DNA of 64,000 bases from Candidatus Krumholzibacteriia bacterium (GCA_041484665.1 JBGPIA010000001.1:704001-768000); one strand, 5' to 3'. Positions 1 through 64,000 are shown, numbered from the stretch's first letter. Numbers and translations: made by a program. The notes: generated by a model from the sequence alone, not told the origin.

Positions 1-1422
1 GGGCTGGCCGAGCAGCACGCCGCAGAGTTGCAGGCCGATCCGGTCGCCGTGGACAACGCCGAGCACTTCTACGACGAGATCGTCGACATCGACCTCAGCG
101 CGCTGGAGCCGCACGTCGTGGGGCCACACACGCCCGACCTGGCGCGCCCGATCGGCGAGCTGGCCAAGGCCGTGCGCGAGCACGGTTACCCCGACCAGCT
201 CTCGGCGGCGCTGGTGGGCAGCTGCACCAACAGCAGCTACGAGGACATCGGCCGTTCGGCGCACGTGGCGCGGCAGGCGGCCAAGCAAGGGTTGCGCGCA
301 GCCACGAGCTTCCTGGTGACGCCGGGCAGCGAGCAGATCCGCGCGACGATCGAGCGCGACGGGCAGCTCGCGGCGCTGACGGCGATCGGGGGGCTGGTGC
401 TGGCCAACGCTTGCGGCCCGTGCATCGGGCAATGGCAGCGCGACGACATGCCCAAGGGCACGAAGAACTCCATCCTCACCAGCTACAACCGCAACTTCCC
501 GCGGCGCAACGACGGCAACGCCGAGACGCTGGCTTTCATCGGCAGCCCGGAGATTGTTACCGCGCTGGCGCTGGCCGGCCGCCTGAGCTTCAACCCGCTC
601 ACCGATACGCTCACCACACCCGACGGACGCAAGGTCAAGCTCGAGCCGCCCAGCGGTGAGGAGCTTCCCGCGCAGGGCTTCGTCCGCGGCGACAGCGGCT
701 ACATCCCGCCGGTGGCCGACGGTGGCAGGATCCCGGTCGCGGTCGACCCCAAGAGCGAGCGGCTGCAGTTGCTGCGGCCGTTTGCGCCGTGGGACGGCAA
801 GGATTTCGTCGACTGCGCCGTCTTGCTGAAGGCCAAGGGCAAGTGCACGACCGACCACATCAGCCCGGCCGGGCCATGGCTGCGCTTCCGCGGGCACCTG
901 GACAACATCAGCGACAACCTGTTCAGCGGCGCGGTGAACGCGTTCCGTGCCGAGACCGGCAATGGCAAGAACCAGCTCGACGGCACCATCGCCGAGTTCA
1001 GCAAGATCGCCCGCGCGTACAAGAAGGCCGGACGGGGCTGGGTGGCGATCGGCGATGAGAACTACGGCGAGGGCAGTAGCCGCGAGCACGCCGCCATGGA
1101 GCCGCGCCACCTGGGCGGCAAGGCGATTATCGTACGCAGCTTTGCGCGCATCCACGAGACCAACCTCAAGAAGCAGGGCATGCTGCCCCTGTGGTTCGTC
1201 AACGCGGTCGACTACGACAACATCTGCGAGGACGATCGCGTGAGTATCCTGGAGCTGGCCAAGCTCGCCCCCGGCCGCAACGTGCCCATGGTCATCCAGC
1301 ACAGCGACGGGAAAGACGAGCGCCTCGAGCTCCGCCACTCCATGACCGCTGAGGAGATCGAGTGGTTCAAGGCCGGGTCAGCGCTCAATGTGATCCGGCG
1401 CAAGGAGGGCGCAGGGGCCTAG
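1..1422 (+). CDS. acnA: Aconitate hydratase, mitochondrial-like type; 5' end lies outside the window
   Basis: Motifs GSCTNSSYED, ANACGPCIGQW, SYNRNF, KCTTDHISPAG and NYGEGSSREHAA; frame open from base 1 to TAG at 1420-1422. Confidence 0.95.
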   Translation, partial: GLAEQHAAELQADPVAVDNAEHFYDEIVDIDLSALEPHVVGPHTPDLARPIGELAKAVREHGYPDQLSAALVGSCTNSSYEDIGRSAHVARQAAKQGLRAATSFLVTPGSEQIRATIERDGQLAALTAIGGLVLANACGPCIGQWQRDDMPKGTKNSILTSYNRNFPRRNDGNAETLAFIGSPEIVTALALAGRLSFNPLTDTLTTPDGRKVKLEPPSGEELPAQGFVRGDSGYIPPVADGGRIPVAVDPKSERLQLLRPFAPWDGKDFVDCAVLLKAKGKCTTDHISPAGPWLRFRGHLDNISDNLFSGAVNAFRAETGNGKNQLDGTIAEFSKIARAYKKAGRGWVAIGDENYGEGSSREHAAMEPRHLGGKAIIVRSFARIHETNLKKQGMLPLWFVNAVDYDNICEDDRVSILELAKLAPGRNVPMVIQHSDGKDERLELRHSMTAEEIEWFKAGSALNVIRRKEGAGA

Positions 1423-1520
1423 CCGCTGTGCCGTTCTCGCGCGGTCTCCCCCCAAGGCGTTGGCCTGGGCGGGCCCCACGAGAGTGAGCGAGGATGTGCC
1501 CCCGGGAGTGTTGAGGCGGG

Positions 1521-1554
1521 ACGCGGAAGCCGGCCTGCACGGCCGGCTTCCCGT
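1521..1554. terminator. GC-rich hairpin between convergent genes, possible bidirectional terminator
   Basis: Perfect 11-bp inverted repeat GGAAGCCGGCC-tgcac-GGCCGGCTTCC (1525-1551); no clear U-tract. Confidence 0.45.
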
Positions 1555-1692
1555 ACGGAGTTCGTTCCGCACACTGTCGGCACGAGCCGGCGCGGTGCCG
1601 GCGTGGTGCCAGCGCTCGCGGGTGCCGTAGCCCGCGGGTGCCGCGTGCGCGCCAGCCGGGCGGCCCGGTCGTCCGATGGCGGGATCGCCGTC

Positions 1693-2265
1693 TCAGTCGC
1701 GATACAGCGCCTTCACGGCGCCCCAGTTCTGATGCCCCAACGGCACGGTCCCCTCACACTGCGTGAACTGGACGTTGTCGTACCCCGCGAACCAGCCGTT
1801 GTTTCCGGCGTCCACCTGCAGACATAGCGCGATGGTATAGGTGCCGGGTGTTACGAGATTGAAGCACAGGGTCGTCCAGGGCTGGACATCCGCGGGTGGG
1901 GAGACGAAGGCCAGCTCGCCGTTGAAGTAGATCTTCGCGCGGCCGGTGAGCTGGCTGGCGTCGATCGTGGCGTGCTCGTAATCCAGGCTGAGTGCGCAGC
2001 CGAGAGGGTCGGCACAGACGAAGGTCTGGCTGATGCAGCCTTCGCCCTCCGAGTTACCGAAGGGCGATTGGATGCGACCGTAGTAAGCGGGATTGCCACC
2101 CGCCTGGGGAAATTGCGCTGACCAGCCCAACGGCACGGAGGCGCTCCAGCCGGTCGGGCCGGCCGAGAAGTCGCCGTTGACGATCTGGGCGCTGCAGGGC
2201 ACGGCCGCCAGCGCCGCCAGCAGCAATGCCGAAAACGCAATCGCAACAGTCACCTTGGGACGCAT
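1693..2265 (-). CDS. Secreted Cys-containing beta-rich hypothetical protein, paralog A (190 aa), with C-terminal WGAVKALYRD tail
   Basis: AGGAGG RBS before ATG 2265; signal peptide ending in CSA-Q; strong similarity to 2577..3152. Confidence 0.85.
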   Translation of the reverse strand: MRPKVTVAIAFSALLLAALAAVPCSAQIVNGDFSAGPTGWSASVPLGWSAQFPQAGGNPAYYGRIQSPFGNSEGEGCISQTFVCADPLGCALSLDYEHATIDASQLTGRAKIYFNGELAFVSPPADVQPWTTLCFNLVTPGTYTIALCLQVDAGNNGWFAGYDNVQFTQCEGTVPLGHQNWGAVKALYRD

Positions 2266-2576
2266 GGATTCCTCCTGCGATGTGGGGACATTAGTGCTCC
2301 GGCAGTCGAGCTTCGTGCAACCTCGGCCCATGGCAAGCGTGCGCCGGATCGGGCGTCGGCACCCCCGTCGGGCAGAGAAAAGGGCATCCGAATCGAGCGC
2401 AGGACCCAAGGGTACCACATCTGGCGGGTGGCGTGGCGCCAGCGGCGGGGCGGAGGCCGGCGGGATTCTGCCGCCCGGCCCGGCCGATCCCGGGCGGGCC
2501 GACAACGGAGCGCCCGAGGCCCGCGCCCGCGCCCGCGCGCTCCAGCAGCCGCTCCGCCTCACGCAGAAGCGCCCGC

Positions 2577-3152
2577 TCAGTCGCGATAGAGCGACTTGAC
2601 GGTGCCCCAGTCCGTCCGGCTCGCGGGTGTCGTCCCCTGGCACTGGGTGAACCCGACGTTGTCGAAGCACGCCTCCCAGGCATTGTTGCCGGCATCGATC
2701 CCCAGGCAGAGGCCGATGGTGTACGTGCCGGGACGCGTGAGGTTGAAGCACTCCGTCGCCCAATCCAAGACATCGGTCGCGGGCGAGATCAACGCAAGCT
2801 CGCCGTTGAAATAGACCTTCACCCGGCCGGAGAACGGGCTGGCGTCGAGGCTCTGGAGCTTGTAGTCCACGCTCAGCGAGCAGCCGTTGGGATCGGTACA
2901 CGCAAACGTCTGGCTGATGCAGCCTTCGCCCTGCGAGTCCCCAAATGGCGAGAAAACGCGCGCGTACCGGCCGGGGTTGCCTCCCGAAGCAGGAAAGCTC
3001 GCCGGCGACCAGGTGGGAGGTGAGCTGAGGGTCCAGCCGGTCCCGCCGCTCGCGAAGCCGCCGTTGACGATTTGGGCGCCGCTGGAAGTGGCCGCGACCG
3101 CCACGAGCAGCGGCGCGAGGACCATGATGATGGGCATTGCTGTGGGCCGCAT
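2577..3152 (-). CDS. Secreted Cys-containing beta-rich hypothetical protein, paralog B (191 aa), with C-terminal WGTVKSLYRD tail
   Basis: AGGAGG RBS before ATG 3152; signal peptide; shares QIVNG, GGNP..Y.R..SPFG.S.GEGCISQTF.C.DP.GC and PGTYTI.LCL..DAGNN.W with paralog A. Confidence 0.85.
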   Translation of the reverse strand: MRPTAMPIIMVLAPLLVAVAATSSGAQIVNGGFASGGTGWTLSSPPTWSPASFPASGGNPGRYARVFSPFGDSQGEGCISQTFACTDPNGCSLSVDYKLQSLDASPFSGRVKVYFNGELALISPATDVLDWATECFNLTRPGTYTIGLCLGIDAGNNAWEACFDNVGFTQCQGTTPASRTDWGTVKSLYRD

Positions 3153-3253
3153 GGACTCCTCCTGCATCGAGCGCGGGCTTCGAATCTACCACATCCAGCG
3201 CAACGCGTGACACCGCACGCGGCCCAGCGCACGCGGCCCACGACGGCAACGCG

Positions 3254-3970
3254 TTAGCCAGCGCCCGGCCCGTCCGGCAGGGATGGCCGCTGCACGCCCG
3301 CAGGCTCGCGGCGCGCCAGCCCGCCCAGATTGCGCGCGGTCCGCACGATCAGCAGGGTGAGCATGGCCATCGCGGCGAGCAGCCCGCCCAGATCGAAGAC
3401 CGTCGCCCCCACGCCGAGCACCCGGAACGGCAGCGGGCCCACCACAAGCGCGAGCGTGTTGAGCGCGATCAGGATCAGGCGCACCTCGGTCGGCCCGATG
3501 CGACCGTAGGTGTACTTGAACCTCCCGAACACGATCGTCTCCAGGTACACGTTGATCGAAACCAGCAGGTACGCGATCACAACCACCAGGCCGACCGACA
3601 GCAGCATGTACGGAGACCAGCCCAGACCCAGCCCGATCATCATCGTCGCATACGCGTCCACGACGTGGTCGAGGTAGAAGCCGTAGTTGGGCCGCTCGAT
3701 CCGCCGCACGCGCGCCAGCGTCCCGTCGAGGCTGTCCCCGCACCAATGGACCACCAAGAGCGTGCTGGCCAGCCACAGCCAGGCTGGATGTCGATTGGAG
3801 AGGACATACGACAGCGCGATCCCCGTCGCCGCCAGCATGCCCAGCGCGGTGAGGTGGTCGGGCATGACCCAGGCCGGGAGCCCTGCCGCCAGACGCGGCA
3901 GGGCCCAGCGCTCGAAGCGCGCCAACGGCGAGCGTGCTTGCCGCTGGGCCTCTGCGGGTTGCTCGCGCAC
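3254..3970 (-). CDS. CDP-alcohol phosphatidyltransferase family protein
   Basis: Signature DSLDGTLAR...GFYLDHVVD and several TM helices; start estimated at GTG 3970. Confidence 0.88.
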   Translation of the reverse strand: MREQPAEAQRQARSPLARFERWALPRLAAGLPAWVMPDHLTALGMLAATGIALSYVLSNRHPAWLWLASTLLVVHWCGDSLDGTLARVRRIERPNYGFYLDHVVDAYATMMIGLGLGWSPYMLLSVGLVVVIAYLLVSINVYLETIVFGRFKYTYGRIGPTEVRLILIALNTLALVVGPLPFRVLGVGATVFDLGGLLAAMAMLTLLIVRTARNLGGLARREPAGVQRPSLPDGPGAG

Positions 3971-4022
3971 GCTAGGGTCCCGGAGTTGGTCCTGCGATCC
4001 GAGGACGCCCCTGCACGGGTAC

Positions 4023-4820
4023 CTACGGCTTCGCTGGTGGTATCGGATCCGGGACAGCGTTGTGGATCGCCGGGATCGACTGCAGGTACGCGAAGATCGC
4101 TCCGAGATCCTCATCCTTCGCAAGGCCGAAGTCCTGCCACGGCATGGGCGGAAGGATGGGCCTGCCCTCTCCCATGTGCTTCCCCGTCCGCATGGCCTTC
4201 AGGAACATGTCCAGCTTCCAGCTTCCGATCCCGGTATCCAGATCGGGCGTGAGGTTGATCGCAAAGCTCACACCCCATGGCCCGGCCCACATGGAAAGAT
4301 CGCCGTTGGTGAGAGCAATCCATCCCTGCGGGCTCAGCACGCCCGCGGGCACGGCGGGGACGGGGTTACCCTGCGGCTGCCCGGAGAGCTGGCGCGTCAT
4401 GTCGGGCTCGGGTCCATTGGGTCCGAGCTTCTTGGGCGTGTGGCAATCGTGGCACCCTATGATGTTCGTCAGGTAGCGCCCCCGCTCGATCCTCGCGTGG
4501 TCGGACGCGCTGGTGGCCCCGCCCTTCTTGGTCAGAGCAGCGCCCTTCGTTGTCGTCGCGGCACCCTTCTCTGCCGCGGCGGCGCCCTTCCCCGCGGCAG
4601 CGGGGCTCGCCGGGCGGGGCCCCTGGGCGGCTTTCTTGGGACTCGCGGGCGCTTGTGCGAAGGTGGTGCTGGCCAGCGCGAGCGCGGCAACGCAGGCGGT
4701 CAACCACACGGCCAGCGGCCGTGCGTTGCGTCCCAGTGGGTTGCGTCGTGATGGCTGCGCGACGAAACGTCGCGGTGGGCGGACGGAAAACGGCCTCTGG
4801 ATGGACTTGCTGCTGGACAT
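4023..4820 (-). CDS. Exported monoheme c-type cytochrome with Ala/Lys-rich linker
   Basis: GCHDCH heme motif; GPWGVSFAINLTPD.TGIG.W and LPPMPW motifs; AAGGAGG RBS before ATG 4820; hydrophobic signal segment. Confidence 0.85.
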   Translation of the reverse strand: MSSSKSIQRPFSVRPPRRFVAQPSRRNPLGRNARPLAVWLTACVAALALASTTFAQAPASPKKAAQGPRPASPAAAGKGAAAAEKGAATTTKGAALTKKGGATSASDHARIERGRYLTNIIGCHDCHTPKKLGPNGPEPDMTRQLSGQPQGNPVPAVPAGVLSPQGWIALTNGDLSMWAGPWGVSFAINLTPDLDTGIGSWKLDMFLKAMRTGKHMGEGRPILPPMPWQDFGLAKDEDLGAIFAYLQSIPAIHNAVPDPIPPAKP

Positions 4821-4971
4821 GAGGACCTCCTTGGAACGCAGCATGCGATAGGGCACACTAGCATGCCGAGGCCCGTGCGTCCGTGCAAGAGCACAGGTGT
4901 GATCGCTCCACTGCCGTGCAGCGGGCAACTGCGGATCCCAGGAGTCGCTGCAAGGGCCCGCTGCGCGCCCG

Positions 4972-6021
4972 CTACGGCTGGAGGCCGTCAGCGTTCTGGA
5001 GCTGCACGTCGAATGCGGTCTCATGCACCGCCGTGCCGGCGGCCGACGCGGAGCCGCTCCACAGCAGCACACGGTAGGAGCCCGGGGCGAACGGTGCGGA
5101 CGCCTGCAGGAGCACCAGGAGCGTGCTGCGTTGGAGCTCGGGCGGCGAGATCACGATCCGGGCCACCACCCCGTCGTCCGGGCCGCGCACCTCCACTGCG
5201 GCCGGGCGCCCGCGGTCGAGCTCCGGGGGTACCGCGAGCGTGAGGGTCAGCGCGCGTGCCTCCGCCGCCAGAATCGCGCGGGTGCCGGCCCCACGCACGC
5301 TGGAAGGCGCAACCCAGGGGACCACGAGCCCCTGCACCTCCGAGCTGGCGGCCCCTGCTGCGCCCGCCGCCCGGGACGCGCCGCCGGAAGTGCCGGGGCT
5401 GCCGGAAGTGACCGTCCCGGCACCCGTGGCCGCGGGAGGCACGCCGTGGCCGACGATCCCGGTCCCGGTCGACGTCGACATCAGAGTGGGCCACAGCACC
5501 AGCAACGCGACGGTCGCCGTGGTGCACGCGCCAATCAATCCGCCCATCACCCACGGGATCCAGCCGCGCCGGGGGGCCGGCCCGCGCGGGAAGCCGAGCG
5601 GCGCTCGCCCGGGCACGCCTGCCTGCGCCGTCGCGCCCGCGGGTGCGAAGCCCGCCAGGGCCAGGTCGTCGCGGCAGTCCACGCAGCGCGCCACGTGCTG
5701 GAGCACGAGTTCGCGCTCCAATCCGCGCAGCGCCGGCTCGATGCGGTCCCAGCGCGCGATCAGCCCGGCCGGGACGTGGCCGGGCCGCTCGCGTGCCGCT
5801 CCCTCGGCCGCCCACAGCCCATCCCATTCCGACCGGCAGGGGTCGCACGATGACAGGTGTGTCGCGAGCCGCTGTCCGTCGGTTTCATCCAGCAGACCGA
5901 GTGCGCGGGCCAGCAGTCGGGACAGTGCCCAGGTGTGCTCTCCACCCGCTACACCACCTGCGCCGCCCTGCGCGCCGCTGCTCGCGCCACCGCTCGATTG
6001 CCCCCAGACGTGCTGATCCAT
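4972..6021 (-). CDS. Membrane-anchored anti-sigma-like protein with two zf-HC2 (HxxxCxxC) motifs
   Basis: HLSSCDPC and HVARCVDC, one TM helix, Gly/Ala linker, C-terminal beta-rich domain; lies directly downstream of an ECF sigma. Confidence 0.75.
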   Translation of the reverse strand: MDQHVWGQSSGGASSGAQGGAGGVAGGEHTWALSRLLARALGLLDETDGQRLATHLSSCDPCRSEWDGLWAAEGAARERPGHVPAGLIARWDRIEPALRGLERELVLQHVARCVDCRDDLALAGFAPAGATAQAGVPGRAPLGFPRGPAPRRGWIPWVMGGLIGACTTATVALLVLWPTLMSTSTGTGIVGHGVPPAATGAGTVTSGSPGTSGGASRAAGAAGAASSEVQGLVVPWVAPSSVRGAGTRAILAAEARALTLTLAVPPELDRGRPAAVEVRGPDDGVVARIVISPPELQRSTLLVLLQASAPFAPGSYRVLLWSGSASAAGTAVHETAFDVQLQNADGLQP

Positions 6022-6077
6022 AGGTCCTCACCACCCTGCAAAGCGCGCTGGCGGCCGCGGCACGGCCGCGGCGCGCG

Positions 6078-6644
6078 CTAGGACTCGTTCCACTGCAGCA
6101 CGCGGCGTAGCTGTGGGTCCGCGGCCAGCTCCCGGCGCGGGACCTCCAGGCAACGCGACCAACGCTTGCGTACGGCCTCGTGGCTCATTCCCAACTCTCG
6201 TGCAACCTGGGCCCAATCATGCTCGGCGAAGTAGGCGCGGGCGAGCGCTTGGCAATCGCCCGCGCCGTGCCGCTGGAATAGCTCGAGCACGATCAGCTCC
6301 AGCCTGCGGTGCAGCTCGCCCACCAGATCGTCGTGAGGCGACCGCGGATCGGCGGCGTCGATTCCGTCTAGTCCCGCCGGCGCGAGCGTGCGGCGGGCGC
6401 GGATGCGGCGGCGGACGAAGTCGGTGTGCGTGCGCCGCGCGATCACCGTCATTAACCCTTCCAGATCGCGCGCGCTTTCACGCCGCACCGCGCGCAGGAG
6501 GTTTACGCAGGCTTCCTGCACCAGGTCGTCGAGCTCCTGGCGCTCCGTCCCGCTCACCTCCAGCTCGAGGCGTCGCCGCAGGAAGCGCCGCGCCGCGTTC
6601 CAGTCGATCTCGCGTTCGCCAGTATGGGCAGAGTCCGCAGGCAT
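6078..6644 (-). CDS. ECF-type RNA polymerase sigma factor
   Basis: Region 2 (DDLVQEAC..L, IARR...DFVRRR) and region 4 HTH (WAQVARELGMSHEAVRKRWSR); alternative start at 6749. Confidence 0.8.
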   Translation of the reverse strand: MPADSAHTGEREIDWNAARRFLRRRLELEVSGTERQELDDLVQEACVNLLRAVRRESARDLEGLMTVIARRTHTDFVRRRIRARRTLAPAGLDGIDAADPRSPHDDLVGELHRRLELIVLELFQRHGAGDCQALARAYFAEHDWAQVARELGMSHEAVRKRWSRCLEVPRRELAADPQLRRVLQWNES

Positions 6645-6897
6645 AGCACGGCGCGACGCGCGGGGTTTCGCCCGACCGGGGCTCGGCCGGGGCAAGAGCA
6701 CGTCGAGCGCGCTGGGGAGTCTAGGGTTGGACACCAGGGCGAGCAACATCGGCGACGACGCAGCCTTCCATACGGGAGCGCGTTGCGGGATGCGAGAGTC
6801 CCGCGAATTCGCTGTCTAGGTCGCCCGCCACGCCGTCCTGTGACAGGTCGGAAGGCGTCGGCAGAGGGCGTCTCCCACGCGCGCGGCGGCTGCGGGA

Positions 6898-9800
6898 TTA
6901 TCGCCAGTCCCCGGCGGCGATGAACGACGCCCAGTAGAACGGGTGCGTGCTGAGCCCGGCGCGACGACGCTCCTCCAGCAGCTGGCGGCTCGCCTCGCGC
7001 ACGGCGGCGGCCGTGTCCAGGCCGCGGTCGAAGCGCTGCTCGTAGAGGTGGTTCATCCAGCTGCGCGCAGCGGCGTCCTCCACGGGCCAGAGGCTCAGCA
7101 CCAGTGAGCGTGCGCCGGCGATGCGGAAGGCGCGCTGCAGCCCCAGCACGCCTTCTCCAGCGCGCACGTCGCCCACGCCGGTGTCACATGCCGAGAGCAC
7201 CACCCACTGCGCCGCCCCCAGGTCGAGGGAAGCGATCTCCTCCGCGGTGAGGATCCCATCCTCGCCCGCGGGGTCGGCCGCAGCGCGGTGGTTCGCGCCC
7301 GCGAGCGCCAACCCGCTGGAGAGCAGCGGATTCTCGGGCGTGGGGGCGCCGGGCTCCCCAGTACTGTGCGACAACTCCCACGCGCCGGCGGCCGGGCGCA
7401 GGGCGGCCCCGGCGGCACACGCCCCCTGCAGGATGAACCCATGGGTCGCGATGTGCAGCACGCTCTGCCCGCCGGCGCTCCGCTTCAGCTTGCCCTCCGT
7501 GGCGTCGCGCCCCGTGACGATCTCGGCAGCCGCGCGGGGGAAGCGGCGGCGATAGATCCCGGCCACCTCGCGTGCCTCGTCCTTGGCCCGCGGAAGGGCG
7601 AGGAAGCGCAGCCGGGCCAGCTCCTCGCACGACGAGCGCTGGCCGCGGAATGCGACCACCGCAGGTTGCTCGGCGACGGACGCAGGCGGCGCGGCACGCG
7701 GGTCCATGTCGAAATCGGGACCTCCAACGGCGAGCATGCGCGGGGGCGAGGCCATGGAGGGCAGCAAGGGTGGCCCCGCGATCAGATCGCGCTCTGCCGT
7801 GAGCACGTGGAGCGTCGGGCCGTCCTCGAGCAGATAGCGGCCGTCCGGCGCAGGAAGCGCCGCGAAGGCGACCAGGTGCAGCGATCCCTCGGCGACGACG
7901 AACACGCGCTGCGCGTCCCCCAGCTGCGCCGCGAGCGGATCCCACACGGCCGCGCGCAGTCGCTCGCCGGCTGCACGGCAGGCCGCCTCGGCCTGCTCCG
8001 CAAATGGGCCTGCCGGAGCCACGCCCTCGGCGATGGTCTGGCGCCAGCGCAGCACGAGCGAGTCCACCGCGCCCACGGATGCGAGCGCGACGATGGCTGG
8101 CTCGGGCGACCCCGCGCGAGCGACCAGGGCGCAGTACCCCGGCTGCTTGCTCCCGTCGTGCACGGACGCGTAGGCCACGAGCGCCGAGCGCTCCGGCAGC
8201 GCCCGCACGGCCGCGTCGTAGCCGACGCTGTCCTGGGCCGCCTGGCGGCCCAGTGACGAGGCGCGCGACGCGACCGCCCGCTCGAGCTCCTCCCGCTTGG
8301 CGCGCGCCTGCGCCACGCGCTGCGCGTAACGCTCGCCGTCATCGCCGGGCCCGCGCACGACGAGGTTGGCCAGCCGCGCCCGAGCGGACTGCAGCCTGGA
8401 CAGCAACGATGTCGTCTCGCTGTCGGCCGCCGCCGAAGCGAGGCTTCGCCGCGCTGCCAACTCATCTTGCACGAGCGCCCGCGAGCGCAGCGCCGCGTCC
8501 CAGGCCGCGCGCACGTGCGACGGCGCCGGATCGCGCAGCGCCGCTGCCAGCGCCACGTCGACCCCGGTGGCACGCACTGCCGCGTAGCGCAGCGCCTGTC
8601 GCTCGGAGAGCCCGCGCGCGAGCAGCCGCAGGTGGTCGCGCCCGATTTGCTCGGCGCGGACTGCCGCCTTCAGCGACGCCTCCAGGTCGCCGCGCTCCAG
8701 CTGCACGAGGGCGAGATCGCGCAGCAAGGCGCCGACGTCGGGATGATCGGGTCCCAGCGCAGCCTCGTCGATGGCCTCGGCCTGCTGCAGTTTGGCCAAC
8801 GCCTCCTCGCGCTGCCCCTGCGCCGCGAGCAGATTGCCGAGGTTGTGCAGGCCGCGCGCGTACTCAGGGTGCCGAGGGCCGAGCGTCTGCTCGTCGATGG
8901 CGAGTGCGCGCTCCAGCGCGGTCCGCGCCGGCTGCAGCTCTCCCAGCCCGAAGAGCAGCTTGGCGTAGTCGTTGAGCCCCTGGGCCAGGTCGGGGTGCTG
9001 GGGACCCTTGCCCTTCTCCACGAGGGCCAGGCCGCGCTCGAACTGCTCCCGGGCTCGCGCATGCTCGCCCATAGCCTGCAGCGTGCTGCCCATGTTGACC
9101 AGCGTCACCCCGACATCGGGGTCATCAGGACCCCGCAGCTTGGTGCGGATCTCCACCGCCCGCTCGAACTGCGCGAGCGCTTCCTGGAACTCACCGGTGA
9201 GGTACATCACGCCGGCGATATTGTTGTGGTCGTCGGCGACGTAGAAATGCTGCGCGCCGTAGGTCTTCTCGTCGATGGCCAACACGCGCTCGAGCAGGTG
9301 GCGCGCCTCTGCGTACTCGCCCGCCGAACGCTCGACATTGGCGAGATTGAACAACGTGGCTCCGACGTTGGGGTGATCGGGGCCGAGGATCTTCTCGTCG
9401 ATGGCCAGCGAGCGCTTCAGCATCGCCCGTGCCCGCTCGTAGTCGCCCAGGCGCGTCAGTACGTCGCCCAGGCTGTTGAGCGCAGCCGACGTGATGGTGC
9501 TCTGTGGCCCGTATGCCGTCTCGCAGAGAGCCAGCGCGCGCCCGTAGTCCCCCTGACTGGCCTCCAGCTCGCCGCGAGCGAGGTGGACGTGGCCGAGCAC
9601 CATCACGGTTGCCTCGACCAGGGGAGATTGCGGCCCGAGCGCCGCCTCGCGGGTCCGCAGCGCCTTCGTGGCGAGATCGAGCGCGACATCCAGATCGCGG
9701 CCCATCAGGCGCAGCAGGTCGGCCAGGTCGGTCTGGGCGGCTGCGACCGCAGGATGGTCCTCTCCGTGGGCCTTCGTGCGGATCTGCAGCTCGCGCTCGA

Positions 9801-10476
9801 GCAGAGGGCGCGCTTCGTCCAGCGCTCCCATGTCCCGGCGCAGCGTCCCCAGCGCTTCGAGGCTCAATGCGATCCGCTCATCGTCCGGTGCGAGGGACTG
9901 CTGGCGCAGGGCCAGCGCCTGTTCGTGCAGCGGCAGCGCCTTCTGATACTCACCGGTACGCCGATAGGAGCGCGCCAGATCGTCGAGCAGCAGGGCCAGG
10001 TCGACGTGGTCCTTGCCCTGCGCACGCTCGCGAAGAGTGAGCGCTCGCTCCAACGCCCGACGGGAGGCCGCGAGCTCGTCGAGGCCATCGAGAACCTTGG
10101 CCAGATGGTGCAGGGTGGTGGCAACCTCGAGGCTGTCCGGTCCCGCCGTGCGCTCCTTGATCGTCAGGGCGCGCTCGACCAGCGCTCGGGCGTCGGAGCC
10201 GCGCTCCTTGCGCTGCTTCCACAGGGTTTCCACGAGACGGTCGATGACCCTGGCCACCTCGATGGAATCGCGGCCGTACTGGGCCTCGGTCTCGGCCAAA
10301 CGCTGCCGCGCCAGCTGCTCGGCCTCGGGCAGCCGGCCGGCATCGCGCAGGGCGCGGATGTCGTCGACCTGTTGCGCGCGGACGCCGCCGCATGGGAGCG
10401 CGCAGACGCCGGTGGCGATCGCAGCCATCAGCCACCGCAGGTGCAACAGGCGAAGCCTACGAGATCGCAGCACCAT
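6898..10476 (-). CDS. TPR-repeat CHAT (caspase-like) protease with N-terminal signal-like segment
   Basis: About 14 42-residue TPR units (G.DHP.V...L.NL); CHAT His/Cys motifs HIATHG and VLSACDTG; C-terminal HPFYWASF; GGAGG RBS. Confidence 0.92.
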   Translation of the reverse strand: MVLRSRRLRLLHLRWLMAAIATGVCALPCGGVRAQQVDDIRALRDAGRLPEAEQLARQRLAETEAQYGRDSIEVARVIDRLVETLWKQRKERGSDARALVERALTIKERTAGPDSLEVATTLHHLAKVLDGLDELAASRRALERALTLRERAQGKDHVDLALLLDDLARSYRRTGEYQKALPLHEQALALRQQSLAPDDERIALSLEALGTLRRDMGALDEARPLLERELQIRTKAHGEDHPAVAAAQTDLADLLRLMGRDLDVALDLATKALRTREAALGPQSPLVEATVMVLGHVHLARGELEASQGDYGRALALCETAYGPQSTITSAALNSLGDVLTRLGDYERARAMLKRSLAIDEKILGPDHPNVGATLFNLANVERSAGEYAEARHLLERVLAIDEKTYGAQHFYVADDHNNIAGVMYLTGEFQEALAQFERAVEIRTKLRGPDDPDVGVTLVNMGSTLQAMGEHARAREQFERGLALVEKGKGPQHPDLAQGLNDYAKLLFGLGELQPARTALERALAIDEQTLGPRHPEYARGLHNLGNLLAAQGQREEALAKLQQAEAIDEAALGPDHPDVGALLRDLALVQLERGDLEASLKAAVRAEQIGRDHLRLLARGLSERQALRYAAVRATGVDVALAAALRDPAPSHVRAAWDAALRSRALVQDELAARRSLASAAADSETTSLLSRLQSARARLANLVVRGPGDDGERYAQRVAQARAKREELERAVASRASSLGRQAAQDSVGYDAAVRALPERSALVAYASVHDGSKQPGYCALVARAGSPEPAIVALASVGAVDSLVLRWRQTIAEGVAPAGPFAEQAEAACRAAGERLRAAVWDPLAAQLGDAQRVFVVAEGSLHLVAFAALPAPDGRYLLEDGPTLHVLTAERDLIAGPPLLPSMASPPRMLAVGGPDFDMDPRAAPPASVAEQPAVVAFRGQRSSCEELARLRFLALPRAKDEAREVAGIYRRRFPRAAAEIVTGRDATEGKLKRSAGGQSVLHIATHGFILQGACAAGAALRPAAGAWELSHSTGEPGAPTPENPLLSSGLALAGANHRAAADPAGEDGILTAEEIASLDLGAAQWVVLSACDTGVGDVRAGEGVLGLQRAFRIAGARSLVLSLWPVEDAAARSWMNHLYEQRFDRGLDTAAAVREASRQLLEERRRAGLSTHPFYWASFIAAGDWR

Positions 10477-10488
10477 CGGCGGCCTCCG

Positions 10489-11763
10489 TCAGGAAGCTTG
10501 CAGGGAACCGGGATCGACCGTGCGCTCGTTGCGCGCCACGACCACGGCAGCAGCCAGGTCGCCCGTGACGTTGAGCGTGGTGCGGCACATGTCCAGGAAG
10601 CGGTCGACACCCAGGATCATCCCGATGCCTTCGGCGGGCACGCCCACGAGGCCCAGGATCATCACCACCACGGGAATCGAACCCGCCGGGACGCCCGCCG
10701 TGCCGATCCCGCCCAGGATGCAGATGAACACCACCGTGAGCTGCTGTCCCAGCGCGAGGTGCACTCCGTAGAACTGCGCCAGGAACAGCACCGTCACTCC
10801 CTCGAACAGCGCTGTGCCGTTCTGGTTGGCGGTCGAGCCGATCGTGAGCACGAACCGTGAGATGTGGGGCGGCAGCCGCAGGTTCTCCTCAGCCACCAGC
10901 AGGGCGGTCGGCAGCGTCGCGTTGCTGCTCGCGGTCGAGAACGCCGTGAGCATGGCCGGACGGATCCCCGCGAAGAATCGCCGCGGGCTCATCCCCCCCA
11001 GCCACGACACGCTGATCGAGTAGACGACGAACTGTTGGATGGCCAGGCCTAGCACGACCACGAACACGTAGGCGCCCAGCTGCTTGAGGACGTCGTAGCC
11101 CAGCCGCGCGGTGAGGGTGAAGATCAGGCAGGCCACGCCCAGGGGCGCCATGCGAATCACCAGATCCAGCAACTGCATGACCACATCGTACAGACCCTGC
11201 AGCGCCTCCTCGAAGCGCCGCGCGGCGTCGGTGCGCGTGGACGCCAGCCCAGCTCCCAACAACAGCGCGAAGACCATCACCGCCAGCATGTCGCCGTCGC
11301 CCATGGCCTTCACGATGTTGCCCGGCACCAGGTTGACGAGGAAGTCGACGCCGGTGCTCCCAGGCGCGGGGGCGGCCACCGGGGCGGCGCTGGCCCGCGC
11401 GGCCAGGCGCGCCTTCAGCTCCGGCGAGAACCCCTCGCCCGGACGCAACAGATTCACCAAACCCACACCCAGCAGCACGGCGATCGAGGAGACCACGACG
11501 GTGTAGGCCAGCGTCTTGAGCCCGACGCGCCCCAGATGGCGCAGATCGCCTAGACCGGCGACGCCCAGCGACAGTGAGGCGAGGATCAGGGGAACGACCA
11601 GCATGAACAAGAGCCGCAGGAAAATCTTCCCGATCGGCTCGGTCACGTTGCGTACGGCCCACTGCAGGCCCGCCGCGTCACCCATCGTGACGTGGGCGAG
11701 CACCCCGAGCAGCAGGCCCGCGAGCAGGCCCGCGAGCATTCGGATGGAGAGGCCGCGGTGCAT
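10489..11763 (-). CDS. Dicarboxylate/amino acid:cation symporter (GltP/DAACS family)
   Basis: Motifs AFSTASSNATLP, GSTANQNGTAL, GTAGVP and DRFLDMCRTTLNVTGD. Confidence 0.93.
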   Translation of the reverse strand: MHRGLSIRMLAGLLAGLLLGVLAHVTMGDAAGLQWAVRNVTEPIGKIFLRLLFMLVVPLILASLSLGVAGLGDLRHLGRVGLKTLAYTVVVSSIAVLLGVGLVNLLRPGEGFSPELKARLAARASAAPVAAPAPGSTGVDFLVNLVPGNIVKAMGDGDMLAVMVFALLLGAGLASTRTDAARRFEEALQGLYDVVMQLLDLVIRMAPLGVACLIFTLTARLGYDVLKQLGAYVFVVVLGLAIQQFVVYSISVSWLGGMSPRRFFAGIRPAMLTAFSTASSNATLPTALLVAEENLRLPPHISRFVLTIGSTANQNGTALFEGVTVLFLAQFYGVHLALGQQLTVVFICILGGIGTAGVPAGSIPVVVMILGLVGVPAEGIGMILGVDRFLDMCRTTLNVTGDLAAAVVVARNERTVDPGSLQAS

Positions 11764-11886
11764 GGTCCAATCGAGTATGGTGGCGGCCGGCGCGGGCGCG
11801 CAACGGGGAAAGGCCTGGCTGGATCCGAGGCGACCGCTCCTGCAACCGCTCGATCGGGCGGGCGGAGGCGGTGCCGGCCACAGTCG

Positions 11887-12465
11887 CTAGGAGCGACAGT
11901 GCTCGCAGCAGCGCGGGCGCGGATGGTAATCGATCACCTTGCCGCGCAGGTCGAACTCGAAGTGGCAGCACTCCAGCAGTTGCGCGCGCAGCAGCCGCCG
12001 CCCTCGCTGCACGCGTGACTTGGCACCGCTCACCGAGAGCCCCAAGCGCCGCGCCACCTCGGCCTGGGTCAGGCCCTCCAGCTCCGCCAGGCGGACCGCC
12101 TCTTGATACGTGTCCGGCAGCGCCTGCACGAGCCCTGCGAGGTAGCTGGCGATGCGCTGCTGCGGATCGAGCTCGACCTCCGCGCCGCCCGTGGTCTCGG
12201 CCGCCTGCCGCTGCGCCAGCTCCTCCGTCAGCTCCCCGGTCGGCCGGCGACTCCTGTAGTGGTCGGTGAGCACATTGCGAGCGATCTGGTAGACCCAGGG
12301 CGCCAGCCGGCCGCCCTCGCGCAACGTGTCGATGCGGGTGTGCACGCGCAGGAAAACCTCCTGCAGCAGATCGTCGGCATCGTGGGGATCGGCGAGGCGC
12401 CGCGCGAGGAAGCCGTGCAGCTGCGCGCTGAAGCGCTCCCAAATCTCCTGCGTGGGGGCGCTCAC
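11887..12465 (-). CDS. sigZ: SigZ-family ECF sigma factor
   Basis: DDLLQEVFLR, WVYQIARN..DHYR, LGLSVSGAKSRVQRGR, C-terminal CCHFEFD and CCEHC; GTG start overlaps the arsM stop. Confidence 0.85.
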   Translation of the reverse strand: MSAPTQEIWERFSAQLHGFLARRLADPHDADDLLQEVFLRVHTRIDTLREGGRLAPWVYQIARNVLTDHYRSRRPTGELTEELAQRQAAETTGGAEVELDPQQRIASYLAGLVQALPDTYQEAVRLAELEGLTQAEVARRLGLSVSGAKSRVQRGRRLLRAQLLECCHFEFDLRGKVIDYHPRPRCCEHCRS

Positions 12466-13289
12466 GCTTTGCGCGCTGCGAGCGTCACGCTGAGTACGGT
12501 GAAACCCTCGCTGCGGTACGCGTCGTACGTGGCCTCGTCGAGCACCTCCACCTCGGTGAACCCGGCCGCGCGCACGAGCTGCAGGTACGCCTCGCGGTCC
12601 AGGGCCCCGGCGATGCATCCCGTCCATTGCTCGACGCTGGCGCGGATCGCGGCGGGCATCTCCCCGCGCGTCACGATGTCGGCGATCACGAAGCGCCCGG
12701 TGCGTGGGCGCAGCACGCGATGGATCTCGGCGAAGGCCTTGCGCTTGTCGGGGACCAGATTGATCACGCAGTTGGACAGCACCACGTCGACGCTCCTAGT
12801 GGCGACGGGCAGGGCCTCGATCTCGCCGAGCCGGAACTCGACCTCGCGGTAGCCCCCGGCGCGGGCGTTCTCCCGCGCGCGGGTGATCATCTCTGGGGTC
12901 ATATCCACGCCGATCGCGCGTCCGCCCGGGCCCACCGCGGCGGCGGCCAGGAAGACATCCACACCCGCGCCGCAACCCAGGTCCAGCACGGTCTGTCCCG
13001 GCTGCAGAGCGGCGAAGCGGGTCGGGATCCCGCACCCCAGCTGCAGGTTGGACCCCGCTGGGAGGGAGGCATCCAGGGCGCCGTACTCCACCAGAGCGGA
13101 GACGTCCTGCGGCGCGCAGCAGCCGGCGCCGACGTCCGCGCTCGCGCGGGCTCCTTGCGCGAAGCCTTGCGCCGCCGGGCTGCCGCAGCATCCGCCGCCC
13201 TGTCGAGCGAGGGCGGCGTAGCGCCGCCGCACGTCTTCCTTGATCGAGTCCACGCCGTTGCTCGGATCCACGTAGTTGATCGAGTCCAT
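12462..13289 (-). CDS. arsM: Arsenite methyltransferase
   Basis: N-terminal CC motifs, LGCGIP, VLDLGCGAG.D, SNCVINL and WTGCIAGA; GGAGG RBS before ATG 13289. Confidence 0.88.
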   Translation of the reverse strand: MDSINYVDPSNGVDSIKEDVRRRYAALARQGGGCCGSPAAQGFAQGARASADVGAGCCAPQDVSALVEYGALDASLPAGSNLQLGCGIPTRFAALQPGQTVLDLGCGAGVDVFLAAAAVGPGGRAIGVDMTPEMITRARENARAGGYREVEFRLGEIEALPVATRSVDVVLSNCVINLVPDKRKAFAEIHRVLRPRTGRFVIADIVTRGEMPAAIRASVEQWTGCIAGALDREAYLQLVRAAGFTEVEVLDEATYDAYRSEGFTVLSVTLAARKA

Positions 13290-13324
13290 CGCCGACCTCC
13301 GTTGGTTCATGGGCACGCACCCAA

Positions 13325-13352
13325 TAGACGGACGAGGAGCAGAAAGGACGCA
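13325..13352 (-). promoter_or_regulatory. Candidate ECF (SigZ) promoter upstream of arsM-sigZ
   Basis: Minus strand reads TGCGTCC-TTTCTGCTCCTCGTC-CGTCTA; CGTCTA is a typical ECF -10 element. Confidence 0.35.
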
Positions 13353-13671
13353 AGCGGCGCCGCGGGTGCGCGGAGGGAACGCTCAGACGAATCGGCCGGG
13401 GTCGGATCCTCCGTAGATCGCGATCAGCAGTCCGTCCGGAGCGCGCGGCTGCAGACAACGCTGCCCCACGGCAGGGTGGCAAACCCGCAGAGCGGCCGTG
13501 GGGGCCATGCTGTCCAAGTCCAAGTGATTGCAGCATCTACAGCGATCAGCGCGACCTGCTCCCCACGCCTGCACTCCGGGGAGCGCTCTGCCCTCCCCGG
13601 CGCCGTACCCGCTGGGTGGGCGGGCGGATGGAATTTCGCGATCGGCGTTTTGCCCGATAGAGGATCTTTAT

Positions 13672-13752
13672 TCCTAGGATGGACTGAACTAAGTTAGGAC
13701 ACGTGCAATTTGAATCAGTCCAACTTGAATTTAGCATAGATCCTGCTAGAAT
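13672..13752 (+). promoter_or_regulatory. AT-rich glnA promoter with overlapping inverted repeats
   Basis: TTGAAT-16 nt-TAGAAT with extended -10 TG (13725-13752); inverted repeats TGGACTGA-N27-TCAGTCCA and TAGCA-N7-TGCTA. Confidence 0.55.
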
Positions 13753-13823
13753 TGTTGAAATGGACGACATTCGATCGATCCCCCCGGCGCTCGCCGGCGC
13801 AACCCCAGTTCCAGGGAGGCCAG

Positions 13824-15263
13824 ATGGACTCGACCCCGCTGCGCACGTTCCTTGAGATCCCCTACGAGAAACTCGAGGAGATGAACCTCGAGGTGAAGGA
13901 GGCCCGGCTCAACCGGGTGTCGCCCGACCGGCTGCGCGAGCAGCGCATGGCCTACCTTGCCGACGAGAAGCGCATCAAGGCGGTGACCGTCTGCTTCACC
14001 GACCTCGAGGGCCGCTTCCACATGCTCGACTACGACAAGAAGTTCCTGCTGAAGTCGGCCGACAACCTGACCTTCGACGGCTCCTCGATCAGGGGGTTCT
14101 CCCAGCAGGCCGAGTCGGACCTGCGCCTGGCGATCGACTGGCCGGCATTCTACTGGCTGCCGGCCGACGTGTTCGGCCCGGGCAAGGTCTTGGCGTTCGG
14201 TGAGGTGCGCGAACGTGATGGGTCACCCTATGCCGCCGACCTGCGCGGCAGGCTCAAGCAGTACGCCGAGACGCTGATCAAGAAGGACGGCACGGTCTGC
14301 TACGCGGCCAACGAGATCGAGGGGTTCCTCTTCAAGGGGCGCGACGCCGAGCGCCGCTATCACGACACCGGCACGTTCGAGTTCATCTCCACCGGTGGGT
14401 ACTATCACTCGCTGCCGGGCGATGCGCTCCGCCTCTTCATCGATGCCGCCGCCGAGGTCCAGCGCGCCATGGGCTTCGCCAACGAGAAGGACCATCCGGA
14501 GGTGGCCCCCTCGCAGTTCGAGATGAACTACGGCTACACCGAGGCTCTCATCGCCGCCGATCAGGTCCAGCTCTACAAGCTGCTGTGCCGGCAGGTGGCG
14601 GCGAAGTTCGACATGACCGCCTGCTTCCTGCCCAAGCCCATGACCGGGGTCAACGGCAACGGCATGCACACCAACATGTCGCTGGCGCATGGCGGCAAGA
14701 ACCTCTTCTACGACAAGAACGGCGAGGACGGGCTGTCGCACCTGGGCTGGGACTTCCTCGAGCGCATCTTGAACAACGCGACGGACACCTGCCTCATCCT
14801 CAACTCCAGCGTGAACGCCTACCGCCGCCTGGATCCTCACTTCGAGGCGCCCAACCAGATCAAGGCCAGCGCGATCAATCGCGGCGCGATGATCCGCATC
14901 CCGTTGGGCAACGAGCGCTCCGCCCGCATCGAGGTGCGCTCGGTGGCGCCCGACGCCAATCCCTACCTGGCGATCTACACGCTGCTGCGCACCGGGATCG
15001 AGGGGCCGCAGTCGACCGAGGACAACGACACCAAGCGCAGCCGCACGCGCTTCCTGCCCGACAACATCCAGGACGCGATCCGCATGTTCAAGGCCAGCCA
15101 CTTCGCCGCCACGCTGCTGGGCGAGGAGGTCCACGGCAAGTTCGGCGAGGTCAAGATGGCGTCGGCGGAGCGCTGCCCGAAGGCTCTGGGCGCACTGGTG
15201 AAGGCCGCGGAGATCCAGTTCCACCACGAGGTCACCAACCAGTACCTCTGGAACCAGTTCTAG
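13824..15263 (+). CDS. glnA: Glutamine synthetase
   Basis: FDGSSI.G, ANEIEGF, HPEVAPSQFE, FLPKP...VNGNGMH, NAYRRL and RIEVRS..PDANPYL; GGGAGG RBS before ATG 13824. Confidence 0.93.
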   Translation: MDSTPLRTFLEIPYEKLEEMNLEVKEARLNRVSPDRLREQRMAYLADEKRIKAVTVCFTDLEGRFHMLDYDKKFLLKSADNLTFDGSSIRGFSQQAESDLRLAIDWPAFYWLPADVFGPGKVLAFGEVRERDGSPYAADLRGRLKQYAETLIKKDGTVCYAANEIEGFLFKGRDAERRYHDTGTFEFISTGGYYHSLPGDALRLFIDAAAEVQRAMGFANEKDHPEVAPSQFEMNYGYTEALIAADQVQLYKLLCRQVAAKFDMTACFLPKPMTGVNGNGMHTNMSLAHGGKNLFYDKNGEDGLSHLGWDFLERILNNATDTCLILNSSVNAYRRLDPHFEAPNQIKASAINRGAMIRIPLGNERSARIEVRSVAPDANPYLAIYTLLRTGIEGPQSTEDNDTKRSRTRFLPDNIQDAIRMFKASHFAATLLGEEVHGKFGEVKMASAERCPKALGALVKAAEIQFHHEVTNQYLWNQF

Positions 15264-15312
15264 ACGCCCTCTGAATGCGCGGCGCGCCCGGTACGGGTCC
15301 GGGCGCCGCCGC

Positions 15313-16092
15313 TCAGTCGTGCGGCCGGCTCGACGTCGCGTCCGGGGGAGCGCGCTCGGGCTGCAGCTCCCCCGGCCGGAAGCTTGGAGTGCGGGCAAAG
15401 GCCGAGCGCTCGCCCAGCCCCACGATGCCCTTGAGGACGCCCACCGCCTGCCGCGGGACGCCGGAGAAGAGCCCGCCCCCGTCCCGAGCGCGGATGCCGC
15501 CGCGCAGCCACTGCTCCAGATCGCGGACCGCGCCGATCTCCAGCGGCTCGAGCCGAGCCTCCACCATCACGTAGTAGCGGCCCGATGGATCGAGGGCGGA
15601 GCGCTCGGCCACCTTCGCTCCGTGCTCGCTGCAGACGGCCTGCTCGAGCGCCCCGATGCTGCGTACGACCGTCATGCGCGCGTGCACGGAGTCGAAGACG
15701 CCGTAGCTCTCGTCGACCACATCGAACAGGATCTTGTAGGCGGACCCGCCGCCGCCGATCTCGGTGTCCCACCACGAAGCACGGTCGCGCCACAGCTCCC
15801 ACCGTATGACCAGACTCGCGGGGAGCCCCGAGCGTAAGGCTTCGACGACGCTCGCATCGAAGAGACCGTCGACCTGGAAGTCGACCGCTACGTGCGCGCC
15901 AGCGATGTAGGGCGAGGCGAGATCGATGGCGGCGGCCGGCGCGCCCGCGGCGGCTGCAGGCCGCAGCAAACAGAACGCGACCAGCTCAAGCATGCTACGG
16001 GCAACGCCACGGCGCCGATCAAGGGCCGACGCCGGGCGGGCGGACAGCCGGCGCATCGGACGCAGGGCGTGGCCCTCGGCCGCAGCGCGCAT
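15313..16092 (-). CDS. DUF4390-like exported protein
   Basis: EALRSGLP.S...WEL.R.R..WWD pattern; ATG overlaps the upstream stop; NtrY/NtrX neighbourhood; true start may be later (MLELVAF). Confidence 0.65.
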   Translation of the reverse strand: MRAAAEGHALRPMRRLSARPASALDRRRGVARSMLELVAFCLLRPAAAAGAPAAAIDLASPYIAGAHVAVDFQVDGLFDASVVEALRSGLPASLVIRWELWRDRASWWDTEIGGGGSAYKILFDVVDESYGVFDSVHARMTVVRSIGALEQAVCSEHGAKVAERSALDPSGRYYVMVEARLEPLEIGAVRDLEQWLRGGIRARDGGGLFSGVPRQAVGVLKGIVGLGERSAFARTPSFRPGELQPERAPPDATSSRPHD

Positions 16093-17651
16093 CAGAACGC
16101 GCGATTGAGACGTAGCTGCACGAGCACGTCGCGCTCCCCCCGGTCCAGCCGCTTGAGCACCTCCACGCGCAGATCGTCGTCGCCCAGCTGCAGCCCCATC
16201 CCGATGCTGCTCTTCCACTGACCGGGATCGATCCGCGCCGCCCGGTCCGCCCAGGCCATCCCCGTGTCGAACAGTAGCACCGCCTGCACGTCCTCGATCA
16301 CCGGAAACACGTACTCGGCGTTCGCGAGGAAGACTCGCTCCCCACCCAGCGGCGGGGCTGTGCCCGGCGCGGGCGCAGCGGCTGGATCGGGCACGAGCAG
16401 CGTCTGGTAGGGATACCCGCGCACGGTTCCCAGCCCCCCTACGACGTAGCGCTTCTGCTGCGGCAGGACCCCGTGGAGGTTCGTGCCCGACCGCACGCGC
16501 AGATCCAGGATCTGGTCGCGGCCCATGCGCAGGCGGGTGCGCAGCTGACCGGTCAGCTGGCGGAACTCGAAGTCGCCGCCGAACAGGTCCCGCCCGCTGT
16601 GCTCGTAGCTGAGCTGGGCGGAACGGAGCCGGCTCCCCAGACGCGCCTGCACGAACAGGCTGCGCATGCTGCCGGCGTCGATGGGCGGATTCGGGATGAA
16701 CTCGCCGCGCCCGAACGACCAGTCGGCGGTGTTGGGGAGCGACGTGTAATCGACGGCGCGGAACTCGCCGCGCACCTGCAGCGCCTCCGACGGCTCCAGT
16801 ACGACCCCTATGCTGCCGCCCTCGCTGCGATAATAGTCGCGAAAGTCCTCCTTGAAGAAAATCGCTGCCGCGCTGTTCTCGCCGCTGCCGATGCCAGTCT
16901 GGTCGGTGTAGTCGGTGTGCGCGAAGCCCGAAGCCTCCACGCAGAGCGAGCGGCTGCGGGTGACCGGCTGGCTGACCGTGACGAGCGTGCTCCAGCGTTT
17001 GCTGCGGAATCCGTAACCGATGTTTCCAGAGAGCGCCGGCTGGAACGGCTCGGGCGTGCGCATCCGGCCGCGCAGCGACAGCACCAGGCCGTCGGCGCGC
17101 TGATAGGCTACGAGGTCGTCGTCGAGATCGCACTCAACATCGAAGCGATAACGGCGCTCGGGCGACAGCACCTCGCCATCCCGTCCGATGGATACGACGG
17201 ACACCCACCCGTGCCCGCGGTGGCGCGCCACCTGCGGGTTCCCAGCGTCCAGATGATGCGACCAGCCAGTCGAGTCCTCCACGACGAATTCGTAGACGTG
17301 ACGGCCGGGGGTCAGATCCACGCGCACCTCCCAGAGGCTGTCGGCAACGTCGTGCTCCATCGGGAGCTCCTCCCACTGGAGGAAGTCGCCGGTCAAGGAG
17401 ACGCTCAGGTAGCCCTCGTCCTCGTAGCGGAAGCGGATCTGCCCGTCGTCGCTGCAGGGCGCCAGTCGATCGACGCGGCCATAGCTGCGCCAGTGCGCCG
17501 GCACGCGATCCGCGTGGTCGAGCTGGGAGTCGCTCATCGACTCTGCCGGCGGCGCGGGCATGGCGCAGCGGCACGGAAAGGTCAGCAGTGCGATCGCCAC
17601 GAGCGCCAGCGCCAGCGCAACGAAGAGCATGTTGACCGAGCGCTCCATCAT
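16092..17651 (-). CDS. Outer-membrane Omp85/BamA-like beta-barrel with an N-terminal CBM48/AMPK-type glycogen-binding domain
   Basis: Signal peptide; SVSLTGDF..W...PM...W.V.VDL.PG.H.Y.FVV pattern; GGLGTVRGY loop motif; amphipathic strands; terminal Phe. Confidence 0.72.
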   Translation of the reverse strand: MMERSVNMLFVALALALVAIALLTFPCRCAMPAPPAESMSDSQLDHADRVPAHWRSYGRVDRLAPCSDDGQIRFRYEDEGYLSVSLTGDFLQWEELPMEHDVADSLWEVRVDLTPGRHVYEFVVEDSTGWSHHLDAGNPQVARHRGHGWVSVVSIGRDGEVLSPERRYRFDVECDLDDDLVAYQRADGLVLSLRGRMRTPEPFQPALSGNIGYGFRSKRWSTLVTVSQPVTRSRSLCVEASGFAHTDYTDQTGIGSGENSAAAIFFKEDFRDYYRSEGGSIGVVLEPSEALQVRGEFRAVDYTSLPNTADWSFGRGEFIPNPPIDAGSMRSLFVQARLGSRLRSAQLSYEHSGRDLFGGDFEFRQLTGQLRTRLRMGRDQILDLRVRSGTNLHGVLPQQKRYVVGGLGTVRGYPYQTLLVPDPAAAPAPGTAPPLGGERVFLANAEYVFPVIEDVQAVLLFDTGMAWADRAARIDPGQWKSSIGMGLQLGDDDLRVEVLKRLDRGERDVLVQLRLNRAF

Positions 17652-17726
17652 CTACCGCCTCGTGCTGCACGGGCTGCCCCGCGCACGAACTGCATCATGG
17701 GGGGTGCTTGCGATCCAGAGCGAACG

Positions 17727-17741
17727 GCAACGCACGTGCCA
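17727..17741 (-). promoter_or_regulatory. sigma54 (-24/-12) promoter
   Basis: Minus strand TGGCACG-TGCG-TTGC, a full consensus core, about 75 nt upstream of the 17651 start. Confidence 0.8.
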
Positions 17742-17959
17742 CGGCCCCGGCGCGGCTCTGGTCGCACAGTGGAAACTGGGATCCCCTTGGAGCGTCGCGG
17801 GTTCGGGCCGGCGAGCCAGCGTTTCCGACGCCGTCTGCCCGGTCCGCACCCGGGATCGCCGTGTGCCGGTGACAGCAGGAGCGTGTCCTCGCGACACGGC
17901 GGCGCGACACCGCGGCGCGACCGCGCGCCCGCGCGAAGCGGTCGCGGCGCAACCGCGCA

Positions 17960-19330
17960 CTAACGGCGGATTCCCAGCCGCTGCAGCTTGCGGTGGAGAT
18001 TTCCCCGGTCGAGTCCCAACCTTCGCGCGGCCTCGGCGATGTTGCCGCCGGAGGCCTGCAAGGCCTGCTGGATGCGCTCGCGCTCGAAGCGAAGGAGGCC
18101 AGCCGCAAGATCTTCGTCCTGTGGCACGGGCTCCTCCGCACGCGCCGGGTGCGCAGGCCCACCGACGAGCTCGCGCATCGCCTCCGCCTCCACCGTCGTT
18201 GCGGGGATCATGATCACCACGCGCTCCATCAGGTTCTTCAGCTCACGCACGTTGCCTGGCCAGTCATGGGCGCGCAGCAGCGCGATGGCGCCTTGCGTGA
18301 GGCGTTTGGCGGGCCGGCCATTCGCGCGGCAGAAGTGCGCCAGGTAGAACCCCGCCAGTTCATCTGTATCCTCGATATGCTCGCGCAGTGGCGGCACGTG
18401 GATCGGAACGACCTTGATCCGGTGGTAGAGATCTTCGCGGAAACGCCCGTCGGCCAGCAGCCGCTGCAGATCCTGGTTTGTGCTGGCAAGCACGCGCACG
18501 TCGAGCTGCACCGTCCGGCTTCCGCCCAGCCGCTCCATGCAGCGCTCCTCGAGCACGCGCAGGAGCTTGGCCTGGGTGGCGGCGTTCATGTCGCCGATTT
18601 CGTCGAGCAGGAGCGCCCCGCCCTGCGCCAACTCGAACTTGCCGCGCCGCAGCGCCACGGCACCGGTGAACGCGCCCTTCTCGTGGCCGAACAGCTCGCT
18701 CTCCAGCAGCTCGAGCGGGATGGCGGCGCAATTCACTTTGAGCAGGGGGCCTTCCCGGCGCCGCGAGCCCGCGTGCAGCGCGCGGGCCACCAGCTCCTTG
18801 CCCGTGCCGCTCTCGCCGCTGATCAGCACGCGCGCCTCGCTGGGCGCGGCGCGGGCGATCTCCTCGCGCAGCCGTGCCATGGCAGCGCTACGCCCCAGGA
18901 TCTCCCCGCCTTCCCCGGCCATCTGCTGCAGCGCGGCGTTCTGGGCGCTGAGGCGCTCCATGTGCAAGCAGTTGCGGATGGAGAGCAGCAGCCGTTCCAC
19001 GGCGATCGGCTTCTCGACAAAGTCGTACGCCCCCAGCCGCGTCGCCTCCACGGCCAGCGCGATCGTGCCGTGTCCGCTCATCACGATCACCGGCGGCAGC
19101 AGCGCGCGTTCGCCAGGATCGCGCAGCACCGTGAGCCCATCCTCGCCGGGCAGGCAGACATCCATCAGGACGAGATCGAACGCCGCGCGGGCCAGCAGTT
19201 CGCGTGCGCTGCTTAGATCGCCCGCGCTGGACACGTCGAATCCCTCGTCGGCCAACAATCCGCCGAGCATCCGGCGGATGTTGGGCTCGTCGTCCACCAC
19301 CAGGACCCGCCGGCGTATGACATCGCTCAC
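17960..19330 (-). CDS. sigma54-dependent response regulator (NtrX/NtrC family)
   Basis: Receiver domain, GESGTGKE, GAFTGA, LLLDEIGDM, WPGNVRELKN and Fis-type HTH. Confidence 0.95.
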   Translation of the reverse strand: MSDVIRRRVLVVDDEPNIRRMLGGLLADEGFDVSSAGDLSSARELLARAAFDLVLMDVCLPGEDGLTVLRDPGERALLPPVIVMSGHGTIALAVEATRLGAYDFVEKPIAVERLLLSIRNCLHMERLSAQNAALQQMAGEGGEILGRSAAMARLREEIARAAPSEARVLISGESGTGKELVARALHAGSRRREGPLLKVNCAAIPLELLESELFGHEKGAFTGAVALRRGKFELAQGGALLLDEIGDMNAATQAKLLRVLEERCMERLGGSRTVQLDVRVLASTNQDLQRLLADGRFREDLYHRIKVVPIHVPPLREHIEDTDELAGFYLAHFCRANGRPAKRLTQGAIALLRAHDWPGNVRELKNLMERVVIMIPATTVEAEAMRELVGGPAHPARAEEPVPQDEDLAAGLLRFERERIQQALQASGGNIAEAARRLGLDRGNLHRKLQRLGIRR

Positions 19331-20862
19331 GGGGCAGCCTCCTGGCCGTGCGGCGCGCCGCGGCGATCGTCGGGTGGACCGGGCGCCGCGGCAGTGTCGA
19401 CCGGCAGCTCCACCCGCAGCTCGGCCCCCCGCGGGGTAAGCGCGTGGGCGGACACGCGCCCGCCATGGTCGGCCACGATCTTCTGGACGATGGCCAACCC
19501 CAGCCCCGTCCCGCCGGGCTTGGTGGTGAAGCCCGCCTCGAAGATGCGCCCGGCGTCCTGCGGGAGACCGGCGCCGCCGTCCTGCACGCTGACGCGCAGC
19601 CGGCCATCCTCCCGCTCGGCGCGCAGCACGAGCTCACCGCGTCCGTCCATGGCCTCCACAGCGTTCTTGACCAGATTGGCGAAGACCTGGCGCAGCAGGC
19701 CGGCATCCCCCTGGACGGGCGGGGCGCCCTCCCATCCGATCCAGCGGACCTGCAGCGCGTCGCGGTCGGCGTAGAGCTCCACCACGGCGCGCAGGATCGC
19801 CTCGAGATCGACCGGCGCGCGCTGTGGCTCGGGCAGGCGCGCGAATTCGGAGAACTCGTCGGCCAGCCGCCTCAGGTTTCCGGTTTCCTCCAGCAGCGTG
19901 TCCAGGCACTCCAGCACCGTGGCGTCGCTCGTGCGCTGGCGGATTCGGTGCGCAGCCAGGCCGATGGGCGTCAGCGGATTCTTGATCTCGTGCGCGAGCC
20001 GGCGCGCCACCCCTTGCCACGCGGCGATCCGGGCCGTGCGCACCACCGTCTGCTTGCTCTCCTGCAGCTCGGCTGTCATGCGATTGAACGCCTCCACGAG
20101 GTCGCCGACCTCGTCGACGGCGCGTACGCGCACGCGGTGGTCGAGGTTGCCAGCCGCCACGACCTCCATGCCCGCCGCGAGCGCGCTGATCGGCCCGGCG
20201 ATCCGCCGCGTCAGCAGCCGCGACAGCAACAGCGACACCGTCAGCAGCACCGCGCCCGTGCCCAGCAGGGTGAGCACGACGTCACCGCGCAGCAGCTTGC
20301 CGTAGAACAGCCGCAGCTGGCGGGCGCTGCGGCTGCCTCCGGCGATGGCGTCGAGGTCCGCCGCCAGCGCCGGGTCCAGGGGGCGCTCCACCACCAGCGC
20401 GCGCCTCTGGCCCGCGACCTCCACCGGGACAACCGCGCATAGATACGTGCGTCCGCCGTGCTCGCTACGCTCGCCACTGGACCGGTCCGTGGTTTCCGGC
20501 TGCTCCAGACGCGCGAGGATCCCGCCCTCCAAAGGCGGCAGACCCGAGGTCACCGCTGCTTGGGCCGCCAGGCTCTCGGCCAACGCCTGTGTGCGGAGCC
20601 GTTGCGCGTCGAGCACCCGACGCGCCAGATCGAGCGAGCTCTCCATAGAGGCGCGAAAGCCCGCGCTGTCCAGCACCTCGAGCTGGCGGCCGCTCATGCG
20701 CCAGTCGAGCCAGAGCACCAGGACCGTTGGAATGGATGCCAACGAGAGGAACGTCCAGAACAGCCGCCGCTGCAGTCGCGAGGCTCCCCGCAGCGTCCCG
20801 ATGGCGGACGCGGCGCCAACGGCCAGGGCCACAGCGAGGGCGGCTGCGATCCAGAGGGGCAT
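19327..20862 (-). CDS. HAMP-domain sensor histidine kinase (NtrY-like)
   Basis: TM helices, HAMP domain, AW..VARRLAHEIKNPLTPI, NLVKNA, D.G.G and FTTK.GGTGLGL. Confidence 0.93.
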   Translation of the reverse strand: MPLWIAAALAVALAVGAASAIGTLRGASRLQRRLFWTFLSLASIPTVLVLWLDWRMSGRQLEVLDSAGFRASMESSLDLARRVLDAQRLRTQALAESLAAQAAVTSGLPPLEGGILARLEQPETTDRSSGERSEHGGRTYLCAVVPVEVAGQRRALVVERPLDPALAADLDAIAGGSRSARQLRLFYGKLLRGDVVLTLLGTGAVLLTVSLLLSRLLTRRIAGPISALAAGMEVVAAGNLDHRVRVRAVDEVGDLVEAFNRMTAELQESKQTVVRTARIAAWQGVARRLAHEIKNPLTPIGLAAHRIRQRTSDATVLECLDTLLEETGNLRRLADEFSEFARLPEPQRAPVDLEAILRAVVELYADRDALQVRWIGWEGAPPVQGDAGLLRQVFANLVKNAVEAMDGRGELVLRAEREDGRLRVSVQDGGAGLPQDAGRIFEAGFTTKPGGTGLGLAIVQKIVADHGGRVSAHALTPRGAELRVELPVDTAAAPGPPDDRRGAPHGQEAAP

Positions 20863-21104
20863 GGGGTCGCGCGCGGAATGCCCTCGACGGTGGGGCTCCG
20901 CGCTGCTGGGCCCGGCAACCGTCCCGGCACAGGCCGGTCCTGGAGGTGTGCGCGCCTCCTGCGCGGAGTATAGCCCAGCGCGGCGCGACTGCAGCAGCGC
21001 GAACCCGTACCGAAGCGGGCGCGGGCAGGCGTCCGGGCGCGGCGGCGCGTGCGTGCGGCGGCACGGCTGCGCTACACTGATCTCCCCGGGTCCGGGAGCT
21101 GTCC

Positions 21105-22601
21105 ATGCGCCACCCCCACGCCTCGCTCGAGCAGCTGCCGCCTTCCGCCACGCTGCGACCTGCAGACGCCGGGGCCGGCCTGGAGCTCGCGCCGGAGGCG
21201 ATGCGGCGCCTCGGCTATCGCGCGGTGGACGCGGTGATCGACCACATCGCGAACCTGCGCGAGCGCCCCGCCGTGCGCGGGGCGACGCGCGCGCAGATGG
21301 AGGCGCTGTTACGCGAGGAGCTGCCGCGCACGGGCGGCGATCCCGAGCGGCTGCTGCAGCAGCTCCTGGAGGACGTGACGGCGTTCGGCGTCCGCACCGA
21401 GCATCCCGCCTTCTTCGGCTACATCCCGCTCTCGCCGACCTTCCCCGGCATCGTGGGCGATCTGTTGGCCACCGGCACCTCGCTGTTCGCTGGATCGTGG
21501 CTGGGCTCGCCCGGCGCTGCCACCCTGGAGGTGGTCGTGACCGATTGGTTCGCGCGCCTGGTGGGCATGCCCGAAAGCGCGGCCGGTCTGCTCACCTCGG
21601 GCGGCTCGATGGCGAACCTCATCGGCCTGGCGTGCGCGCGCCGCGCCAAGCTGGGCGAGCAGCTCGCCGGTGCGCGCGTCTACACCAGCGACCAAGCGCA
21701 CGCCGCCGTGGCGCGCGCGGTGGTGCTGCTGGGCCTGGCGGCGGAAAGCGTCGTCGTACTGGCATCCAACGACCGCTTCGAGCTCGACGTCCCGGCGCTC
21801 GAGGAGGCGATCGCGCGCGACCGCCGCGCCGGCCTGCGCCCCTTCTGCGTCGCGGCCACGGCGGGAACGACGAACACCGGGGCGATCGACGCGCTGGTCC
21901 CGCTCGCGGATCTGTGCGCAGCCCACGAGCTGTGGCTGCACGTCGACGGGGCGTACGGCGGCTTCGCCGTTCTCACCGGCCGGGGCAGGCGCCTGCTCGC
22001 GGGGATCGAGCGCGCCGACAGCGTAGTGCTCGACCCGCACAAGTGGCTCCATCAGCCGCTGGAATGCGGCTGCGTCCTGCTGCGCGATGAGGCGGAGCTG
22101 CTGCGCACATTTGCGTCCAACGCGGACTACCTGCAGGACATCCCTCGACTCAACCGCGAGATCAACTTCTTCGAGCGCGGCATCGAGCTGTCGCGCAGCG
22201 CGCGAGCCGTGAAGATCTGGCTGAGCCTGAAGACGTTCGGAGCGGACCGCTTCGGCCAGGCGGTCGATCAGGCGCTGGACCTGGCCCTGTACGCCGCGGC
22301 GCGCGTGGACGAGGCCGCGGATCTGCAGCGCATGGCGCCCGTGCCGCTGTCCACGGTGGCGATGCGCTGTGTGCCGCCCGGCTGGGCCGACGACGATCCG
22401 CACCTGGACACGCTGCAGTTGTCCATCGTGGACGCGCTGATCCGGCGGCAGGCGCCGGTGTTCCTTACCTCAACGCGCCTACGGGGCCGCGTCGCCCTGC
22501 GCCTCTGCGTGCTCTCGCACCGCACGACGGCCGCCGACGTGGACCTGGCCCTCTCGACGGTGCAGCAGCTCGGCCGCGAGCTGGCGCAGATCCGGCTCTA
22601 G
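21105..22601 (+). CDS. PLP-dependent group II decarboxylase (aromatic amino acid/glutamate decarboxylase family)
   Basis: TSGGSMAN, ATAGTTNTGAID, WLHVDGAYG and DPHKWL. Confidence 0.92.
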   Translation: MRHPHASLEQLPPSATLRPADAGAGLELAPEAMRRLGYRAVDAVIDHIANLRERPAVRGATRAQMEALLREELPRTGGDPERLLQQLLEDVTAFGVRTEHPAFFGYIPLSPTFPGIVGDLLATGTSLFAGSWLGSPGAATLEVVVTDWFARLVGMPESAAGLLTSGGSMANLIGLACARRAKLGEQLAGARVYTSDQAHAAVARAVVLLGLAAESVVVLASNDRFELDVPALEEAIARDRRAGLRPFCVAATAGTTNTGAIDALVPLADLCAAHELWLHVDGAYGGFAVLTGRGRRLLAGIERADSVVLDPHKWLHQPLECGCVLLRDEAELLRTFASNADYLQDIPRLNREINFFERGIELSRSARAVKIWLSLKTFGADRFGQAVDQALDLALYAAARVDEAADLQRMAPVPLSTVAMRCVPPGWADDDPHLDTLQLSIVDALIRRQAPVFLTSTRLRGRVALRLCVLSHRTTAADVDLALSTVQQLGRELAQIRL

Positions 22602-23863
22602 GCCAGCATGCGTCCGCGCACGAGCTCCAGCAGCTGTTGGTAGCCGCCCAGGAACTGGTGCAGCGTGTGGATCGAGGCACCGAAGCCCGCGAACTCCTCT
22701 GGCCGCATCCCTTCCTCGCCGTAGGCGCGGCGGAAGTCGGGGAACGCAGCCTGCAGCGCCGCCACCACGCGCGGCTCCACCGGACGATCCAGCGTCGGCT
22801 GCGGCTCGATGCCGGAGGCGTCGAACTGCTTCCACCAGCGGTAGGGCATCGATTGGATCACGCCGTCACCGATCAACTCGCTCCAATGCAGCCCGTGCCG
22901 GTAGGCAGCGGCCAGCAGTCGTGCCTGGTAGCCGCGGGCGCGGAAGAGGGCGACCGCTCGCTTGAAGACGGCCACTCCTGCCCAGTGCACGAAGCCGGGC
23001 TCGATCGTCACGCGATCGCGCTCCATGACGCGCTGCAGATGGTCTTCGATGCGCCCCACCATGATCGTGACCACGGATGCCGCAGCGGCGCTGGCAGCCG
23101 CGCCTATGGCCGCACCGGGCGCCGAGGTCGCGCGCTTTGGCTCGTCGCCAGCGACAGCGCCAGCACCCGTCCGCGCCAGACCGCGCTCGATCGCCGCCGC
23201 GCACGCCAGGGCTTGCGCCACGCTGAAGCTGACGGTGGCGTTGATGCAGATGCCGGCGGCCGTCAGCTCCTCGATGGCCGCCAGCCCGGCGGCGGTCGCC
23301 GGGATCTTCACGGCGATGTTGGGAGCGATGAACGCCAGGTGCCGGGCGTGGGCGACCATGCGCTCCGCGTCGCGGTAGAGCTGTGGATTCACCTGCACGC
23401 AAAGGCGTCCCTTGCGGCCGGCCGTGGCCGCGTGGACCGGAGCCAACAGCGCCGCCGCCCGCCGCGCCACGCTCTCCACCAGAAGCCACGCCAGTTCGTC
23501 CTCGCCGGCATGCGCGTTCGCCGCGACCAGCTGGTCGAGCACGGGCAACCAGGTCTGTGGCGCGCTCTGGACGGCCTGGTGCACGATCACTGGGTTGGAC
23601 GTGGCGCCCACGGCTCCCTTCTGCACGGCCTCTTGCAGCTCCCGCAGGTCACAGGAGTCGTTCCAGAAGTCCACACCCAGGCGGATGGTCCGTCGGATCG
23701 GCGAGTCTTCACCGGGGCGTGCCGCGTCGCCAGCCCGGGCGCTCGGAGTGCCCGGAGCGCGCAGATGTGCTCCAGAAGCGCCGGCAGCGGTGCCCAAGAA
23801 CCCCGGAGTGCGTGCGGGGCGAGCAGTGCCAGGCTTGCCAGGCTTGCCAGAACGGGTGCTCAT
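22598..23863 (-). CDS. Transaldolase/fructose-6-phosphate aldolase family protein with atypical active site, last gene of the iol operon
   Basis: WNDS, GATSNP, Schiff-base motif NIAVKIPAT, INAT.SFS..Q, MVGR, AAAYR; start uncertain (ATG 23863 or TTG 23914). Confidence 0.85.
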   Translation of the reverse strand: MSTRSGKPGKPGTARPARTPGFLGTAAGASGAHLRAPGTPSARAGDAARPGEDSPIRRTIRLGVDFWNDSCDLRELQEAVQKGAVGATSNPVIVHQAVQSAPQTWLPVLDQLVAANAHAGEDELAWLLVESVARRAAALLAPVHAATAGRKGRLCVQVNPQLYRDAERMVAHARHLAFIAPNIAVKIPATAAGLAAIEELTAAGICINATVSFSVAQALACAAAIERGLARTGAGAVAGDEPKRATSAPGAAIGAAASAAAASVVTIMVGRIEDHLQRVMERDRVTIEPGFVHWAGVAVFKRAVALFRARGYQARLLAAAYRHGLHWSELIGDGVIQSMPYRWWKQFDASGIEPQPTLDRPVEPRVVAALQAAFPDFRRAYGEEGMRPEEFAGFGASIHTLHQFLGGYQQLLELVRGRMLA

Positions 23864-23947
23864 GCGCGCGGGCGACGCTGCGCCCGGACTCCCTCCTTCC
23901 CGCTGACAGGTCAATGTCGGCCGCCGATCGGTCAGCCGACCGACCGC

Positions 23948-24853
23948 TCAAACGCCGATCGACCGGCGCAGGTACTCCCGCCCCATGCGCGCGTAGTGCA
24001 ACGGAGGCTGCCGCGCCGGATCCTGGTCGGCCTCCACCACGACCCAGCCGCGATAGCCGACGCGGGCGAGCTGCTCGAAGATGCCCCGGAAATCGACGCT
24101 CCCGTCGCCCGGCACCGTGAACACCCCCGCGCGCACGGCCTGCGCGAAGCTCATGCGCTCTGCGCGCGCCCGCTGTGCGAGCTGCAAGCGCACGTCCTTG
24201 AGGTGGACGTGCACCACGCGCGCGGCGTGATCGCGCAGCGTCGCCACGGGATCCACTCCGGCCAACGCCAAGTGGCCGGTGTCCAGGAGCAGCCCGACGT
24301 CGGGAGCCCGCGCCAGCAGCTCGTCGATCTCCGCGCGCGTCTGCACCACCGTGCCCATGTGATGGTGGTAGGCCAGGCGCAGTCCGCGTGCGCGTGCCAG
24401 CGCCGCCATCTCCTGCAGCGCGCGGCCCAGGCGCTCCCAGCCGGCACCGTCCAGGGCGCGGGCGCCGCGATCGAAGCGCAGCGGCACAAGCGGATCGCCG
24501 TAGGTCTGCCCGCTGCACTCGGCCACGATCGCCACGGGCGCGCTCAGCGCCTCCAGCAGATCGACTTGCCCGGTGAACCGGCGCAGCTCCTCTTCCGGGT
24601 CGCCGTCGAGCAGAAAGAGGCTGTGCCAGCCCGAGACCACTCGCAGCTCGTGTTGGCGCAGCAATGCCAGGAGTGCTCGCGCGTCGCGCGGGTACTTGTG
24701 CCCCAGCTCGGTGCCGGCGTAACCGGCCGCGTGCATCTCCGCCAGGCAGCGCTCCAGCGGGATGTCGCCGCCGAGGTCGTGGAAGTCGTCGTTGCTCCAC
24801 AGGATGGGGTTGACGCCCACCTGCACGTCGAGGCGCCGCACGGGTTGGATCAT
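23948..24853 (-). CDS. iolE: myo-Inosose-2 dehydratase
   Basis: NPILWSNDD, GTELGHKYP, YHHHMGT, LLLDTGH, HVHLKD and VVEADQDP. Confidence 0.95.
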   Translation of the reverse strand: MIQPVRRLDVQVGVNPILWSNDDFHDLGGDIPLERCLAEMHAAGYAGTELGHKYPRDARALLALLRQHELRVVSGWHSLFLLDGDPEEELRRFTGQVDLLEALSAPVAIVAECSGQTYGDPLVPLRFDRGARALDGAGWERLGRALQEMAALARARGLRLAYHHHMGTVVQTRAEIDELLARAPDVGLLLDTGHLALAGVDPVATLRDHAARVVHVHLKDVRLQLAQRARAERMSFAQAVRAGVFTVPGDGSVDFRGIFEQLARVGYRGWVVVEADQDPARQPPLHYARMGREYLRRSIGV

Positions 24854-24959
24854 CGTTCCCCCGTGCGGCGCAGCCCGCGCCGCTGGGTCGCCGTCGTTGC
24901 GCGAGTCGCGGGAGCGCCGCGCCGCGTGGCAGCGCGGCGGCTCGCGGCAGCGCAGCGGC

Positions 24960-26864
24960 TCATGGGAGCACTTTTTGCGCGCCGCGCGCCGCCTCGTAGG
25001 CCTGGCGCGCCCGCTGCACGGCCGGGTCCGCGGAAACCTCGGCCACGGGGACGTCCCACCACGCGGTGGCGGGCAATGGCTCCGCGGAGCGGACGGTCAC
25101 GTGGATCAGCGCGCTGCGGCGCTCCCGCCGCGCGGCCCGCAGCGCATCGCGCAGCTGCCCTTCGGTCCCGGCGGTGAACGCCGCCGCGCCCAGGCTGCGC
25201 GCGTTCTGCGCGTAGTCGATGGACAACAGCGGTCCGTCCAAGCGTCCGGACGTGGCATCGCGGCGCCGGAACTCGTTGCCGAACCCAGCGCTGCCGCTGG
25301 AGCGCTGCAGGTTGTGGATACTTTGGTAGCCGCCGTTGTCGATCAGCAGCACGACGATCGGCCGGTCCTCCTGCAGCGAGGTCACCAGCTCCGTGTGCAG
25401 CATCAAGTAGCTCCCGTCGCCCACCATGGCGATCACAGTGCGCTCTGGCCGTGCGAGCTTCACGCCCAGAGCGCCGGCGATCTCGTAGCCCATGCAGGAG
25501 TAGCCATACTCGGCGTGGTAATCGTCGGGATCGCGGCAGCGCCATAGCTTGTGCAGATCGCCGGGCAGGCCGCCCGCGGCATGGACGATGGTTGCCTGCG
25601 GGCCGGCCTCCTCGTTGACGATGCGGATCACCTGCGCCTGGGCCAGGCTGCCGGCCGCAGGGTCCGCGGCGGCATCGCCCGCCCTGACGTTGCGGGCCAC
25701 GTCGCCGGTGAGCGCACGCCACGCCGTGTCCCAGGCGACCTGCGCGCGCGTGATCTCTGCCGCGTACGCCGCGTCCACCCGGAACCCCGCCAGCGCGGCG
25801 CACAGCTCCTCGAGCACGGTGCGCGCATCGCCCACAAGCTCCACGGCACCCCGCTTGCTGGCGTCGAACGGATCGATCTGCACGCTGATCCAGCGCACGT
25901 CGGGATGCTGGAAGAGACTGCGCGAAGCCGTCGTGAAGTCCGACAGGCGCGTGCCGACGGCGAGCACCAGGTCAGCCTGCTGGGCGATGGCGTTGGCGGC
26001 CGCGGTACCCGTGACCCCGATTCCGCCCAGACACAGCGGGTGATCGTCGAGCAGCGCACCCTTGCCGGCCTGCGTGAAACCCACCGGGATGCCGGTGGAT
26101 TCCACGAAGCGCTGCAGGCTGGTGGCGGCCTGCGAGTAGTGCACGCCGCCGCCGGCGACGATCAGCGGGCGCCGCGCGCTGCGCAGCAGCTGCGCCGCCG
26201 CGGCGATCTGGGCCGGGTCGCATCCCGGGCGCGGCACAACGAGGACGCGACGCGCGAAAAAGATCTCAGGGTAGTCCCAGGCCTCTGTCTGCACATCCTC
26301 CGGCAGGCAGAGGGTCACCGCACCCGTCTCCACGGGTGAGGCCAGCACGCGCATGGCCTCGGGCAGGGCCGCCAGCAGCTGCTCGGGCCGCTGGATACGG
26401 TCCCAGTAGCGCGATACCGGCCGCAGGCAGTCGTTGACGCTCACGTCCATGCTGCCGCGATGCTCGAGCTGCTGCAGCACCGGCGCCGGGCGGCGGCTGG
26501 CAAACACGTCACCGGGCAGCAGCAGCACCGGTAGGCGGTTGATCGTCGCCACGGCCGCGCCGGTGACCAGGTTGGTCGCCCCCGGTCCCACCGACGTCGT
26601 GCAGGCGAACGCAGACAGGCGCCGCCGCGCCTTGGCAAACGCGACCGCCATGTGCACCATCGCCTGTTCGTTCTTGGGCTGCAGGAACGGGAGCTGCGCC
26701 CCGCCGTGCTCGGCGAGCGCCTGCCCGAGCCCGGTCACGTTGCCGTGTCCGAAGATGCCCGCAACGGCATGGATCAGCCGGTGCTCGGCCCCATCGCGGG
26801 TCACGTGCTGCTCCTTGAGGAAGCGCACGAGGGCGGCCGCCATGGTCAGCCGCACGGTCTTCAC
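24960..26864 (-). CDS. iolD: 3D-(3,5/4)-trihydroxycyclohexane-1,2-dione acylhydrolase (ThDP-dependent)
   Basis: GIFGHGNV.GLG, KNEQ.M, PVLQQLE, EYGYSCMGYE and GDGSYLM; GTG start overlaps the iolB stop. Confidence 0.95.
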   Translation of the reverse strand: MKTVRLTMAAALVRFLKEQHVTRDGAEHRLIHAVAGIFGHGNVTGLGQALAEHGGAQLPFLQPKNEQAMVHMAVAFAKARRRLSAFACTTSVGPGATNLVTGAAVATINRLPVLLLPGDVFASRRPAPVLQQLEHRGSMDVSVNDCLRPVSRYWDRIQRPEQLLAALPEAMRVLASPVETGAVTLCLPEDVQTEAWDYPEIFFARRVLVVPRPGCDPAQIAAAAQLLRSARRPLIVAGGGVHYSQAATSLQRFVESTGIPVGFTQAGKGALLDDHPLCLGGIGVTGTAAANAIAQQADLVLAVGTRLSDFTTASRSLFQHPDVRWISVQIDPFDASKRGAVELVGDARTVLEELCAALAGFRVDAAYAAEITRAQVAWDTAWRALTGDVARNVRAGDAAADPAAGSLAQAQVIRIVNEEAGPQATIVHAAGGLPGDLHKLWRCRDPDDYHAEYGYSCMGYEIAGALGVKLARPERTVIAMVGDGSYLMLHTELVTSLQEDRPIVVLLIDNGGYQSIHNLQRSSGSAGFGNEFRRRDATSGRLDGPLLSIDYAQNARSLGAAAFTAGTEGQLRDALRAARRERRSALIHVTVRSAEPLPATAWWDVPVAEVSADPAVQRARQAYEAARGAQKVLP

Positions 26865-27778
26865 GACGTTCCCCCGGCCGGCGACCGACCATCGGGCGGC
26901 CCAACCGTCGGCGTCAAAGCGGTCGTCGGCTCCCCGCTCGCGGGCGCGGCGGGCGGCGGGCTGACGTCCGGCAGCCAGCCTTGCTGCGCGGGGTCCAGCA
27001 GCCAGCGATGCTCGGGCTCGTACGTGAAGCCGGTATAGGGTCGGCCTTCGAGGTGGCGCACCACCCACAAGTACCACATGCCGTAGCCCGGCGCAGCCGC
27101 CTGCGCGTGGGTGCGACCGGGAGGGATCTTGAGCGTGTCGTAGTGACGGACCTTGAACACGCTCTCGCCGAGCTCGGCGTGGCCAAAGCCCTGCGGCAGC
27201 GTGAACCGATAATGGTAGATCTCCGGCTGCGCGTGATGGTGCGGAGGGTAGCTCGACCAGCGCCCGGCGAGCGTCGCGACCTCCCCCACCACGAGGTTGG
27301 ACTGCGGCCGGGAGGCGCGGTCGAAGACCAGCCGCACCTCGCGCCGGCAGGCTCCCTGCGCCAGGCCGGCGCCGCGATCCTCGCGCGTGATTTCGTCCGG
27401 CCGGAACAGGCGCGGCGCGAAGCGCTGGCCGTTGCTCGCCCGCGCCACGGCCAGCTCAGCCCGCCCGCCCGCGGCCGCCAGTCGCACCGAGGCGCCAGCA
27501 GCGACGTGCAGTGCGGTGGGCGCCTCGCCAAACAGCGACGCGCGCCGCGCCTCGTGCTGGTGGCCGTCGATCGTGACGATGATCTGCCCGTCGAGGAGAA
27601 CCCAGCAGGTCTCCTTGGATGTCTGCTCGCCGTGGGCCGTCCAGGCGCCGCCCGGCTCCAGCACGAGCACGCTGAAGTCGACGCCCATGTCGAGGACGTC
27701 CTCGCCCTCGCGCGTGATGGGGGTCGGCCCGGGAGGGAATCCCTGGCGGAAGCAGTTGATCAGGGCGGCGTCATCCAT
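26861..27778 (-). CDS. iolB: 5-deoxy-glucuronate isomerase
   Basis: LVVGEV....G.WSSYPPHHH.QPEIY.Y and H.Q.AAPGY.M.Y.W; operon context. Confidence 0.92.
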   Translation of the reverse strand: MDDAALINCFRQGFPPGPTPITREGEDVLDMGVDFSVLVLEPGGAWTAHGEQTSKETCWVLLDGQIIVTIDGHQHEARRASLFGEAPTALHVAAGASVRLAAAGGRAELAVARASNGQRFAPRLFRPDEITREDRGAGLAQGACRREVRLVFDRASRPQSNLVVGEVATLAGRWSSYPPHHHAQPEIYHYRFTLPQGFGHAELGESVFKVRHYDTLKIPPGRTHAQAAAPGYGMWYLWVVRHLEGRPYTGFTYEPEHRWLLDPAQQGWLPDVSPPPAAPASGEPTTALTPTVGPPDGRSPAGGTS

Positions 27779-27816
27779 CGGCCATCCCAGCGAGCGCAGC
27801 GACGTCGCGCGCGCCG

Positions 27817-28833
27817 CTAGACATCCTCCACGGCAATTGGGCGCCGCTGCGTCAGGGAGCGCTTCGCCGCCAGGGCCAGGTTGACGGCCAGCAGGCCGTC
27901 GCGTCCGGTGACCGGCGGCGGCGTGTCGTCCACGATGCACTGGGCGAAGGCCCGCAGCTCGGCGACGTAGGAGTCGCGATAGCGCTCCAGGAAGAAAAAC
28001 AGCGGCCGATCGTGCTGCTGGCCGCTCTCGTTCCACAGGCTCACCTGGGTGGGGGTGCTGTTGCCGGCGGTCAGGCAGCCGCGGCTGCCGAAGACCTCCA
28101 CGCGTTGGTCGTAGCCGTAGACCGCCTGGCGCGAGTTGTCGATGGTGGCGATGGCTCCGCTGCGGTAGCGCAGCAGTGTCACCGCCGTGTCTACGTCACC
28201 GGCCGCGCCGATGTCCGGGTCGATCAGGGCGCTCCCCGTGGCGAACACCTCCACCACCTCCTCCTGCGCCAGGTAGCGCGCCATGTCGAAGTCGTGGATC
28301 GCCATGTCCAGGAACAGCCCCCCCGAAATCTTGACGTAGTCCAGGGGCGGCGGCTGGGCGTCACGGCTGGTGATGCGCACCAGCTGGGGCGCGCCGACCT
28401 CGCCTCTGCGCACGCCATCGGCCACGCGCTTGAAGCTGGGATCGAAGCGCCGGTTGAACCCCACCTGCAGCTTGACGCCGGCGCGCTCGCACGCGGCGAT
28501 GGCGCCGCGGACGCGTCCAGCGTCGAGGTCGATGGGCTTCTCGCAGAAGATGTGCTTGCCGGCAGCGGCGGCCTGCTCGATGAGGGCGGCGTGGGTGTCC
28601 GTGGAGGAGCTGATGACGACCGCGTCGATCCGGGGGTCGTCGAGCACGGCGCGCGGGTCGGCGACGGCGCGGGCGCCAGGACACGCGCTGGCGGCTTCCT
28701 CTGCCGCGGCCAGACGTACGTCGGCGACGGCGGCCACGCTCACGCCCGGCAGCTGGAATGCGAGATTCTCCGCATGGAGCCGGCCGATCCGCCCCGCCCC
28801 GATCACCCCGACGCTCAACGTCCTGGAAGACAT
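27817..28833 (-). CDS. iolG: Inositol 2-dehydrogenase
   Basis: GAGRIG, FCEKP, GFNRRFD, ITSRD, DMAIHDFD and YGYDQR.E. Confidence 0.93.
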   Translation of the reverse strand: MSSRTLSVGVIGAGRIGRLHAENLAFQLPGVSVAAVADVRLAAAEEAASACPGARAVADPRAVLDDPRIDAVVISSSTDTHAALIEQAAAAGKHIFCEKPIDLDAGRVRGAIAACERAGVKLQVGFNRRFDPSFKRVADGVRRGEVGAPQLVRITSRDAQPPPLDYVKISGGLFLDMAIHDFDMARYLAQEEVVEVFATGSALIDPDIGAAGDVDTAVTLLRYRSGAIATIDNSRQAVYGYDQRVEVFGSRGCLTAGNSTPTQVSLWNESGQQHDRPLFFFLERYRDSYVAELRAFAQCIVDDTPPPVTGRDGLLAVNLALAAKRSLTQRRPIAVEDV

Positions 28834-29182
28834 GGCCATCCGTCCCACACTCGGCACCCCATCCCGCGCCGGCGGCCGGAAACGCATCGCCCCCGCGGCA
28901 AAACGCCCTGCTGGGCGGGCGATCCAGCTTGCCGGAGCCTCCGGAAAAGGCTTAGCAGGCGCCCCGCGCGCCGGCAAGGACAGGAGCAAGCCGGGTGCCT
29001 GCGCCCGGCGTGCGCCTGCCCGGCCGCCGCGAGACCGGCACGAGATGCCGGCTGGCCGGCGACCCGCCTGCGCAGGCCGCAAGCTGGTCTTTCCTTTGCT
29101 TCATGAAGGGACTTGAGCCAGTATGTCAAGGCTGCGAACGCAACACCCTGGATCCGACACCCCCTCCGCCCGTCCATCTACC

Positions 29183-31033
29183 ATGCCCCGCGCAGTGCAG
29201 ACCTCCCTCGACGAGCTGGCCGACCGGTACCTGGAGCTCCACCAGCACAAGGAGCAGCTCTTCTGGCGGGTGATGATGGGCCTCTCCCAGGAGCACGCGC
29301 AGCTCCAGGAGGCCGAGGTGGCCCTGCGCAGCTTCGTCAGTGACCCGGCGCGGCTGGCCGACCTGCGGCGCCAGCGCAGCGAGCTCGGACTCTCCCCTGC
29401 GGACGCTTCCGTGGTGGATGGCTGGATCCAGCTCTTCGCGCGCAATGTGGTCGAGCAGCCCCGTGCCCGGGCCATGCAGCGCGAGCTCATCGCCCTGGAG
29501 AGCGAGCTGGAGCGCCAGCGCGGGCAGATGGACCTGGGCTACGTCGACCCGGCCACCGGCGAACCGGTCGCCGCCACTTCGATCGTGCTGGGCAACATGG
29601 TGCGCACCGAGCGCGATGAGCCCCGGCGCAAGTCCGCCTGGGAGGGGTTGCGCACGATCGAGGAGTTCGTCGTGCGCCACGGATTCCCCGAAGTGGTCGT
29701 GGCGCGCAATCGCTTCGCCCGCGCGCTGGGCTACGAGGACTATTACGACTACAAGGTCCAGTGGGCCGAGGGCTTCGACAAGAGGACCTTGTTCGTGCTG
29801 CTGGACGATCTCGAAGCGCGCACGGCGTCGCGCGCCCGCGAAGATCTGCGCACACTGCGCGGCCCCTCGGGTGTCGATCCGGCTGTGCCCTGGAACCACG
29901 CGTACATCACGTCCGGCTCCCTGGCCCAGGAGAAGGACCCTTACTTCAGGTTCGAGGACGCCCTGGAGCGTTGGGGACGCAGCTTTGCGGCGCTGGGGAT
30001 CCGCTACCGCAAGGCCAGCGTGACGGTCGATCTCATCGACCGCAAAGGCAAGTACGAGAACGGCTTCATGCACGGGCCCACCCCGGCGTTCCTGCGGCGC
30101 GGGGAGTGGCTGCCCGCTGCGATCAACTTCACCGCCAACGCGGTGCCCGACCAGCCCGGCAGCGGGCTGCAGGCGATGGTCACCCTGTTCCACGAGGGCG
30201 GCCACGCGGCCCACTTCGCCAACATCGTGACGGCTGCGCCGTGCTTCAGCCAGGAGTTCGCCCCCACTTCGGTGGCGTTCAGCGAGACGCAGTCGATGTT
30301 CTGCGACAATCTGCTGGGCGACGCCGACTGGCAGACGCGCTACGCGCGCGACGCGCAGGGCAAGCCCATCCCCTTCGAGCTCATCGCGCGCGCCCACACC
30401 CTGCGCCAGCCGGCAGCGACCTTCGACATCCGCAGGCTGCTGACCGTCTGCTACTTCGAGCGAATGCTCTACGAGCTGCCCGAGGCCGAGGTGACGCCGG
30501 ACCGCATCCTCGCTCTCTGCCGCGCCGTCGAGCAGCGGCTGCTGTTCTTCGACCAGGGTTCGCCGCGTCCGACGCTGTCGATCCCCCACCCCCTCAGTGG
30601 TGACGCATCGTGTTACTATCACGGCTACGTGCTGGCCGACATGGCGGTGGCCCAGACGCGCGCGCACTTCCAGCGCCGCTACGGTCACATTCTGGACAAT
30701 CCGCGCGTGGGCGCCGACCTCACCGAAACGTACTGGAAGCCCGGCAACGCGGTGACATTCCTGGAGTACGTCCGGCGCCTGACGGGGCGGCCGGTGTCGG
30801 CCGACGACCTCGTTGCCCGCGCTAACCGCAGCGTGGAGGAAGTCGTGCAGGAGGCGGCGGAAGCGGTGGCGCGGCTGCCGCGCATCCCCGAGCACCGCGG
30901 ACCGGTCGACCTGGATCTGGAGCTGGCGGTGGCGCACGGCGCCGAGCTGGTGGTGCGGCCGGGCGTGCCCTTCGCGCAAGCGGCCGAGACCTTCCGGCAG
31001 TGGGTGCGCGCGCGCTGGCCGCAGGGCGGCTGA
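29183..31033 (+). CDS. M3-family zinc metallopeptidase
   Basis: TLFHEGGHAAH zinc motif, downstream ETQSMF, RKGKYENGF. Confidence 0.88.
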   Translation: MPRAVQTSLDELADRYLELHQHKEQLFWRVMMGLSQEHAQLQEAEVALRSFVSDPARLADLRRQRSELGLSPADASVVDGWIQLFARNVVEQPRARAMQRELIALESELERQRGQMDLGYVDPATGEPVAATSIVLGNMVRTERDEPRRKSAWEGLRTIEEFVVRHGFPEVVVARNRFARALGYEDYYDYKVQWAEGFDKRTLFVLLDDLEARTASRAREDLRTLRGPSGVDPAVPWNHAYITSGSLAQEKDPYFRFEDALERWGRSFAALGIRYRKASVTVDLIDRKGKYENGFMHGPTPAFLRRGEWLPAAINFTANAVPDQPGSGLQAMVTLFHEGGHAAHFANIVTAAPCFSQEFAPTSVAFSETQSMFCDNLLGDADWQTRYARDAQGKPIPFELIARAHTLRQPAATFDIRRLLTVCYFERMLYELPEAEVTPDRILALCRAVEQRLLFFDQGSPRPTLSIPHPLSGDASCYYHGYVLADMAVAQTRAHFQRRYGHILDNPRVGADLTETYWKPGNAVTFLEYVRRLTGRPVSADDLVARANRSVEEVVQEAAEAVARLPRIPEHRGPVDLDLELAVAHGAELVVRPGVPFAQAAETFRQWVRARWPQGG

Positions 31034-31122
31034 CCTCTCCCCACCCAGCCCGCGCCCCTGCGGGGCGTTTGGAACGCCGCGGCCTTCGCGCGCGAGGTCG
31101 CCAAGCTGTAGAATCGAGAGCG

Positions 31123-32004
31123 ATGAGCCAGGTGACGCGCATTCCGGACTCCGAGGCCTTCGCCCGCATCAGCGCGCGCCTGCGCGCGGTTGTCACGTCC
31201 GACGCCTTCGCATGGTGGGAGGCGGGCCGGCAGAGGGTCACTGGCGGCGACCCCGCACCGCTAGCCGCCCTCTTCCCCGCGCTCGTGCGCAAGCTGGGGC
31301 GCGATCCGCTTCTCGAGCCGACCGACGCCGGGCGCTTCCTGGCTGGCGAGCGCTTCCTGGTGGATCTGGCCGCCTACCGGCGCGCCGACGCCGCAGGTGC
31401 GCTGCTCGCGCTGGCCGCCGTCGCCGGCGGCGCCGACCCGTCGTTCCTGCGCACGCGTTTCAATGAGGGCGACCTCGACGAGCGGACGACCGTCCTGCGC
31501 ACGCTGCCGTTCTTGGGCGGCGCGCCGGTGGTGCTCGACCTCATGGGGGAAGCCCAGCGCTCCAACACGCAGGACCACTTCGAGGCGGCCGCCTGCGACA
31601 GCGACGTGGCGATGCGGCGCCTGCCGCAGGCCGATCTCAATCGCATGGTGCTCAAGATGGCGTTCCTGGACGTGCCCGTCTGGCGGATGCTGGGCGGTCT
31701 GCAACGGGCCGACGGGGAGCTCAGCCGCAAGCTGCAGGACTTCGCCACCGAGCGCGAGGCCGCCGGACGCCCGGTGTGGGTGGGGACGCTCGCCTTCATT
31801 GCCCGCGCGCCGGTGGACGGGACGCGCGCACGACTGGTCGGCCACCTGGAGCACGGCGACGATCGCCAGCGCCTGGCGGCCGCACAGAACATCGCCGTGC
31901 TGCGCGACCGGTCGCTGGCGCGCTACGTGCGCGAGCGGCTGGGACGCGAGCTGAGCCCCGCAATCCGGGCCGCAATGCACGAGGCCCTTGCGAAGCTCGA
32001 GTAG
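31123..32004 (+). CDS. eboA: EboA-domain protein with C-terminal HEAT-like extension
   Basis: GDLDER..VLR.L, R.N....FEA, LN.MVLK.AF and DFA.ER.AAGRPV; adjacent to an EboB-type TatD gene. Confidence 0.8.
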   Translation: MSQVTRIPDSEAFARISARLRAVVTSDAFAWWEAGRQRVTGGDPAPLAALFPALVRKLGRDPLLEPTDAGRFLAGERFLVDLAAYRRADAAGALLALAAVAGGADPSFLRTRFNEGDLDERTTVLRTLPFLGGAPVVLDLMGEAQRSNTQDHFEAAACDSDVAMRRLPQADLNRMVLKMAFLDVPVWRMLGGLQRADGELSRKLQDFATEREAAGRPVWVGTLAFIARAPVDGTRARLVGHLEHGDDRQRLAAAQNIAVLRDRSLARYVRERLGRELSPAIRAAMHEALAKLE

Positions 32005-32060
32005 CACGCCACGCAGCCTGGAGTCGAACACCCCCGCACGCCGACAACGGAGTCTACGTC

Positions 32061-32942
32061 ATGCGCATCTTCGACCCGCATATCCACATGACCAGCCGCA
32101 TCACCGACGACTACCAGAGCATGGCCCTGGCCGGCGTGCGCGTGGTGCTGGAGCCAGCCTTCTGGATCGGGCAGCCGCGCACCCAGGTCGGGACGTTCAT
32201 CGACTACTTCGACATGTTGCTGGGGTGGGAGCGTCACCGGGCGGCCGGCTTCGGGATCCACCACGTGTGCACCATGGCGCTCAATCCCCGCGAAGCCAAT
32301 GAAGACCGCGTCAATGCTGGGGTGATGGAGGTCCTGCCGCGCTATTTGGAGAAGAACGGCGTGGTGGGCGTGGGTGAGATCGGTCTCGACGACCAGACTC
32401 CGCGCGAGGAGAAGTTCTTCCAGGCCCAGATCCAGCTGGCCGTCGAGCACGACCTGCCCATCCTGGTGCACACGCCCCACCGCGACAAGAAGAGGGGCTT
32501 CGAGCGCTCGATTGCTATCATCAAGGAGTCCGGCATCCCGATGGAACGCGTGCTGCTCGACCACGGAAACGAGGAGACGATCAAGCTTACCTGCGACCTG
32601 GGTTGCATGTCTGGCTTCTCGCTGTATCCGAACACGAAGATGAGCCCCCAGCGCATGGTGGCGATCCTCAAGGAATACGGCGTCGAGCGCATGATCGTGA
32701 ACAGCGCCGCCGATTGGGGGGTGAGCGACCCCCTCATGGTGCCGCGCTGCGCGACGCTCATGCAGCAGGCCGGCTTCACCGCCGAGCAGGTCGATCAGGT
32801 CGTCTGGCGCAACCCCGTGGGCTTTTTCGCCCAGTCCGGGCGGCTCGATGTCGCGCAGCTCGAGCAACCCACCAGCGTGCACAAGCGCGACCTGTTCCTG
32901 GGAAACAGCTTCTTGCGCGGACAAGACCCCGAAGCACTCTGA
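32061..32942 (+). CDS. eboB: TatD-family hydrolase, EboB type
   Basis: DPHIHMTSR.TDDY, EPAFW.GQPRT, GEIGLD, HTPHRDK, DHGNE and NSAADWG.SDPL. Confidence 0.88.
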   Translation: MRIFDPHIHMTSRITDDYQSMALAGVRVVLEPAFWIGQPRTQVGTFIDYFDMLLGWERHRAAGFGIHHVCTMALNPREANEDRVNAGVMEVLPRYLEKNGVVGVGEIGLDDQTPREEKFFQAQIQLAVEHDLPILVHTPHRDKKRGFERSIAIIKESGIPMERVLLDHGNEETIKLTCDLGCMSGFSLYPNTKMSPQRMVAILKEYGVERMIVNSAADWGVSDPLMVPRCATLMQQAGFTAEQVDQVVWRNPVGFFAQSGRLDVAQLEQPTSVHKRDLFLGNSFLRGQDPEAL

Positions 32943-33188
32943 GCCGCGGGCGGGCCCCGCTGCGCTTGGACCCCCGGGAACCTTCGCACCGCCCGCACCG
33001 TTGTTTCCAGCCACTGGCGCTGCGTTGCAAGCGGCGCAGGCGACGGCGCGGCGGACACGCACTCGGGACACCGTGGGTGACTTGCGCGGCAGCGGAGTCT
33101 TGACGTGATTGCCGACTCCGCGCGCGCGGAGCACGGCGGTGTGCCAGCGTTACGGGATAGCGCAACTCGTGCGTCCACGCGTCGGACG

Positions 33189-33204
33189 TGGCCCGAAGGT
33201 TGCT
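33189..33204 (+). promoter_or_regulatory. Probable sigma54 promoter
   Basis: TGGCCCG-AAGG-TTGCT, one mismatch to consensus, about 85 nt upstream of a small ORF. Confidence 0.55.
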
Positions 33205-33287
33205 GCACCGGAAGATCGGTCCAAGGCAAGGGGCGCCGGAGCCGCCTTCGCACCAGCCACGCCAACGACCAGAGTGAGGTCGGCGTC

Positions 33288-33653
33288 TTGATCCCCCGCA
33301 ATCCAGTCACGACCGCACAGAGAGCCCGTAGCGGGCGCCGCGACCTCTGGCTCTCGGTGGTGAGGGTCCAGGCCATGGTCGCGTTGATCGTCGGTGGCGT
33401 CGCGGCCTTGATGCTCTCGTTCACCCACACATTCAAATGGGTGCCATCGTCGGTGCTGCTGCTGACGTACGGGCTGCTGACGCTAGCCTGGAGCACGCGC
33501 GGACGGAAGTCGGACAGGCATGCAGTGGTCGAACCGGCGCGCTCGGAACGCTCGAACGCATCGACCGTGGGAGACCTGTCCCCCAAGGGCGGCGGTATGG
33601 GAAACCGGCACGCCGACCACGACCGCGGTCTCGATCCCATCTCCAGCCGGTAG
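33288..33653 (+). CDS. Small hypothetical membrane protein with two TM helices
   Basis: Two hydrophobic segments; GAGGT RBS before TTG 33288; preceded by a sigma54-like site; start uncertain. Confidence 0.5.
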   Translation: MIPRNPVTTAQRARSGRRDLWLSVVRVQAMVALIVGGVAALMLSFTHTFKWVPSSVLLLTYGLLTLAWSTRGRKSDRHAVVEPARSERSNASTVGDLSPKGGGMGNRHADHDRGLDPISSR

Positions 33654-33785
33654 GAATCGCGCTCGGCGCTGGTGCATGCCACGCGAGCGCAGCGGCCGCG
33701 CGCGCCGACCGCGGTGCCGGGGATGCGCTCGCGCGTGGTCGCCACCGGCGCCGGCTGCGCGCTGGTCCGACGGACAGCCCGTCCC

Positions 33786-36700
33786 CTATTTCACGAGCAA
33801 CGCCTTCTTGACGTCGCGGAAATTGCTGGCCGCCAGCTCGTAGAGGTAGACTCCGCTGGCGACGAATCCTCCGCGATCGTCATGCCCATCCCACTCCACT
33901 GCGTGGTAACCCGCCGGCAGGTCCTGGGCGAGCAGGTTGCGCACGAGGCGCCCCGCCACATCGAACACGCGCAGCCGCACGAAGCCCTGCACCGGGGTCT
34001 CGAAGCGCAGCGTCGTGCGTGGGTTGAAGGGATTGGGGATGGCCGCGAGCAGGCGGAAGGCGCTGGGCGGCGTTACCACCGACGCGCGCGCCAGCTGCGC
34101 GATCTCAATTGCCAGCGTCTGACCGTCGACGCCGAGCGCTTGCACCTCGCGCGGCTGCAGGGCCCCGCCCAACTCGCCGAGCACCTCCAGCTGCAGGGTG
34201 AGCAGCGTGCCGTCGCCGCGCAGCGTGGCGCCCTGCCCGAGCACCGCCAGGTCGAGCACGACCGTCCCCGCTGCGGCGGACTGCCCGGCCGCGTCGGAGA
34301 CGAACACGGGAGCACCGGCAACGTCGAGCACGTCCGCGCGGCGGAAGCCCAGGTAACGCAGGCGCTGCCGGTCGTACTCCAGGGCGACGTGCAGCGCCTT
34401 GAGGGCGCCACCGTTGCCGCGGATCTGCAGTGGAAGGTCCACCTGCGCTGGCGCCCCAGACGCAGGCGTGCCGCCCAACGATCCGTTCGCGGGCTGCGCC
34501 CCGCCCGCAGGGGCGGTGAACGCCGGCTCGCCCAGGGCGATCCGCAACGGGCCGGAGTCGGGTTCCTGCGGCAGCACCGCCAGCGGCATCGCACCCAGCT
34601 TTGCCGGCGCCAAACCGAAATTCAGGGCGAAGACGACCAGGTCGCTGAAGTCGACCTTGCCGTCGGTCAACGGCAGTCCCGTGCCAGTGGCGTCGGAGGT
34701 GGGACCGATGTCGGCGCCGCCGAGGTAGGCGGCGTTCCCCCGCTGCAGTCCGTAGGTGAGGGACAGGACCGGGAGATCGTGGGCTCCGTCCACGCGTCCG
34801 TCGAAGGCGGGCACCGGCTGCCCGCCCGCGCCGAGGTCGCCCAAATCGCCCAGACGATAGTTGGTCGCACGCTTGCGTGGCGCGCTGGCCAGATCGGACA
34901 GATTCCCGGCCGCGTCGCGGCTGAGCGCGATCAGCGAGACGATCGTCCGCTGCGGCAGCGGCACCGTGTACGGCAAGGTGAGCGGCGCGTCGAGCTGCAG
35001 CTCGGTCCAGCCGTTGGCCGGAGCGCGCGCTTCGGTCAGGGTCGCAGGCCAGGCCGGGGCGGGCACCGCATCGTCGAAGTCCGGATATCCCGCATCGGCC
35101 GTGAGGCTCCAGGGACGGTAGAACAGTGTGAGCCCGGCAAAGTCGGCGGCGGGGGGCGTGATCCCCAGACGCACGCCCTGGTGAAGCGGCAGAAGCGTCA
35201 GCGCCGTCGGCGCGCCCGGCGGGGTCAGGTCGATGGCGCGCGCTGCGCCCACGGCCTGCGCAGAAAGCGACTGCGGCGGGTCGGCGACGTCCACCAGCCC
35301 CATCACGGTCAGCGGCAGCGCCGAGGCGCCCTCCGGCGCGCCCGGCTGGACCCGGAGCGTCACCGTCGCCAGCACTCCAAAGCCGTGCGCGCCCGGGGTG
35401 GCGCCGAGCAGGCTCTGGTCGATGCGGATGGTCCCAGGCGCGGACGTGTTGGCGGCGAAGAAGCTGGTCGCGCCGCCCGTCGTCTCCAGGAACGGCCCCT
35501 TGACCGCAGAGACCACGCTGAAGACCGCTGGGTCGTAGCCGATCTCGGCGCTCACCCCGCGCAGTGGATTGCCGCCGCCGAGATCGTCGTAGCGCAGGTC
35601 CAGGCTGGACTGCGCGGCGGCGGCGAGGGCGCCTGCGGCCGGGCTGAGGCTGAGCACGGGAGTGGGCGGCGGTGGCCCGAAGGTCGAGAAGCCCGTCGCG
35701 TAGCTCGCGGCCACCGCTAGGCCGTCGAGGGCGACGCGATAGATGCGCACCTGCCCTAGATCGCCGTCGAAGAAGTTGCCGTAGATGCCCGCGCCGCCCG
35801 AGGTGCCGCCGCCCAGCACGAGCTCGGAGACCTGGCTGCCCAAGCCCGTGGTGGCGCTACTGTAGCGCAGCGCGCCGTCCACGTAGGCACGTACGCCCGC
35901 TGCGTCGTAGGAGAGTGCGACGTGGTGGAACGTTCCCGCGGTCACCGGCGCGAGGGCGACCCAGCGAACTAGGCGCGCGCGCAGGGAGTCGTTCTGGACG
36001 GCGATCGCGCACCCCGGCCACGGACTCGCGTAGGACTGCACCCACTCCAACGCAATCTGGCGCGCGGCGAGATTGCTGCCAGCGGCGAGCCACAGCTCGA
36101 CGGTCGCCGTAGTGGGTGACTGGAGCGCGGCCAACCCCCCGGCCGAAAGCGTCGCGCGGTCGTCGATGCCGTCGAAGCGCAGCCGGTACGGATCGCCGCG
36201 CACGCCTTGGCCTCGCCAGCCGCTCGCGGCTCCCGGGGACGTAAACCCGGAGAGCCCCACCGCGCGGCCGGCGACAAGATCGACCCACGGCCCGGCGGCG
36301 CCGGGCACCGCGGGCGGCGTGGAGCCGTTGGCGCGATCGGCGCGCAGCTCGAACGCGAGGAGCGGCGGCGGCGAGAGCGTGAACCCGCCGGCCAGCACGC
36401 CGCTCTGGCCATTGGGGTTGGTAACCACCACGTCCCACGCACCCGGAGCTGCGCCCGTGAGGGGCAGATTGCAGGTAAGCTGCGTGGCACCGGCCACCGC
36501 CACGCTGGTCGCGACGATGTCGGGCTGGCCGGCGCGTCGCAGCCTCACGGTCGCGCCGGCCACGAACGCGTCGCCGGTGAGCTGGACGCCGGTGAGATTG
36601 CTCTCGTTGGTGGCCGCCGCGGGCAGGATCGTGGTGAGCAGCGGAGCGTTCGCGTAGAGCGCGGCGCTCTGGGCGAGGCGCACGGCGACCTGGCCCGCCG

Positions 36701-39700
36701 TCAGCGCGAAACCGTAGGCGCGCACCTCGCCGAGGGCCCCGTTGAACTCGTCGCTGTAGTGCCCAGCGCCGCCATAGGTGCCGCTGCCCAGCAGCAGCTC
36801 GCTGGCCTGACCGCCCAGATTCGCGGGCGTCGCGGTCAGCGTGCGCGCGCCATTGACGTAGGCGCACACCTGGCTGGCCGACTTCGTCACGGCCAGGTGC
36901 ACCCAGCGCTGGGGCGCCACGTTGGCGATCGATTGCCAGCTACCGTTGTAAACCTGCAGTTGCCCGTTCTGCAGCGCCACGCTCATGCCTGCAAACGGCG
37001 CGCCGTAGCTCGACAGCCACTCCAGCACGTACGAGCGCGTGAGCACGTCGGTGGGCGTCTTCAGCCACAGCTCCACGGTGGCTGCCGCGGGGTTCTGCAG
37101 TTGCGGGATGCTCCCGGCGGCGACGCGCGCCAGGTCGTCGACCCCGTCGAAGGCCAGCCGGTAGGGATCGCCCACCACTCCGCCGCCGTTCCAACCGCTG
37201 GCGGCGCCCGGGGTCGTGAAGCCCGAAAGCGCGGCGTTGTGCCCAGCAGCGAGGTCAACCCACGGCGATGCCGCGCCTGGCACCGCCGGCGCCGAGCTCC
37301 CGTTGGCCTGGGCCGCGCGCAGCTCCAGGGCCGCTGCGGGCGGCAGCGAGTGGTCGTAGACGAGCGCGGTGTCGCGCGCGCTCGCTCCCTGGCTGTCGGT
37401 GACGGTCAGGATGATCTCGAGATAGAGGTTTGCGCCCCCCGCAGTCCCCGGCACGATCGACGTCGTGGCGACGCCCGGCGGGTGGAGGTAGTTGGGGGTG
37501 GTACTGGCGCCGTTGTGCAGGTTGACCGTCCACATGTAGTGCAGCGCGCTCGGGGGATCCTCCACGTCGGTGGCGCTGGCGACGAGCGGCAGCGATGCCT
37601 GCGGATTGGTGTACTCACCGCCGTCGGCTGGCGCTGTGATGCTCGCTTGTGGGGGAAAGTTGCCCACCACCTGGATCGGGAAGGGCGCCGTGCCGAGCAA
37701 ACCGCTGCCGTCGGTCACCGTGAGAGTGGCGGTATAGCTGCCCGGATTCTGGTACACGTGCGCCGGGCTCGCCGTGGTCGAGGTTGCGCCGTCCCCGAAC
37801 GCCCACGCGTCGGTCAGGACGTCGCCGTCTGGATCGTAGGAGCTGTCGGTGAACTGCACCGTCAGCGGCGCGGACCCCGCGGCCGGCACTGCGGTGGCCG
37901 CAGCCACGGGAGGTACCTCGTTGAACGCCAGCCGTTGCAGGCGGGCGGTCACCGGCACGTCAAAATCCCAGGTCTTGGTGATGTACCCGACGCGCTGCAC
38001 GGGCGCGCCCACGGTCTGGGTTCCGGCGACGGTCCAGGGACTGGCATCGGCGGCGCGGTATTCGAACGAGTACGTGGAGCCCGTCTTCACCACGCGCAGG
38101 CTCAGCGTCGTCGCCGCACTCATAACGTTGAGCAGATTACTGGCGCCCGTGCGCTCCAGGCGCAGGTTGGTGCCGCGGTAGAAACCCCAGTAGAAAAGAT
38201 CGTAGGGGCCGAAGCCCACCATCAGACCGGAGTGGAACAGCTGCGCCGAGACGAAGCTGCTGAGCGTGACCCGCGTCTCCAGCGTCCAGTTCCCCGCGCC
38301 CATGTCGGTGCGGCGCAGCTGGGGCGCGCGGTCGATGGTGGGCGAGTGGTTGTAGGGGACCGACAGCGCGTTGGGAACCGCGAGGTCGAGGGGGAAGTGG
38401 GCCGGCGCGAAGGGCAGCGCCAGGCTCGGCCCCGGCAGCGGCGCGTACCATTCCCAAGCCTTGCTGGAGGGAATCACTGGCGCCGGCGCCGAGCGGGGGC
38501 TCACCTTCGGGGGCGCCTCGTTGTCCACCGCCTCGATCGTGTACGTGTAGGTGAGGCCATTGGCGATCGCCGAGACCGATCCGTCGTCGACGAACGAGTT
38601 CGCGACGACCGGAACCGGTGTGAGCTTCACCTCGGGCCCACCGAGCGCGCTCGTGCGGTAGACGTTGTAGCCGACCAGGTCGGACTCGGGGTTGTAGCCC
38701 CAGTTCAGCAGCACCTTGGCCTGCTGCGGAATCGCCCGCAGGCCGGTGGGCTGCACAGGCGCCACGCCGGCGCCGGTGGGTCCAGTGTAGTGGATGCGCA
38801 GGATCCGCTTGCTCGCCCACGAGCAATACATGAAGTCGCCACTCACCGGGTCGAGGCGGATCTCCACCGGATTGCCCAGATTGCTCCCGAAGTCCTGCAC
38901 GTCGACGACGTGGTCGCTGGCGTCGAGCACGGCCATGTTCAGCCAGCTCGATGGGTAGTCGCAGAAGAACAGCCGCTTGCGGTACTGGATGGGGTAGCCC
39001 GTTCCCTGGTAATAGGCGCCGCCGGCAGCGGCGTTGCCATAGATTCCGCCGATCGGCGCCGAGTCGGCGGTGAGGCCGTTGTGGGGCCATTCGATGCTTG
39101 GCGCGGTCAGCCCGGCGCCGCCGGGCGGGCACGCACCGCGGGGGGGAACGCCGGCGTACGGGTAGTCCGTCTGCTCGCCTGAGCCCTCGTTGCAGGGCCA
39201 GCCGAAGTTCTCGCCGCCCCTGCAGACGTTGATCTCCTCCCAGCGGTTCCAGCCCACGTCGCCGACGAACAGCGTGCCGGGGCGCGCGTCGGCGGGGTTG
39301 GTCGAGCCGCTGCCACGCCGGATGGTCATGCGGTATGGATTGCGCAGGCCACGGGCCCAGATGCGCGAGATGCTGCTGCGCGGATGGGCGGCGTCGTAGA
39401 AGGGATTGCTCGGGATGCCGTCGCCATTGGCGGGGTTCAGGCGCAGGATCTTGCCCGACAGGCTCCCCGTCCACTGCGAGCGATAGGCGCCGATGTCCTC
39501 GAGGGGATCGCTGCGCCCGGGCAGGAACTGATTGGGCTCGAGCCCGCCGGCGTCGGCGCGGTCGTAGTGAGCACCATCCCCGCAGGAGAACAGCAGCGTG
39601 CCGTCGTCGCCGAACAGCAGCGTTCCGGTGCTGTGCGAGTAGTATGCGGATGTGACGCCCAGCGGCCAGGTCTCTCCCACCAGCACGAGCCGGCTCGCCG

Positions 39701-40214
39701 GGTCGGCGATGTAGGGATTCGCGGTGCTCCGGGTATAGCGAACGATGCGCAAGAAGCCGAGCTGGTCCAGGTCCGGGGTGCCGGGATCGGTTTCGACGCT
39801 GTAGGCGAGGTAGAGGTAGCCGTTCGTGGCGTAATACGGGTCGAGCGCGATGCCCAGCATCCCGCGGTCCGCGTTGTCGAGCACCTCGGCCCCGAGGTCC
39901 AGGAATGGCATCGCGCGCCGGGTGTAGGTCGGGGGGCTGCCCCCAGCGGACTCGAGGATCTGCACCTGCCCGCGCTTCTCCGCCACGAAGATGCGTCCGT
40001 CGGGGGCGAAGGCGAGGCCCACGGGATCGACGAACGTGGCCGTTGGCGCGATGTCCATGGCCTGGAAGTTGTTTGGGAAGAGCTGGGCGCGCGCCGGCGC
40101 CGCGGGACCGAGGGCCAGCGCGGCGGTCGCGAGCAACCCCGCCATCGTCCGCCCGAGGGCGGCCCGGCCGGCCTTGCCGCACGGCCGGCGAGCATCACGA
40201 TGCGTGCGATCCAC
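33786..40214 (-). CDS. Large secreted multidomain protein (2142 aa): PQQ-dependent glucose/sorbosone dehydrogenase-like propeller, FN3, PKD, two LamG, IPT-like, cohesin-like, FN3/dockerin-like module, FlgD-Ig CTD
   Basis: AGGAGG RBS before GTG 40214; signal peptide; DRGMLGIALDP, GKILR, GLRNPYR, DVGW..WEE and NFGWP; PKD W.FGDG; CTD PNPFNP...WDG.D..G..VASGVY. Confidence 0.85.
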   Translation of the reverse strand: MDRTHRDARRPCGKAGRAALGRTMAGLLATAALALGPAAPARAQLFPNNFQAMDIAPTATFVDPVGLAFAPDGRIFVAEKRGQVQILESAGGSPPTYTRRAMPFLDLGAEVLDNADRGMLGIALDPYYATNGYLYLAYSVETDPGTPDLDQLGFLRIVRYTRSTANPYIADPASRLVLVGETWPLGVTSAYYSHSTGTLLFGDDGTLLFSCGDGAHYDRADAGGLEPNQFLPGRSDPLEDIGAYRSQWTGSLSGKILRLNPANGDGIPSNPFYDAAHPRSSISRIWARGLRNPYRMTIRRGSGSTNPADARPGTLFVGDVGWNRWEEINVCRGGENFGWPCNEGSGEQTDYPYAGVPPRGACPPGGAGLTAPSIEWPHNGLTADSAPIGGIYGNAAAGGAYYQGTGYPIQYRKRLFFCDYPSSWLNMAVLDASDHVVDVQDFGSNLGNPVEIRLDPVSGDFMYCSWASKRILRIHYTGPTGAGVAPVQPTGLRAIPQQAKVLLNWGYNPESDLVGYNVYRTSALGGPEVKLTPVPVVANSFVDDGSVSAIANGLTYTYTIEAVDNEAPPKVSPRSAPAPVIPSSKAWEWYAPLPGPSLALPFAPAHFPLDLAVPNALSVPYNHSPTIDRAPQLRRTDMGAGNWTLETRVTLSSFVSAQLFHSGLMVGFGPYDLFYWGFYRGTNLRLERTGASNLLNVMSAATTLSLRVVKTGSTYSFEYRAADASPWTVAGTQTVGAPVQRVGYITKTWDFDVPVTARLQRLAFNEVPPVAAATAVPAAGSAPLTVQFTDSSYDPDGDVLTDAWAFGDGATSTTASPAHVYQNPGSYTATLTVTDGSGLLGTAPFPIQVVGNFPPQASITAPADGGEYTNPQASLPLVASATDVEDPPSALHYMWTVNLHNGASTTPNYLHPPGVATTSIVPGTAGGANLYLEIILTVTDSQGASARDTALVYDHSLPPAAALELRAAQANGSSAPAVPGAASPWVDLAAGHNAALSGFTTPGAASGWNGGGVVGDPYRLAFDGVDDLARVAAGSIPQLQNPAAATVELWLKTPTDVLTRSYVLEWLSSYGAPFAGMSVALQNGQLQVYNGSWQSIANVAPQRWVHLAVTKSASQVCAYVNGARTLTATPANLGGQASELLLGSGTYGGAGHYSDEFNGALGEVRAYGFALTAGQVAVRLAQSAALYANAPLLTTILPAAATNESNLTGVQLTGDAFVAGATVRLRRAGQPDIVATSVAVAGATQLTCNLPLTGAAPGAWDVVVTNPNGQSGVLAGGFTLSPPPLLAFELRADRANGSTPPAVPGAAGPWVDLVAGRAVGLSGFTSPGAASGWRGQGVRGDPYRLRFDGIDDRATLSAGGLAALQSPTTATVELWLAAGSNLAARQIALEWVQSYASPWPGCAIAVQNDSLRARLVRWVALAPVTAGTFHHVALSYDAAGVRAYVDGALRYSSATTGLGSQVSELVLGGGTSGGAGIYGNFFDGDLGQVRIYRVALDGLAVAASYATGFSTFGPPPPTPVLSLSPAAGALAAAAQSSLDLRYDDLGGGNPLRGVSAEIGYDPAVFSVVSAVKGPFLETTGGATSFFAANTSAPGTIRIDQSLLGATPGAHGFGVLATVTLRVQPGAPEGASALPLTVMGLVDVADPPQSLSAQAVGAARAIDLTPPGAPTALTLLPLHQGVRLGITPPAADFAGLTLFYRPWSLTADAGYPDFDDAVPAPAWPATLTEARAPANGWTELQLDAPLTLPYTVPLPQRTIVSLIALSRDAAGNLSDLASAPRKRATNYRLGDLGDLGAGGQPVPAFDGRVDGAHDLPVLSLTYGLQRGNAAYLGGADIGPTSDATGTGLPLTDGKVDFSDLVVFALNFGLAPAKLGAMPLAVLPQEPDSGPLRIALGEPAFTAPAGGAQPANGSLGGTPASGAPAQVDLPLQIRGNGGALKALHVALEYDRQRLRYLGFRRADVLDVAGAPVFVSDAAGQSAAAGTVVLDLAVLGQGATLRGDGTLLTLQLEVLGELGGALQPREVQALGVDGQTLAIEIAQLARASVVTPPSAFRLLAAIPNPFNPRTTLRFETPVQGFVRLRVFDVAGRLVRNLLAQDLPAGYHAVEWDGHDDRGGFVASGVYLYELAASNFRDVKKALLVK
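34614..35222 (-). repeat. Copy A of an FN3-like plus dockerin-like module shared with the multiheme cytochrome
   Basis: YPDFDD, ANGW, RATNYRLGDLG, DGRVDGAHDLPVLSLTYG, DIGPT and PLTDGKVDFSDLVVFALNFG. Confidence 0.8.
35690..37343 (-). repeat. Internal duplication of a LamG-like domain (about 36660-37343 and 35690-36369), separated by an IPT-like domain
   Basis: Both copies read ELRA..ANGS..PAVPGAA.PWVDL.AG....LSGFT.PGAASGW.G.GV.GDPYRL.FDG.DD...ATVELWL. Confidence 0.8.
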
Positions 40215-40237
40215 GTTTCCTCCTGCGCCCAGCCGCG

Positions 40238-41146
40238 TCAGTCTACCCGGACGAGCTTGGCGGATGCGCGCCGTCCATCGGGCAGGGCCGCCACGGCGTA
40301 GTAGACGCCGCGTCCGACGAGCTGGCCCGCGGCATCGCGGCCATCCCACTGCACGACCCCCGGCTCCGCGCGCGCCGTGAAGGCGCGCACCCGGCGGCCA
40401 GCCACGTCGTGGATCACGATCAGCACCAAGTCTTGCTGGCCGCCTGCGGTGGCCAGGGGAGGACCTCCGCCCGGGGCGGCGCCGTTGACCGTGGCCGGTG
40501 CACCGGCCAAGGCGACCCCACCGAGGATCAGGAGCACGGGACCGCGCGACGGATTCGGCTCCGCGCGCAGGCGCAGCGCTGCCGGGCGCAGCGCCACAGG
40601 CGCATCGACCGTTCCGATGACGACCGTGGCCGTCCGCAGCGTGACGCCCGCGATGACGGCGCGGTCCACGTCGCGCAGAACGGCGTCGGTTAGCTGCACC
40701 GTGATCACTCCGTCGGCCAGGCCACGGAACGTCACCATGGCGAGCGTACCCGTAGCCGCGACGCTCGATCCGAAGCCGAGCACGCAGTCCGTGAGCACGT
40801 CGCGCCCCTGGGCGTCGCTCTCGAGGCTGAAGAACGTCGGCTGAGCAGCGCCGGAGAAGAGCGAGCCTTCCGCCGCAGAGACCAGTTCCAGCAGGTTGCG
40901 GTCGTACTGCAGGGTGAGGGCGTAGCACGATAGCCGCGACAGTCTGAGATCCGCCTCGATCGATAGGGTGAATTGCGTAGCGGGCGTCTGCCACATGTTG
41001 AACGGCTCGAAGTGGACGTCCTTGTTCTGGGCGTGCGATGCGGCTGCCGGCAGCGCAAGCGCCCCGGCCAGCAGTCCGATCCGCAGCGCATGCCGAACGC
41101 GCCCGCCGCCGCGTGCGAGCGCCGTTGGCTGATGGAGTGGACGCAT
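40238..41146 (-). CDS. Secreted cohesin-like domain protein with FlgD-Ig CTD
   Basis: Signal peptide; L.LQYD..LLEL.S..EG.LF...GTLA.VTF cohesin-like pattern; CTD PNP...IHDVAGR...WDGRD..G.....GVY; alternative start at 41167. Confidence 0.78.
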   Translation of the reverse strand: MRPLHQPTALARGGGRVRHALRIGLLAGALALPAAASHAQNKDVHFEPFNMWQTPATQFTLSIEADLRLSRLSCYALTLQYDRNLLELVSAAEGSLFSGAAQPTFFSLESDAQGRDVLTDCVLGFGSSVAATGTLAMVTFRGLADGVITVQLTDAVLRDVDRAVIAGVTLRTATVVIGTVDAPVALRPAALRLRAEPNPSRGPVLLILGGVALAGAPATVNGAAPGGGPPLATAGGQQDLVLIVIHDVAGRRVRAFTARAEPGVVQWDGRDAAGQLVGRGVYYAVAALPDGRRASAKLVRVD

Positions 41147-41182
41147 CGAGCAACTGCTCCTTCCCATTGGGGACCGCGCCGG

Positions 41183-44176
41183 CTAGCGCACCAGGGCCAT
41201 GCGCCGCAGGGCCGTCCGCCCTGCCGCCTCGGCGCGGGCCACGTACACGCCGCTGGCGACCGCTCTGCCGAGCTCGTCGGTGCCGTCCCAGACCAGCGCG
41301 TGTACGCCGGCCTCGTGGTGACCGCGCAGCAGCGTCTTGATCCGGCGGCCCGCCAGGTCGTACACGGCCACGTCGACGTCCGAGGGCGCCGCCAGCGTCA
41401 GCTCGAGCGTAGTGCGGGGATTGAACGGGTTGGGGATGTTGGGCGACACGGTGATCGCCGCGCGCGACGGCGGCGGCCGATCGCCACCGCGCAGCGTGAG
41501 CTGCGCGGGCAGCGGCGCGCCGGCGGCGTCGCGCACGTCGATCGCCGCGGTCGCAGCTGCCAGGTCGAACCCAGCTGAGGAACTCAGGATCAGCGTCGCC
41601 GCCAGGCCGTCGCGGCCCAGCCGCGTCCCCGGGCCCAGCAGGGCGATGTCCGCCGCGAGCTCGCCGTCGCGCGCGTACGCCTGCGCGAACGGCCGGCCCG
41701 GACCCTCCGTCAGGGCCGGGCCCGGCACCAGCCCCGGCGTGGGGACGGCGCGCGGTCCCGCGGTCAGGCCCACGTGCAGCGCCTTCACCCGGCCGGCGGC
41801 ACCCTCGACCTCGATCGGGATGCGCAGCTCGCCGTCGGCACCGAGCTGCGGCGGGCCGAGCGTGACGTACACGGGGCTCTCCGCCGCGGCCGAGGCGCCC
41901 GCCGCGAGCTTCTCGACCGTGGTGGGCACCGTCTCCAACAGCGGTCCGCCTGGATCGCTCGTCCCGAACGCCAGCGCGAAGGTCACCAGATCGCCGAAGT
42001 CGATCGCGTCGTCGGTGAGCGGGACCCCGCGGCTGGTGCCGTTGTCGGTGGGACCGATGTCGCACTCGGGGTTGAAGCCCGGCTGTCCGTCGTGGGTCCC
42101 GTAGGCGAGGGAAAAGACCGGTAGGTCGTGCACCCCGTTGACCACTCCGTCGTAGGTCTGTGGCACGCCGACTTCGCCCAAGTCGCCCAGCAGGTATGTG
42201 GTTGCCCGCGCGCGGGCAGCGGCGGTGCCGAAGGCGGGGATGCCGGCCGCGCTGTAGGTGTACGCCGCGTAGTAGGCCACGGCACGCGTGGCATTGGTGA
42301 AGCTCGCGTCGACGAAGCTGGTCCCCGTGCCGTCGTAGACCTGGACCCAGCCGTTCGCCAGCGCGTGATCCAACTGGACCTGGTCGGCGGGCGGCGGCAC
42401 CGCGGCCGGGGGATCGCCGAATTCGGGATAGTCGTTGTAGAGCTTGCGCAGCACCTTCACGCCCGCGACCGGCGGTCCGGGAATCCACGAGAGCACGACC
42501 CGATTGTGGCCGGGGACGGCCTGCAGCGCCGCCACGTTGGCCGGCGCCTGGGCCACCGGGATGCTGGCGCTGCCGCTGGTCATGTCCACCGGCGCGCTCT
42601 GCCCGTAACTCGACCAGTAGCTGTAGATCTTGTCGCCGCGGCTTTGGGCGTTGGGGTAACCACGGTCCTTGGGGTCGGGGCCGCTGTGGTTCTCGTCGCG
42701 CAGGAACTCCACGTACTCCCGCGAGGTGGTCTGGTAGCGCAGCATGGCGGTGACCCGCATCGGCCCCGCGATGCCCGCGGGCACCGGGATCGCGTACGTC
42801 ACGTCATCCCAGTGCGGGAGCTGGCCACCCGGCAACGGTACATAGTCGGCGCCGACGGGGGCGGTCTGCGCGTCGGGGACCATGCCGCGCGGCGGGATGC
42901 GGTTGTCCTTGACGATGCGGTTGTTCAGCACGAGGTGGAAGGTCGGCCCCTGCCCCTGCACGCCATGGCGCACTTCGTAGACCCGCAGCTGCGCATCGGC
43001 CACCAGCGTCGCGGTCGCACCGTCGTAGGCGCCCGACTCGAAGAACGGGACGCCGAAGACGTCCTTGGCCACGACGCTGAGCCACATGCGCCGCCCCTCG
43101 GGATAGCCGGTCGGGAGCTTGTGGCCCGTGTTGTTGGTCACGCGCACGGTGACTGCCACGCTGTCGCCAGCCACGGCCTGCGGCGGGACCGTGATCCCCA
43201 ACGTCGCGGCTTGCGTCTGCAGCATGGAGAGCGCCTGGTTGATCGTGTAGGTGTACGCGGCGGTGCGGTTGAGCAGCTGCCCATAGAGTCCGCGGAGGAT
43301 CGCCGGCACGAAGGTGTTCGCCCCGGTGAAGTCATGGCGCGAGATGTCGGACCGGAACGGATTGAAGGAGTTGCAGGCGTAGCCAGCCACCTCCGGCATG
43401 TGGCAGGTTTGGCACTGCTCCCCCTCGGCGGGAAACGCGCTCTGGAGCCACTCGCTGTAGGTCAGCTGCTCGGGGAACTGGAGCCCCGTGGGCTGGCCGT
43501 TGGCATCGAGCAGCTCCACCAGCGGGTTGCGCAGGTCGTGGCAGGCGGCGCAGAACTCGCTGCTCATGTGGTACGGCGAGGACGCGAAGGCGTGGGGGGC
43601 GAACGCGTCGGCGTACGGTCCACGGCGCGGCGGCTGCGCCGCCGGCGTGCCGTCGTCGACGTAGTACTGGCCGTTCTGCTTGAAGGGCGTGCCGCCAGGC
43701 CCCTCGTACGCCCGGTGGCAGAAGGCGCACGAGATCCCTTCGAAGTCGTTGTCCGGCTCGTCGGGATATCCGGTGAGCGCGCTGCCGTTGGGGACGCTGC
43801 TGCGCCCGCCCAGCCAGCCGGCCGGCGAATGGCAGCGGATGCAGAACTCGCCCACGCCGGCGTGGTCCTGGTTGGCCACGTCCAGCGCCGCCCAGAACAG
43901 CGGGTCGCGGGCTGAGTTGGCCATCATCGTGCCGGCCCACGTGTCGAACGGCTCGTAGTCGAGCCCCGCGATGTAGCCGCCGTGGCACGTCTTGCAGTCG
44001 CGCGGGAGCATGCCCCGCACGGCATTGCTGGGATCGGTGAACTCCAGCGGCCAGTTGACCAGCGTCCCCGGTTGGGTGCCCGGCAGCACGATCTGTGCGT
44101 GAGCTGGCGCACCACCCATCGCCAGCCGGGCGGTCAGCGCGAGCGCAAACGCGAGCCTAACCTGCAGGTGTTGCAT
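41183..44176 (-). CDS. Secreted pentaheme c-type cytochrome fused to FN3/dockerin-like, cohesin-like and FlgD-Ig domains (997 aa)
   Basis: Signal peptide; CKTCH, CIRCH, CAFCH, CAACH and CQTCH; GHKLPTGYPEGRR; CTD PNPFNP...WDGTD..G..VASGVY. Confidence 0.88.
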   Translation of the reverse strand: MQHLQVRLAFALALTARLAMGGAPAHAQIVLPGTQPGTLVNWPLEFTDPSNAVRGMLPRDCKTCHGGYIAGLDYEPFDTWAGTMMANSARDPLFWAALDVANQDHAGVGEFCIRCHSPAGWLGGRSSVPNGSALTGYPDEPDNDFEGISCAFCHRAYEGPGGTPFKQNGQYYVDDGTPAAQPPRRGPYADAFAPHAFASSPYHMSSEFCAACHDLRNPLVELLDANGQPTGLQFPEQLTYSEWLQSAFPAEGEQCQTCHMPEVAGYACNSFNPFRSDISRHDFTGANTFVPAILRGLYGQLLNRTAAYTYTINQALSMLQTQAATLGITVPPQAVAGDSVAVTVRVTNNTGHKLPTGYPEGRRMWLSVVAKDVFGVPFFESGAYDGATATLVADAQLRVYEVRHGVQGQGPTFHLVLNNRIVKDNRIPPRGMVPDAQTAPVGADYVPLPGGQLPHWDDVTYAIPVPAGIAGPMRVTAMLRYQTTSREYVEFLRDENHSGPDPKDRGYPNAQSRGDKIYSYWSSYGQSAPVDMTSGSASIPVAQAPANVAALQAVPGHNRVVLSWIPGPPVAGVKVLRKLYNDYPEFGDPPAAVPPPADQVQLDHALANGWVQVYDGTGTSFVDASFTNATRAVAYYAAYTYSAAGIPAFGTAAARARATTYLLGDLGEVGVPQTYDGVVNGVHDLPVFSLAYGTHDGQPGFNPECDIGPTDNGTSRGVPLTDDAIDFGDLVTFALAFGTSDPGGPLLETVPTTVEKLAAGASAAAESPVYVTLGPPQLGADGELRIPIEVEGAAGRVKALHVGLTAGPRAVPTPGLVPGPALTEGPGRPFAQAYARDGELAADIALLGPGTRLGRDGLAATLILSSSAGFDLAAATAAIDVRDAAGAPLPAQLTLRGGDRPPPSRAAITVSPNIPNPFNPRTTLELTLAAPSDVDVAVYDLAGRRIKTLLRGHHEAGVHALVWDGTDELGRAVASGVYVARAEAAGRTALRRMALVR
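41963..42547 (-). repeat. Copy B of the FN3-like plus dockerin-like module
   Basis: YPEFGD, ANGW, RATTYLLGDLG, DGVVNGVHDLPVFSLAYG, DIGPT and PLTDDAIDFGDLVTFALAFG. Confidence 0.8.
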
Positions 44177-44238
44177 GCAGTTGGGGTACGACAGGGGCGC
44201 CGGGGAAACTGGGGTCGGATCCGGATGATGCAACCTCG

Positions 44239-44254
44239 AGCAATCCCGGGGCCT
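44239..44254 (-). promoter_or_regulatory. Possible sigma54 promoter for the secreted three-gene cluster
   Basis: Minus strand AGGCCCC-GGGA-TTGCT (GG-N10-GC), about 60 nt upstream of ATG 44176. Confidence 0.35.
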
Positions 44255-44353
44255 GTCTGCCCGCAACGCCCGGAAGCCGGCAGACGTGACCCGGACGATG
44301 CAGGAGCTTGAGGAAGCCCGGGGCCCCGAGCGCGGCCGACCAGCAGCGTCAGT

Positions 44354-45115
44354 CTAGCCGCGCTTCAAGGATACCACAGCGCGGCCGGTCGCGGGCGCGC
44401 CAGCCAGTGGTTTCGCAGGCGCGCCGCCAGACGCCGAGACCGCGCGCTGCGCCTCACCGCGGTGGGGGCCCAGGTTGGCCAGCAGTCCCAGGTTGTTCAG
44501 CAACTCCTGGATGCCGTCGTCGGTAGCGGCGTAGTAGCCCCGGATGCGTCCTTCCTGGTCCACGAGCACGAAGCGCTCCCCGTGGACGATGTCGAAGAAT
44601 CCGGTGTCCTCCACCGCGGTCCGCTGCATCGCGATCTTGAAGCCGTCGACAATCGTCGACTGCAGGACGTCCAGCGGCCCGGTCAGGAAGGTCCACATGT
44701 CGTGCCGTGCGTGGTAGCGGTCGGCGTAGGCGCGCAGCACCAGCGGCGTGTCGCGCTGTGGATCCACGCTGAACGAGACCAGGTGGGCGGCGTTGCCGAC
44801 GTTGCGCAGGTGGTACTGGAGGTCCGACATGCGCTGGCTGAGCCGCGGGCAGGCTTCCGCGCAGCTCGTGAAGATGAAATCGGCCACCCACACGTGGCCC
44901 CGCAGGTCAGCCAACCCGAACGGCTTGCCGTCCTGGTCTTGGAGCTGGAAGGCGGGCAGCTGTCCGTAGACGGGCGGCGGAGGCGGCAACTGGCGGCCCA
45001 CCGAGCGGGCGATGGGCAGGGCGAACGCCAGCCCTATGAGCCCCACCCAGAAGAAGCGGTTGCCCGTGAGCCGGAAGGCGAGGCGTTGCACCGTGGTCTT
45101 GAGCATGGGCGTCAT
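44354..45115 (-). CDS. SCO1/SenC copper chaperone
   Basis: FIFTSCAEACP (CxxxC), SVDP.RDTP and IVH...F.LVD..G.IRGYY; AGGAGG RBS; start 45115 or 45106. Confidence 0.92.
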   Translation of the reverse strand: MTPMLKTTVQRLAFRLTGNRFFWVGLIGLAFALPIARSVGRQLPPPPPVYGQLPAFQLQDQDGKPFGLADLRGHVWVADFIFTSCAEACPRLSQRMSDLQYHLRNVGNAAHLVSFSVDPQRDTPLVLRAYADRYHARHDMWTFLTGPLDVLQSTIVDGFKIAMQRTAVEDTGFFDIVHGERFVLVDQEGRIRGYYAATDDGIQELLNNLGLLANLGPHRGEAQRAVSASGGAPAKPLAGAPATGRAVVSLKRG

Positions 45116-45168
45116 CCTCCTCGCGCCGATCCCGGGGGCGCCCGCCACGGGCGACCGCGGTCGGGCCG

Positions 45169-46119
45169 CTATCCCTTTGACTGGCCCTGCGCCGGGGGCG
45201 CCGTCCAGGGCGGCTGGTTGCGCAGCATCGCCTTCAGCTGGAGAGCCTCGGACGTCCCGCGCAGGCGCGCGAGCGAGCGCACGTAGTACGCCAGCGCCCA
45301 CAGCTGCTCGTCAGGAAGCGAGCCCTCCCAGGTCGGCATGGCCGTGCCGCCGATTCCCGCCGCGATCGTCCGGTACAGGTCGGCCAGGTCCGTGCCCGAG
45401 CGGATGCGGTGGAAGGTGAAGTCGGGCGGATAGATCTTTACGCCGTAGTCGCTGTCCTTCAGCTCGGGGGTGTAGATCTTCGCGTCGAGATCGGTGCGCC
45501 CGACTCCGGTGAGCTCCACGCCCGCCGTGTAGATCTCCGGATAGGTGGCGTAGGCCGGGTGGCAGGACAGGCACTGTGCCAGGCCGTGGTAGAGCTTCTT
45601 GCCCAGCGCCACGGCTGCTGCTTCGCGCGCGGGCCCGAAGGGATCCTCCGGAGCCACGATCGGCTTGCCCTTCTCCTCCTGCGGATCGGTCCAGCGCGGT
45701 GAGAACGTCTTGATGTACTGGACCACCGCCTCCAGCCGCCGGTCGGAGATGTCCCACGGCAGCATGGCCGTGCCGTCGAGACCGCGGCGGACGATGCGTT
45801 TGAAATCGTCGTCATTGGGCAGGGAGCCCGACTCCACGGCCACGAACTTGTAGGTGCCCTGCCGGAAGTCCCGCGGCGGAGGCCGCAGCCCTTTGGACGC
45901 CGGGCCCTTGCCGTCGCCATTCACGCCGTGGCAGGCGCGGCAGTACTGCAGGTAGGTGTCGCGGCCGAGGTTCAGCGTCGCCGCCTCGACCTTCACGCCG
46001 CCCAGGGTCACGGGCTCCTTGAAGTGCCGCTGGACGCAGCCGCCCAGCAGCGACGCGGCGGTGAGGGCCAGTGCCGCGCCGGCGGCCCCGAGCAGTGGCG
46101 TGCGCGAGGAGTGCATCAC
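45169..46119 (-). CDS. Diheme c-type cytochrome, probable lipoprotein
   Basis: CRACH and CLSCH; two GTAM motifs; lipobox-like LLGGC. Confidence 0.88.
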   Translation of the reverse strand: MMHSSRTPLLGAAGAALALTAASLLGGCVQRHFKEPVTLGGVKVEAATLNLGRDTYLQYCRACHGVNGDGKGPASKGLRPPPRDFRQGTYKFVAVESGSLPNDDDFKRIVRRGLDGTAMLPWDISDRRLEAVVQYIKTFSPRWTDPQEEKGKPIVAPEDPFGPAREAAAVALGKKLYHGLAQCLSCHPAYATYPEIYTAGVELTGVGRTDLDAKIYTPELKDSDYGVKIYPPDFTFHRIRSGTDLADLYRTIAAGIGGTAMPTWEGSLPDEQLWALAYYVRSLARLRGTSEALQLKAMLRNQPPWTAPPAQGQSKG

Positions 46120-46191
46120 GGAGACTGTCCTCTCCCCCCATGGCGGCGCAGTGCTCGGCCGCGACCTGCGGCCGGCCAGCGTGCCACGCGC

Positions 46192-46779
46192 CTAGAGCAC
46201 GAAGATCGCCACGAACATGATGATCCACACCAGGTCCACGAAGTGCCAGTACATCGAAACGGGCTGCACGGGAAGGCGCCCTGTGCCCGCACCGCCGGCC
46301 GCACCGGCGCGCGCCGCCAGCCAGGCCAGCGCCGCGAGCCCGCCCAGCACGTGCAGCGCGTGCAGAACCGTCAGCGCGTAGAAGACCGAGCCGAACACGC
46401 CCTGCGGCACGATCCCGCTGCGCAGCGTGCGCATCCACAGCAGCACCTGCAGCGCTACGAAGCAGGCACCCAGGCCGATCGCCGCCCATGCGCCGCGCGC
46501 CAGAGCGCCGCGCTTTCCGGCGCTCTGCTGCCGCGCGCCGTGCGCCAGCGCGAAGCTGCTCGCGCCCAGCACGAAGGTGTTGGCCAATGCCTGCGCGAGC
46601 GGCAGTGGCCCCGTCCCGGGCGGCGGCCAGACCGGCTGCTGGACGCGCAGCACGACGTAGGCCAAGAACAGGGTGGCAAAGAGCATCAGCCACGACGCCA
46701 GGGCGATCGTCATCCCCACGTAGGAGGTCGCCCGGTCGTCGTCCCGCGCTGGCGCAGGCATGATCGCCGTCATGTGCAT
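46192..46779 (-). CDS. ctaE: Heme-copper oxidase subunit III-like protein
   Basis: NT.VL..SS, FY.LT..H..HV..G and YWHFVD.VW. Confidence 0.88.
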   Translation of the reverse strand: MHMTAIMPAPARDDDRATSYVGMTIALASWLMLFATLFLAYVVLRVQQPVWPPPGTGPLPLAQALANTFVLGASSFALAHGARQQSAGKRGALARGAWAAIGLGACFVALQVLLWMRTLRSGIVPQGVFGSVFYALTVLHALHVLGGLAALAWLAARAGAAGGAGTGRLPVQPVSMYWHFVDLVWIIMFVAIFVL

Positions 46780-46797
46780 GGGCAGGCCGCTCCAGGA

Positions 46798-48576
46798 TCA
46801 GCTGTGGGCAGGCTGGCTCACCAGCTCCGTGCGCGCGATACGTTCGGCCGCCGGCGGATCGTCCGGCAGGCGTTCGGCCTGGCCGATCCAGTCCTTCGCC
46901 GTTTGCCGCGGATTGTTGAACTCGTGGGGGCCATGGTAGATGACGGGGATCTCCTTGAAGTTGTAATGGGGCACGGGCGTGGGCGTGGACCACTCCAGCG
47001 TCCCGACCTCCCACGGGTTGTCCGTGGCCTTCGCCCCCGCGAAGAAGCTCTTGAAGAAGTTGATGACGAAGAGCAGCTGCACCGCCCCCAGGATCAGAGC
47101 CGCGACGGTGATGAACTTGTTGAGCGGCTCGAGGTGTTGCAGATACGTGTAGACGGAGTGGTTGTAGATGCGCCGGTGCATCCCGGCCCACCCCCCGAAC
47201 AGCATCCCGCAGAACACGAAGTTGATGGGGAAGAAGGATAGCCAGAAGTGCAGCTTGCCGAGCCGCTCGTCCATCATCCGGCCGAACATCTTGGGGAACC
47301 AGTAGTAGATCGCCGCGAAGGAGCCCAGCAGCACCGCGGCTGCCATCGTCAGGTGGAAGTGCCCCACCACGAAGTAGGTATCGTGCAGGTAGAGATCGGT
47401 GCTGATGGAGGCGAGGTAGAGCCCCGTCAGGCCGCCCAGCCCGAACACGAACACCACACCGAGCGAGAACAGCATGGGCACGGTCAGGCGCAGCTTCCCC
47501 TTCCAGATGGTGTGGCACCAGTTGAGGAAGAGCAGCTCGGCGGGCACGCTGATGATCATGGTCAGCAGCATGAAGCTCTGCCCGAGCAATGGGCTCAGGC
47601 CCGTCGAGAACATGTGGTGCCCGTACACGACGGCCGACATGACCGTGATGGCGCCCATGGCGAACACGCTGAGCTTGTAGCCGTAGGCTGGCTTGCGCGC
47701 GAAGAACGCCAGCAGGTCGCCGATCACTCCCCAGGCCGGCAGGATGAGGATGTAGACCTCGGGGTGGCCGAAGATCCAGAACAGGTGCTGGAACAGGACG
47801 GGATCGCCGCCACCGTTGGTCACTGCGGCGCCGGCCGTGAAGAACTGCGTCCCGAACACGCGATCGAAGAACAGCAGCATCATCGCAGCGCCCAGCACGG
47901 GCACGAACAGCGCGTTCAGCACGGCCGTGTACCACATGCCCCACACGGTGAGCGGCATGTCCATGTAGCCCATGCCCGGCGCCCGCAGCCGGATCACGGT
48001 GGTAACGTAGTTCACGGCCCCCATGATCGTGCCCGTTCCGGTGAGGAACACCCCCACCACCCAGAACGTCTGCCCCAGCCCAGGCTGGCCGATCTTGGTA
48101 CTCAACGTGGGATAAGCGGTCCAGCCGCCGGCCGCGGCTCCCTGCGGCACGAACAGCGACACGAACATGACAACGCCCGCCGACAGCGCAAACCAGAACG
48201 AGAGCATGTTCAGCGTCGGGAAGGCCATGTCGCGGGCGCCGATCATGAGTGGGATGCAGAAGTTCCCGAAGCAGCCGATCAGGATCGGCGTGATAGCGAA
48301 GAAGATCATGATCGTGCCGTGCATGGTGAACAGGCTGGCGTAGGCGTCGGGAGGCACCGCTCCGTCGGTGTCCGGGTAGAAGATCTTCCCCACCAGCGGG
48401 ATGGCGTGGCCGGGGTGCGCCACGTTCCAGCGGATGAACATCGCCATCGTCCCGCCCACCAGCAGCCAGAAGAGGCCGAAGAAGAGGAACTGCTTGGCGA
48501 TGACTTTATGGTCCCGGGAGAAGACGTACTTTGCGACGAACGTCGTCGGAGCTGGATGGATGTGATCGTCGCTCAT
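46798..48576 (-). CDS. ctaD: Cytochrome c oxidase subunit I (A1-type HPEVY)
   Basis: TMHG, DMAFP, FWIFGHPEVY, GHHM, HDTYFVVGHFH and GM.RR; ATG overlaps the subunit II stop. Confidence 0.96.
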   Translation of the reverse strand: MSDDHIHPAPTTFVAKYVFSRDHKVIAKQFLFFGLFWLLVGGTMAMFIRWNVAHPGHAIPLVGKIFYPDTDGAVPPDAYASLFTMHGTIMIFFAITPILIGCFGNFCIPLMIGARDMAFPTLNMLSFWFALSAGVVMFVSLFVPQGAAAGGWTAYPTLSTKIGQPGLGQTFWVVGVFLTGTGTIMGAVNYVTTVIRLRAPGMGYMDMPLTVWGMWYTAVLNALFVPVLGAAMMLLFFDRVFGTQFFTAGAAVTNGGGDPVLFQHLFWIFGHPEVYILILPAWGVIGDLLAFFARKPAYGYKLSVFAMGAITVMSAVVYGHHMFSTGLSPLLGQSFMLLTMIISVPAELLFLNWCHTIWKGKLRLTVPMLFSLGVVFVFGLGGLTGLYLASISTDLYLHDTYFVVGHFHLTMAAAVLLGSFAAIYYWFPKMFGRMMDERLGKLHFWLSFFPINFVFCGMLFGGWAGMHRRIYNHSVYTYLQHLEPLNKFITVAALILGAVQLLFVINFFKSFFAGAKATDNPWEVGTLEWSTPTPVPHYNFKEIPVIYHGPHEFNNPRQTAKDWIGQAERLPDDPPAAERIARTELVSQPAHS

Positions 48577-49430
48577 CGCGTCTTCTCCCATTCCCAGCCC
48601 CAGAGGGCCTCGGCGTCCGTCGGATCGAAGCTCGCGACGGCGAAGCGGGCCGCCTCGGCGTACCAGCGCTCGAAGTCCTCCTGGGCCTCGATGGTCATCG
48701 TCCCCCTCATCTTGTAGTGCTCCAGCCCGCACATCTCGGCGCACACGATCTCGTAGCTGCCGGTCTTCACCGGCGTGAAGGTGTAGCGCGTCACGCGGCC
48801 GGGGTTGGCGTCTTGCTTGGTGCGGACGTTGGGCAAGAAGAAGCTGTGGATCACGTCCTTCGCCTTGAGCTGGACCAATACGCGGCGCCCCACCGGTAGG
48901 TGGAGGTCATTGAGCGTGATGATGTCGTCGCCCGTGTTGAACTGCCCGTCGGCGCCGGCGTAACGGATGTTCCATGCCCACTGCTGCGGCATGATCTCCA
49001 CGCGGAAGACTTCACTGCCATCCGTGAAATTCCAGAAGGCCTGCTTGAGGTCGTAGTAGCTGTGCACCAGCAGCGTCCCGTCCACCACAAAGAAGATCGC
49101 CGCCGAGATGGCGGCCGCGATGAGCAGGTCGCGGACGTGGCCGCCTTGGTGGTGGTAGTTCACCTGGTGCCTGCTCCCGGTGCGATGGGCGAGCATGGGC
49201 CAGAAGAGCAGGAAGCACAGGATCAGGAACAGCACAGCCAACATGATCGTGACCGTGTAGAAGAGCGAGTCGACGCGGTGCCCGTCCAGGGAGATGTCCG
49301 GCGCCGGCTTCATCCAATGGAACGGATCGCGCGCCCCGGTGCCATCGGCGAGCGCCAGCGCGGGCAGGGCGATGATGGGCAGCAGGACCAGGACACCGGC
49401 AAGGTACGCGCGCGCGCGGCCTGTCCTCAT
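48573..49430 (-). CDS. ctaC: Cytochrome c oxidase subunit II
   Basis: QWAW...Y, DVIHSF and the CuA motif CAEMCGLEHYKM. Confidence 0.94.
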   Translation of the reverse strand: MRTGRARAYLAGVLVLLPIIALPALALADGTGARDPFHWMKPAPDISLDGHRVDSLFYTVTIMLAVLFLILCFLLFWPMLAHRTGSRHQVNYHHQGGHVRDLLIAAAISAAIFFVVDGTLLVHSYYDLKQAFWNFTDGSEVFRVEIMPQQWAWNIRYAGADGQFNTGDDIITLNDLHLPVGRRVLVQLKAKDVIHSFFLPNVRTKQDANPGRVTRYTFTPVKTGSYEIVCAEMCGLEHYKMRGTMTIEAQEDFERWYAEAARFAVASFDPTDAEALWGWEWEKTR

Positions 49431-49732
49431 GGGTGCCTTTCGTCGCGAGCAGCGGCGGAGAGCCCGGTGGGATAGACGAGACGGCCCGCAGCCACCGCCA
49501 CGGGGAGCCCGTCCTCGCTGCGCCTGGTCCGAGCGCGGGTGCGCCGGCGGATCATCAGCACGGCGCCGCCGAACACCCCGAACGGCACGCCGAGGAAGCT
49601 CATGACCACGGGCAGAGTGGTGCGCGCCTTCTGGTCCGACTGGATACACGCCGGACAGGCCAGCGCCAGGCCGGGGCAAAGCAGCAGGGTCAGCAGGCAG
49701 ACGAATAGGGCCGCGCGGCTGCGCGTCGCCAC
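49427..49732 (-). CDS. Small exported membrane protein with ACPAC (CxxC) motif
   Basis: Signal peptide ending in ALA-CPAC, one TM helix, basic tail; stop overlaps the subunit II ATG; start 49732 or 49753. Confidence 0.65.
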   Translation of the reverse strand: MATRSRAALFVCLLTLLLCPGLALACPACIQSDQKARTTLPVVMSFLGVPFGVFGGAVLMIRRRTRARTRRSEDGLPVAVAAGRLVYPTGLSAAARDERHP

Positions 49733-49799
49733 AGAGCATCTCGATGCCGGCAAGCCTGGGTTCCTTTTTCGACAGCAGGGGGGTAGCTGAGGATGGGCG

Positions 49800-49970
49800 A
49801 ATCTAACCGGCGTCGCGCAGAACTGTCAACTCCCGCAGGCCGGCGCGATCAAACCCGGCGAGTGCGGCCCGGGCGGGGCGGCCGGGCGCGGACGCGGCGC
49901 CGCGGGCGCACGGGAATCGTGCCGCTCTCGTGCCGCTGGCGTTGACACCGGCACGCTCCTCGCGTAACGA
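49800..49970. promoter_or_regulatory. Divergent sigma70-type promoters between the two oxidase operons
   Basis: Minus strand TTGACA-18 nt-TAGATT (49829-49800); plus strand TTGACA-17 nt-TAACGA (49942-49970). Confidence 0.55.
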
Positions 49971-50047
49971 TTGCCCGCTGTTGTGGGTGCGCGCCCGCCG
50001 CCCCCGGCGGCTCCCCTAGGCGGAACACGCGCAGAAAGGTAGACGCG

Positions 50048-50683
50048 GTGAGTCAGGCAGAGGCGGCCGCCCCGGTGCGCCATGGTGCGCTCCATCGGCA
50101 GTCGTTCTCCATCGACCGCTACTTCGGGACCGCGACGCCGGGGAAGATCGGGATGTGGATCTTCCTCGTGGCGGACGCCATGGGTTTTGGGGGGCTGCTG
50201 ATCGCCTACGCCAATCTGCGGCGCTCCACGACGTGGCCGAACCCGGCCCACGTCCTGGGCATCCAGATCTCGGGTGTCGCCACCTTCATCCTGATCTGCA
50301 GCAGCGTCTCGATGGTCCTGGCGGTGGCCGCCGCGCAGGCCGCCAACCGCAAGGCGCTGATCCGTTATCTGGCGCTGACCATCCTGGGTGGCCTGGTCTT
50401 CCTGAGCATCCAGGCGACCGAGTACACCAAGCTCGTGCGCGAGGGCATGGGCTTCGCCCACTTCAGCCACGGCACGGGCCTTTTCGGCTCGACGTTCTAC
50501 TCGATCACGGGATTCCACGGGTGCCACGTGTTCTCCGGCGTGATCTACCTGACGGTGATCCTGCTCAAGTCGCTGCGCGGCCGGTACGACGGCGACGCCA
50601 GCCACGTAGAGCTCGTCGGGCTGTTCTGGCACTTCGTGGACCTGATCTGGATCCTCGTCTTCACCTTCGTCTACCTGCTCTAG
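50048..50683 (+). CDS. ctaE: Cytochrome c oxidase subunit III, second copy
   Basis: GMWIFL..D...F, TFILI.SS, FY.ITGFHG.HV and GLFWHFVD.IW. Confidence 0.92.
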   Translation: MSQAEAAAPVRHGALHRQSFSIDRYFGTATPGKIGMWIFLVADAMGFGGLLIAYANLRRSTTWPNPAHVLGIQISGVATFILICSSVSMVLAVAAAQAANRKALIRYLALTILGGLVFLSIQATEYTKLVREGMGFAHFSHGTGLFGSTFYSITGFHGCHVFSGVIYLTVILLKSLRGRYDGDASHVELVGLFWHFVDLIWILVFTFVYLL

Positions 50684-50694
50684 CGGGGGGCTCC

Positions 50695-50970
50695 ATGTCG
50701 TCGTCGCACAACAAGACGAAACAGTACATCCTGATCTGGGCCGTGCTGGCCGTGCTCACCGTCCTGGAGATCTTGGTGGCGACCCAGCTCCCCCACACCA
50801 CCTCGCGTTGGATGTGCCTGGTGCTGCTGGCGGTCTCGAAGGCCGCGTGCGTGGCCCTCTGGTACATGCACCTCAAGCTGGAGCGCGGCTGGCTGAAGTT
50901 CATCGCGGTGCTGCCCGCCACCGCGGCCGTCTACGCCCTCGTGCTGATGCGCGAGGTCGTGGCGCGCTGA
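50695..50970 (+). CDS. ctaF: Cytochrome c oxidase subunit IV (prokaryotic COX4 family)
   Basis: Three TM helices; L.VLT.LE and KA..V...YMHLK.E. Confidence 0.88.
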   Translation: MSSSHNKTKQYILIWAVLAVLTVLEILVATQLPHTTSRWMCLVLLAVSKAACVALWYMHLKLERGWLKFIAVLPATAAVYALVLMREVVAR

Positions 50971-51037
50971 GCGCCAGGGCCTGCGCGCGGCCCCACGGCG
51001 CTCGTGCGGGGCGGCCGGGCGGGCCGATGCCTACGCC

Positions 51038-51478
51038 ATGATCCTGTCCCTGCTGCCCACGCTGAATGCCTGCCTCAACGCGGCGGCGGCCGTGCTGTTG
51101 CTGCTGGGCTATCGCGCCATCAAGGCCGGCCGCACGCAGCAACACCACAAGATCATGATCGCGGCGTGCCTCACCGCCGCCGCCTTCCTCACCAGCTACG
51201 TGATCTACCACTCGCAGCATGGGTTGTCTCGCTTCCAGGGCAGAGGCCCCGTCCGCCCCATCTACTTCACCATCCTGACGACGCACACCACGCTGGCAGT
51301 TGTGCAGGTCCCCCTGATCATCACGACGCTCGTACTGGCCATGCGCGGTCGCATCGAGCGCCATCGCCGCTGGGCGAAGGTGACGTTCCCGATCTGGCTC
51401 TACGTGTCGGTGACGGGCGTGATCATCTACCTGATGCTGTACCACCTGTACCCGCAAGCGCCGGTGGCCGCGCGCTGA
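51038..51478 (+). CDS. DUF420 family membrane protein
   Basis: LP.LNA.LN, H...M, FL.SY..YH, Y..IL.TH and HR..A..T.PIW.YV..TG. Confidence 0.9.
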   Translation: MILSLLPTLNACLNAAAAVLLLLGYRAIKAGRTQQHHKIMIAACLTAAAFLTSYVIYHSQHGLSRFQGRGPVRPIYFTILTTHTTLAVVQVPLIITTLVLAMRGRIERHRRWAKVTFPIWLYVSVTGVIIYLMLYHLYPQAPVAAR

Positions 51479-51503
51479 GCCGTGCACACGAGGGAGTAGG
51501 GTC

Positions 51504-51821
51504 GTGGAGGTCGGGCGCTGGGATAAGCAGGCGGACGGGCCGCTCAGCGAGAGCGCGCTGCGCCAGCGCCTCGAGGCGCTGGGCTACGAGGTCTCCTTCT
51601 ACGTCTACCCGCCCGGCACTGCGTTTCCGTCCCATACGCACGGCGTGGACAAGATCGACGCCGTGCTCTCCGGGCACTTCCGCCTGTCGATGAACGGTGA
51701 GAGCGTGGTCTTGGGGCCAGGTGAGTGGCTGGCCGTGCCGTCCGGCGTGGTGCACAGCGCTGAGGTCGTGGGGGATCGGACGGTGGTCTCGCTCGACGCG
51801 GTGCGCCCGCGGTCGCGGTAG
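51504..51821 (+). CDS. Cupin domain protein
   Basis: H.H..DKID.V.SG and L.PG....VP.G..HSA. Confidence 0.85.
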   Translation: MEVGRWDKQADGPLSESALRQRLEALGYEVSFYVYPPGTAFPSHTHGVDKIDAVLSGHFRLSMNGESVVLGPGEWLAVPSGVVHSAEVVGDRTVVSLDAVRPRSR

Positions 51822-51937
51822 AGCGCCGAGGCGGCCGGCGGCGGGAGGCCCTGCGGCAGGGACGCCGGCAGCGGGAGCGTAACCGGCCACGTAGAAAGCA
51901 GGCGGTCGCTGGATGCGCGCCAGCACGGGCGCCGGCC

Positions 51938-51967
51938 TTGACCCTTCCCCGGTGGCGCTGGTAGATT
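51938..51967 (+). promoter_or_regulatory. sigma70-type promoter
   Basis: TTGACC-18 nt-TAGATT with extended -10 TG, 50 nt upstream of ATG 52017. Confidence 0.5.
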
Positions 51968-52016
51968 CCCCGCCACTTCCCAGCGGGCGTCCTCTCGGTC
52001 CCCTCGTTTCCAACGC

Positions 52017-54005
52017 ATGGTCTCTGCTCGTCTCAGCCGCCTCTTGGTTGTCCTGACGCTCGGGCTCATCACGCTCGGCGGCGTCGTGCACAACACCGAG
52101 AGCAGCCTCGCCTGCCCGGACTGGCCACTCTGCTTCGGCCAGGTCTTCCCGAAGATGCAGGGCGGCGTGGCGATCGAGCACAGCCACCGCCTAGTGGCGG
52201 CGCTCGTGGGGTTGCTGAGCATCGTGCTGGCCGTCGCGCTGCACCGACGCCGCCGCGACGACCCCGCAGCAGCGCACCTGGGCTGGACTGCGCTGGCCCT
52301 GGTCGTCGCCCAAGGGTTGTTGGGCGGGATCACGGTGCTGCTGCGGCTGCCGACCTTGGTCTCGACGGCCCACCTGGGGACGGCTCTGTTGTACTTCTGT
52401 ACGATGGTTCGCCTCGCGCTGCATCTGGCCGGCAGCGCCGCCCGCGAGCCGGCGGCGACCGTCGGCGCGGACGGGCTCGAGTCGGTGGGTCCGCGCGAGC
52501 CGGCGGCGGTCACCGCCGCGGGGACGGCTGGCGTGCCCGCGGCGCTCGGCGAGGCTCGCCGCTGGATCACCGCAGCGCTGGTCTGCGTCTACGCCCAGAC
52601 GCTCCTGGGGGCCTTCGTGCGGCACACGGGCAGCGGTGCGGCGGCGGGCCTGGGGCCGGGCGCCGCGTGGCTGGCGCGCGACCTGGAGCGCGGCGTCTCG
52701 ACCCTCTGGCCGGCGGACGGACCTGGCCGCCTGAATATGCTGCACCGCCTCGCCGCGCTGCTGGTCTTGGCGGTGGTCCTGACGGGGGCTGGCCGCGTGG
52801 TGCGCGCGGCGCGCCCCGGCCGGCGCGAGCGCAGCCTCGCCATCGCGGCGGTCTTGCTGGTGGCGCTTCAGGCGTCGTTGGGCGTGGCGAGCATCTGGAC
52901 CTACCTGAGCGTGACCGCGGTCACGCTGCACCTGTCGGTGGCGACGTTGCTGCTGGGCGTGCTGCTCGCCCTGCGCCTCGAGCTGCCGGGAGTCGCGCAC
53001 GCTACGGTCGTGGCCGGCGGCGTACGAGCCCTGCGCCGCGCGGGGCCTGCGGCGACGGGTGCCACGACGGCAGGCGCCACGACCGCAGGTGCCGCCGCCG
53101 TGGGCGCGGGGGCTGCGGTCGCCGCCGCACGCCCGCTGCCGGCAACCGGGGCACTGCGCGTGCTGGCCGACCTGGTGGCCCTGACCAAGCCGAGGCTGCT
53201 GATGCTGGTGGTGTTCACCAGCGGGGCGGGGCTGGTGCTCGCGCCCGGCACGGTGACCCTGCGCAGCGGCGCGACGGCTATCGCGCTCACCGCCTTGATC
53301 GTGGCCGCTGGAACGACGCTCAACATGCACCTCGAGCGCGATCTCGATGCACTCATGGAGCGGACGCGCGAGCGACCGCTGCCTGCGGGCCGGCTGCGCC
53401 CGGCCGTGGCCCTGGCCATGGGGATCCTGCTGGCGTGCGTCTCGGTGCCCCTGCTCTTCCTGTTCGTGAACCCGCTGACCGCCGTGCTGGGGACGCTGGC
53501 GTTCGCGCTCTACGTCGGCGCCTACACGCCCATGAAGCGGCGCAGCGCGGCCTCGGTCTACATCGGCGCCATCCCCGGTGCGACCCCGATCGTGATGGGT
53601 TGGACTGCGGCGACCGGCCACCTCGACCCGGGCGCCCTGTCGCTGTTCGCCATCCTGTTCCTGTGGCAGCTGCCGCATTTCATGGCGATCTCGCTCTACC
53701 GCAAGAGCGAGTACGCCGCGGCGGGCATCCGGATCCTGCCGCTGGTCGTCGGCGAGCGAGCGACCCGCTGGCACGCCGTGGCGGCGGCCCTGCTGCTGAC
53801 CGTGGCCACGCTGGTCCCCGCGGCGCTGGGCCTGGCCAGCCGGCCGTACCTCGCCGTCGCGGCCCTGCTGGCCCTGGCCACGCTGATCGGCAGCGTGCAC
53901 GTCCTGCGCGAGCGCGCGGAGCTCTCGTGGGCGCGCCGCTACTTCCTCGGCAGCCTCGTCTACCTGCCCGTGCTGCTGGGAACGCTGGTCATCGGGGCCC
54001 TCTGA
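52017..54005 (+). CDS. ctaA-ctaB: Fused heme A synthase (CtaA/COX15) and protoheme IX farnesyltransferase (CtaB/CyoE)
   Basis: N-terminal half ACPDWPLC, EHSHR, HR and H motifs; C-terminal half LTKPR, ERDLD.LMERT..RPLP.G, YTPMKR and WQLPHF; one continuous frame. Confidence 0.92.
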   Translation: MVSARLSRLLVVLTLGLITLGGVVHNTESSLACPDWPLCFGQVFPKMQGGVAIEHSHRLVAALVGLLSIVLAVALHRRRRDDPAAAHLGWTALALVVAQGLLGGITVLLRLPTLVSTAHLGTALLYFCTMVRLALHLAGSAAREPAATVGADGLESVGPREPAAVTAAGTAGVPAALGEARRWITAALVCVYAQTLLGAFVRHTGSGAAAGLGPGAAWLARDLERGVSTLWPADGPGRLNMLHRLAALLVLAVVLTGAGRVVRAARPGRRERSLAIAAVLLVALQASLGVASIWTYLSVTAVTLHLSVATLLLGVLLALRLELPGVAHATVVAGGVRALRRAGPAATGATTAGATTAGAAAVGAGAAVAAARPLPATGALRVLADLVALTKPRLLMLVVFTSGAGLVLAPGTVTLRSGATAIALTALIVAAGTTLNMHLERDLDALMERTRERPLPAGRLRPAVALAMGILLACVSVPLLFLFVNPLTAVLGTLAFALYVGAYTPMKRRSAASVYIGAIPGATPIVMGWTAATGHLDPGALSLFAILFLWQLPHFMAISLYRKSEYAAAGIRILPLVVGERATRWHAVAAALLLTVATLVPAALGLASRPYLAVAALLALATLIGSVHVLRERAELSWARRYFLGSLVYLPVLLGTLVIGAL

Positions 54006-54009
54006 CGCC

Positions 54010-56241
54010 ATGGCCCGCCCCCGCGTCGATGCCGGCGGCGGATTCCCCGCCATGCTCTACGTGCTGCGCAAAGGGCGCCAGGCTGGGGGTCTGCGCAAGC
54101 TGTACTCTCGCCTGCGCAGCCGCAACGTCTGCAAGACCTGCGCGCTGGGCATGGGCGGCCAGCGCGGTGGCATGGTGGACGAGAGCGGCCGCTTTCCGTC
54201 GGTGTGCAAGAAGTCGGTGCAGGCGCAGGCCAGTGACATGGCCGGAACGCTGCCGGAGGAGTTCTTCGGCGCCCACAGCCTCGCCGAGCTGGCCACCTTC
54301 ACCTCGGCGCAGTGGGAGCGCCAAGGGCGCCTGGCCTTCCCGGTGATCGCCGAGCCCGCGGCCACGCACTTCCGCCGCGTCGGCTGGCACGAGGCCCTCG
54401 ACCGCGCCGGCTACGCGCTGCGCGCGGCACCTCCCCGCGAGGTCTTCTTCTACACGTCGGGACGCAGCAGCAACGAGGCCGCCTTCCTGCTGCAGCTCGT
54501 CGCGCGCGCCTTCGGCACGCCCAACATCCACAACTGCTCGTTCTACTGCCACGCTGCCTCCGGTGTGGCGCTGGCTCGCGTCTACGGGTCGGGCACGGCC
54601 TCCGTGACGCTGGAGGACGTCCGAGCGGCCGACCTGGCGGTGGTCGCCGGAGCCAACCCCGCCAGCAATCACCCCCGCCTGATGACCCAGCTGGTGGAGC
54701 TGCGCCGCCGCGGCGGGAAGGTGCTGGTCATCAACCCAATGAAGGAGCTGGGTCTCACGCGCTTCCGGCTGCCGTCGGACTGGCGGAGCTTGCTGGGCGG
54801 CTCGCAGGTGAGCGATCTGTACCTGCAGCCCAACGTGGGCAGCGACGTCGCGCTGTTCAAGGCGTTGCTCAAGGGACTGCTCGAGGCGGGCGGCGCCGAC
54901 AGCGGGTTCATCGCGCAGCACACGGCCGGGTTCGACCTGGTGGAGGCCGACCTGCGCGGTAGCTCCTGGGACGAGCTGCTGGACGCCTGCGGCGTGCCCC
55001 GCGCCCAGGTCGACCAGGCGGTGGGGATGCTGCTGCAGGCGCGCCGGGGGATCTTTATGTGGGCGATGGGGCTCACGCACCACGTCCACGGCGTAGACAA
55101 CATCCTCGCCTTGTCCAACCTGGCGCTGGCGCGCGGGTGGCTGGGGCGGCCGGGCTGCGGGCTGCTGCCCATCCGCGGCCACTCCAACGTGCAGGGCGTG
55201 GGCTCGGTCGGCGTGACACCGGGCCTGAAGCGGGCCTTCGCCGCCAAGCTGGAGGAGCTTTACGGCATCAGCATCCCGGCCACGCCCGGGCAGGACACCT
55301 ACGCCTCGATGGTGGCCGCAGCCGCGGGGCGCGTGCGGGCGGCAGTGCTGCTGGGCGGCAATCTCTACGCCAGCAATCCCGACCTGCGATGGGCGGCCGC
55401 GGCGCTTTCGCGCATCGGCACGACGGTCTCCATCACCACCAAGCTCAACGAGGGGCACGTGCACGGCCGGGGGCAGACGGCGATCCTGTTACCCGTCCTC
55501 GCCCGCGACGAGGAGGCCCAGGCCACCACCCAGGAGTCGATGTTCAATTTCGTCCGCCTGTCCGATGGCGGCGAGCCCGCGGTCCAAGGTGAGATGCGCT
55601 CGGAGGTCGACGTCATCGCATCGCTCGCCGAGCGCGTGCTGCCGCCTTCGCGCTTCGACTGGACGGCCCTGCGCGACCACCACCACTTGCGCCAGCAGAT
55701 CAGCAAGGTCGTGCCGGGCTATCAGGAGATCGCTGCCATCGACGAGAGCCAGCACGAGTTCCAGATCGCCGGGCGCACGTTCCACGCGCCGCGGTTCGCG
55801 ACGGCGGACGGCCGCGCGCGCTTCCACGTGACACCCATCCCCGAATTCGCCACGCGGGCGCAGGACGGCGAGTTCCGCCTGATGACCCTGCGCAGCGAGG
55901 GGCAGTTCAACACGGTCGTCTACGAGGAGGAGGACGTCTACCGCGGCAACGCGCGGCGCGACGTGGTGATGATGAGCGAGCAGGACGCGCTGCGCCTGGG
56001 GCTGGCCGAGGGCAGCCGCGTGACCGTCGAGACCGAGGCGGGCTGGATGGCCGCGTCGGTGGCGGTCGTCGACCTGCCACCCGGCAACATCGCCATGTAC
56101 TACCCCGAGGCCAACGTGCTCGTGCCGCGGCGCATCGACCCGCAGAGCAAGACGCCCGCGTTCAAGAGCGTGAAGGCGAAGGTCAAGACGCTTGCCGCTT
56201 CCGCCAGCGCCGAAGCTGCAGTGCCGGCGACGCCACGCTGA
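54010..56241 (+). CDS. FdhF/YdeP-family molybdopterin oxidoreductase
   Basis: CKTCALGMGG, FYTSGRSSNEA, NCSFYCH, NP.SNHPR, PIRGHSNVQG and TLRSEGQFNT. Confidence 0.92.
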   Translation: MARPRVDAGGGFPAMLYVLRKGRQAGGLRKLYSRLRSRNVCKTCALGMGGQRGGMVDESGRFPSVCKKSVQAQASDMAGTLPEEFFGAHSLAELATFTSAQWERQGRLAFPVIAEPAATHFRRVGWHEALDRAGYALRAAPPREVFFYTSGRSSNEAAFLLQLVARAFGTPNIHNCSFYCHAASGVALARVYGSGTASVTLEDVRAADLAVVAGANPASNHPRLMTQLVELRRRGGKVLVINPMKELGLTRFRLPSDWRSLLGGSQVSDLYLQPNVGSDVALFKALLKGLLEAGGADSGFIAQHTAGFDLVEADLRGSSWDELLDACGVPRAQVDQAVGMLLQARRGIFMWAMGLTHHVHGVDNILALSNLALARGWLGRPGCGLLPIRGHSNVQGVGSVGVTPGLKRAFAAKLEELYGISIPATPGQDTYASMVAAAAGRVRAAVLLGGNLYASNPDLRWAAAALSRIGTTVSITTKLNEGHVHGRGQTAILLPVLARDEEAQATTQESMFNFVRLSDGGEPAVQGEMRSEVDVIASLAERVLPPSRFDWTALRDHHHLRQQISKVVPGYQEIAAIDESQHEFQIAGRTFHAPRFATADGRARFHVTPIPEFATRAQDGEFRLMTLRSEGQFNTVVYEEEDVYRGNARRDVVMMSEQDALRLGLAEGSRVTVETEAGWMAASVAVVDLPPGNIAMYYPEANVLVPRRIDPQSKTPAFKSVKAKVKTLAASASAEAAVPATPR

Positions 56242-56250
56242 CCCAGGCGC

Positions 56251-56814
56251 TCAGGGGAGGATGGCGACAAACAGCTGGGCTGGGCCGTGCGCAGGCACGA
56301 CCAGCGTCTTCTCGACGTCGGCCGTACGGCTGGGCCCCGTGATCATCGTGAAGTCGCCGGCGGGAAGTCGGCTCAGCGCGTCCGCCAGCCGCGGCACGAT
56401 GCGGCCCGCCTCGGTCACGACGAGATGCACGCGGGGCAGCAACGACAAGGCCCACGGCTCGTGCAAAGAGCGGGTCAGGATCAAGCTTGCGCTCTCGGCG
56501 ACCAACAGGTCGGCGCCGCCCAGACCGGCATCGAGCTCCGCCATCTGCTGGAGAGACGGCGGGGCGGACGGATCGATGACGGTCAGTGAATCCAGCTCGC
56601 GCCGCAGCAGTGCGACGACGGCCGCAAGCTCCGGCCGCGACGCGGCCAGCACCCGCTGCGCCTGCTGCTCGCGCAGGACCAGGGCGAGCCAGCCAGCGGC
56701 TTCCGCCGGCGTCGCGCACGCGCGCACGGCTCCATGCGTCACGCCACCACACTCCACCAGCGGCGCGAACGCCTCGGCGAACCGCCGCAGCTCCCCCGGC
56801 GCGACGACGCTCAT
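56251..56814 (-). CDS. lutC: Lactate utilization protein C (LUD domain)
   Basis: SLLP.VH and ITGPSRTADVE..LV...HGP; coupled to lutB. Confidence 0.85.
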   Translation of the reverse strand: MSVVAPGELRRFAEAFAPLVECGGVTHGAVRACATPAEAAGWLALVLREQQAQRVLAASRPELAAVVALLRRELDSLTVIDPSAPPSLQQMAELDAGLGGADLLVAESASLILTRSLHEPWALSLLPRVHLVVTEAGRIVPRLADALSRLPAGDFTMITGPSRTADVEKTLVVPAHGPAQLFVAILP

Positions 56815-58343
56815 GCTGCGGGCCTGCGGGTGCCCGCGGCGCGCTCGCGCCTCTCCCATTCCTTCAGGAAGCTGCGGCGCGCAGGCGTGGGCAGGCTGCG
56901 GCCTAACGTCCAGCCACCGACCAGCGCGGCCGCCAGGCGGGATCTAGGGCGAGCGTTGCCGGAGCCGCCCGCGGCGCGCGTGCCCCCGCCGGAGCCTGTG
57001 GCACGGCGCAGGATCGCGCGGCCAGCACCCGCCACGAAGTGGAACAGACGCGGGCGGCTCAGCACGAACGCCCACGCACTCCAGCCGAGCACCTCGAGAC
57101 GTCCGGCGCCGGCCGCCGGCGCCTGCGCGCCGCTCGTGTCGCGGCCGCCGACGCCGTCGCCGTCGGTGTGACCGCGAGCGACGCCACCCGAGCCACGCAC
57201 GTAGCGCTCCCGTCCCTCCCGCAGCAACTCTGGCAGGTCGATGCCCACCGGGCAGACGTCGCGACAGGCACCGCACAGAGACGACGCGAACGGCAGCGCG
57301 GCGCCGGCCGCCGCGTCGATACCGATCCCATGCGGCCCGAGCAACGACCCGATCGGCCCGGGGTACACCGAACCGTACGCATATCCGCCGATCCGCTCGT
57401 AGACGGGACAGGCGTTGAGACACGCGCCGCAGCGGATGCAGGCCAGGATCTCGCGGCGCACCGGATCGGCGTGGATGCGCCGGCGCCCGCCGTCGAGCAG
57501 CACGACGTGACGCTCGGGCGGGCCCGCCCCACCCACGACGGAGACGTAGGTCCCCATCTCCTGCCCCGTCGCGCTGCGCGGCAGCACGGCCAGCAGGGGG
57601 CCCAGGTCGGCCCGGCGCGCGATCACCTTCTCGATGCCTGCCACGGCCACGTGCAGCCGGGGCAGCGTGAGACACATGCGGATGTTGGCCTCGTTCTCCA
57701 GCAGTACGAGCTCTCCGGTCTCGGCGATGAGTAGGTTCGCGCCCGAGATACCGGCATCCGCGCCCAGGAACCGCTGGCGCAACGCGCGCCGGGCGATCGC
57801 CGTCAGCTCGACCGGATCGTCGGTGTAGGCGACGCCCAGCTTATCGGCGAACAGACGGCCGATCTGCTGGCGCGTGAGATGGATCGCCGGCGCCGTGATG
57901 TGGCTGGGAGTCTGCCCCGCCAGCTGGACGATGAACTCGCCCAGGTCGGTCTCGATCGCATCGATACCGCAGCGCTGCAGCGCAGCATTGAGATGGACCT
58001 CCTCGGTAGCCATGGACTTGGCCTTGATCGCGCTGCGGGCGCCATGCTCCTGGAGAATCGTGACCACAATGCGGCAGGCCTCCGTGGCGTCGGCCGCGTG
58101 CCAGGTGCACCCGCCGGCGGCGGCGAAGTTGCGCTCGAACGCCGCTCCCAGCTCGTCGAGGCGCTCGACCGCCTCGTGGCGGATCGCCGTGGCGCTCGCG
58201 CGCTGTTCTGCCCAGTCGGGCATACGCGCGATGGACTGCTCGCGGCGGGCGCGACCGCGCGCAGTGGCGTTCTCATAGGGGCGCGCGAGCGCCGGGTCGG
58301 CCACGGCGGCGCGGATGCGGGCGCGCAGCGCTGCGAGGCTCAT
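56811..58343 (-). CDS. lutB: Lactate utilization protein B (Fe-S)
   Basis: K.KSM.TEE, ETDLGEFI, PSHI.APAIH, CIRCGAC.NACP and SLCGAC..VCP. Confidence 0.93.
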   Translation of the reverse strand: MSLAALRARIRAAVADPALARPYENATARGRARREQSIARMPDWAEQRASATAIRHEAVERLDELGAAFERNFAAAGGCTWHAADATEACRIVVTILQEHGARSAIKAKSMATEEVHLNAALQRCGIDAIETDLGEFIVQLAGQTPSHITAPAIHLTRQQIGRLFADKLGVAYTDDPVELTAIARRALRQRFLGADAGISGANLLIAETGELVLLENEANIRMCLTLPRLHVAVAGIEKVIARRADLGPLLAVLPRSATGQEMGTYVSVVGGAGPPERHVVLLDGGRRRIHADPVRREILACIRCGACLNACPVYERIGGYAYGSVYPGPIGSLLGPHGIGIDAAAGAALPFASSLCGACRDVCPVGIDLPELLREGRERYVRGSGGVARGHTDGDGVGGRDTSGAQAPAAGAGRLEVLGWSAWAFVLSRPRLFHFVAGAGRAILRRATGSGGGTRAAGGSGNARPRSRLAAALVGGWTLGRSLPTPARRSFLKEWERRERAAGTRRPAA

Positions 58344-59089
58344 GCCGGCCGCTCCCCGCCGTCGCCGGCCAGCACCTGGGCCAGGTGCAGTACGCGCAGA
58401 TGGCCGCGATCCAGCCCGTCGCCACGCCAGCGAACGCGCGCGTCGAGGTGCGTCAGGCACATCACCTCGCCGCTGATGAGCAGATCGGCCTGGGCGCCGC
58501 GGATTGTCTCGAGCTTCGCGTCGGCCATGGCCACGCTCAACTCCGGCAGCTTGACCGCGAACGTCCCGCCGAAACCGCAGCAGAGGTCGGCGCGCGGTAG
58601 CTCCACCAGTTGCAGGCCGCTCACGTTGGCGAGCAGCCGCCGCGGCTGATCGTGGATCCCCAGCTCGCGCAGCCCGTGGCAGCCGTCATGGAGACAGGCC
58701 ACCGCCTCGCAGCGCGCGCCCACGTCCTCGACCCTCAGCACGTCCACGAGCAGTTCGCTCAGCTCGAAGGTACGCGCCGCGAGGTCCGCCGCCGAAGCGG
58801 CCTGCGGCTGGTCGGCGAAGAAGGCCGGATAGTGCCGGCGCACCAGCCCGGCGCACGACCCGGACGGGACCACGACCGTCTCGGCGTCGGCGAAGGCGCG
58901 CAGCCACGCCCGCCCCACGGCGCGTCCTTGATCACAGAAGCCGCTGTTGAACGCGGGCTGGCCACAGCAGGTCTGGCCCCGCGGGACGACGACCGCATGG
59001 CCCAGGCGCTCCAGCACGCGCACGGTGGACCAAGCCACCTCGGGGGCGAGCTGGTCGACGAAGCAGGGAACGAACAGATGGATGCGCAC
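58340..59089 (-). CDS. lutA: Lactate utilization protein A (CCG Fe-S domains)
   Basis: F.PCFVD, QTCCGQP..NSG, PSGSC, HD.CH..R and CCGFGGTF. Confidence 0.93.
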   Translation of the reverse strand: MRIHLFVPCFVDQLAPEVAWSTVRVLERLGHAVVVPRGQTCCGQPAFNSGFCDQGRAVGRAWLRAFADAETVVVPSGSCAGLVRRHYPAFFADQPQAASAADLAARTFELSELLVDVLRVEDVGARCEAVACLHDGCHGLRELGIHDQPRRLLANVSGLQLVELPRADLCCGFGGTFAVKLPELSVAMADAKLETIRGAQADLLISGEVMCLTHLDARVRWRGDGLDRGHLRVLHLAQVLAGDGGERPA

Positions 59090-59137
59090 GACATCCTGGC
59101 GGCTGCAATGGAGGCGCGAAGCCGCAGAGCCGGCGCA

Positions 59138-59166
59138 AATCTAGCAGCCGTCCGGCCCGATCCCAA
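59138..59166 (-). promoter_or_regulatory. sigma70-type promoter of lutABC
   Basis: Minus strand TTGGGA-17 nt-TAGATT with extended -10 TG. Confidence 0.45.
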
Positions 59167-59364
59167 GGCGTGAGCCCCCACCGCGGAATCCTAAGTATGG
59201 CGAACGGCGCGCCGGGGTGCGCGCCGGGACAGACTCCAGTCCCGGTCGCCACATGGTGCGACCAGCCGCATCACATTTCCAGACTTTTTCGGACACCGTG
59301 CATGCCGTATCGGTTGGTCGGCCCCAGCCAGAATGAACTCGCCCTCTGCCGGGAGCGTGAACGC

Positions 59365-60645
59365 GTGAACTCCTATCCCGACCATCGCGCCCTGTACCGC
59401 CTGCCGTGGAGCCTGCCCGACAACCCCATCGCCTGGCTCGAGTCGACCTCCTGCTGCAACATGTACTGCGAGGGTTGCTACCGGGCCAACGAGCGGGACA
59501 GCCACAAGTCGCTCGACTCGATCCGCGCCGAGCTGGAGGTCTTCGCGAAGTTCCGCAAGTTCGACGGGGTGTCGATTGCGGGTGGAGATCCCCTCACCCA
59601 CCCCGAGATCGTGGGGATCGTGGAGCTGGCGACCAGGATGGGCTACAAGCCCATCGTCAACACCAACGGCCAGGCCCTCAGCGACGACCTGCTGCGCGAC
59701 CTGCACGCCGCGGGCGCGCGAGGCTTCACTTTCCACATCGACAGCAAGCAGGCGCGGCCCGGCTGGCGCGGCAAGAACGAAGCGGAGCTCAACACCTTGC
59801 GCCAGGACTTCGCCGACCGTCTCGCGGAGTACGGCGACATCTCGTGCGCCTTCAATTCCACCGTCTACGAGGAGACTCTGCCCTACGCCCCCGAAATGAT
59901 CGAGTGGGCGGCGCAAAACATCGACAGGGTCCACGTGATGGTCTTCATCGCCTTCCGGCAGGCTTCGGGCGGCCTGGGGGACCGCGTGGACTTCTACGTG
60001 GGCGATCGCAAGATCCCCATGGAAGCCCTGGTGTACAGCCGTCCGGCGGGAAGCCAGCGCCTCGACATCTCGTCACGGGACGTGGTGGCGGAGATCCGCA
60101 AGCGGTTCCCGGACTTCGCGCCTTGCGCCTACCTCAACGGCAGCGAGAAGGCCGACTCGCTCAAGTGGCTGCTCACGACCCGGATCGGCACGAAGGACCG
60201 CATCCTGGGCCACGCGGGACCGCACTTCATGGAGCTGGCGCAGAACGTCCACCATCTCCGCCATGGACGCTTCCAGGCGTACGCCCCGCCGTCGACGTTG
60301 CGGCGCGGCCGGACGCTGGCTCTGGTGGGCTCGTTGTTCGACCAGGGGATGCGCGGCGTGCTGAGACGCTACCTGCGCGGCGTGCTGGCACGCCCCTGGA
60401 CGGTGGCGAATGGGGTGTACATGCAGTCGGTGATGATCATCCAGCCGATCGATATCCTGGAGAACGGGGCGATGAATATGTGCGACGCCTGCCCGGACAT
60501 CACGGTCCACGGGGACCAGCTGGTGTGGTCGTGCCGCCTGGAGGAGTGCCTCAAGTTCGGAGGCTTCGCCCGGGCGGTGCCGCGGCGTGTGCCCGAGTCT
60601 CGTCCGGAGCGTGAAACGATGAAGTCCGTGGCGCGCGGCCTGTAG
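59365..60645 (+). CDS. Radical SAM protein of unknown function
   Basis: CNMYCEGC motif, AGGDPL.HP, NTNG; additional C-terminal MCDACPD and WSCR; start estimated at GTG 59365. Confidence 0.88.
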   Translation: MNSYPDHRALYRLPWSLPDNPIAWLESTSCCNMYCEGCYRANERDSHKSLDSIRAELEVFAKFRKFDGVSIAGGDPLTHPEIVGIVELATRMGYKPIVNTNGQALSDDLLRDLHAAGARGFTFHIDSKQARPGWRGKNEAELNTLRQDFADRLAEYGDISCAFNSTVYEETLPYAPEMIEWAAQNIDRVHVMVFIAFRQASGGLGDRVDFYVGDRKIPMEALVYSRPAGSQRLDISSRDVVAEIRKRFPDFAPCAYLNGSEKADSLKWLLTTRIGTKDRILGHAGPHFMELAQNVHHLRHGRFQAYAPPSTLRRGRTLALVGSLFDQGMRGVLRRYLRGVLARPWTVANGVYMQSVMIIQPIDILENGAMNMCDACPDITVHGDQLVWSCRLEECLKFGGFARAVPRRVPESRPERETMKSVARGL

Positions 60646-60655
60646 GGCCGCCCTC

Positions 60656-61582
60656 TCAGACGCGCGCGGCGCGGGAGCGGTCCCGGAACACGCCGGCCAC
60701 CGACAGCAGGATCATGGCGCTGCCCAGTAGCGTCCAGCCTGTGACGCGCTCGCGCAACACCAGCCAGCCCAACAGCACCGCTACCACGGGGTTGACGTAC
60801 GCGTAAGTCATCACCACCTGGGTGGGCAGCATGCGTACCGCGGTCACGAACGAGGTGAACGCCAAGAGCGATCCGAACACGAGTAGGTACGCCCATCCCA
60901 GCCAGGCGGCGGGCGTGGGCGTGGGCCGCGGCTCGCGCAACAGCAACGCCGCGAGCACGAAGCCGATCCCGCCGAACAGGGACTGATACCCGGCGCTGAC
61001 GCGGGGCGCGAGCTCGACGGGGCGGCGGCGCTGCAGGATGGTGCCGCAGCCCCAGGAGAGCCCGCCCAGCAGCAGCGCCAGCGCGGCCAGCGTGTCACCG
61101 CGCTCGCCGCGCCGCAGCACGGGCGCGCTGAGCACGGCGATGCCGAGCAGCCCCAGCAACAGCGAGCCCATCAAGAGCAGCGAAGGCTTGCGCCGGTCCA
61201 GCCGCGACTCGATCAGCGCCACCCACAATGGTGTCGTGCCGATGAGCAGCGCCGCGTAGCCCGATTCCGCGCGCTGCTCGGCCCACATCACCCCACCGTT
61301 GCCGCCCACCCACAAGAGGCAGCCCGCGGCGATCATGAGCGCGGCCTCGCGCCGTGCGATCGCCACGCGGCGCCCCTCGAGCTTGGCCCAGCCCAGAAGC
61401 AGCGCGCCGCCGATCAGCACCCGCATCGCGCCCAGCGTGAACGGCGGGAAGCCCGCTCCCGCCCGCACGGCGACGCGGATCGCCAGGTAGGTGCTCCCCC
61501 AGACCAGATACACGACGCACAGGTGCAGGAGGCCTTTGACCGGGAGCCCGCCGATCCGGCGCCCGGCAAGGGACCCGCTCAA
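60656..61582 (-). CDS. EamA/DMT family transporter
   Basis: VY.VWGSTY.AI, GNG...WAEQ and YAYVNPVVA; about 10 TM helices. Confidence 0.92.
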   Translation of the reverse strand: MSGSLAGRRIGGLPVKGLLHLCVVYLVWGSTYLAIRVAVRAGAGFPPFTLGAMRVLIGGALLLGWAKLEGRRVAIARREAALMIAAGCLLWVGGNGGVMWAEQRAESGYAALLIGTTPLWVALIESRLDRRKPSLLLMGSLLLGLLGIAVLSAPVLRRGERGDTLAALALLLGGLSWGCGTILQRRRPVELAPRVSAGYQSLFGGIGFVLAALLLREPRPTPTPAAWLGWAYLLVFGSLLAFTSFVTAVRMLPTQVVMTYAYVNPVVAVLLGWLVLRERVTGWTLLGSAMILLSVAGVFRDRSRAARV

Positions 61583-62865
61583 CGCCTCCCCTCCCGCGCC
61601 GTGCCGCCCGCGCCGGGGGCCTCGCTGCTGCTGGGCTGCGGCGCGCCGGGGGCCGGCACCGGCGCGGCGGCTAGCGCACGCAGGTCGCTCGGCGAGACGC
61701 CCAAGAGCACGAGCAGCACCTGCAGGTTGTTGCGGTGGATGGCACCGTCGGCAACGCGGTGCGCGGCCTCCTTGGCGCGAAACGCCACGCCCAGGCCCGC
61801 CGCCTGGAGCATCGGGATGTCGTTGGCGCCGTCGCCCACGCCGACCACCTGCGAGAGGGGCACACCCTCAGCGCGGGCGATCTCGCGCAGCCGCTCCGCC
61901 TTGCCTTCCGCGTCCAGCAGCGGAGGCAGCAGGCGGCCCGTCAGTGCGCCATGCTGGATCTCCAGTATGTTGCCGAAGGCGTAGTCCAGCCCCAGGCGTT
62001 TGCGCAGCCGCTCGACGAAGAACGTGAAACCCCCGCTGATGACGCCCACCCGCAGCCCCAGCGCCTTGAGCGCGGCGATGGTCTCCTGCGCGCCCGGCGT
62101 CAGGGGCATGGCGGCTGCGGCCTCCTCCAGCTGCTCGACCTTGAGCCCGCGCAGCAACGCGACGCGCTGGGTCAGTGCGGTGGCGAAGTCGAGCTCGCCC
62201 TCCATGGCGCGCCGCGTGATGGCGGCCACCTGCTCGGCGACGCCCGCACGCCGCGCCAGCTCGTCGATCATCTCGCCCGCCACCAGCGTGGAGTCGGCGT
62301 CCATCAGCACGATGCGCTTGCTCTTGCGGTAGGCATTCTCGCGGGCCAGCGCGATGTCGGCGCCGGCCGCTTCCCCCTGGCGCAGCAGCTCGCGACGCAT
62401 CGCCTCCACGTCGGTCACGGCGCGGGCGTCCACGATCAGCTCGGCGGCGCGGATGTCTTCATCGGCCAGGCGGCGCACGCTCACGATGTTCGCCCCGTGG
62501 CGGCCGGTGACGGCCGCCACCGCAGCGACCATGGCCGCCGCGTCGCCCGAGCCCAGCACGGTGAGGGCCCACAGATCATGCTCGTTGAGCGTGAACAGCT
62601 CACCTTGGGAGATGGGCTTGGCCTGCACGCTGAGACCCAGGCGCTGCGCTGCGGGAAAGAACCGCGTCAGCACCGCCTGGGCGCGCTCGGGCTGGCCGCC
62701 CAGGTCCACCAGGAAGGAGAGGGCCAGAAAGCTCTGCAGCGTGGCCTGCTCGATGTCCACCAGCTCGATTCCCTCGGCAGCGAGCACCGCGGCCAGCTCG
62801 GCAAGGATCCCGGGCCGGTCGGGGCCCGTGACGGCAAGGATGACAGGCTCGCGCACCGGTCGCAT
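61579..62865 (-). CDS. serB: Phosphoserine phosphatase with N-terminal ACT domains
   Basis: TGPDRPG, HAD motif DADST, ISGGF and GDGANDI.M. Confidence 0.94.
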   Translation of the reverse strand: MRPVREPVILAVTGPDRPGILAELAAVLAAEGIELVDIEQATLQSFLALSFLVDLGGQPERAQAVLTRFFPAAQRLGLSVQAKPISQGELFTLNEHDLWALTVLGSGDAAAMVAAVAAVTGRHGANIVSVRRLADEDIRAAELIVDARAVTDVEAMRRELLRQGEAAGADIALARENAYRKSKRIVLMDADSTLVAGEMIDELARRAGVAEQVAAITRRAMEGELDFATALTQRVALLRGLKVEQLEEAAAAMPLTPGAQETIAALKALGLRVGVISGGFTFFVERLRKRLGLDYAFGNILEIQHGALTGRLLPPLLDAEGKAERLREIARAEGVPLSQVVGVGDGANDIPMLQAAGLGVAFRAKEAAHRVADGAIHRNNLQVLLVLLGVSPSDLRALAAAPVPAPGAPQPSSSEAPGAGGTAREGRR

Positions 62866-63004
62866 CGCTGGACTCTCCGCGGGGCTGCAAGCGGGGTCGC
62901 TTCGCAGGGGTCGCGCGCCCGCTTCTTTGGCTTGAACTCCCGCGCGCGCGCGCCTATCCTTCTCACCTTCCTCCGCCCGCACAGCGCAAGTTCCAGGAGA
63001 AGCG

Positions 63005-64000
63005 ATGAGAAGGACCGCCGTCGCACGGGCGCTCATGATAGTCGCAGCCCTGCTGCTGCTGCTATCGCCGTTTCCGGCTGCCGCGGTGCCGCGCTACTCC
63101 GCGCGCTACCAGCAAGCGTGCCATCTCTGCCACACCAATCCGACCGGCGCCGGACAGCGCACGCTGTATGCGTCGCAGTTCCTCGTGCCCTCCGAGATGG
63201 TCCTGCACAAGCTGGGGTTCGACGATCTGGCGAAGATCAAGCCGCTGATCAACGACGACATCCTCGTCGGCGCCGACCTGCGCACCAATTACATGCTGTC
63301 CAACCACGGGCGGCCCGACGATGGCTTCTTCCAGATGGAGAGCAACCTGACGCTCAACTTCCAGCTCGACGGCCGCTGGTCGGCGTACATGAGCCGCGGT
63401 CAGAGCGGGACCTACGAGGTCTGGGGCAAGGCCCAGGTGCTCCCCGGCAACGGCTACCTCAAGCTGGGCCGCTTCCAGCCCGCGTTCGGATGGCGCTTCT
63501 CGGATCACACGATGTTCGTGCGGCAATACCTGGGCTTCATGCCGCCGACGCACACCGACGTGGGGCTGGAGGCCGGACTCTACCCCCATCACGCAGAGCT
63601 GCACGCGAGCCTGCTCAACGGCGCGCAGGGCAGCACCATGGACGTCGACAACACGCTGGCGGTCGCTGGACGGGCGCAGCAGTGGTGGAAGCTGGGGCCG
63701 ATCGCCGTGGCCACCGGCGGCTCCATCTACTGGAACAACCCATCCAAGGCGCGCGTGACCATGGGTGGGCCGCTGGGCTATCTCGCGTGGGGACGCTTGA
63801 TCTGGGTGGGCGAGGCCGACTGGCGGGCCGTCCGCCAGCCGGGCAGCAGCCGCGTCACGACGTTCGCCACCTCGCACGAGCTCTCCTTCCAGCTCGAGCG
63901 CGGGATCGACCTGCTGGCGACCTACGACTTCTACGACCCCGACATCGACCGCAAGGCGGGGGCGGTGGAGCGGTTTGGGATCGGTTTCGACTCCCTGGTG
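63005..64000 (+). CDS. Cyc2-like fused monoheme cytochrome / beta-barrel porin; 3' end lies outside the window
   Basis: AGGAG RBS; signal peptide MRRTAV...PAAA; mature N-terminus VPRYSARYQQACHLCH; then amphipathic strands (YLKLGRFQPAFG, DVGLEAG, YDFYDPD); frame open to the window end. Confidence 0.75.
   Translation, partial: MRRTAVARALMIVAALLLLLSPFPAAAVPRYSARYQQACHLCHTNPTGAGQRTLYASQFLVPSEMVLHKLGFDDLAKIKPLINDDILVGADLRTNYMLSNHGRPDDGFFQMESNLTLNFQLDGRWSAYMSRGQSGTYEVWGKAQVLPGNGYLKLGRFQPAFGWRFSDHTMFVRQYLGFMPPTHTDVGLEAGLYPHHAELHASLLNGAQGSTMDVDNTLAVAGRAQQWWKLGPIAVATGGSIYWNNPSKARVTMGGPLGYLAWGRLIWVGEADWRAVRQPGSSRVTTFATSHELSFQLERGIDLLATYDFYDPDIDRKAGAVERFGIGFDSLV

Follow-up and report, generated by a model that had tools for sequence, protein, structure and literature searches.

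A cohesin–dockerin-type cassette with pentaheme cytochrome and dehydrogenase-like cargo in a Candidatus Krumholzibacteriia genome

Main

Cohesins and dockerins are the 'plug-and-socket' modules of cellulosomes. Among described systems, the clostridial type II cohesin/X-dockerin modules of A. cellulolyticus (4u3s) and C. thermocellum CipA (3kcp) resemble those analysed here in their cohesin fold and in the Ig-like module that stands directly before a two-loop dockerin, and the C terminus of CipA runs cohesin–X–dockerin, as does the cassette present in two genes of a three-gene locus (g1, g2 and g3; together, the trio). The trio differs from clostridial scaffoldins in its Gram-negative host, in the insertions in its calcium loops, in the second cohesin and T9SS-like tail behind its dockerin, in its redox cargo and in having no multi-cohesin scaffoldin.

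Non-cellulosomal cohesin–dockerin systems with surface tails have already been inferred for Ca. Stygibacter (Cloacimonadota), also an uncultured Gram-negative organism. The accessible text of that report (PMC8542988) describes an inferred cellulosome-like structure whose cohesin and dockerin proteins carry a C-terminal domain for surface attachment. It includes a scaffoldin of 3,755 aa, and its cargo is hydrolases or peptidases, whereas each large subunit of the trio has both modules and carries a cytochrome or dehydrogenase-like domain. The published cohesin–dockerin assemblies that we found carry hydrolases or peptidases; the cargo of the trio consists of redox domains. In the full-text literature outside subscription journals, we found no paper that connects cohesin–dockerin modules to multiheme cytochromes or to this class, and none on this cassette in this class; a literature search on T9SS and FlgD-type tails for these phyla likewise returned none.

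A works-like analogue comes from fungi. As presented in the accessible portions of three reports (PMC6881789; PMC5960967; PMC4332668), CcPDH (AA8 cytochrome–AA12–CBM1) and cellobiose dehydrogenase combine a heme domain and a carbohydrate-binding module with a secreted dehydrogenase of propeller type, and act outside the cell. In fungi this is one chain with heme b, whereas the trio has two chains, a c-type pentaheme and a predicted cohesin–dockerin joint. For the cytochrome itself, the comparison is with the pentaheme cytochrome (PHC) family, to which the available sections of the relevant reports assign Geobacter MccSep/ExtKL (9WT8) and T. tepidum c552 (5ZE8) (bioRxiv 10.1101/2025.11.18.688581; PMC11976967); those proteins are periplasmic, whereas g1 has a surface tail and a dockerin.

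We propose that the trio is a redox variant of the cassette, in which the proteins would be exported to the cell surface, the g1 dockerin would sit on a g3 cohesin and electrons would pass from propeller to heme, a reading that we place somewhat short of an even chance. What is new at this locus is the union of the cassette with a Tyr-type cytochrome, together with evidence from gene fusions. Should both docking and electron transfer prove true, the trio would represent a natural redox use of cohesin–dockerin pairing and a T9SS-like cargo compatible with heme maturation.

A three-gene locus on the minus strand

The window is a 64,000-nt stretch of a Candidatus Krumholzibacteriia bacterium (GCA_041484665.1, JBGPIA010000001.1:704001-768000), from whose first letter positions are counted. 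The locus consists of three co-oriented minus-strand ORFs, with intergenic gaps of 36 and 23 nt for the chosen starts. g1 (41183..44176, 997 aa) encodes a secreted pentaheme cytochrome of c552/MccSep-type fold (Tyr-type), followed by Fn3, dockerin-like and degenerate cohesin modules and a T9SS-like tail; g2 (40238..41146, 302 aa) encodes a single cohesin (aa 41–177) and a T9SS-like tail; and g3 (33786..40214, 2,142 aa) starts at GTG with AGGAGG ahead of the start. GC3 in the three coding frames is 0.84–0.93, and overlapping opposite-strand ORFs were rejected by GC3 as shadow frames. A 2,900-aa reading of g3 from 42488 was also rejected, since it overlaps g1 and g2 and the coding signal of the frame begins near 40200.

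The modules of g3 run, in order, GSDH-type propeller, Fn3-like, ConA-like, two PKD-type, LamG, IPT-like, LamG, cohesin, Fn3, dockerin-like, cohesin and T9SS-like tail. Pfam places GSDH (E 9e-27), PKD, two Laminin_G_3 and Cohesin (E 4e-7) above cut-off, and the Fn3-like, ConA-like, second PKD-type and IPT-like modules were assigned by sequence pattern or weak matches. A first-pass annotation of the same DNA had described three co-oriented genes 23–36 nt apart, each with a signal peptide and an FlgD-Ig-type C-terminal domain: the first with five CxxCH motifs, the second little beyond one cohesin-like domain, the third a GSDH-like propeller followed by PKD, two LamG and cohesin-like domains. ORF calling, Pfam, a motif count in the g1 translation and a by-eye reading of the N termini (a hydrophobic stretch, AxA and Gln at +1) recovered this anatomy throughout.

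The FlgD_ig/T9SS type A-like C-terminal domain of g1 (41186..41452, minus strand) matches PF13860 (E 5e-11) and TIGR04183 (24.8 bits, cut-off 23), and the FlgD_ig/T9SS-like domain of g3 (33789..34061, minus strand) matches PF13860 (E 2e-8). Pfam finds FlgD_ig in all three proteins, that of g2 under cut-off; g3 falls below the TIGR04183 cut-off and g2 is not among the matches to that model. FlgD_ig tails occur on 211 of the 4,180 called genes of the source genome, around 200 of them outside the trio. This genome also encodes SprA, PorV and five C25 peptidases, one of them next to PorV, so a type IX-like export route for the trio is plausible; a search of the genome for PorP found nothing, and its control search was silent too.

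Cohesin and dockerin-like modules

As the first-pass annotation had proposed, g1 and g3 have a long C-terminal cassette in common, comprising their last ~450–480 residues and aligning over 493 columns at 35% identity (E 5e-43). In g1, an Fn3–dockerin-like dyad (41951..42544, minus strand; aa 545–742) is followed by a degenerate cohesin (41498..41875, minus strand; aa 768–893) that a family profile detects at E 2e-12. In g3, a first cohesin (35259..35663, minus strand; aa 1518–1652; PF00963 above cut-off) precedes the Fn3–dockerin-like–cohesin cassette (34095..35219, minus strand; aa 1666–2040). The Fn3 module before each dockerin and the cohesin behind it, present in both g1 and g3, are additions to the first reading.

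The earlier assignment of these modules to the cohesin and dockerin types was borne out, for cohesin by fold and for dockerin by profile comparison with the PDB. The nine-stranded cohesin jelly-roll fold was recovered; g2 reaches Pfam Cohesin only at E 0.003, and its profile finds cohesins in the PDB (best 3l8q, E 2e-9). Because both calcium loops carry insertions, the Pfam Dockerin_1 model misses the dockerin-like segment, placing none of 54 family members above cut-off (best E 0.064, for one of the 54). The family profile gives seven PDB matches, all of them cellulosomal dockerin-bearing chains, and the best, 4u3s_B (E 9e-6), spans positions 6–83. Two calcium-loop/helix repeats with conserved Asp residues are present (D1790, D1813, D1835 and D1858 invariant in 54 of 54 members, D1851 in 53), with modelled helices at 150–157 and 193–202; in a fold search with the Fn3–dockerin–cohesin model, matches covered residues 1–123 and 225–383 only.

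The trio is without cellulosome hallmarks. There is no multi-cohesin scaffoldin: no chain encoded at the locus has more than two cohesins, and the 94% complete genome, in which Pfam gives three cohesin matches, has no tandem cohesin array. Nor is there plant-wall hydrolase cargo, Pfam finding no glycoside hydrolase domain in g1 or g3. Two more cohesin–dockerin loci of the source genome (G000), G000:C44:4995-6563 and G000:C9:15978-27008, encode canonical dockerins in cohesin–dockerin–cohesin–tail proteins; one adjoins a small cohesin gene and the other is among several consecutive genes for secreted, Ig-rich proteins.

A class-wide cassette with mostly non-redox cargo

The dockerin profile matches 123 of the 208 genomes of the class, and within the source genome the cassette common to g1 and g3 is found only in those two genes. 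Its usual layout is one to three large cargo–(cohesin)–Fn3–dockerin–cohesin–tail genes plus a small, g2-like cohesin–tail gene; a cohesin-only gene is often present as well. An independent scan gave 68 loci, one without called genes and some overlapping those of the layout survey. A small cohesin gene is present at 49 of the 67 loci with called genes and at 24 of the 25 of at least 16 kb, and none of the 95 dockerin proteins of the 67 loci has the g1 cytochrome, the g3 propeller or two CxxCH motifs. Fifty cargo segments (47 N-terminal parts and three inserts, most inserts being left out) comprise 16 beta-helix, three GH5, two DUF4082, two InlB-repeat, two Fn3-type and one LamG with DUF362, along with 22 without a family and the two orthologues of g1 and g3 in a second genome, G003.

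The cassette is therefore class-wide and mostly non-redox, with cargo in relatives that is often related to sugars; redox cargo is the exception, and g2 is a generic companion. The first-pass picture of a scaffold built for electron transfer does not survive these counts, and g2 as a redox-specific adaptor was rejected, given that most cassette genes of the class have such a small cohesin gene next to them. Missed by the Pfam dockerin model, the cassette is a source of new cohesin–dockerin pairs.

The small cohesin-only or double-cohesin genes near cassette genes mostly end in a short Trp/Phe-Gly-x-x-Lys-type tail, not an FlgD tail (a strict pattern finds it in 14 of 38, reading by eye in about 30; L068, L074-L076, L078-L081, L087, L089, L090, L092-L096, L100, L102 and others, and G000:C44:4173-4835). 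Their products are candidate envelope anchors of the cassette system, and none is encoded at the window locus. The system comes closest to a cellulosome in L069, L073 and L067, where cassette genes in tandem, GH5-encoding ones among them, surround one small cohesin gene.

Recurrence of the redox variant

In G003 the same three genes stand in the same order, as read from the DNA, amid multiheme cytochrome genes. Across the 208 genomes, with four candidates scored per genome, the cytochrome domain occurs in 96, and its alignment runs into the cassette only in G000 and G003, not in the other 94; the propeller subfamily occurs in 10 of the 208, so the cytochrome usually works without a propeller partner. 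A large protein set contains 23 other clusters with the full g1 architecture, making 24 cytochrome–dockerin clusters, and nine orthologue clusters of the g3 architecture, seven with the dockerin. Six of the nine g3 orthologues pair with a g1 orthologue by identical longest-contig size (249607, 50482, 28976, 16808, 14642 and 9741 nt), a pairing confirmed by DNA in G003 only; two others pair with a g2 orthologue, and the last sits on a contig too short for both. The supposition that the trio is syntenic elsewhere thus held, in G003 by DNA and in five more pairs by contigs of identical size. A metagenome scan with g1 returned 41 loci, none with a full-length orthologue.

Two g3 orthologues, P0130 and P0131, have kept the first cohesin and lost the Fn3–dockerin–cohesin part, and their matching cytochromes retain the dockerin, which suggests the first g3 cohesin as the docking site of the cytochrome. 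Alternatively, each dockerin could pair in cis with its own downstream cohesin, forming a rigid stalk, or a surface polymer through domain swapping, with g1 and g3 co-displayed and functionally coupled but not plugged together. We consider this unlikely, although several observations speak for it: 138 of the 149 complete dockerin proteins have a cohesin directly behind the dockerin, the three-module model reaches a pTM of 0.87 (across a low-confidence linker), the same cohesin–dockerin–cohesin–tail grammar recurs in two unrelated genes of the source genome, and the locus offers no multi-cohesin scaffoldin. A purely internal pairing fits less well with the finding that 8 of 24 cytochrome orthologues retain the dockerin although their second cohesin has degenerated or escapes detection, or with the free single-cohesin genes at 24 of 25 full-length loci, which imply trans partners. 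Covariation does not discriminate among the cohesin partners, with top z values for the dockerin against the second, first and small cohesins of 8.0, 7.9 and 6.1 (5.5, 5.0 and 5.1 in shuffles, which ignore kinship); covarying pairs of dockerin and small cohesin cluster at dockerin helix 1 and cohesin strands 3 and 6, suggestive only at an effective n of 37.

In a quick tree of 85 Fn3–dockerins, 27 cytochrome rows and eight of nine propeller rows form one branch (SH-aLRT 94), with the long-branched P0133 outside it, and a one-residue dockerin insertion marks 35 of 36 redox rows against 2 of 49 others. This joint clade fits a shared specificity class or, equally, local duplication.

Gene fusions also connect the two redox domains. 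Among the 119 g3 homologues listed, P0164 and P0172 have the same pentaheme domain in one chain with the propeller (E 3e-83 and 2e-85), and P0161, P0162, P0167 and P0168 combine the propeller with a more distant pentaheme–Ig domain (E 5e-29 to 4e-25); the fusions represent two lineages. Of the six propeller-anchored loci that span at least 15 kb, five contain a multiheme gene; the corresponding fractions are 3 of 27 and 0 of 25 for dockerin-anchored loci and 9 of 211 for the tail genes of the source genome. Four of those five neighbourhoods come from one genus, are convergent and involve other cytochrome types, so that the five count as about two events. Tail-bearing proteins shuffle domains freely, so the fusions can be chance. 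Propeller and multiheme cytochrome are linked independently of the cassette, and the trio gives a concrete partner and assay for two large families, the Tyr-type pentahemes and the annotated PQQ dehydrogenases without a PQQ clamp.

In L215:14214-20000, L216, L217 and L219, a conserved cluster of genes for cytochrome b, 9-heme, 10-heme and 5–6-heme cytochromes and a 530-aa protein is convergent with the propeller gene; the 530-aa protein has no Pfam or NCBIfam match. A large multiheme cluster at G000:C2:704650-738256, with 4–42 CxxCH per protein and cytochrome b-like, Rieske-like and possible barrel genes, is a possible outer-membrane electron conduit, and C11:110233-115067 of the source genome encodes 23- and 31-heme proteins.

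A Tyr-type pentaheme cytochrome

The pentaheme and Ig-like domain of g1 (42542..44092, minus strand; aa 29–545) has its five CxxCH motifs at positions 61, 112, 150, 209 and 255, with H195, H203, H281, H352, H414 and M85 as candidate distal heme ligands and K353, Y358, E360 and R362 invariant. It fits five c-type hemes plus an Ig-like domain, with a fold match to 5ze8, MccSep itself being absent from the matches. Where MccSep has Sec and a heme-ligating Cys, the g1 family has Tyr (Y358) in 104 of 104 rows and lacks the aligned Cys: the MccSep/ExtKL hallmarks (Sec/Cys at 325 and the Cys239 heme ligand) are absent from the aligned places of all 104, with E or Q at 237 in every row and I, E, V or M at 236 in 103. 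At 29.8 bits against the ExtKL cut-off of 250 bits, and with Tyr for Sec and without the Cys heme ligand, g1 was rejected as an MccSep member. As a correction to the first reading, it is a c552/MccSep-fold protein in which Tyr replaces Sec, and it is probably an enzyme more than a simple relay.

The Tyr-type pentaheme family gave 5,546 matches among 8,000 candidates, a count inflated by the shared tail. The usual form of the g1 cytochrome in the class (L023-L034, for example L024:9084-11711) lacks the cassette: it is a six-heme protein of ~900 aa that ends in a tail and begins with ~250 aa without annotation.

A propeller without the PQQ clamp

The six-bladed propeller of g3 (38775..40082, minus strand; aa 45–480) belongs to the same GSDH family as sGDH (1c9u) and E. 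coli Asd (2g8s). sGDH His144, Arg228 and Asn229, named as catalytic in the accessible text of PMC6881810, correspond to H194, R291 and N292, which are invariant in 120 of 120 rows, as is an extra Arg, R295; the equivalent of Asp163 is also retained. In contrast to sGDH and Asd, g3 has no Gln231 equivalent and is fused to lectin-like and docking modules. When a family profile is aligned to 2g8s and 7cdy, the places of Lys377 and Arg406/Arg408 are taken by non-basic residues, and no conserved Arg or Lys is found at the PQQ-clamp positions of the 120 rows. Arg406 is a further PQQ partner in the known soluble PQQ enzymes. Lys377 and Arg408 are PQQ partners in soluble PQQ enzymes according to the available part of PMC6881789. 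The source genome has no TENA/PqqC match, and pqqC is above cut-off in none of five genomes with this propeller (the source genome and four others).

The earlier label of a PQQ-type dehydrogenase therefore stands for the catalytic His/Arg/Asn only, and the missing K377 and R406/R408 equivalents and the lack of pqqC make PQQ dependence doubtful. Since fungal AA12 enzymes bind PQQ without an equivalent of K377, as stated in the same portion of PMC6881789, the propeller may still use PQQ, which we rate as near even; g3 has no AA12 match in the Pfam scan. A PqqD-like gene lies at C1:94371 of the source genome, without pqqC, and in G000:C1:94332-96053 the PqqD-like gene is followed by genes resembling, by eye, lasso-peptide-type maturation proteins.

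These observations bear on a second alternative, in which the propeller would serve for binding, as in HHIP, or work with another cofactor that has nothing to do with the cytochrome. g3 would then be an adhesin for glycans, as most cassette cargo would be, and g1 an independent Tyr-type pentaheme enzyme that received its cassette from its neighbour. The best match of the propeller in a single-sequence PDB search is the non-enzyme HHIP, its Pfam GSDH match ends at model position 296 of 332, the clamp and pqqC are missing, and the usual cassette cargo is beta-helix, GH5 or without family. The sister dockerins of g1 and g3, which fit a local duplication, also speak for it. We nevertheless consider this alternative unlikely, on a par with pairing in cis: the catalytic residues and R295 are invariant, AA12 offers a precedent for clamp loss at the lysine, and the two lineages of propeller–pentaheme fusions argue against it.

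Proposed mechanism

Returning to the redox variant with trans docking, we infer its later steps from the observed domain anatomy, folds, gene order and co-occurrence. The proteins would pass through Sec, acquire heme in the periplasm and then reach the surface through SprA/PorV with PorU-like processing. The g1 dockerin would bind the first cohesin of g3 in trans, with calcium, the single-cohesin g2 might cap or anchor a free dockerin, and the ConA/LamG modules of g3 could hold the complex on glycan. There, the conserved His/Arg/Asn site of g3 would oxidize a sugar-like substrate with a quinone-type cofactor, which the cell seems not to make; it may be scavenged PQQ in non-standard binding, or another cofactor. 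By analogy with MccSep, electrons would enter g1 at an exposed heme and proceed to heme 2, whose pocket, with Tyr/Lys/Glu/Arg in place of Cys/Sec, would reduce a small acceptor; alternatively, they could be handed over to a porin–cytochrome conduit. A more specific form, tentative and in our estimate rather improbable, is a 'redoxosome', a calcium-dependent surface cohesin–dockerin assembly that joins a quinoprotein propeller to a Tyr-type pentaheme enzyme. It would be what cellobiose/pyranose dehydrogenase is in fungi, and its dockerins would form a separate specificity class within the class-wide docking system.

The upstream oxidase genes

A cox2–cox1–cox3–diheme cytochrome c–SCO run (44354..49430, minus strand) lies upstream of g1, co-oriented and separated by a 177-nt gap. 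The earlier observation that the trio lies just downstream of and co-oriented with this operon stands, but the link is absent in G003, where all four cox1 matches are on contigs other than that of the trio; the oxidase neighbourhood is therefore not part of the conserved unit, as judged against this one other genome. We rate as highly improbable a respiratory role in which the trio shares a transcript with the heme-copper oxidase and feeds electrons from extracellular sugar oxidation into the diheme cytochrome c and oxidase: the co-orientation, the 177-nt gap without a terminator-like site, the single sigma-70-like promoter at 49829 and the heme O synthase-like UbiA gene divergent next to g1 in G003 would fit it, but the G003 trio sits among multiheme cytochrome genes, away from cox1, and the outer membrane stands between surface-exported proteins and a periplasm-facing oxidase.

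Oxidase genes occupy both strands of window positions 45169-54005, with cox2–cox1–cox3–diheme cytochrome c–SCO on the minus strand and a second cox3, DUF420 and a fused CtaA–CtaB gene on the plus strand; a second cox1 of the source genome lies on C8.
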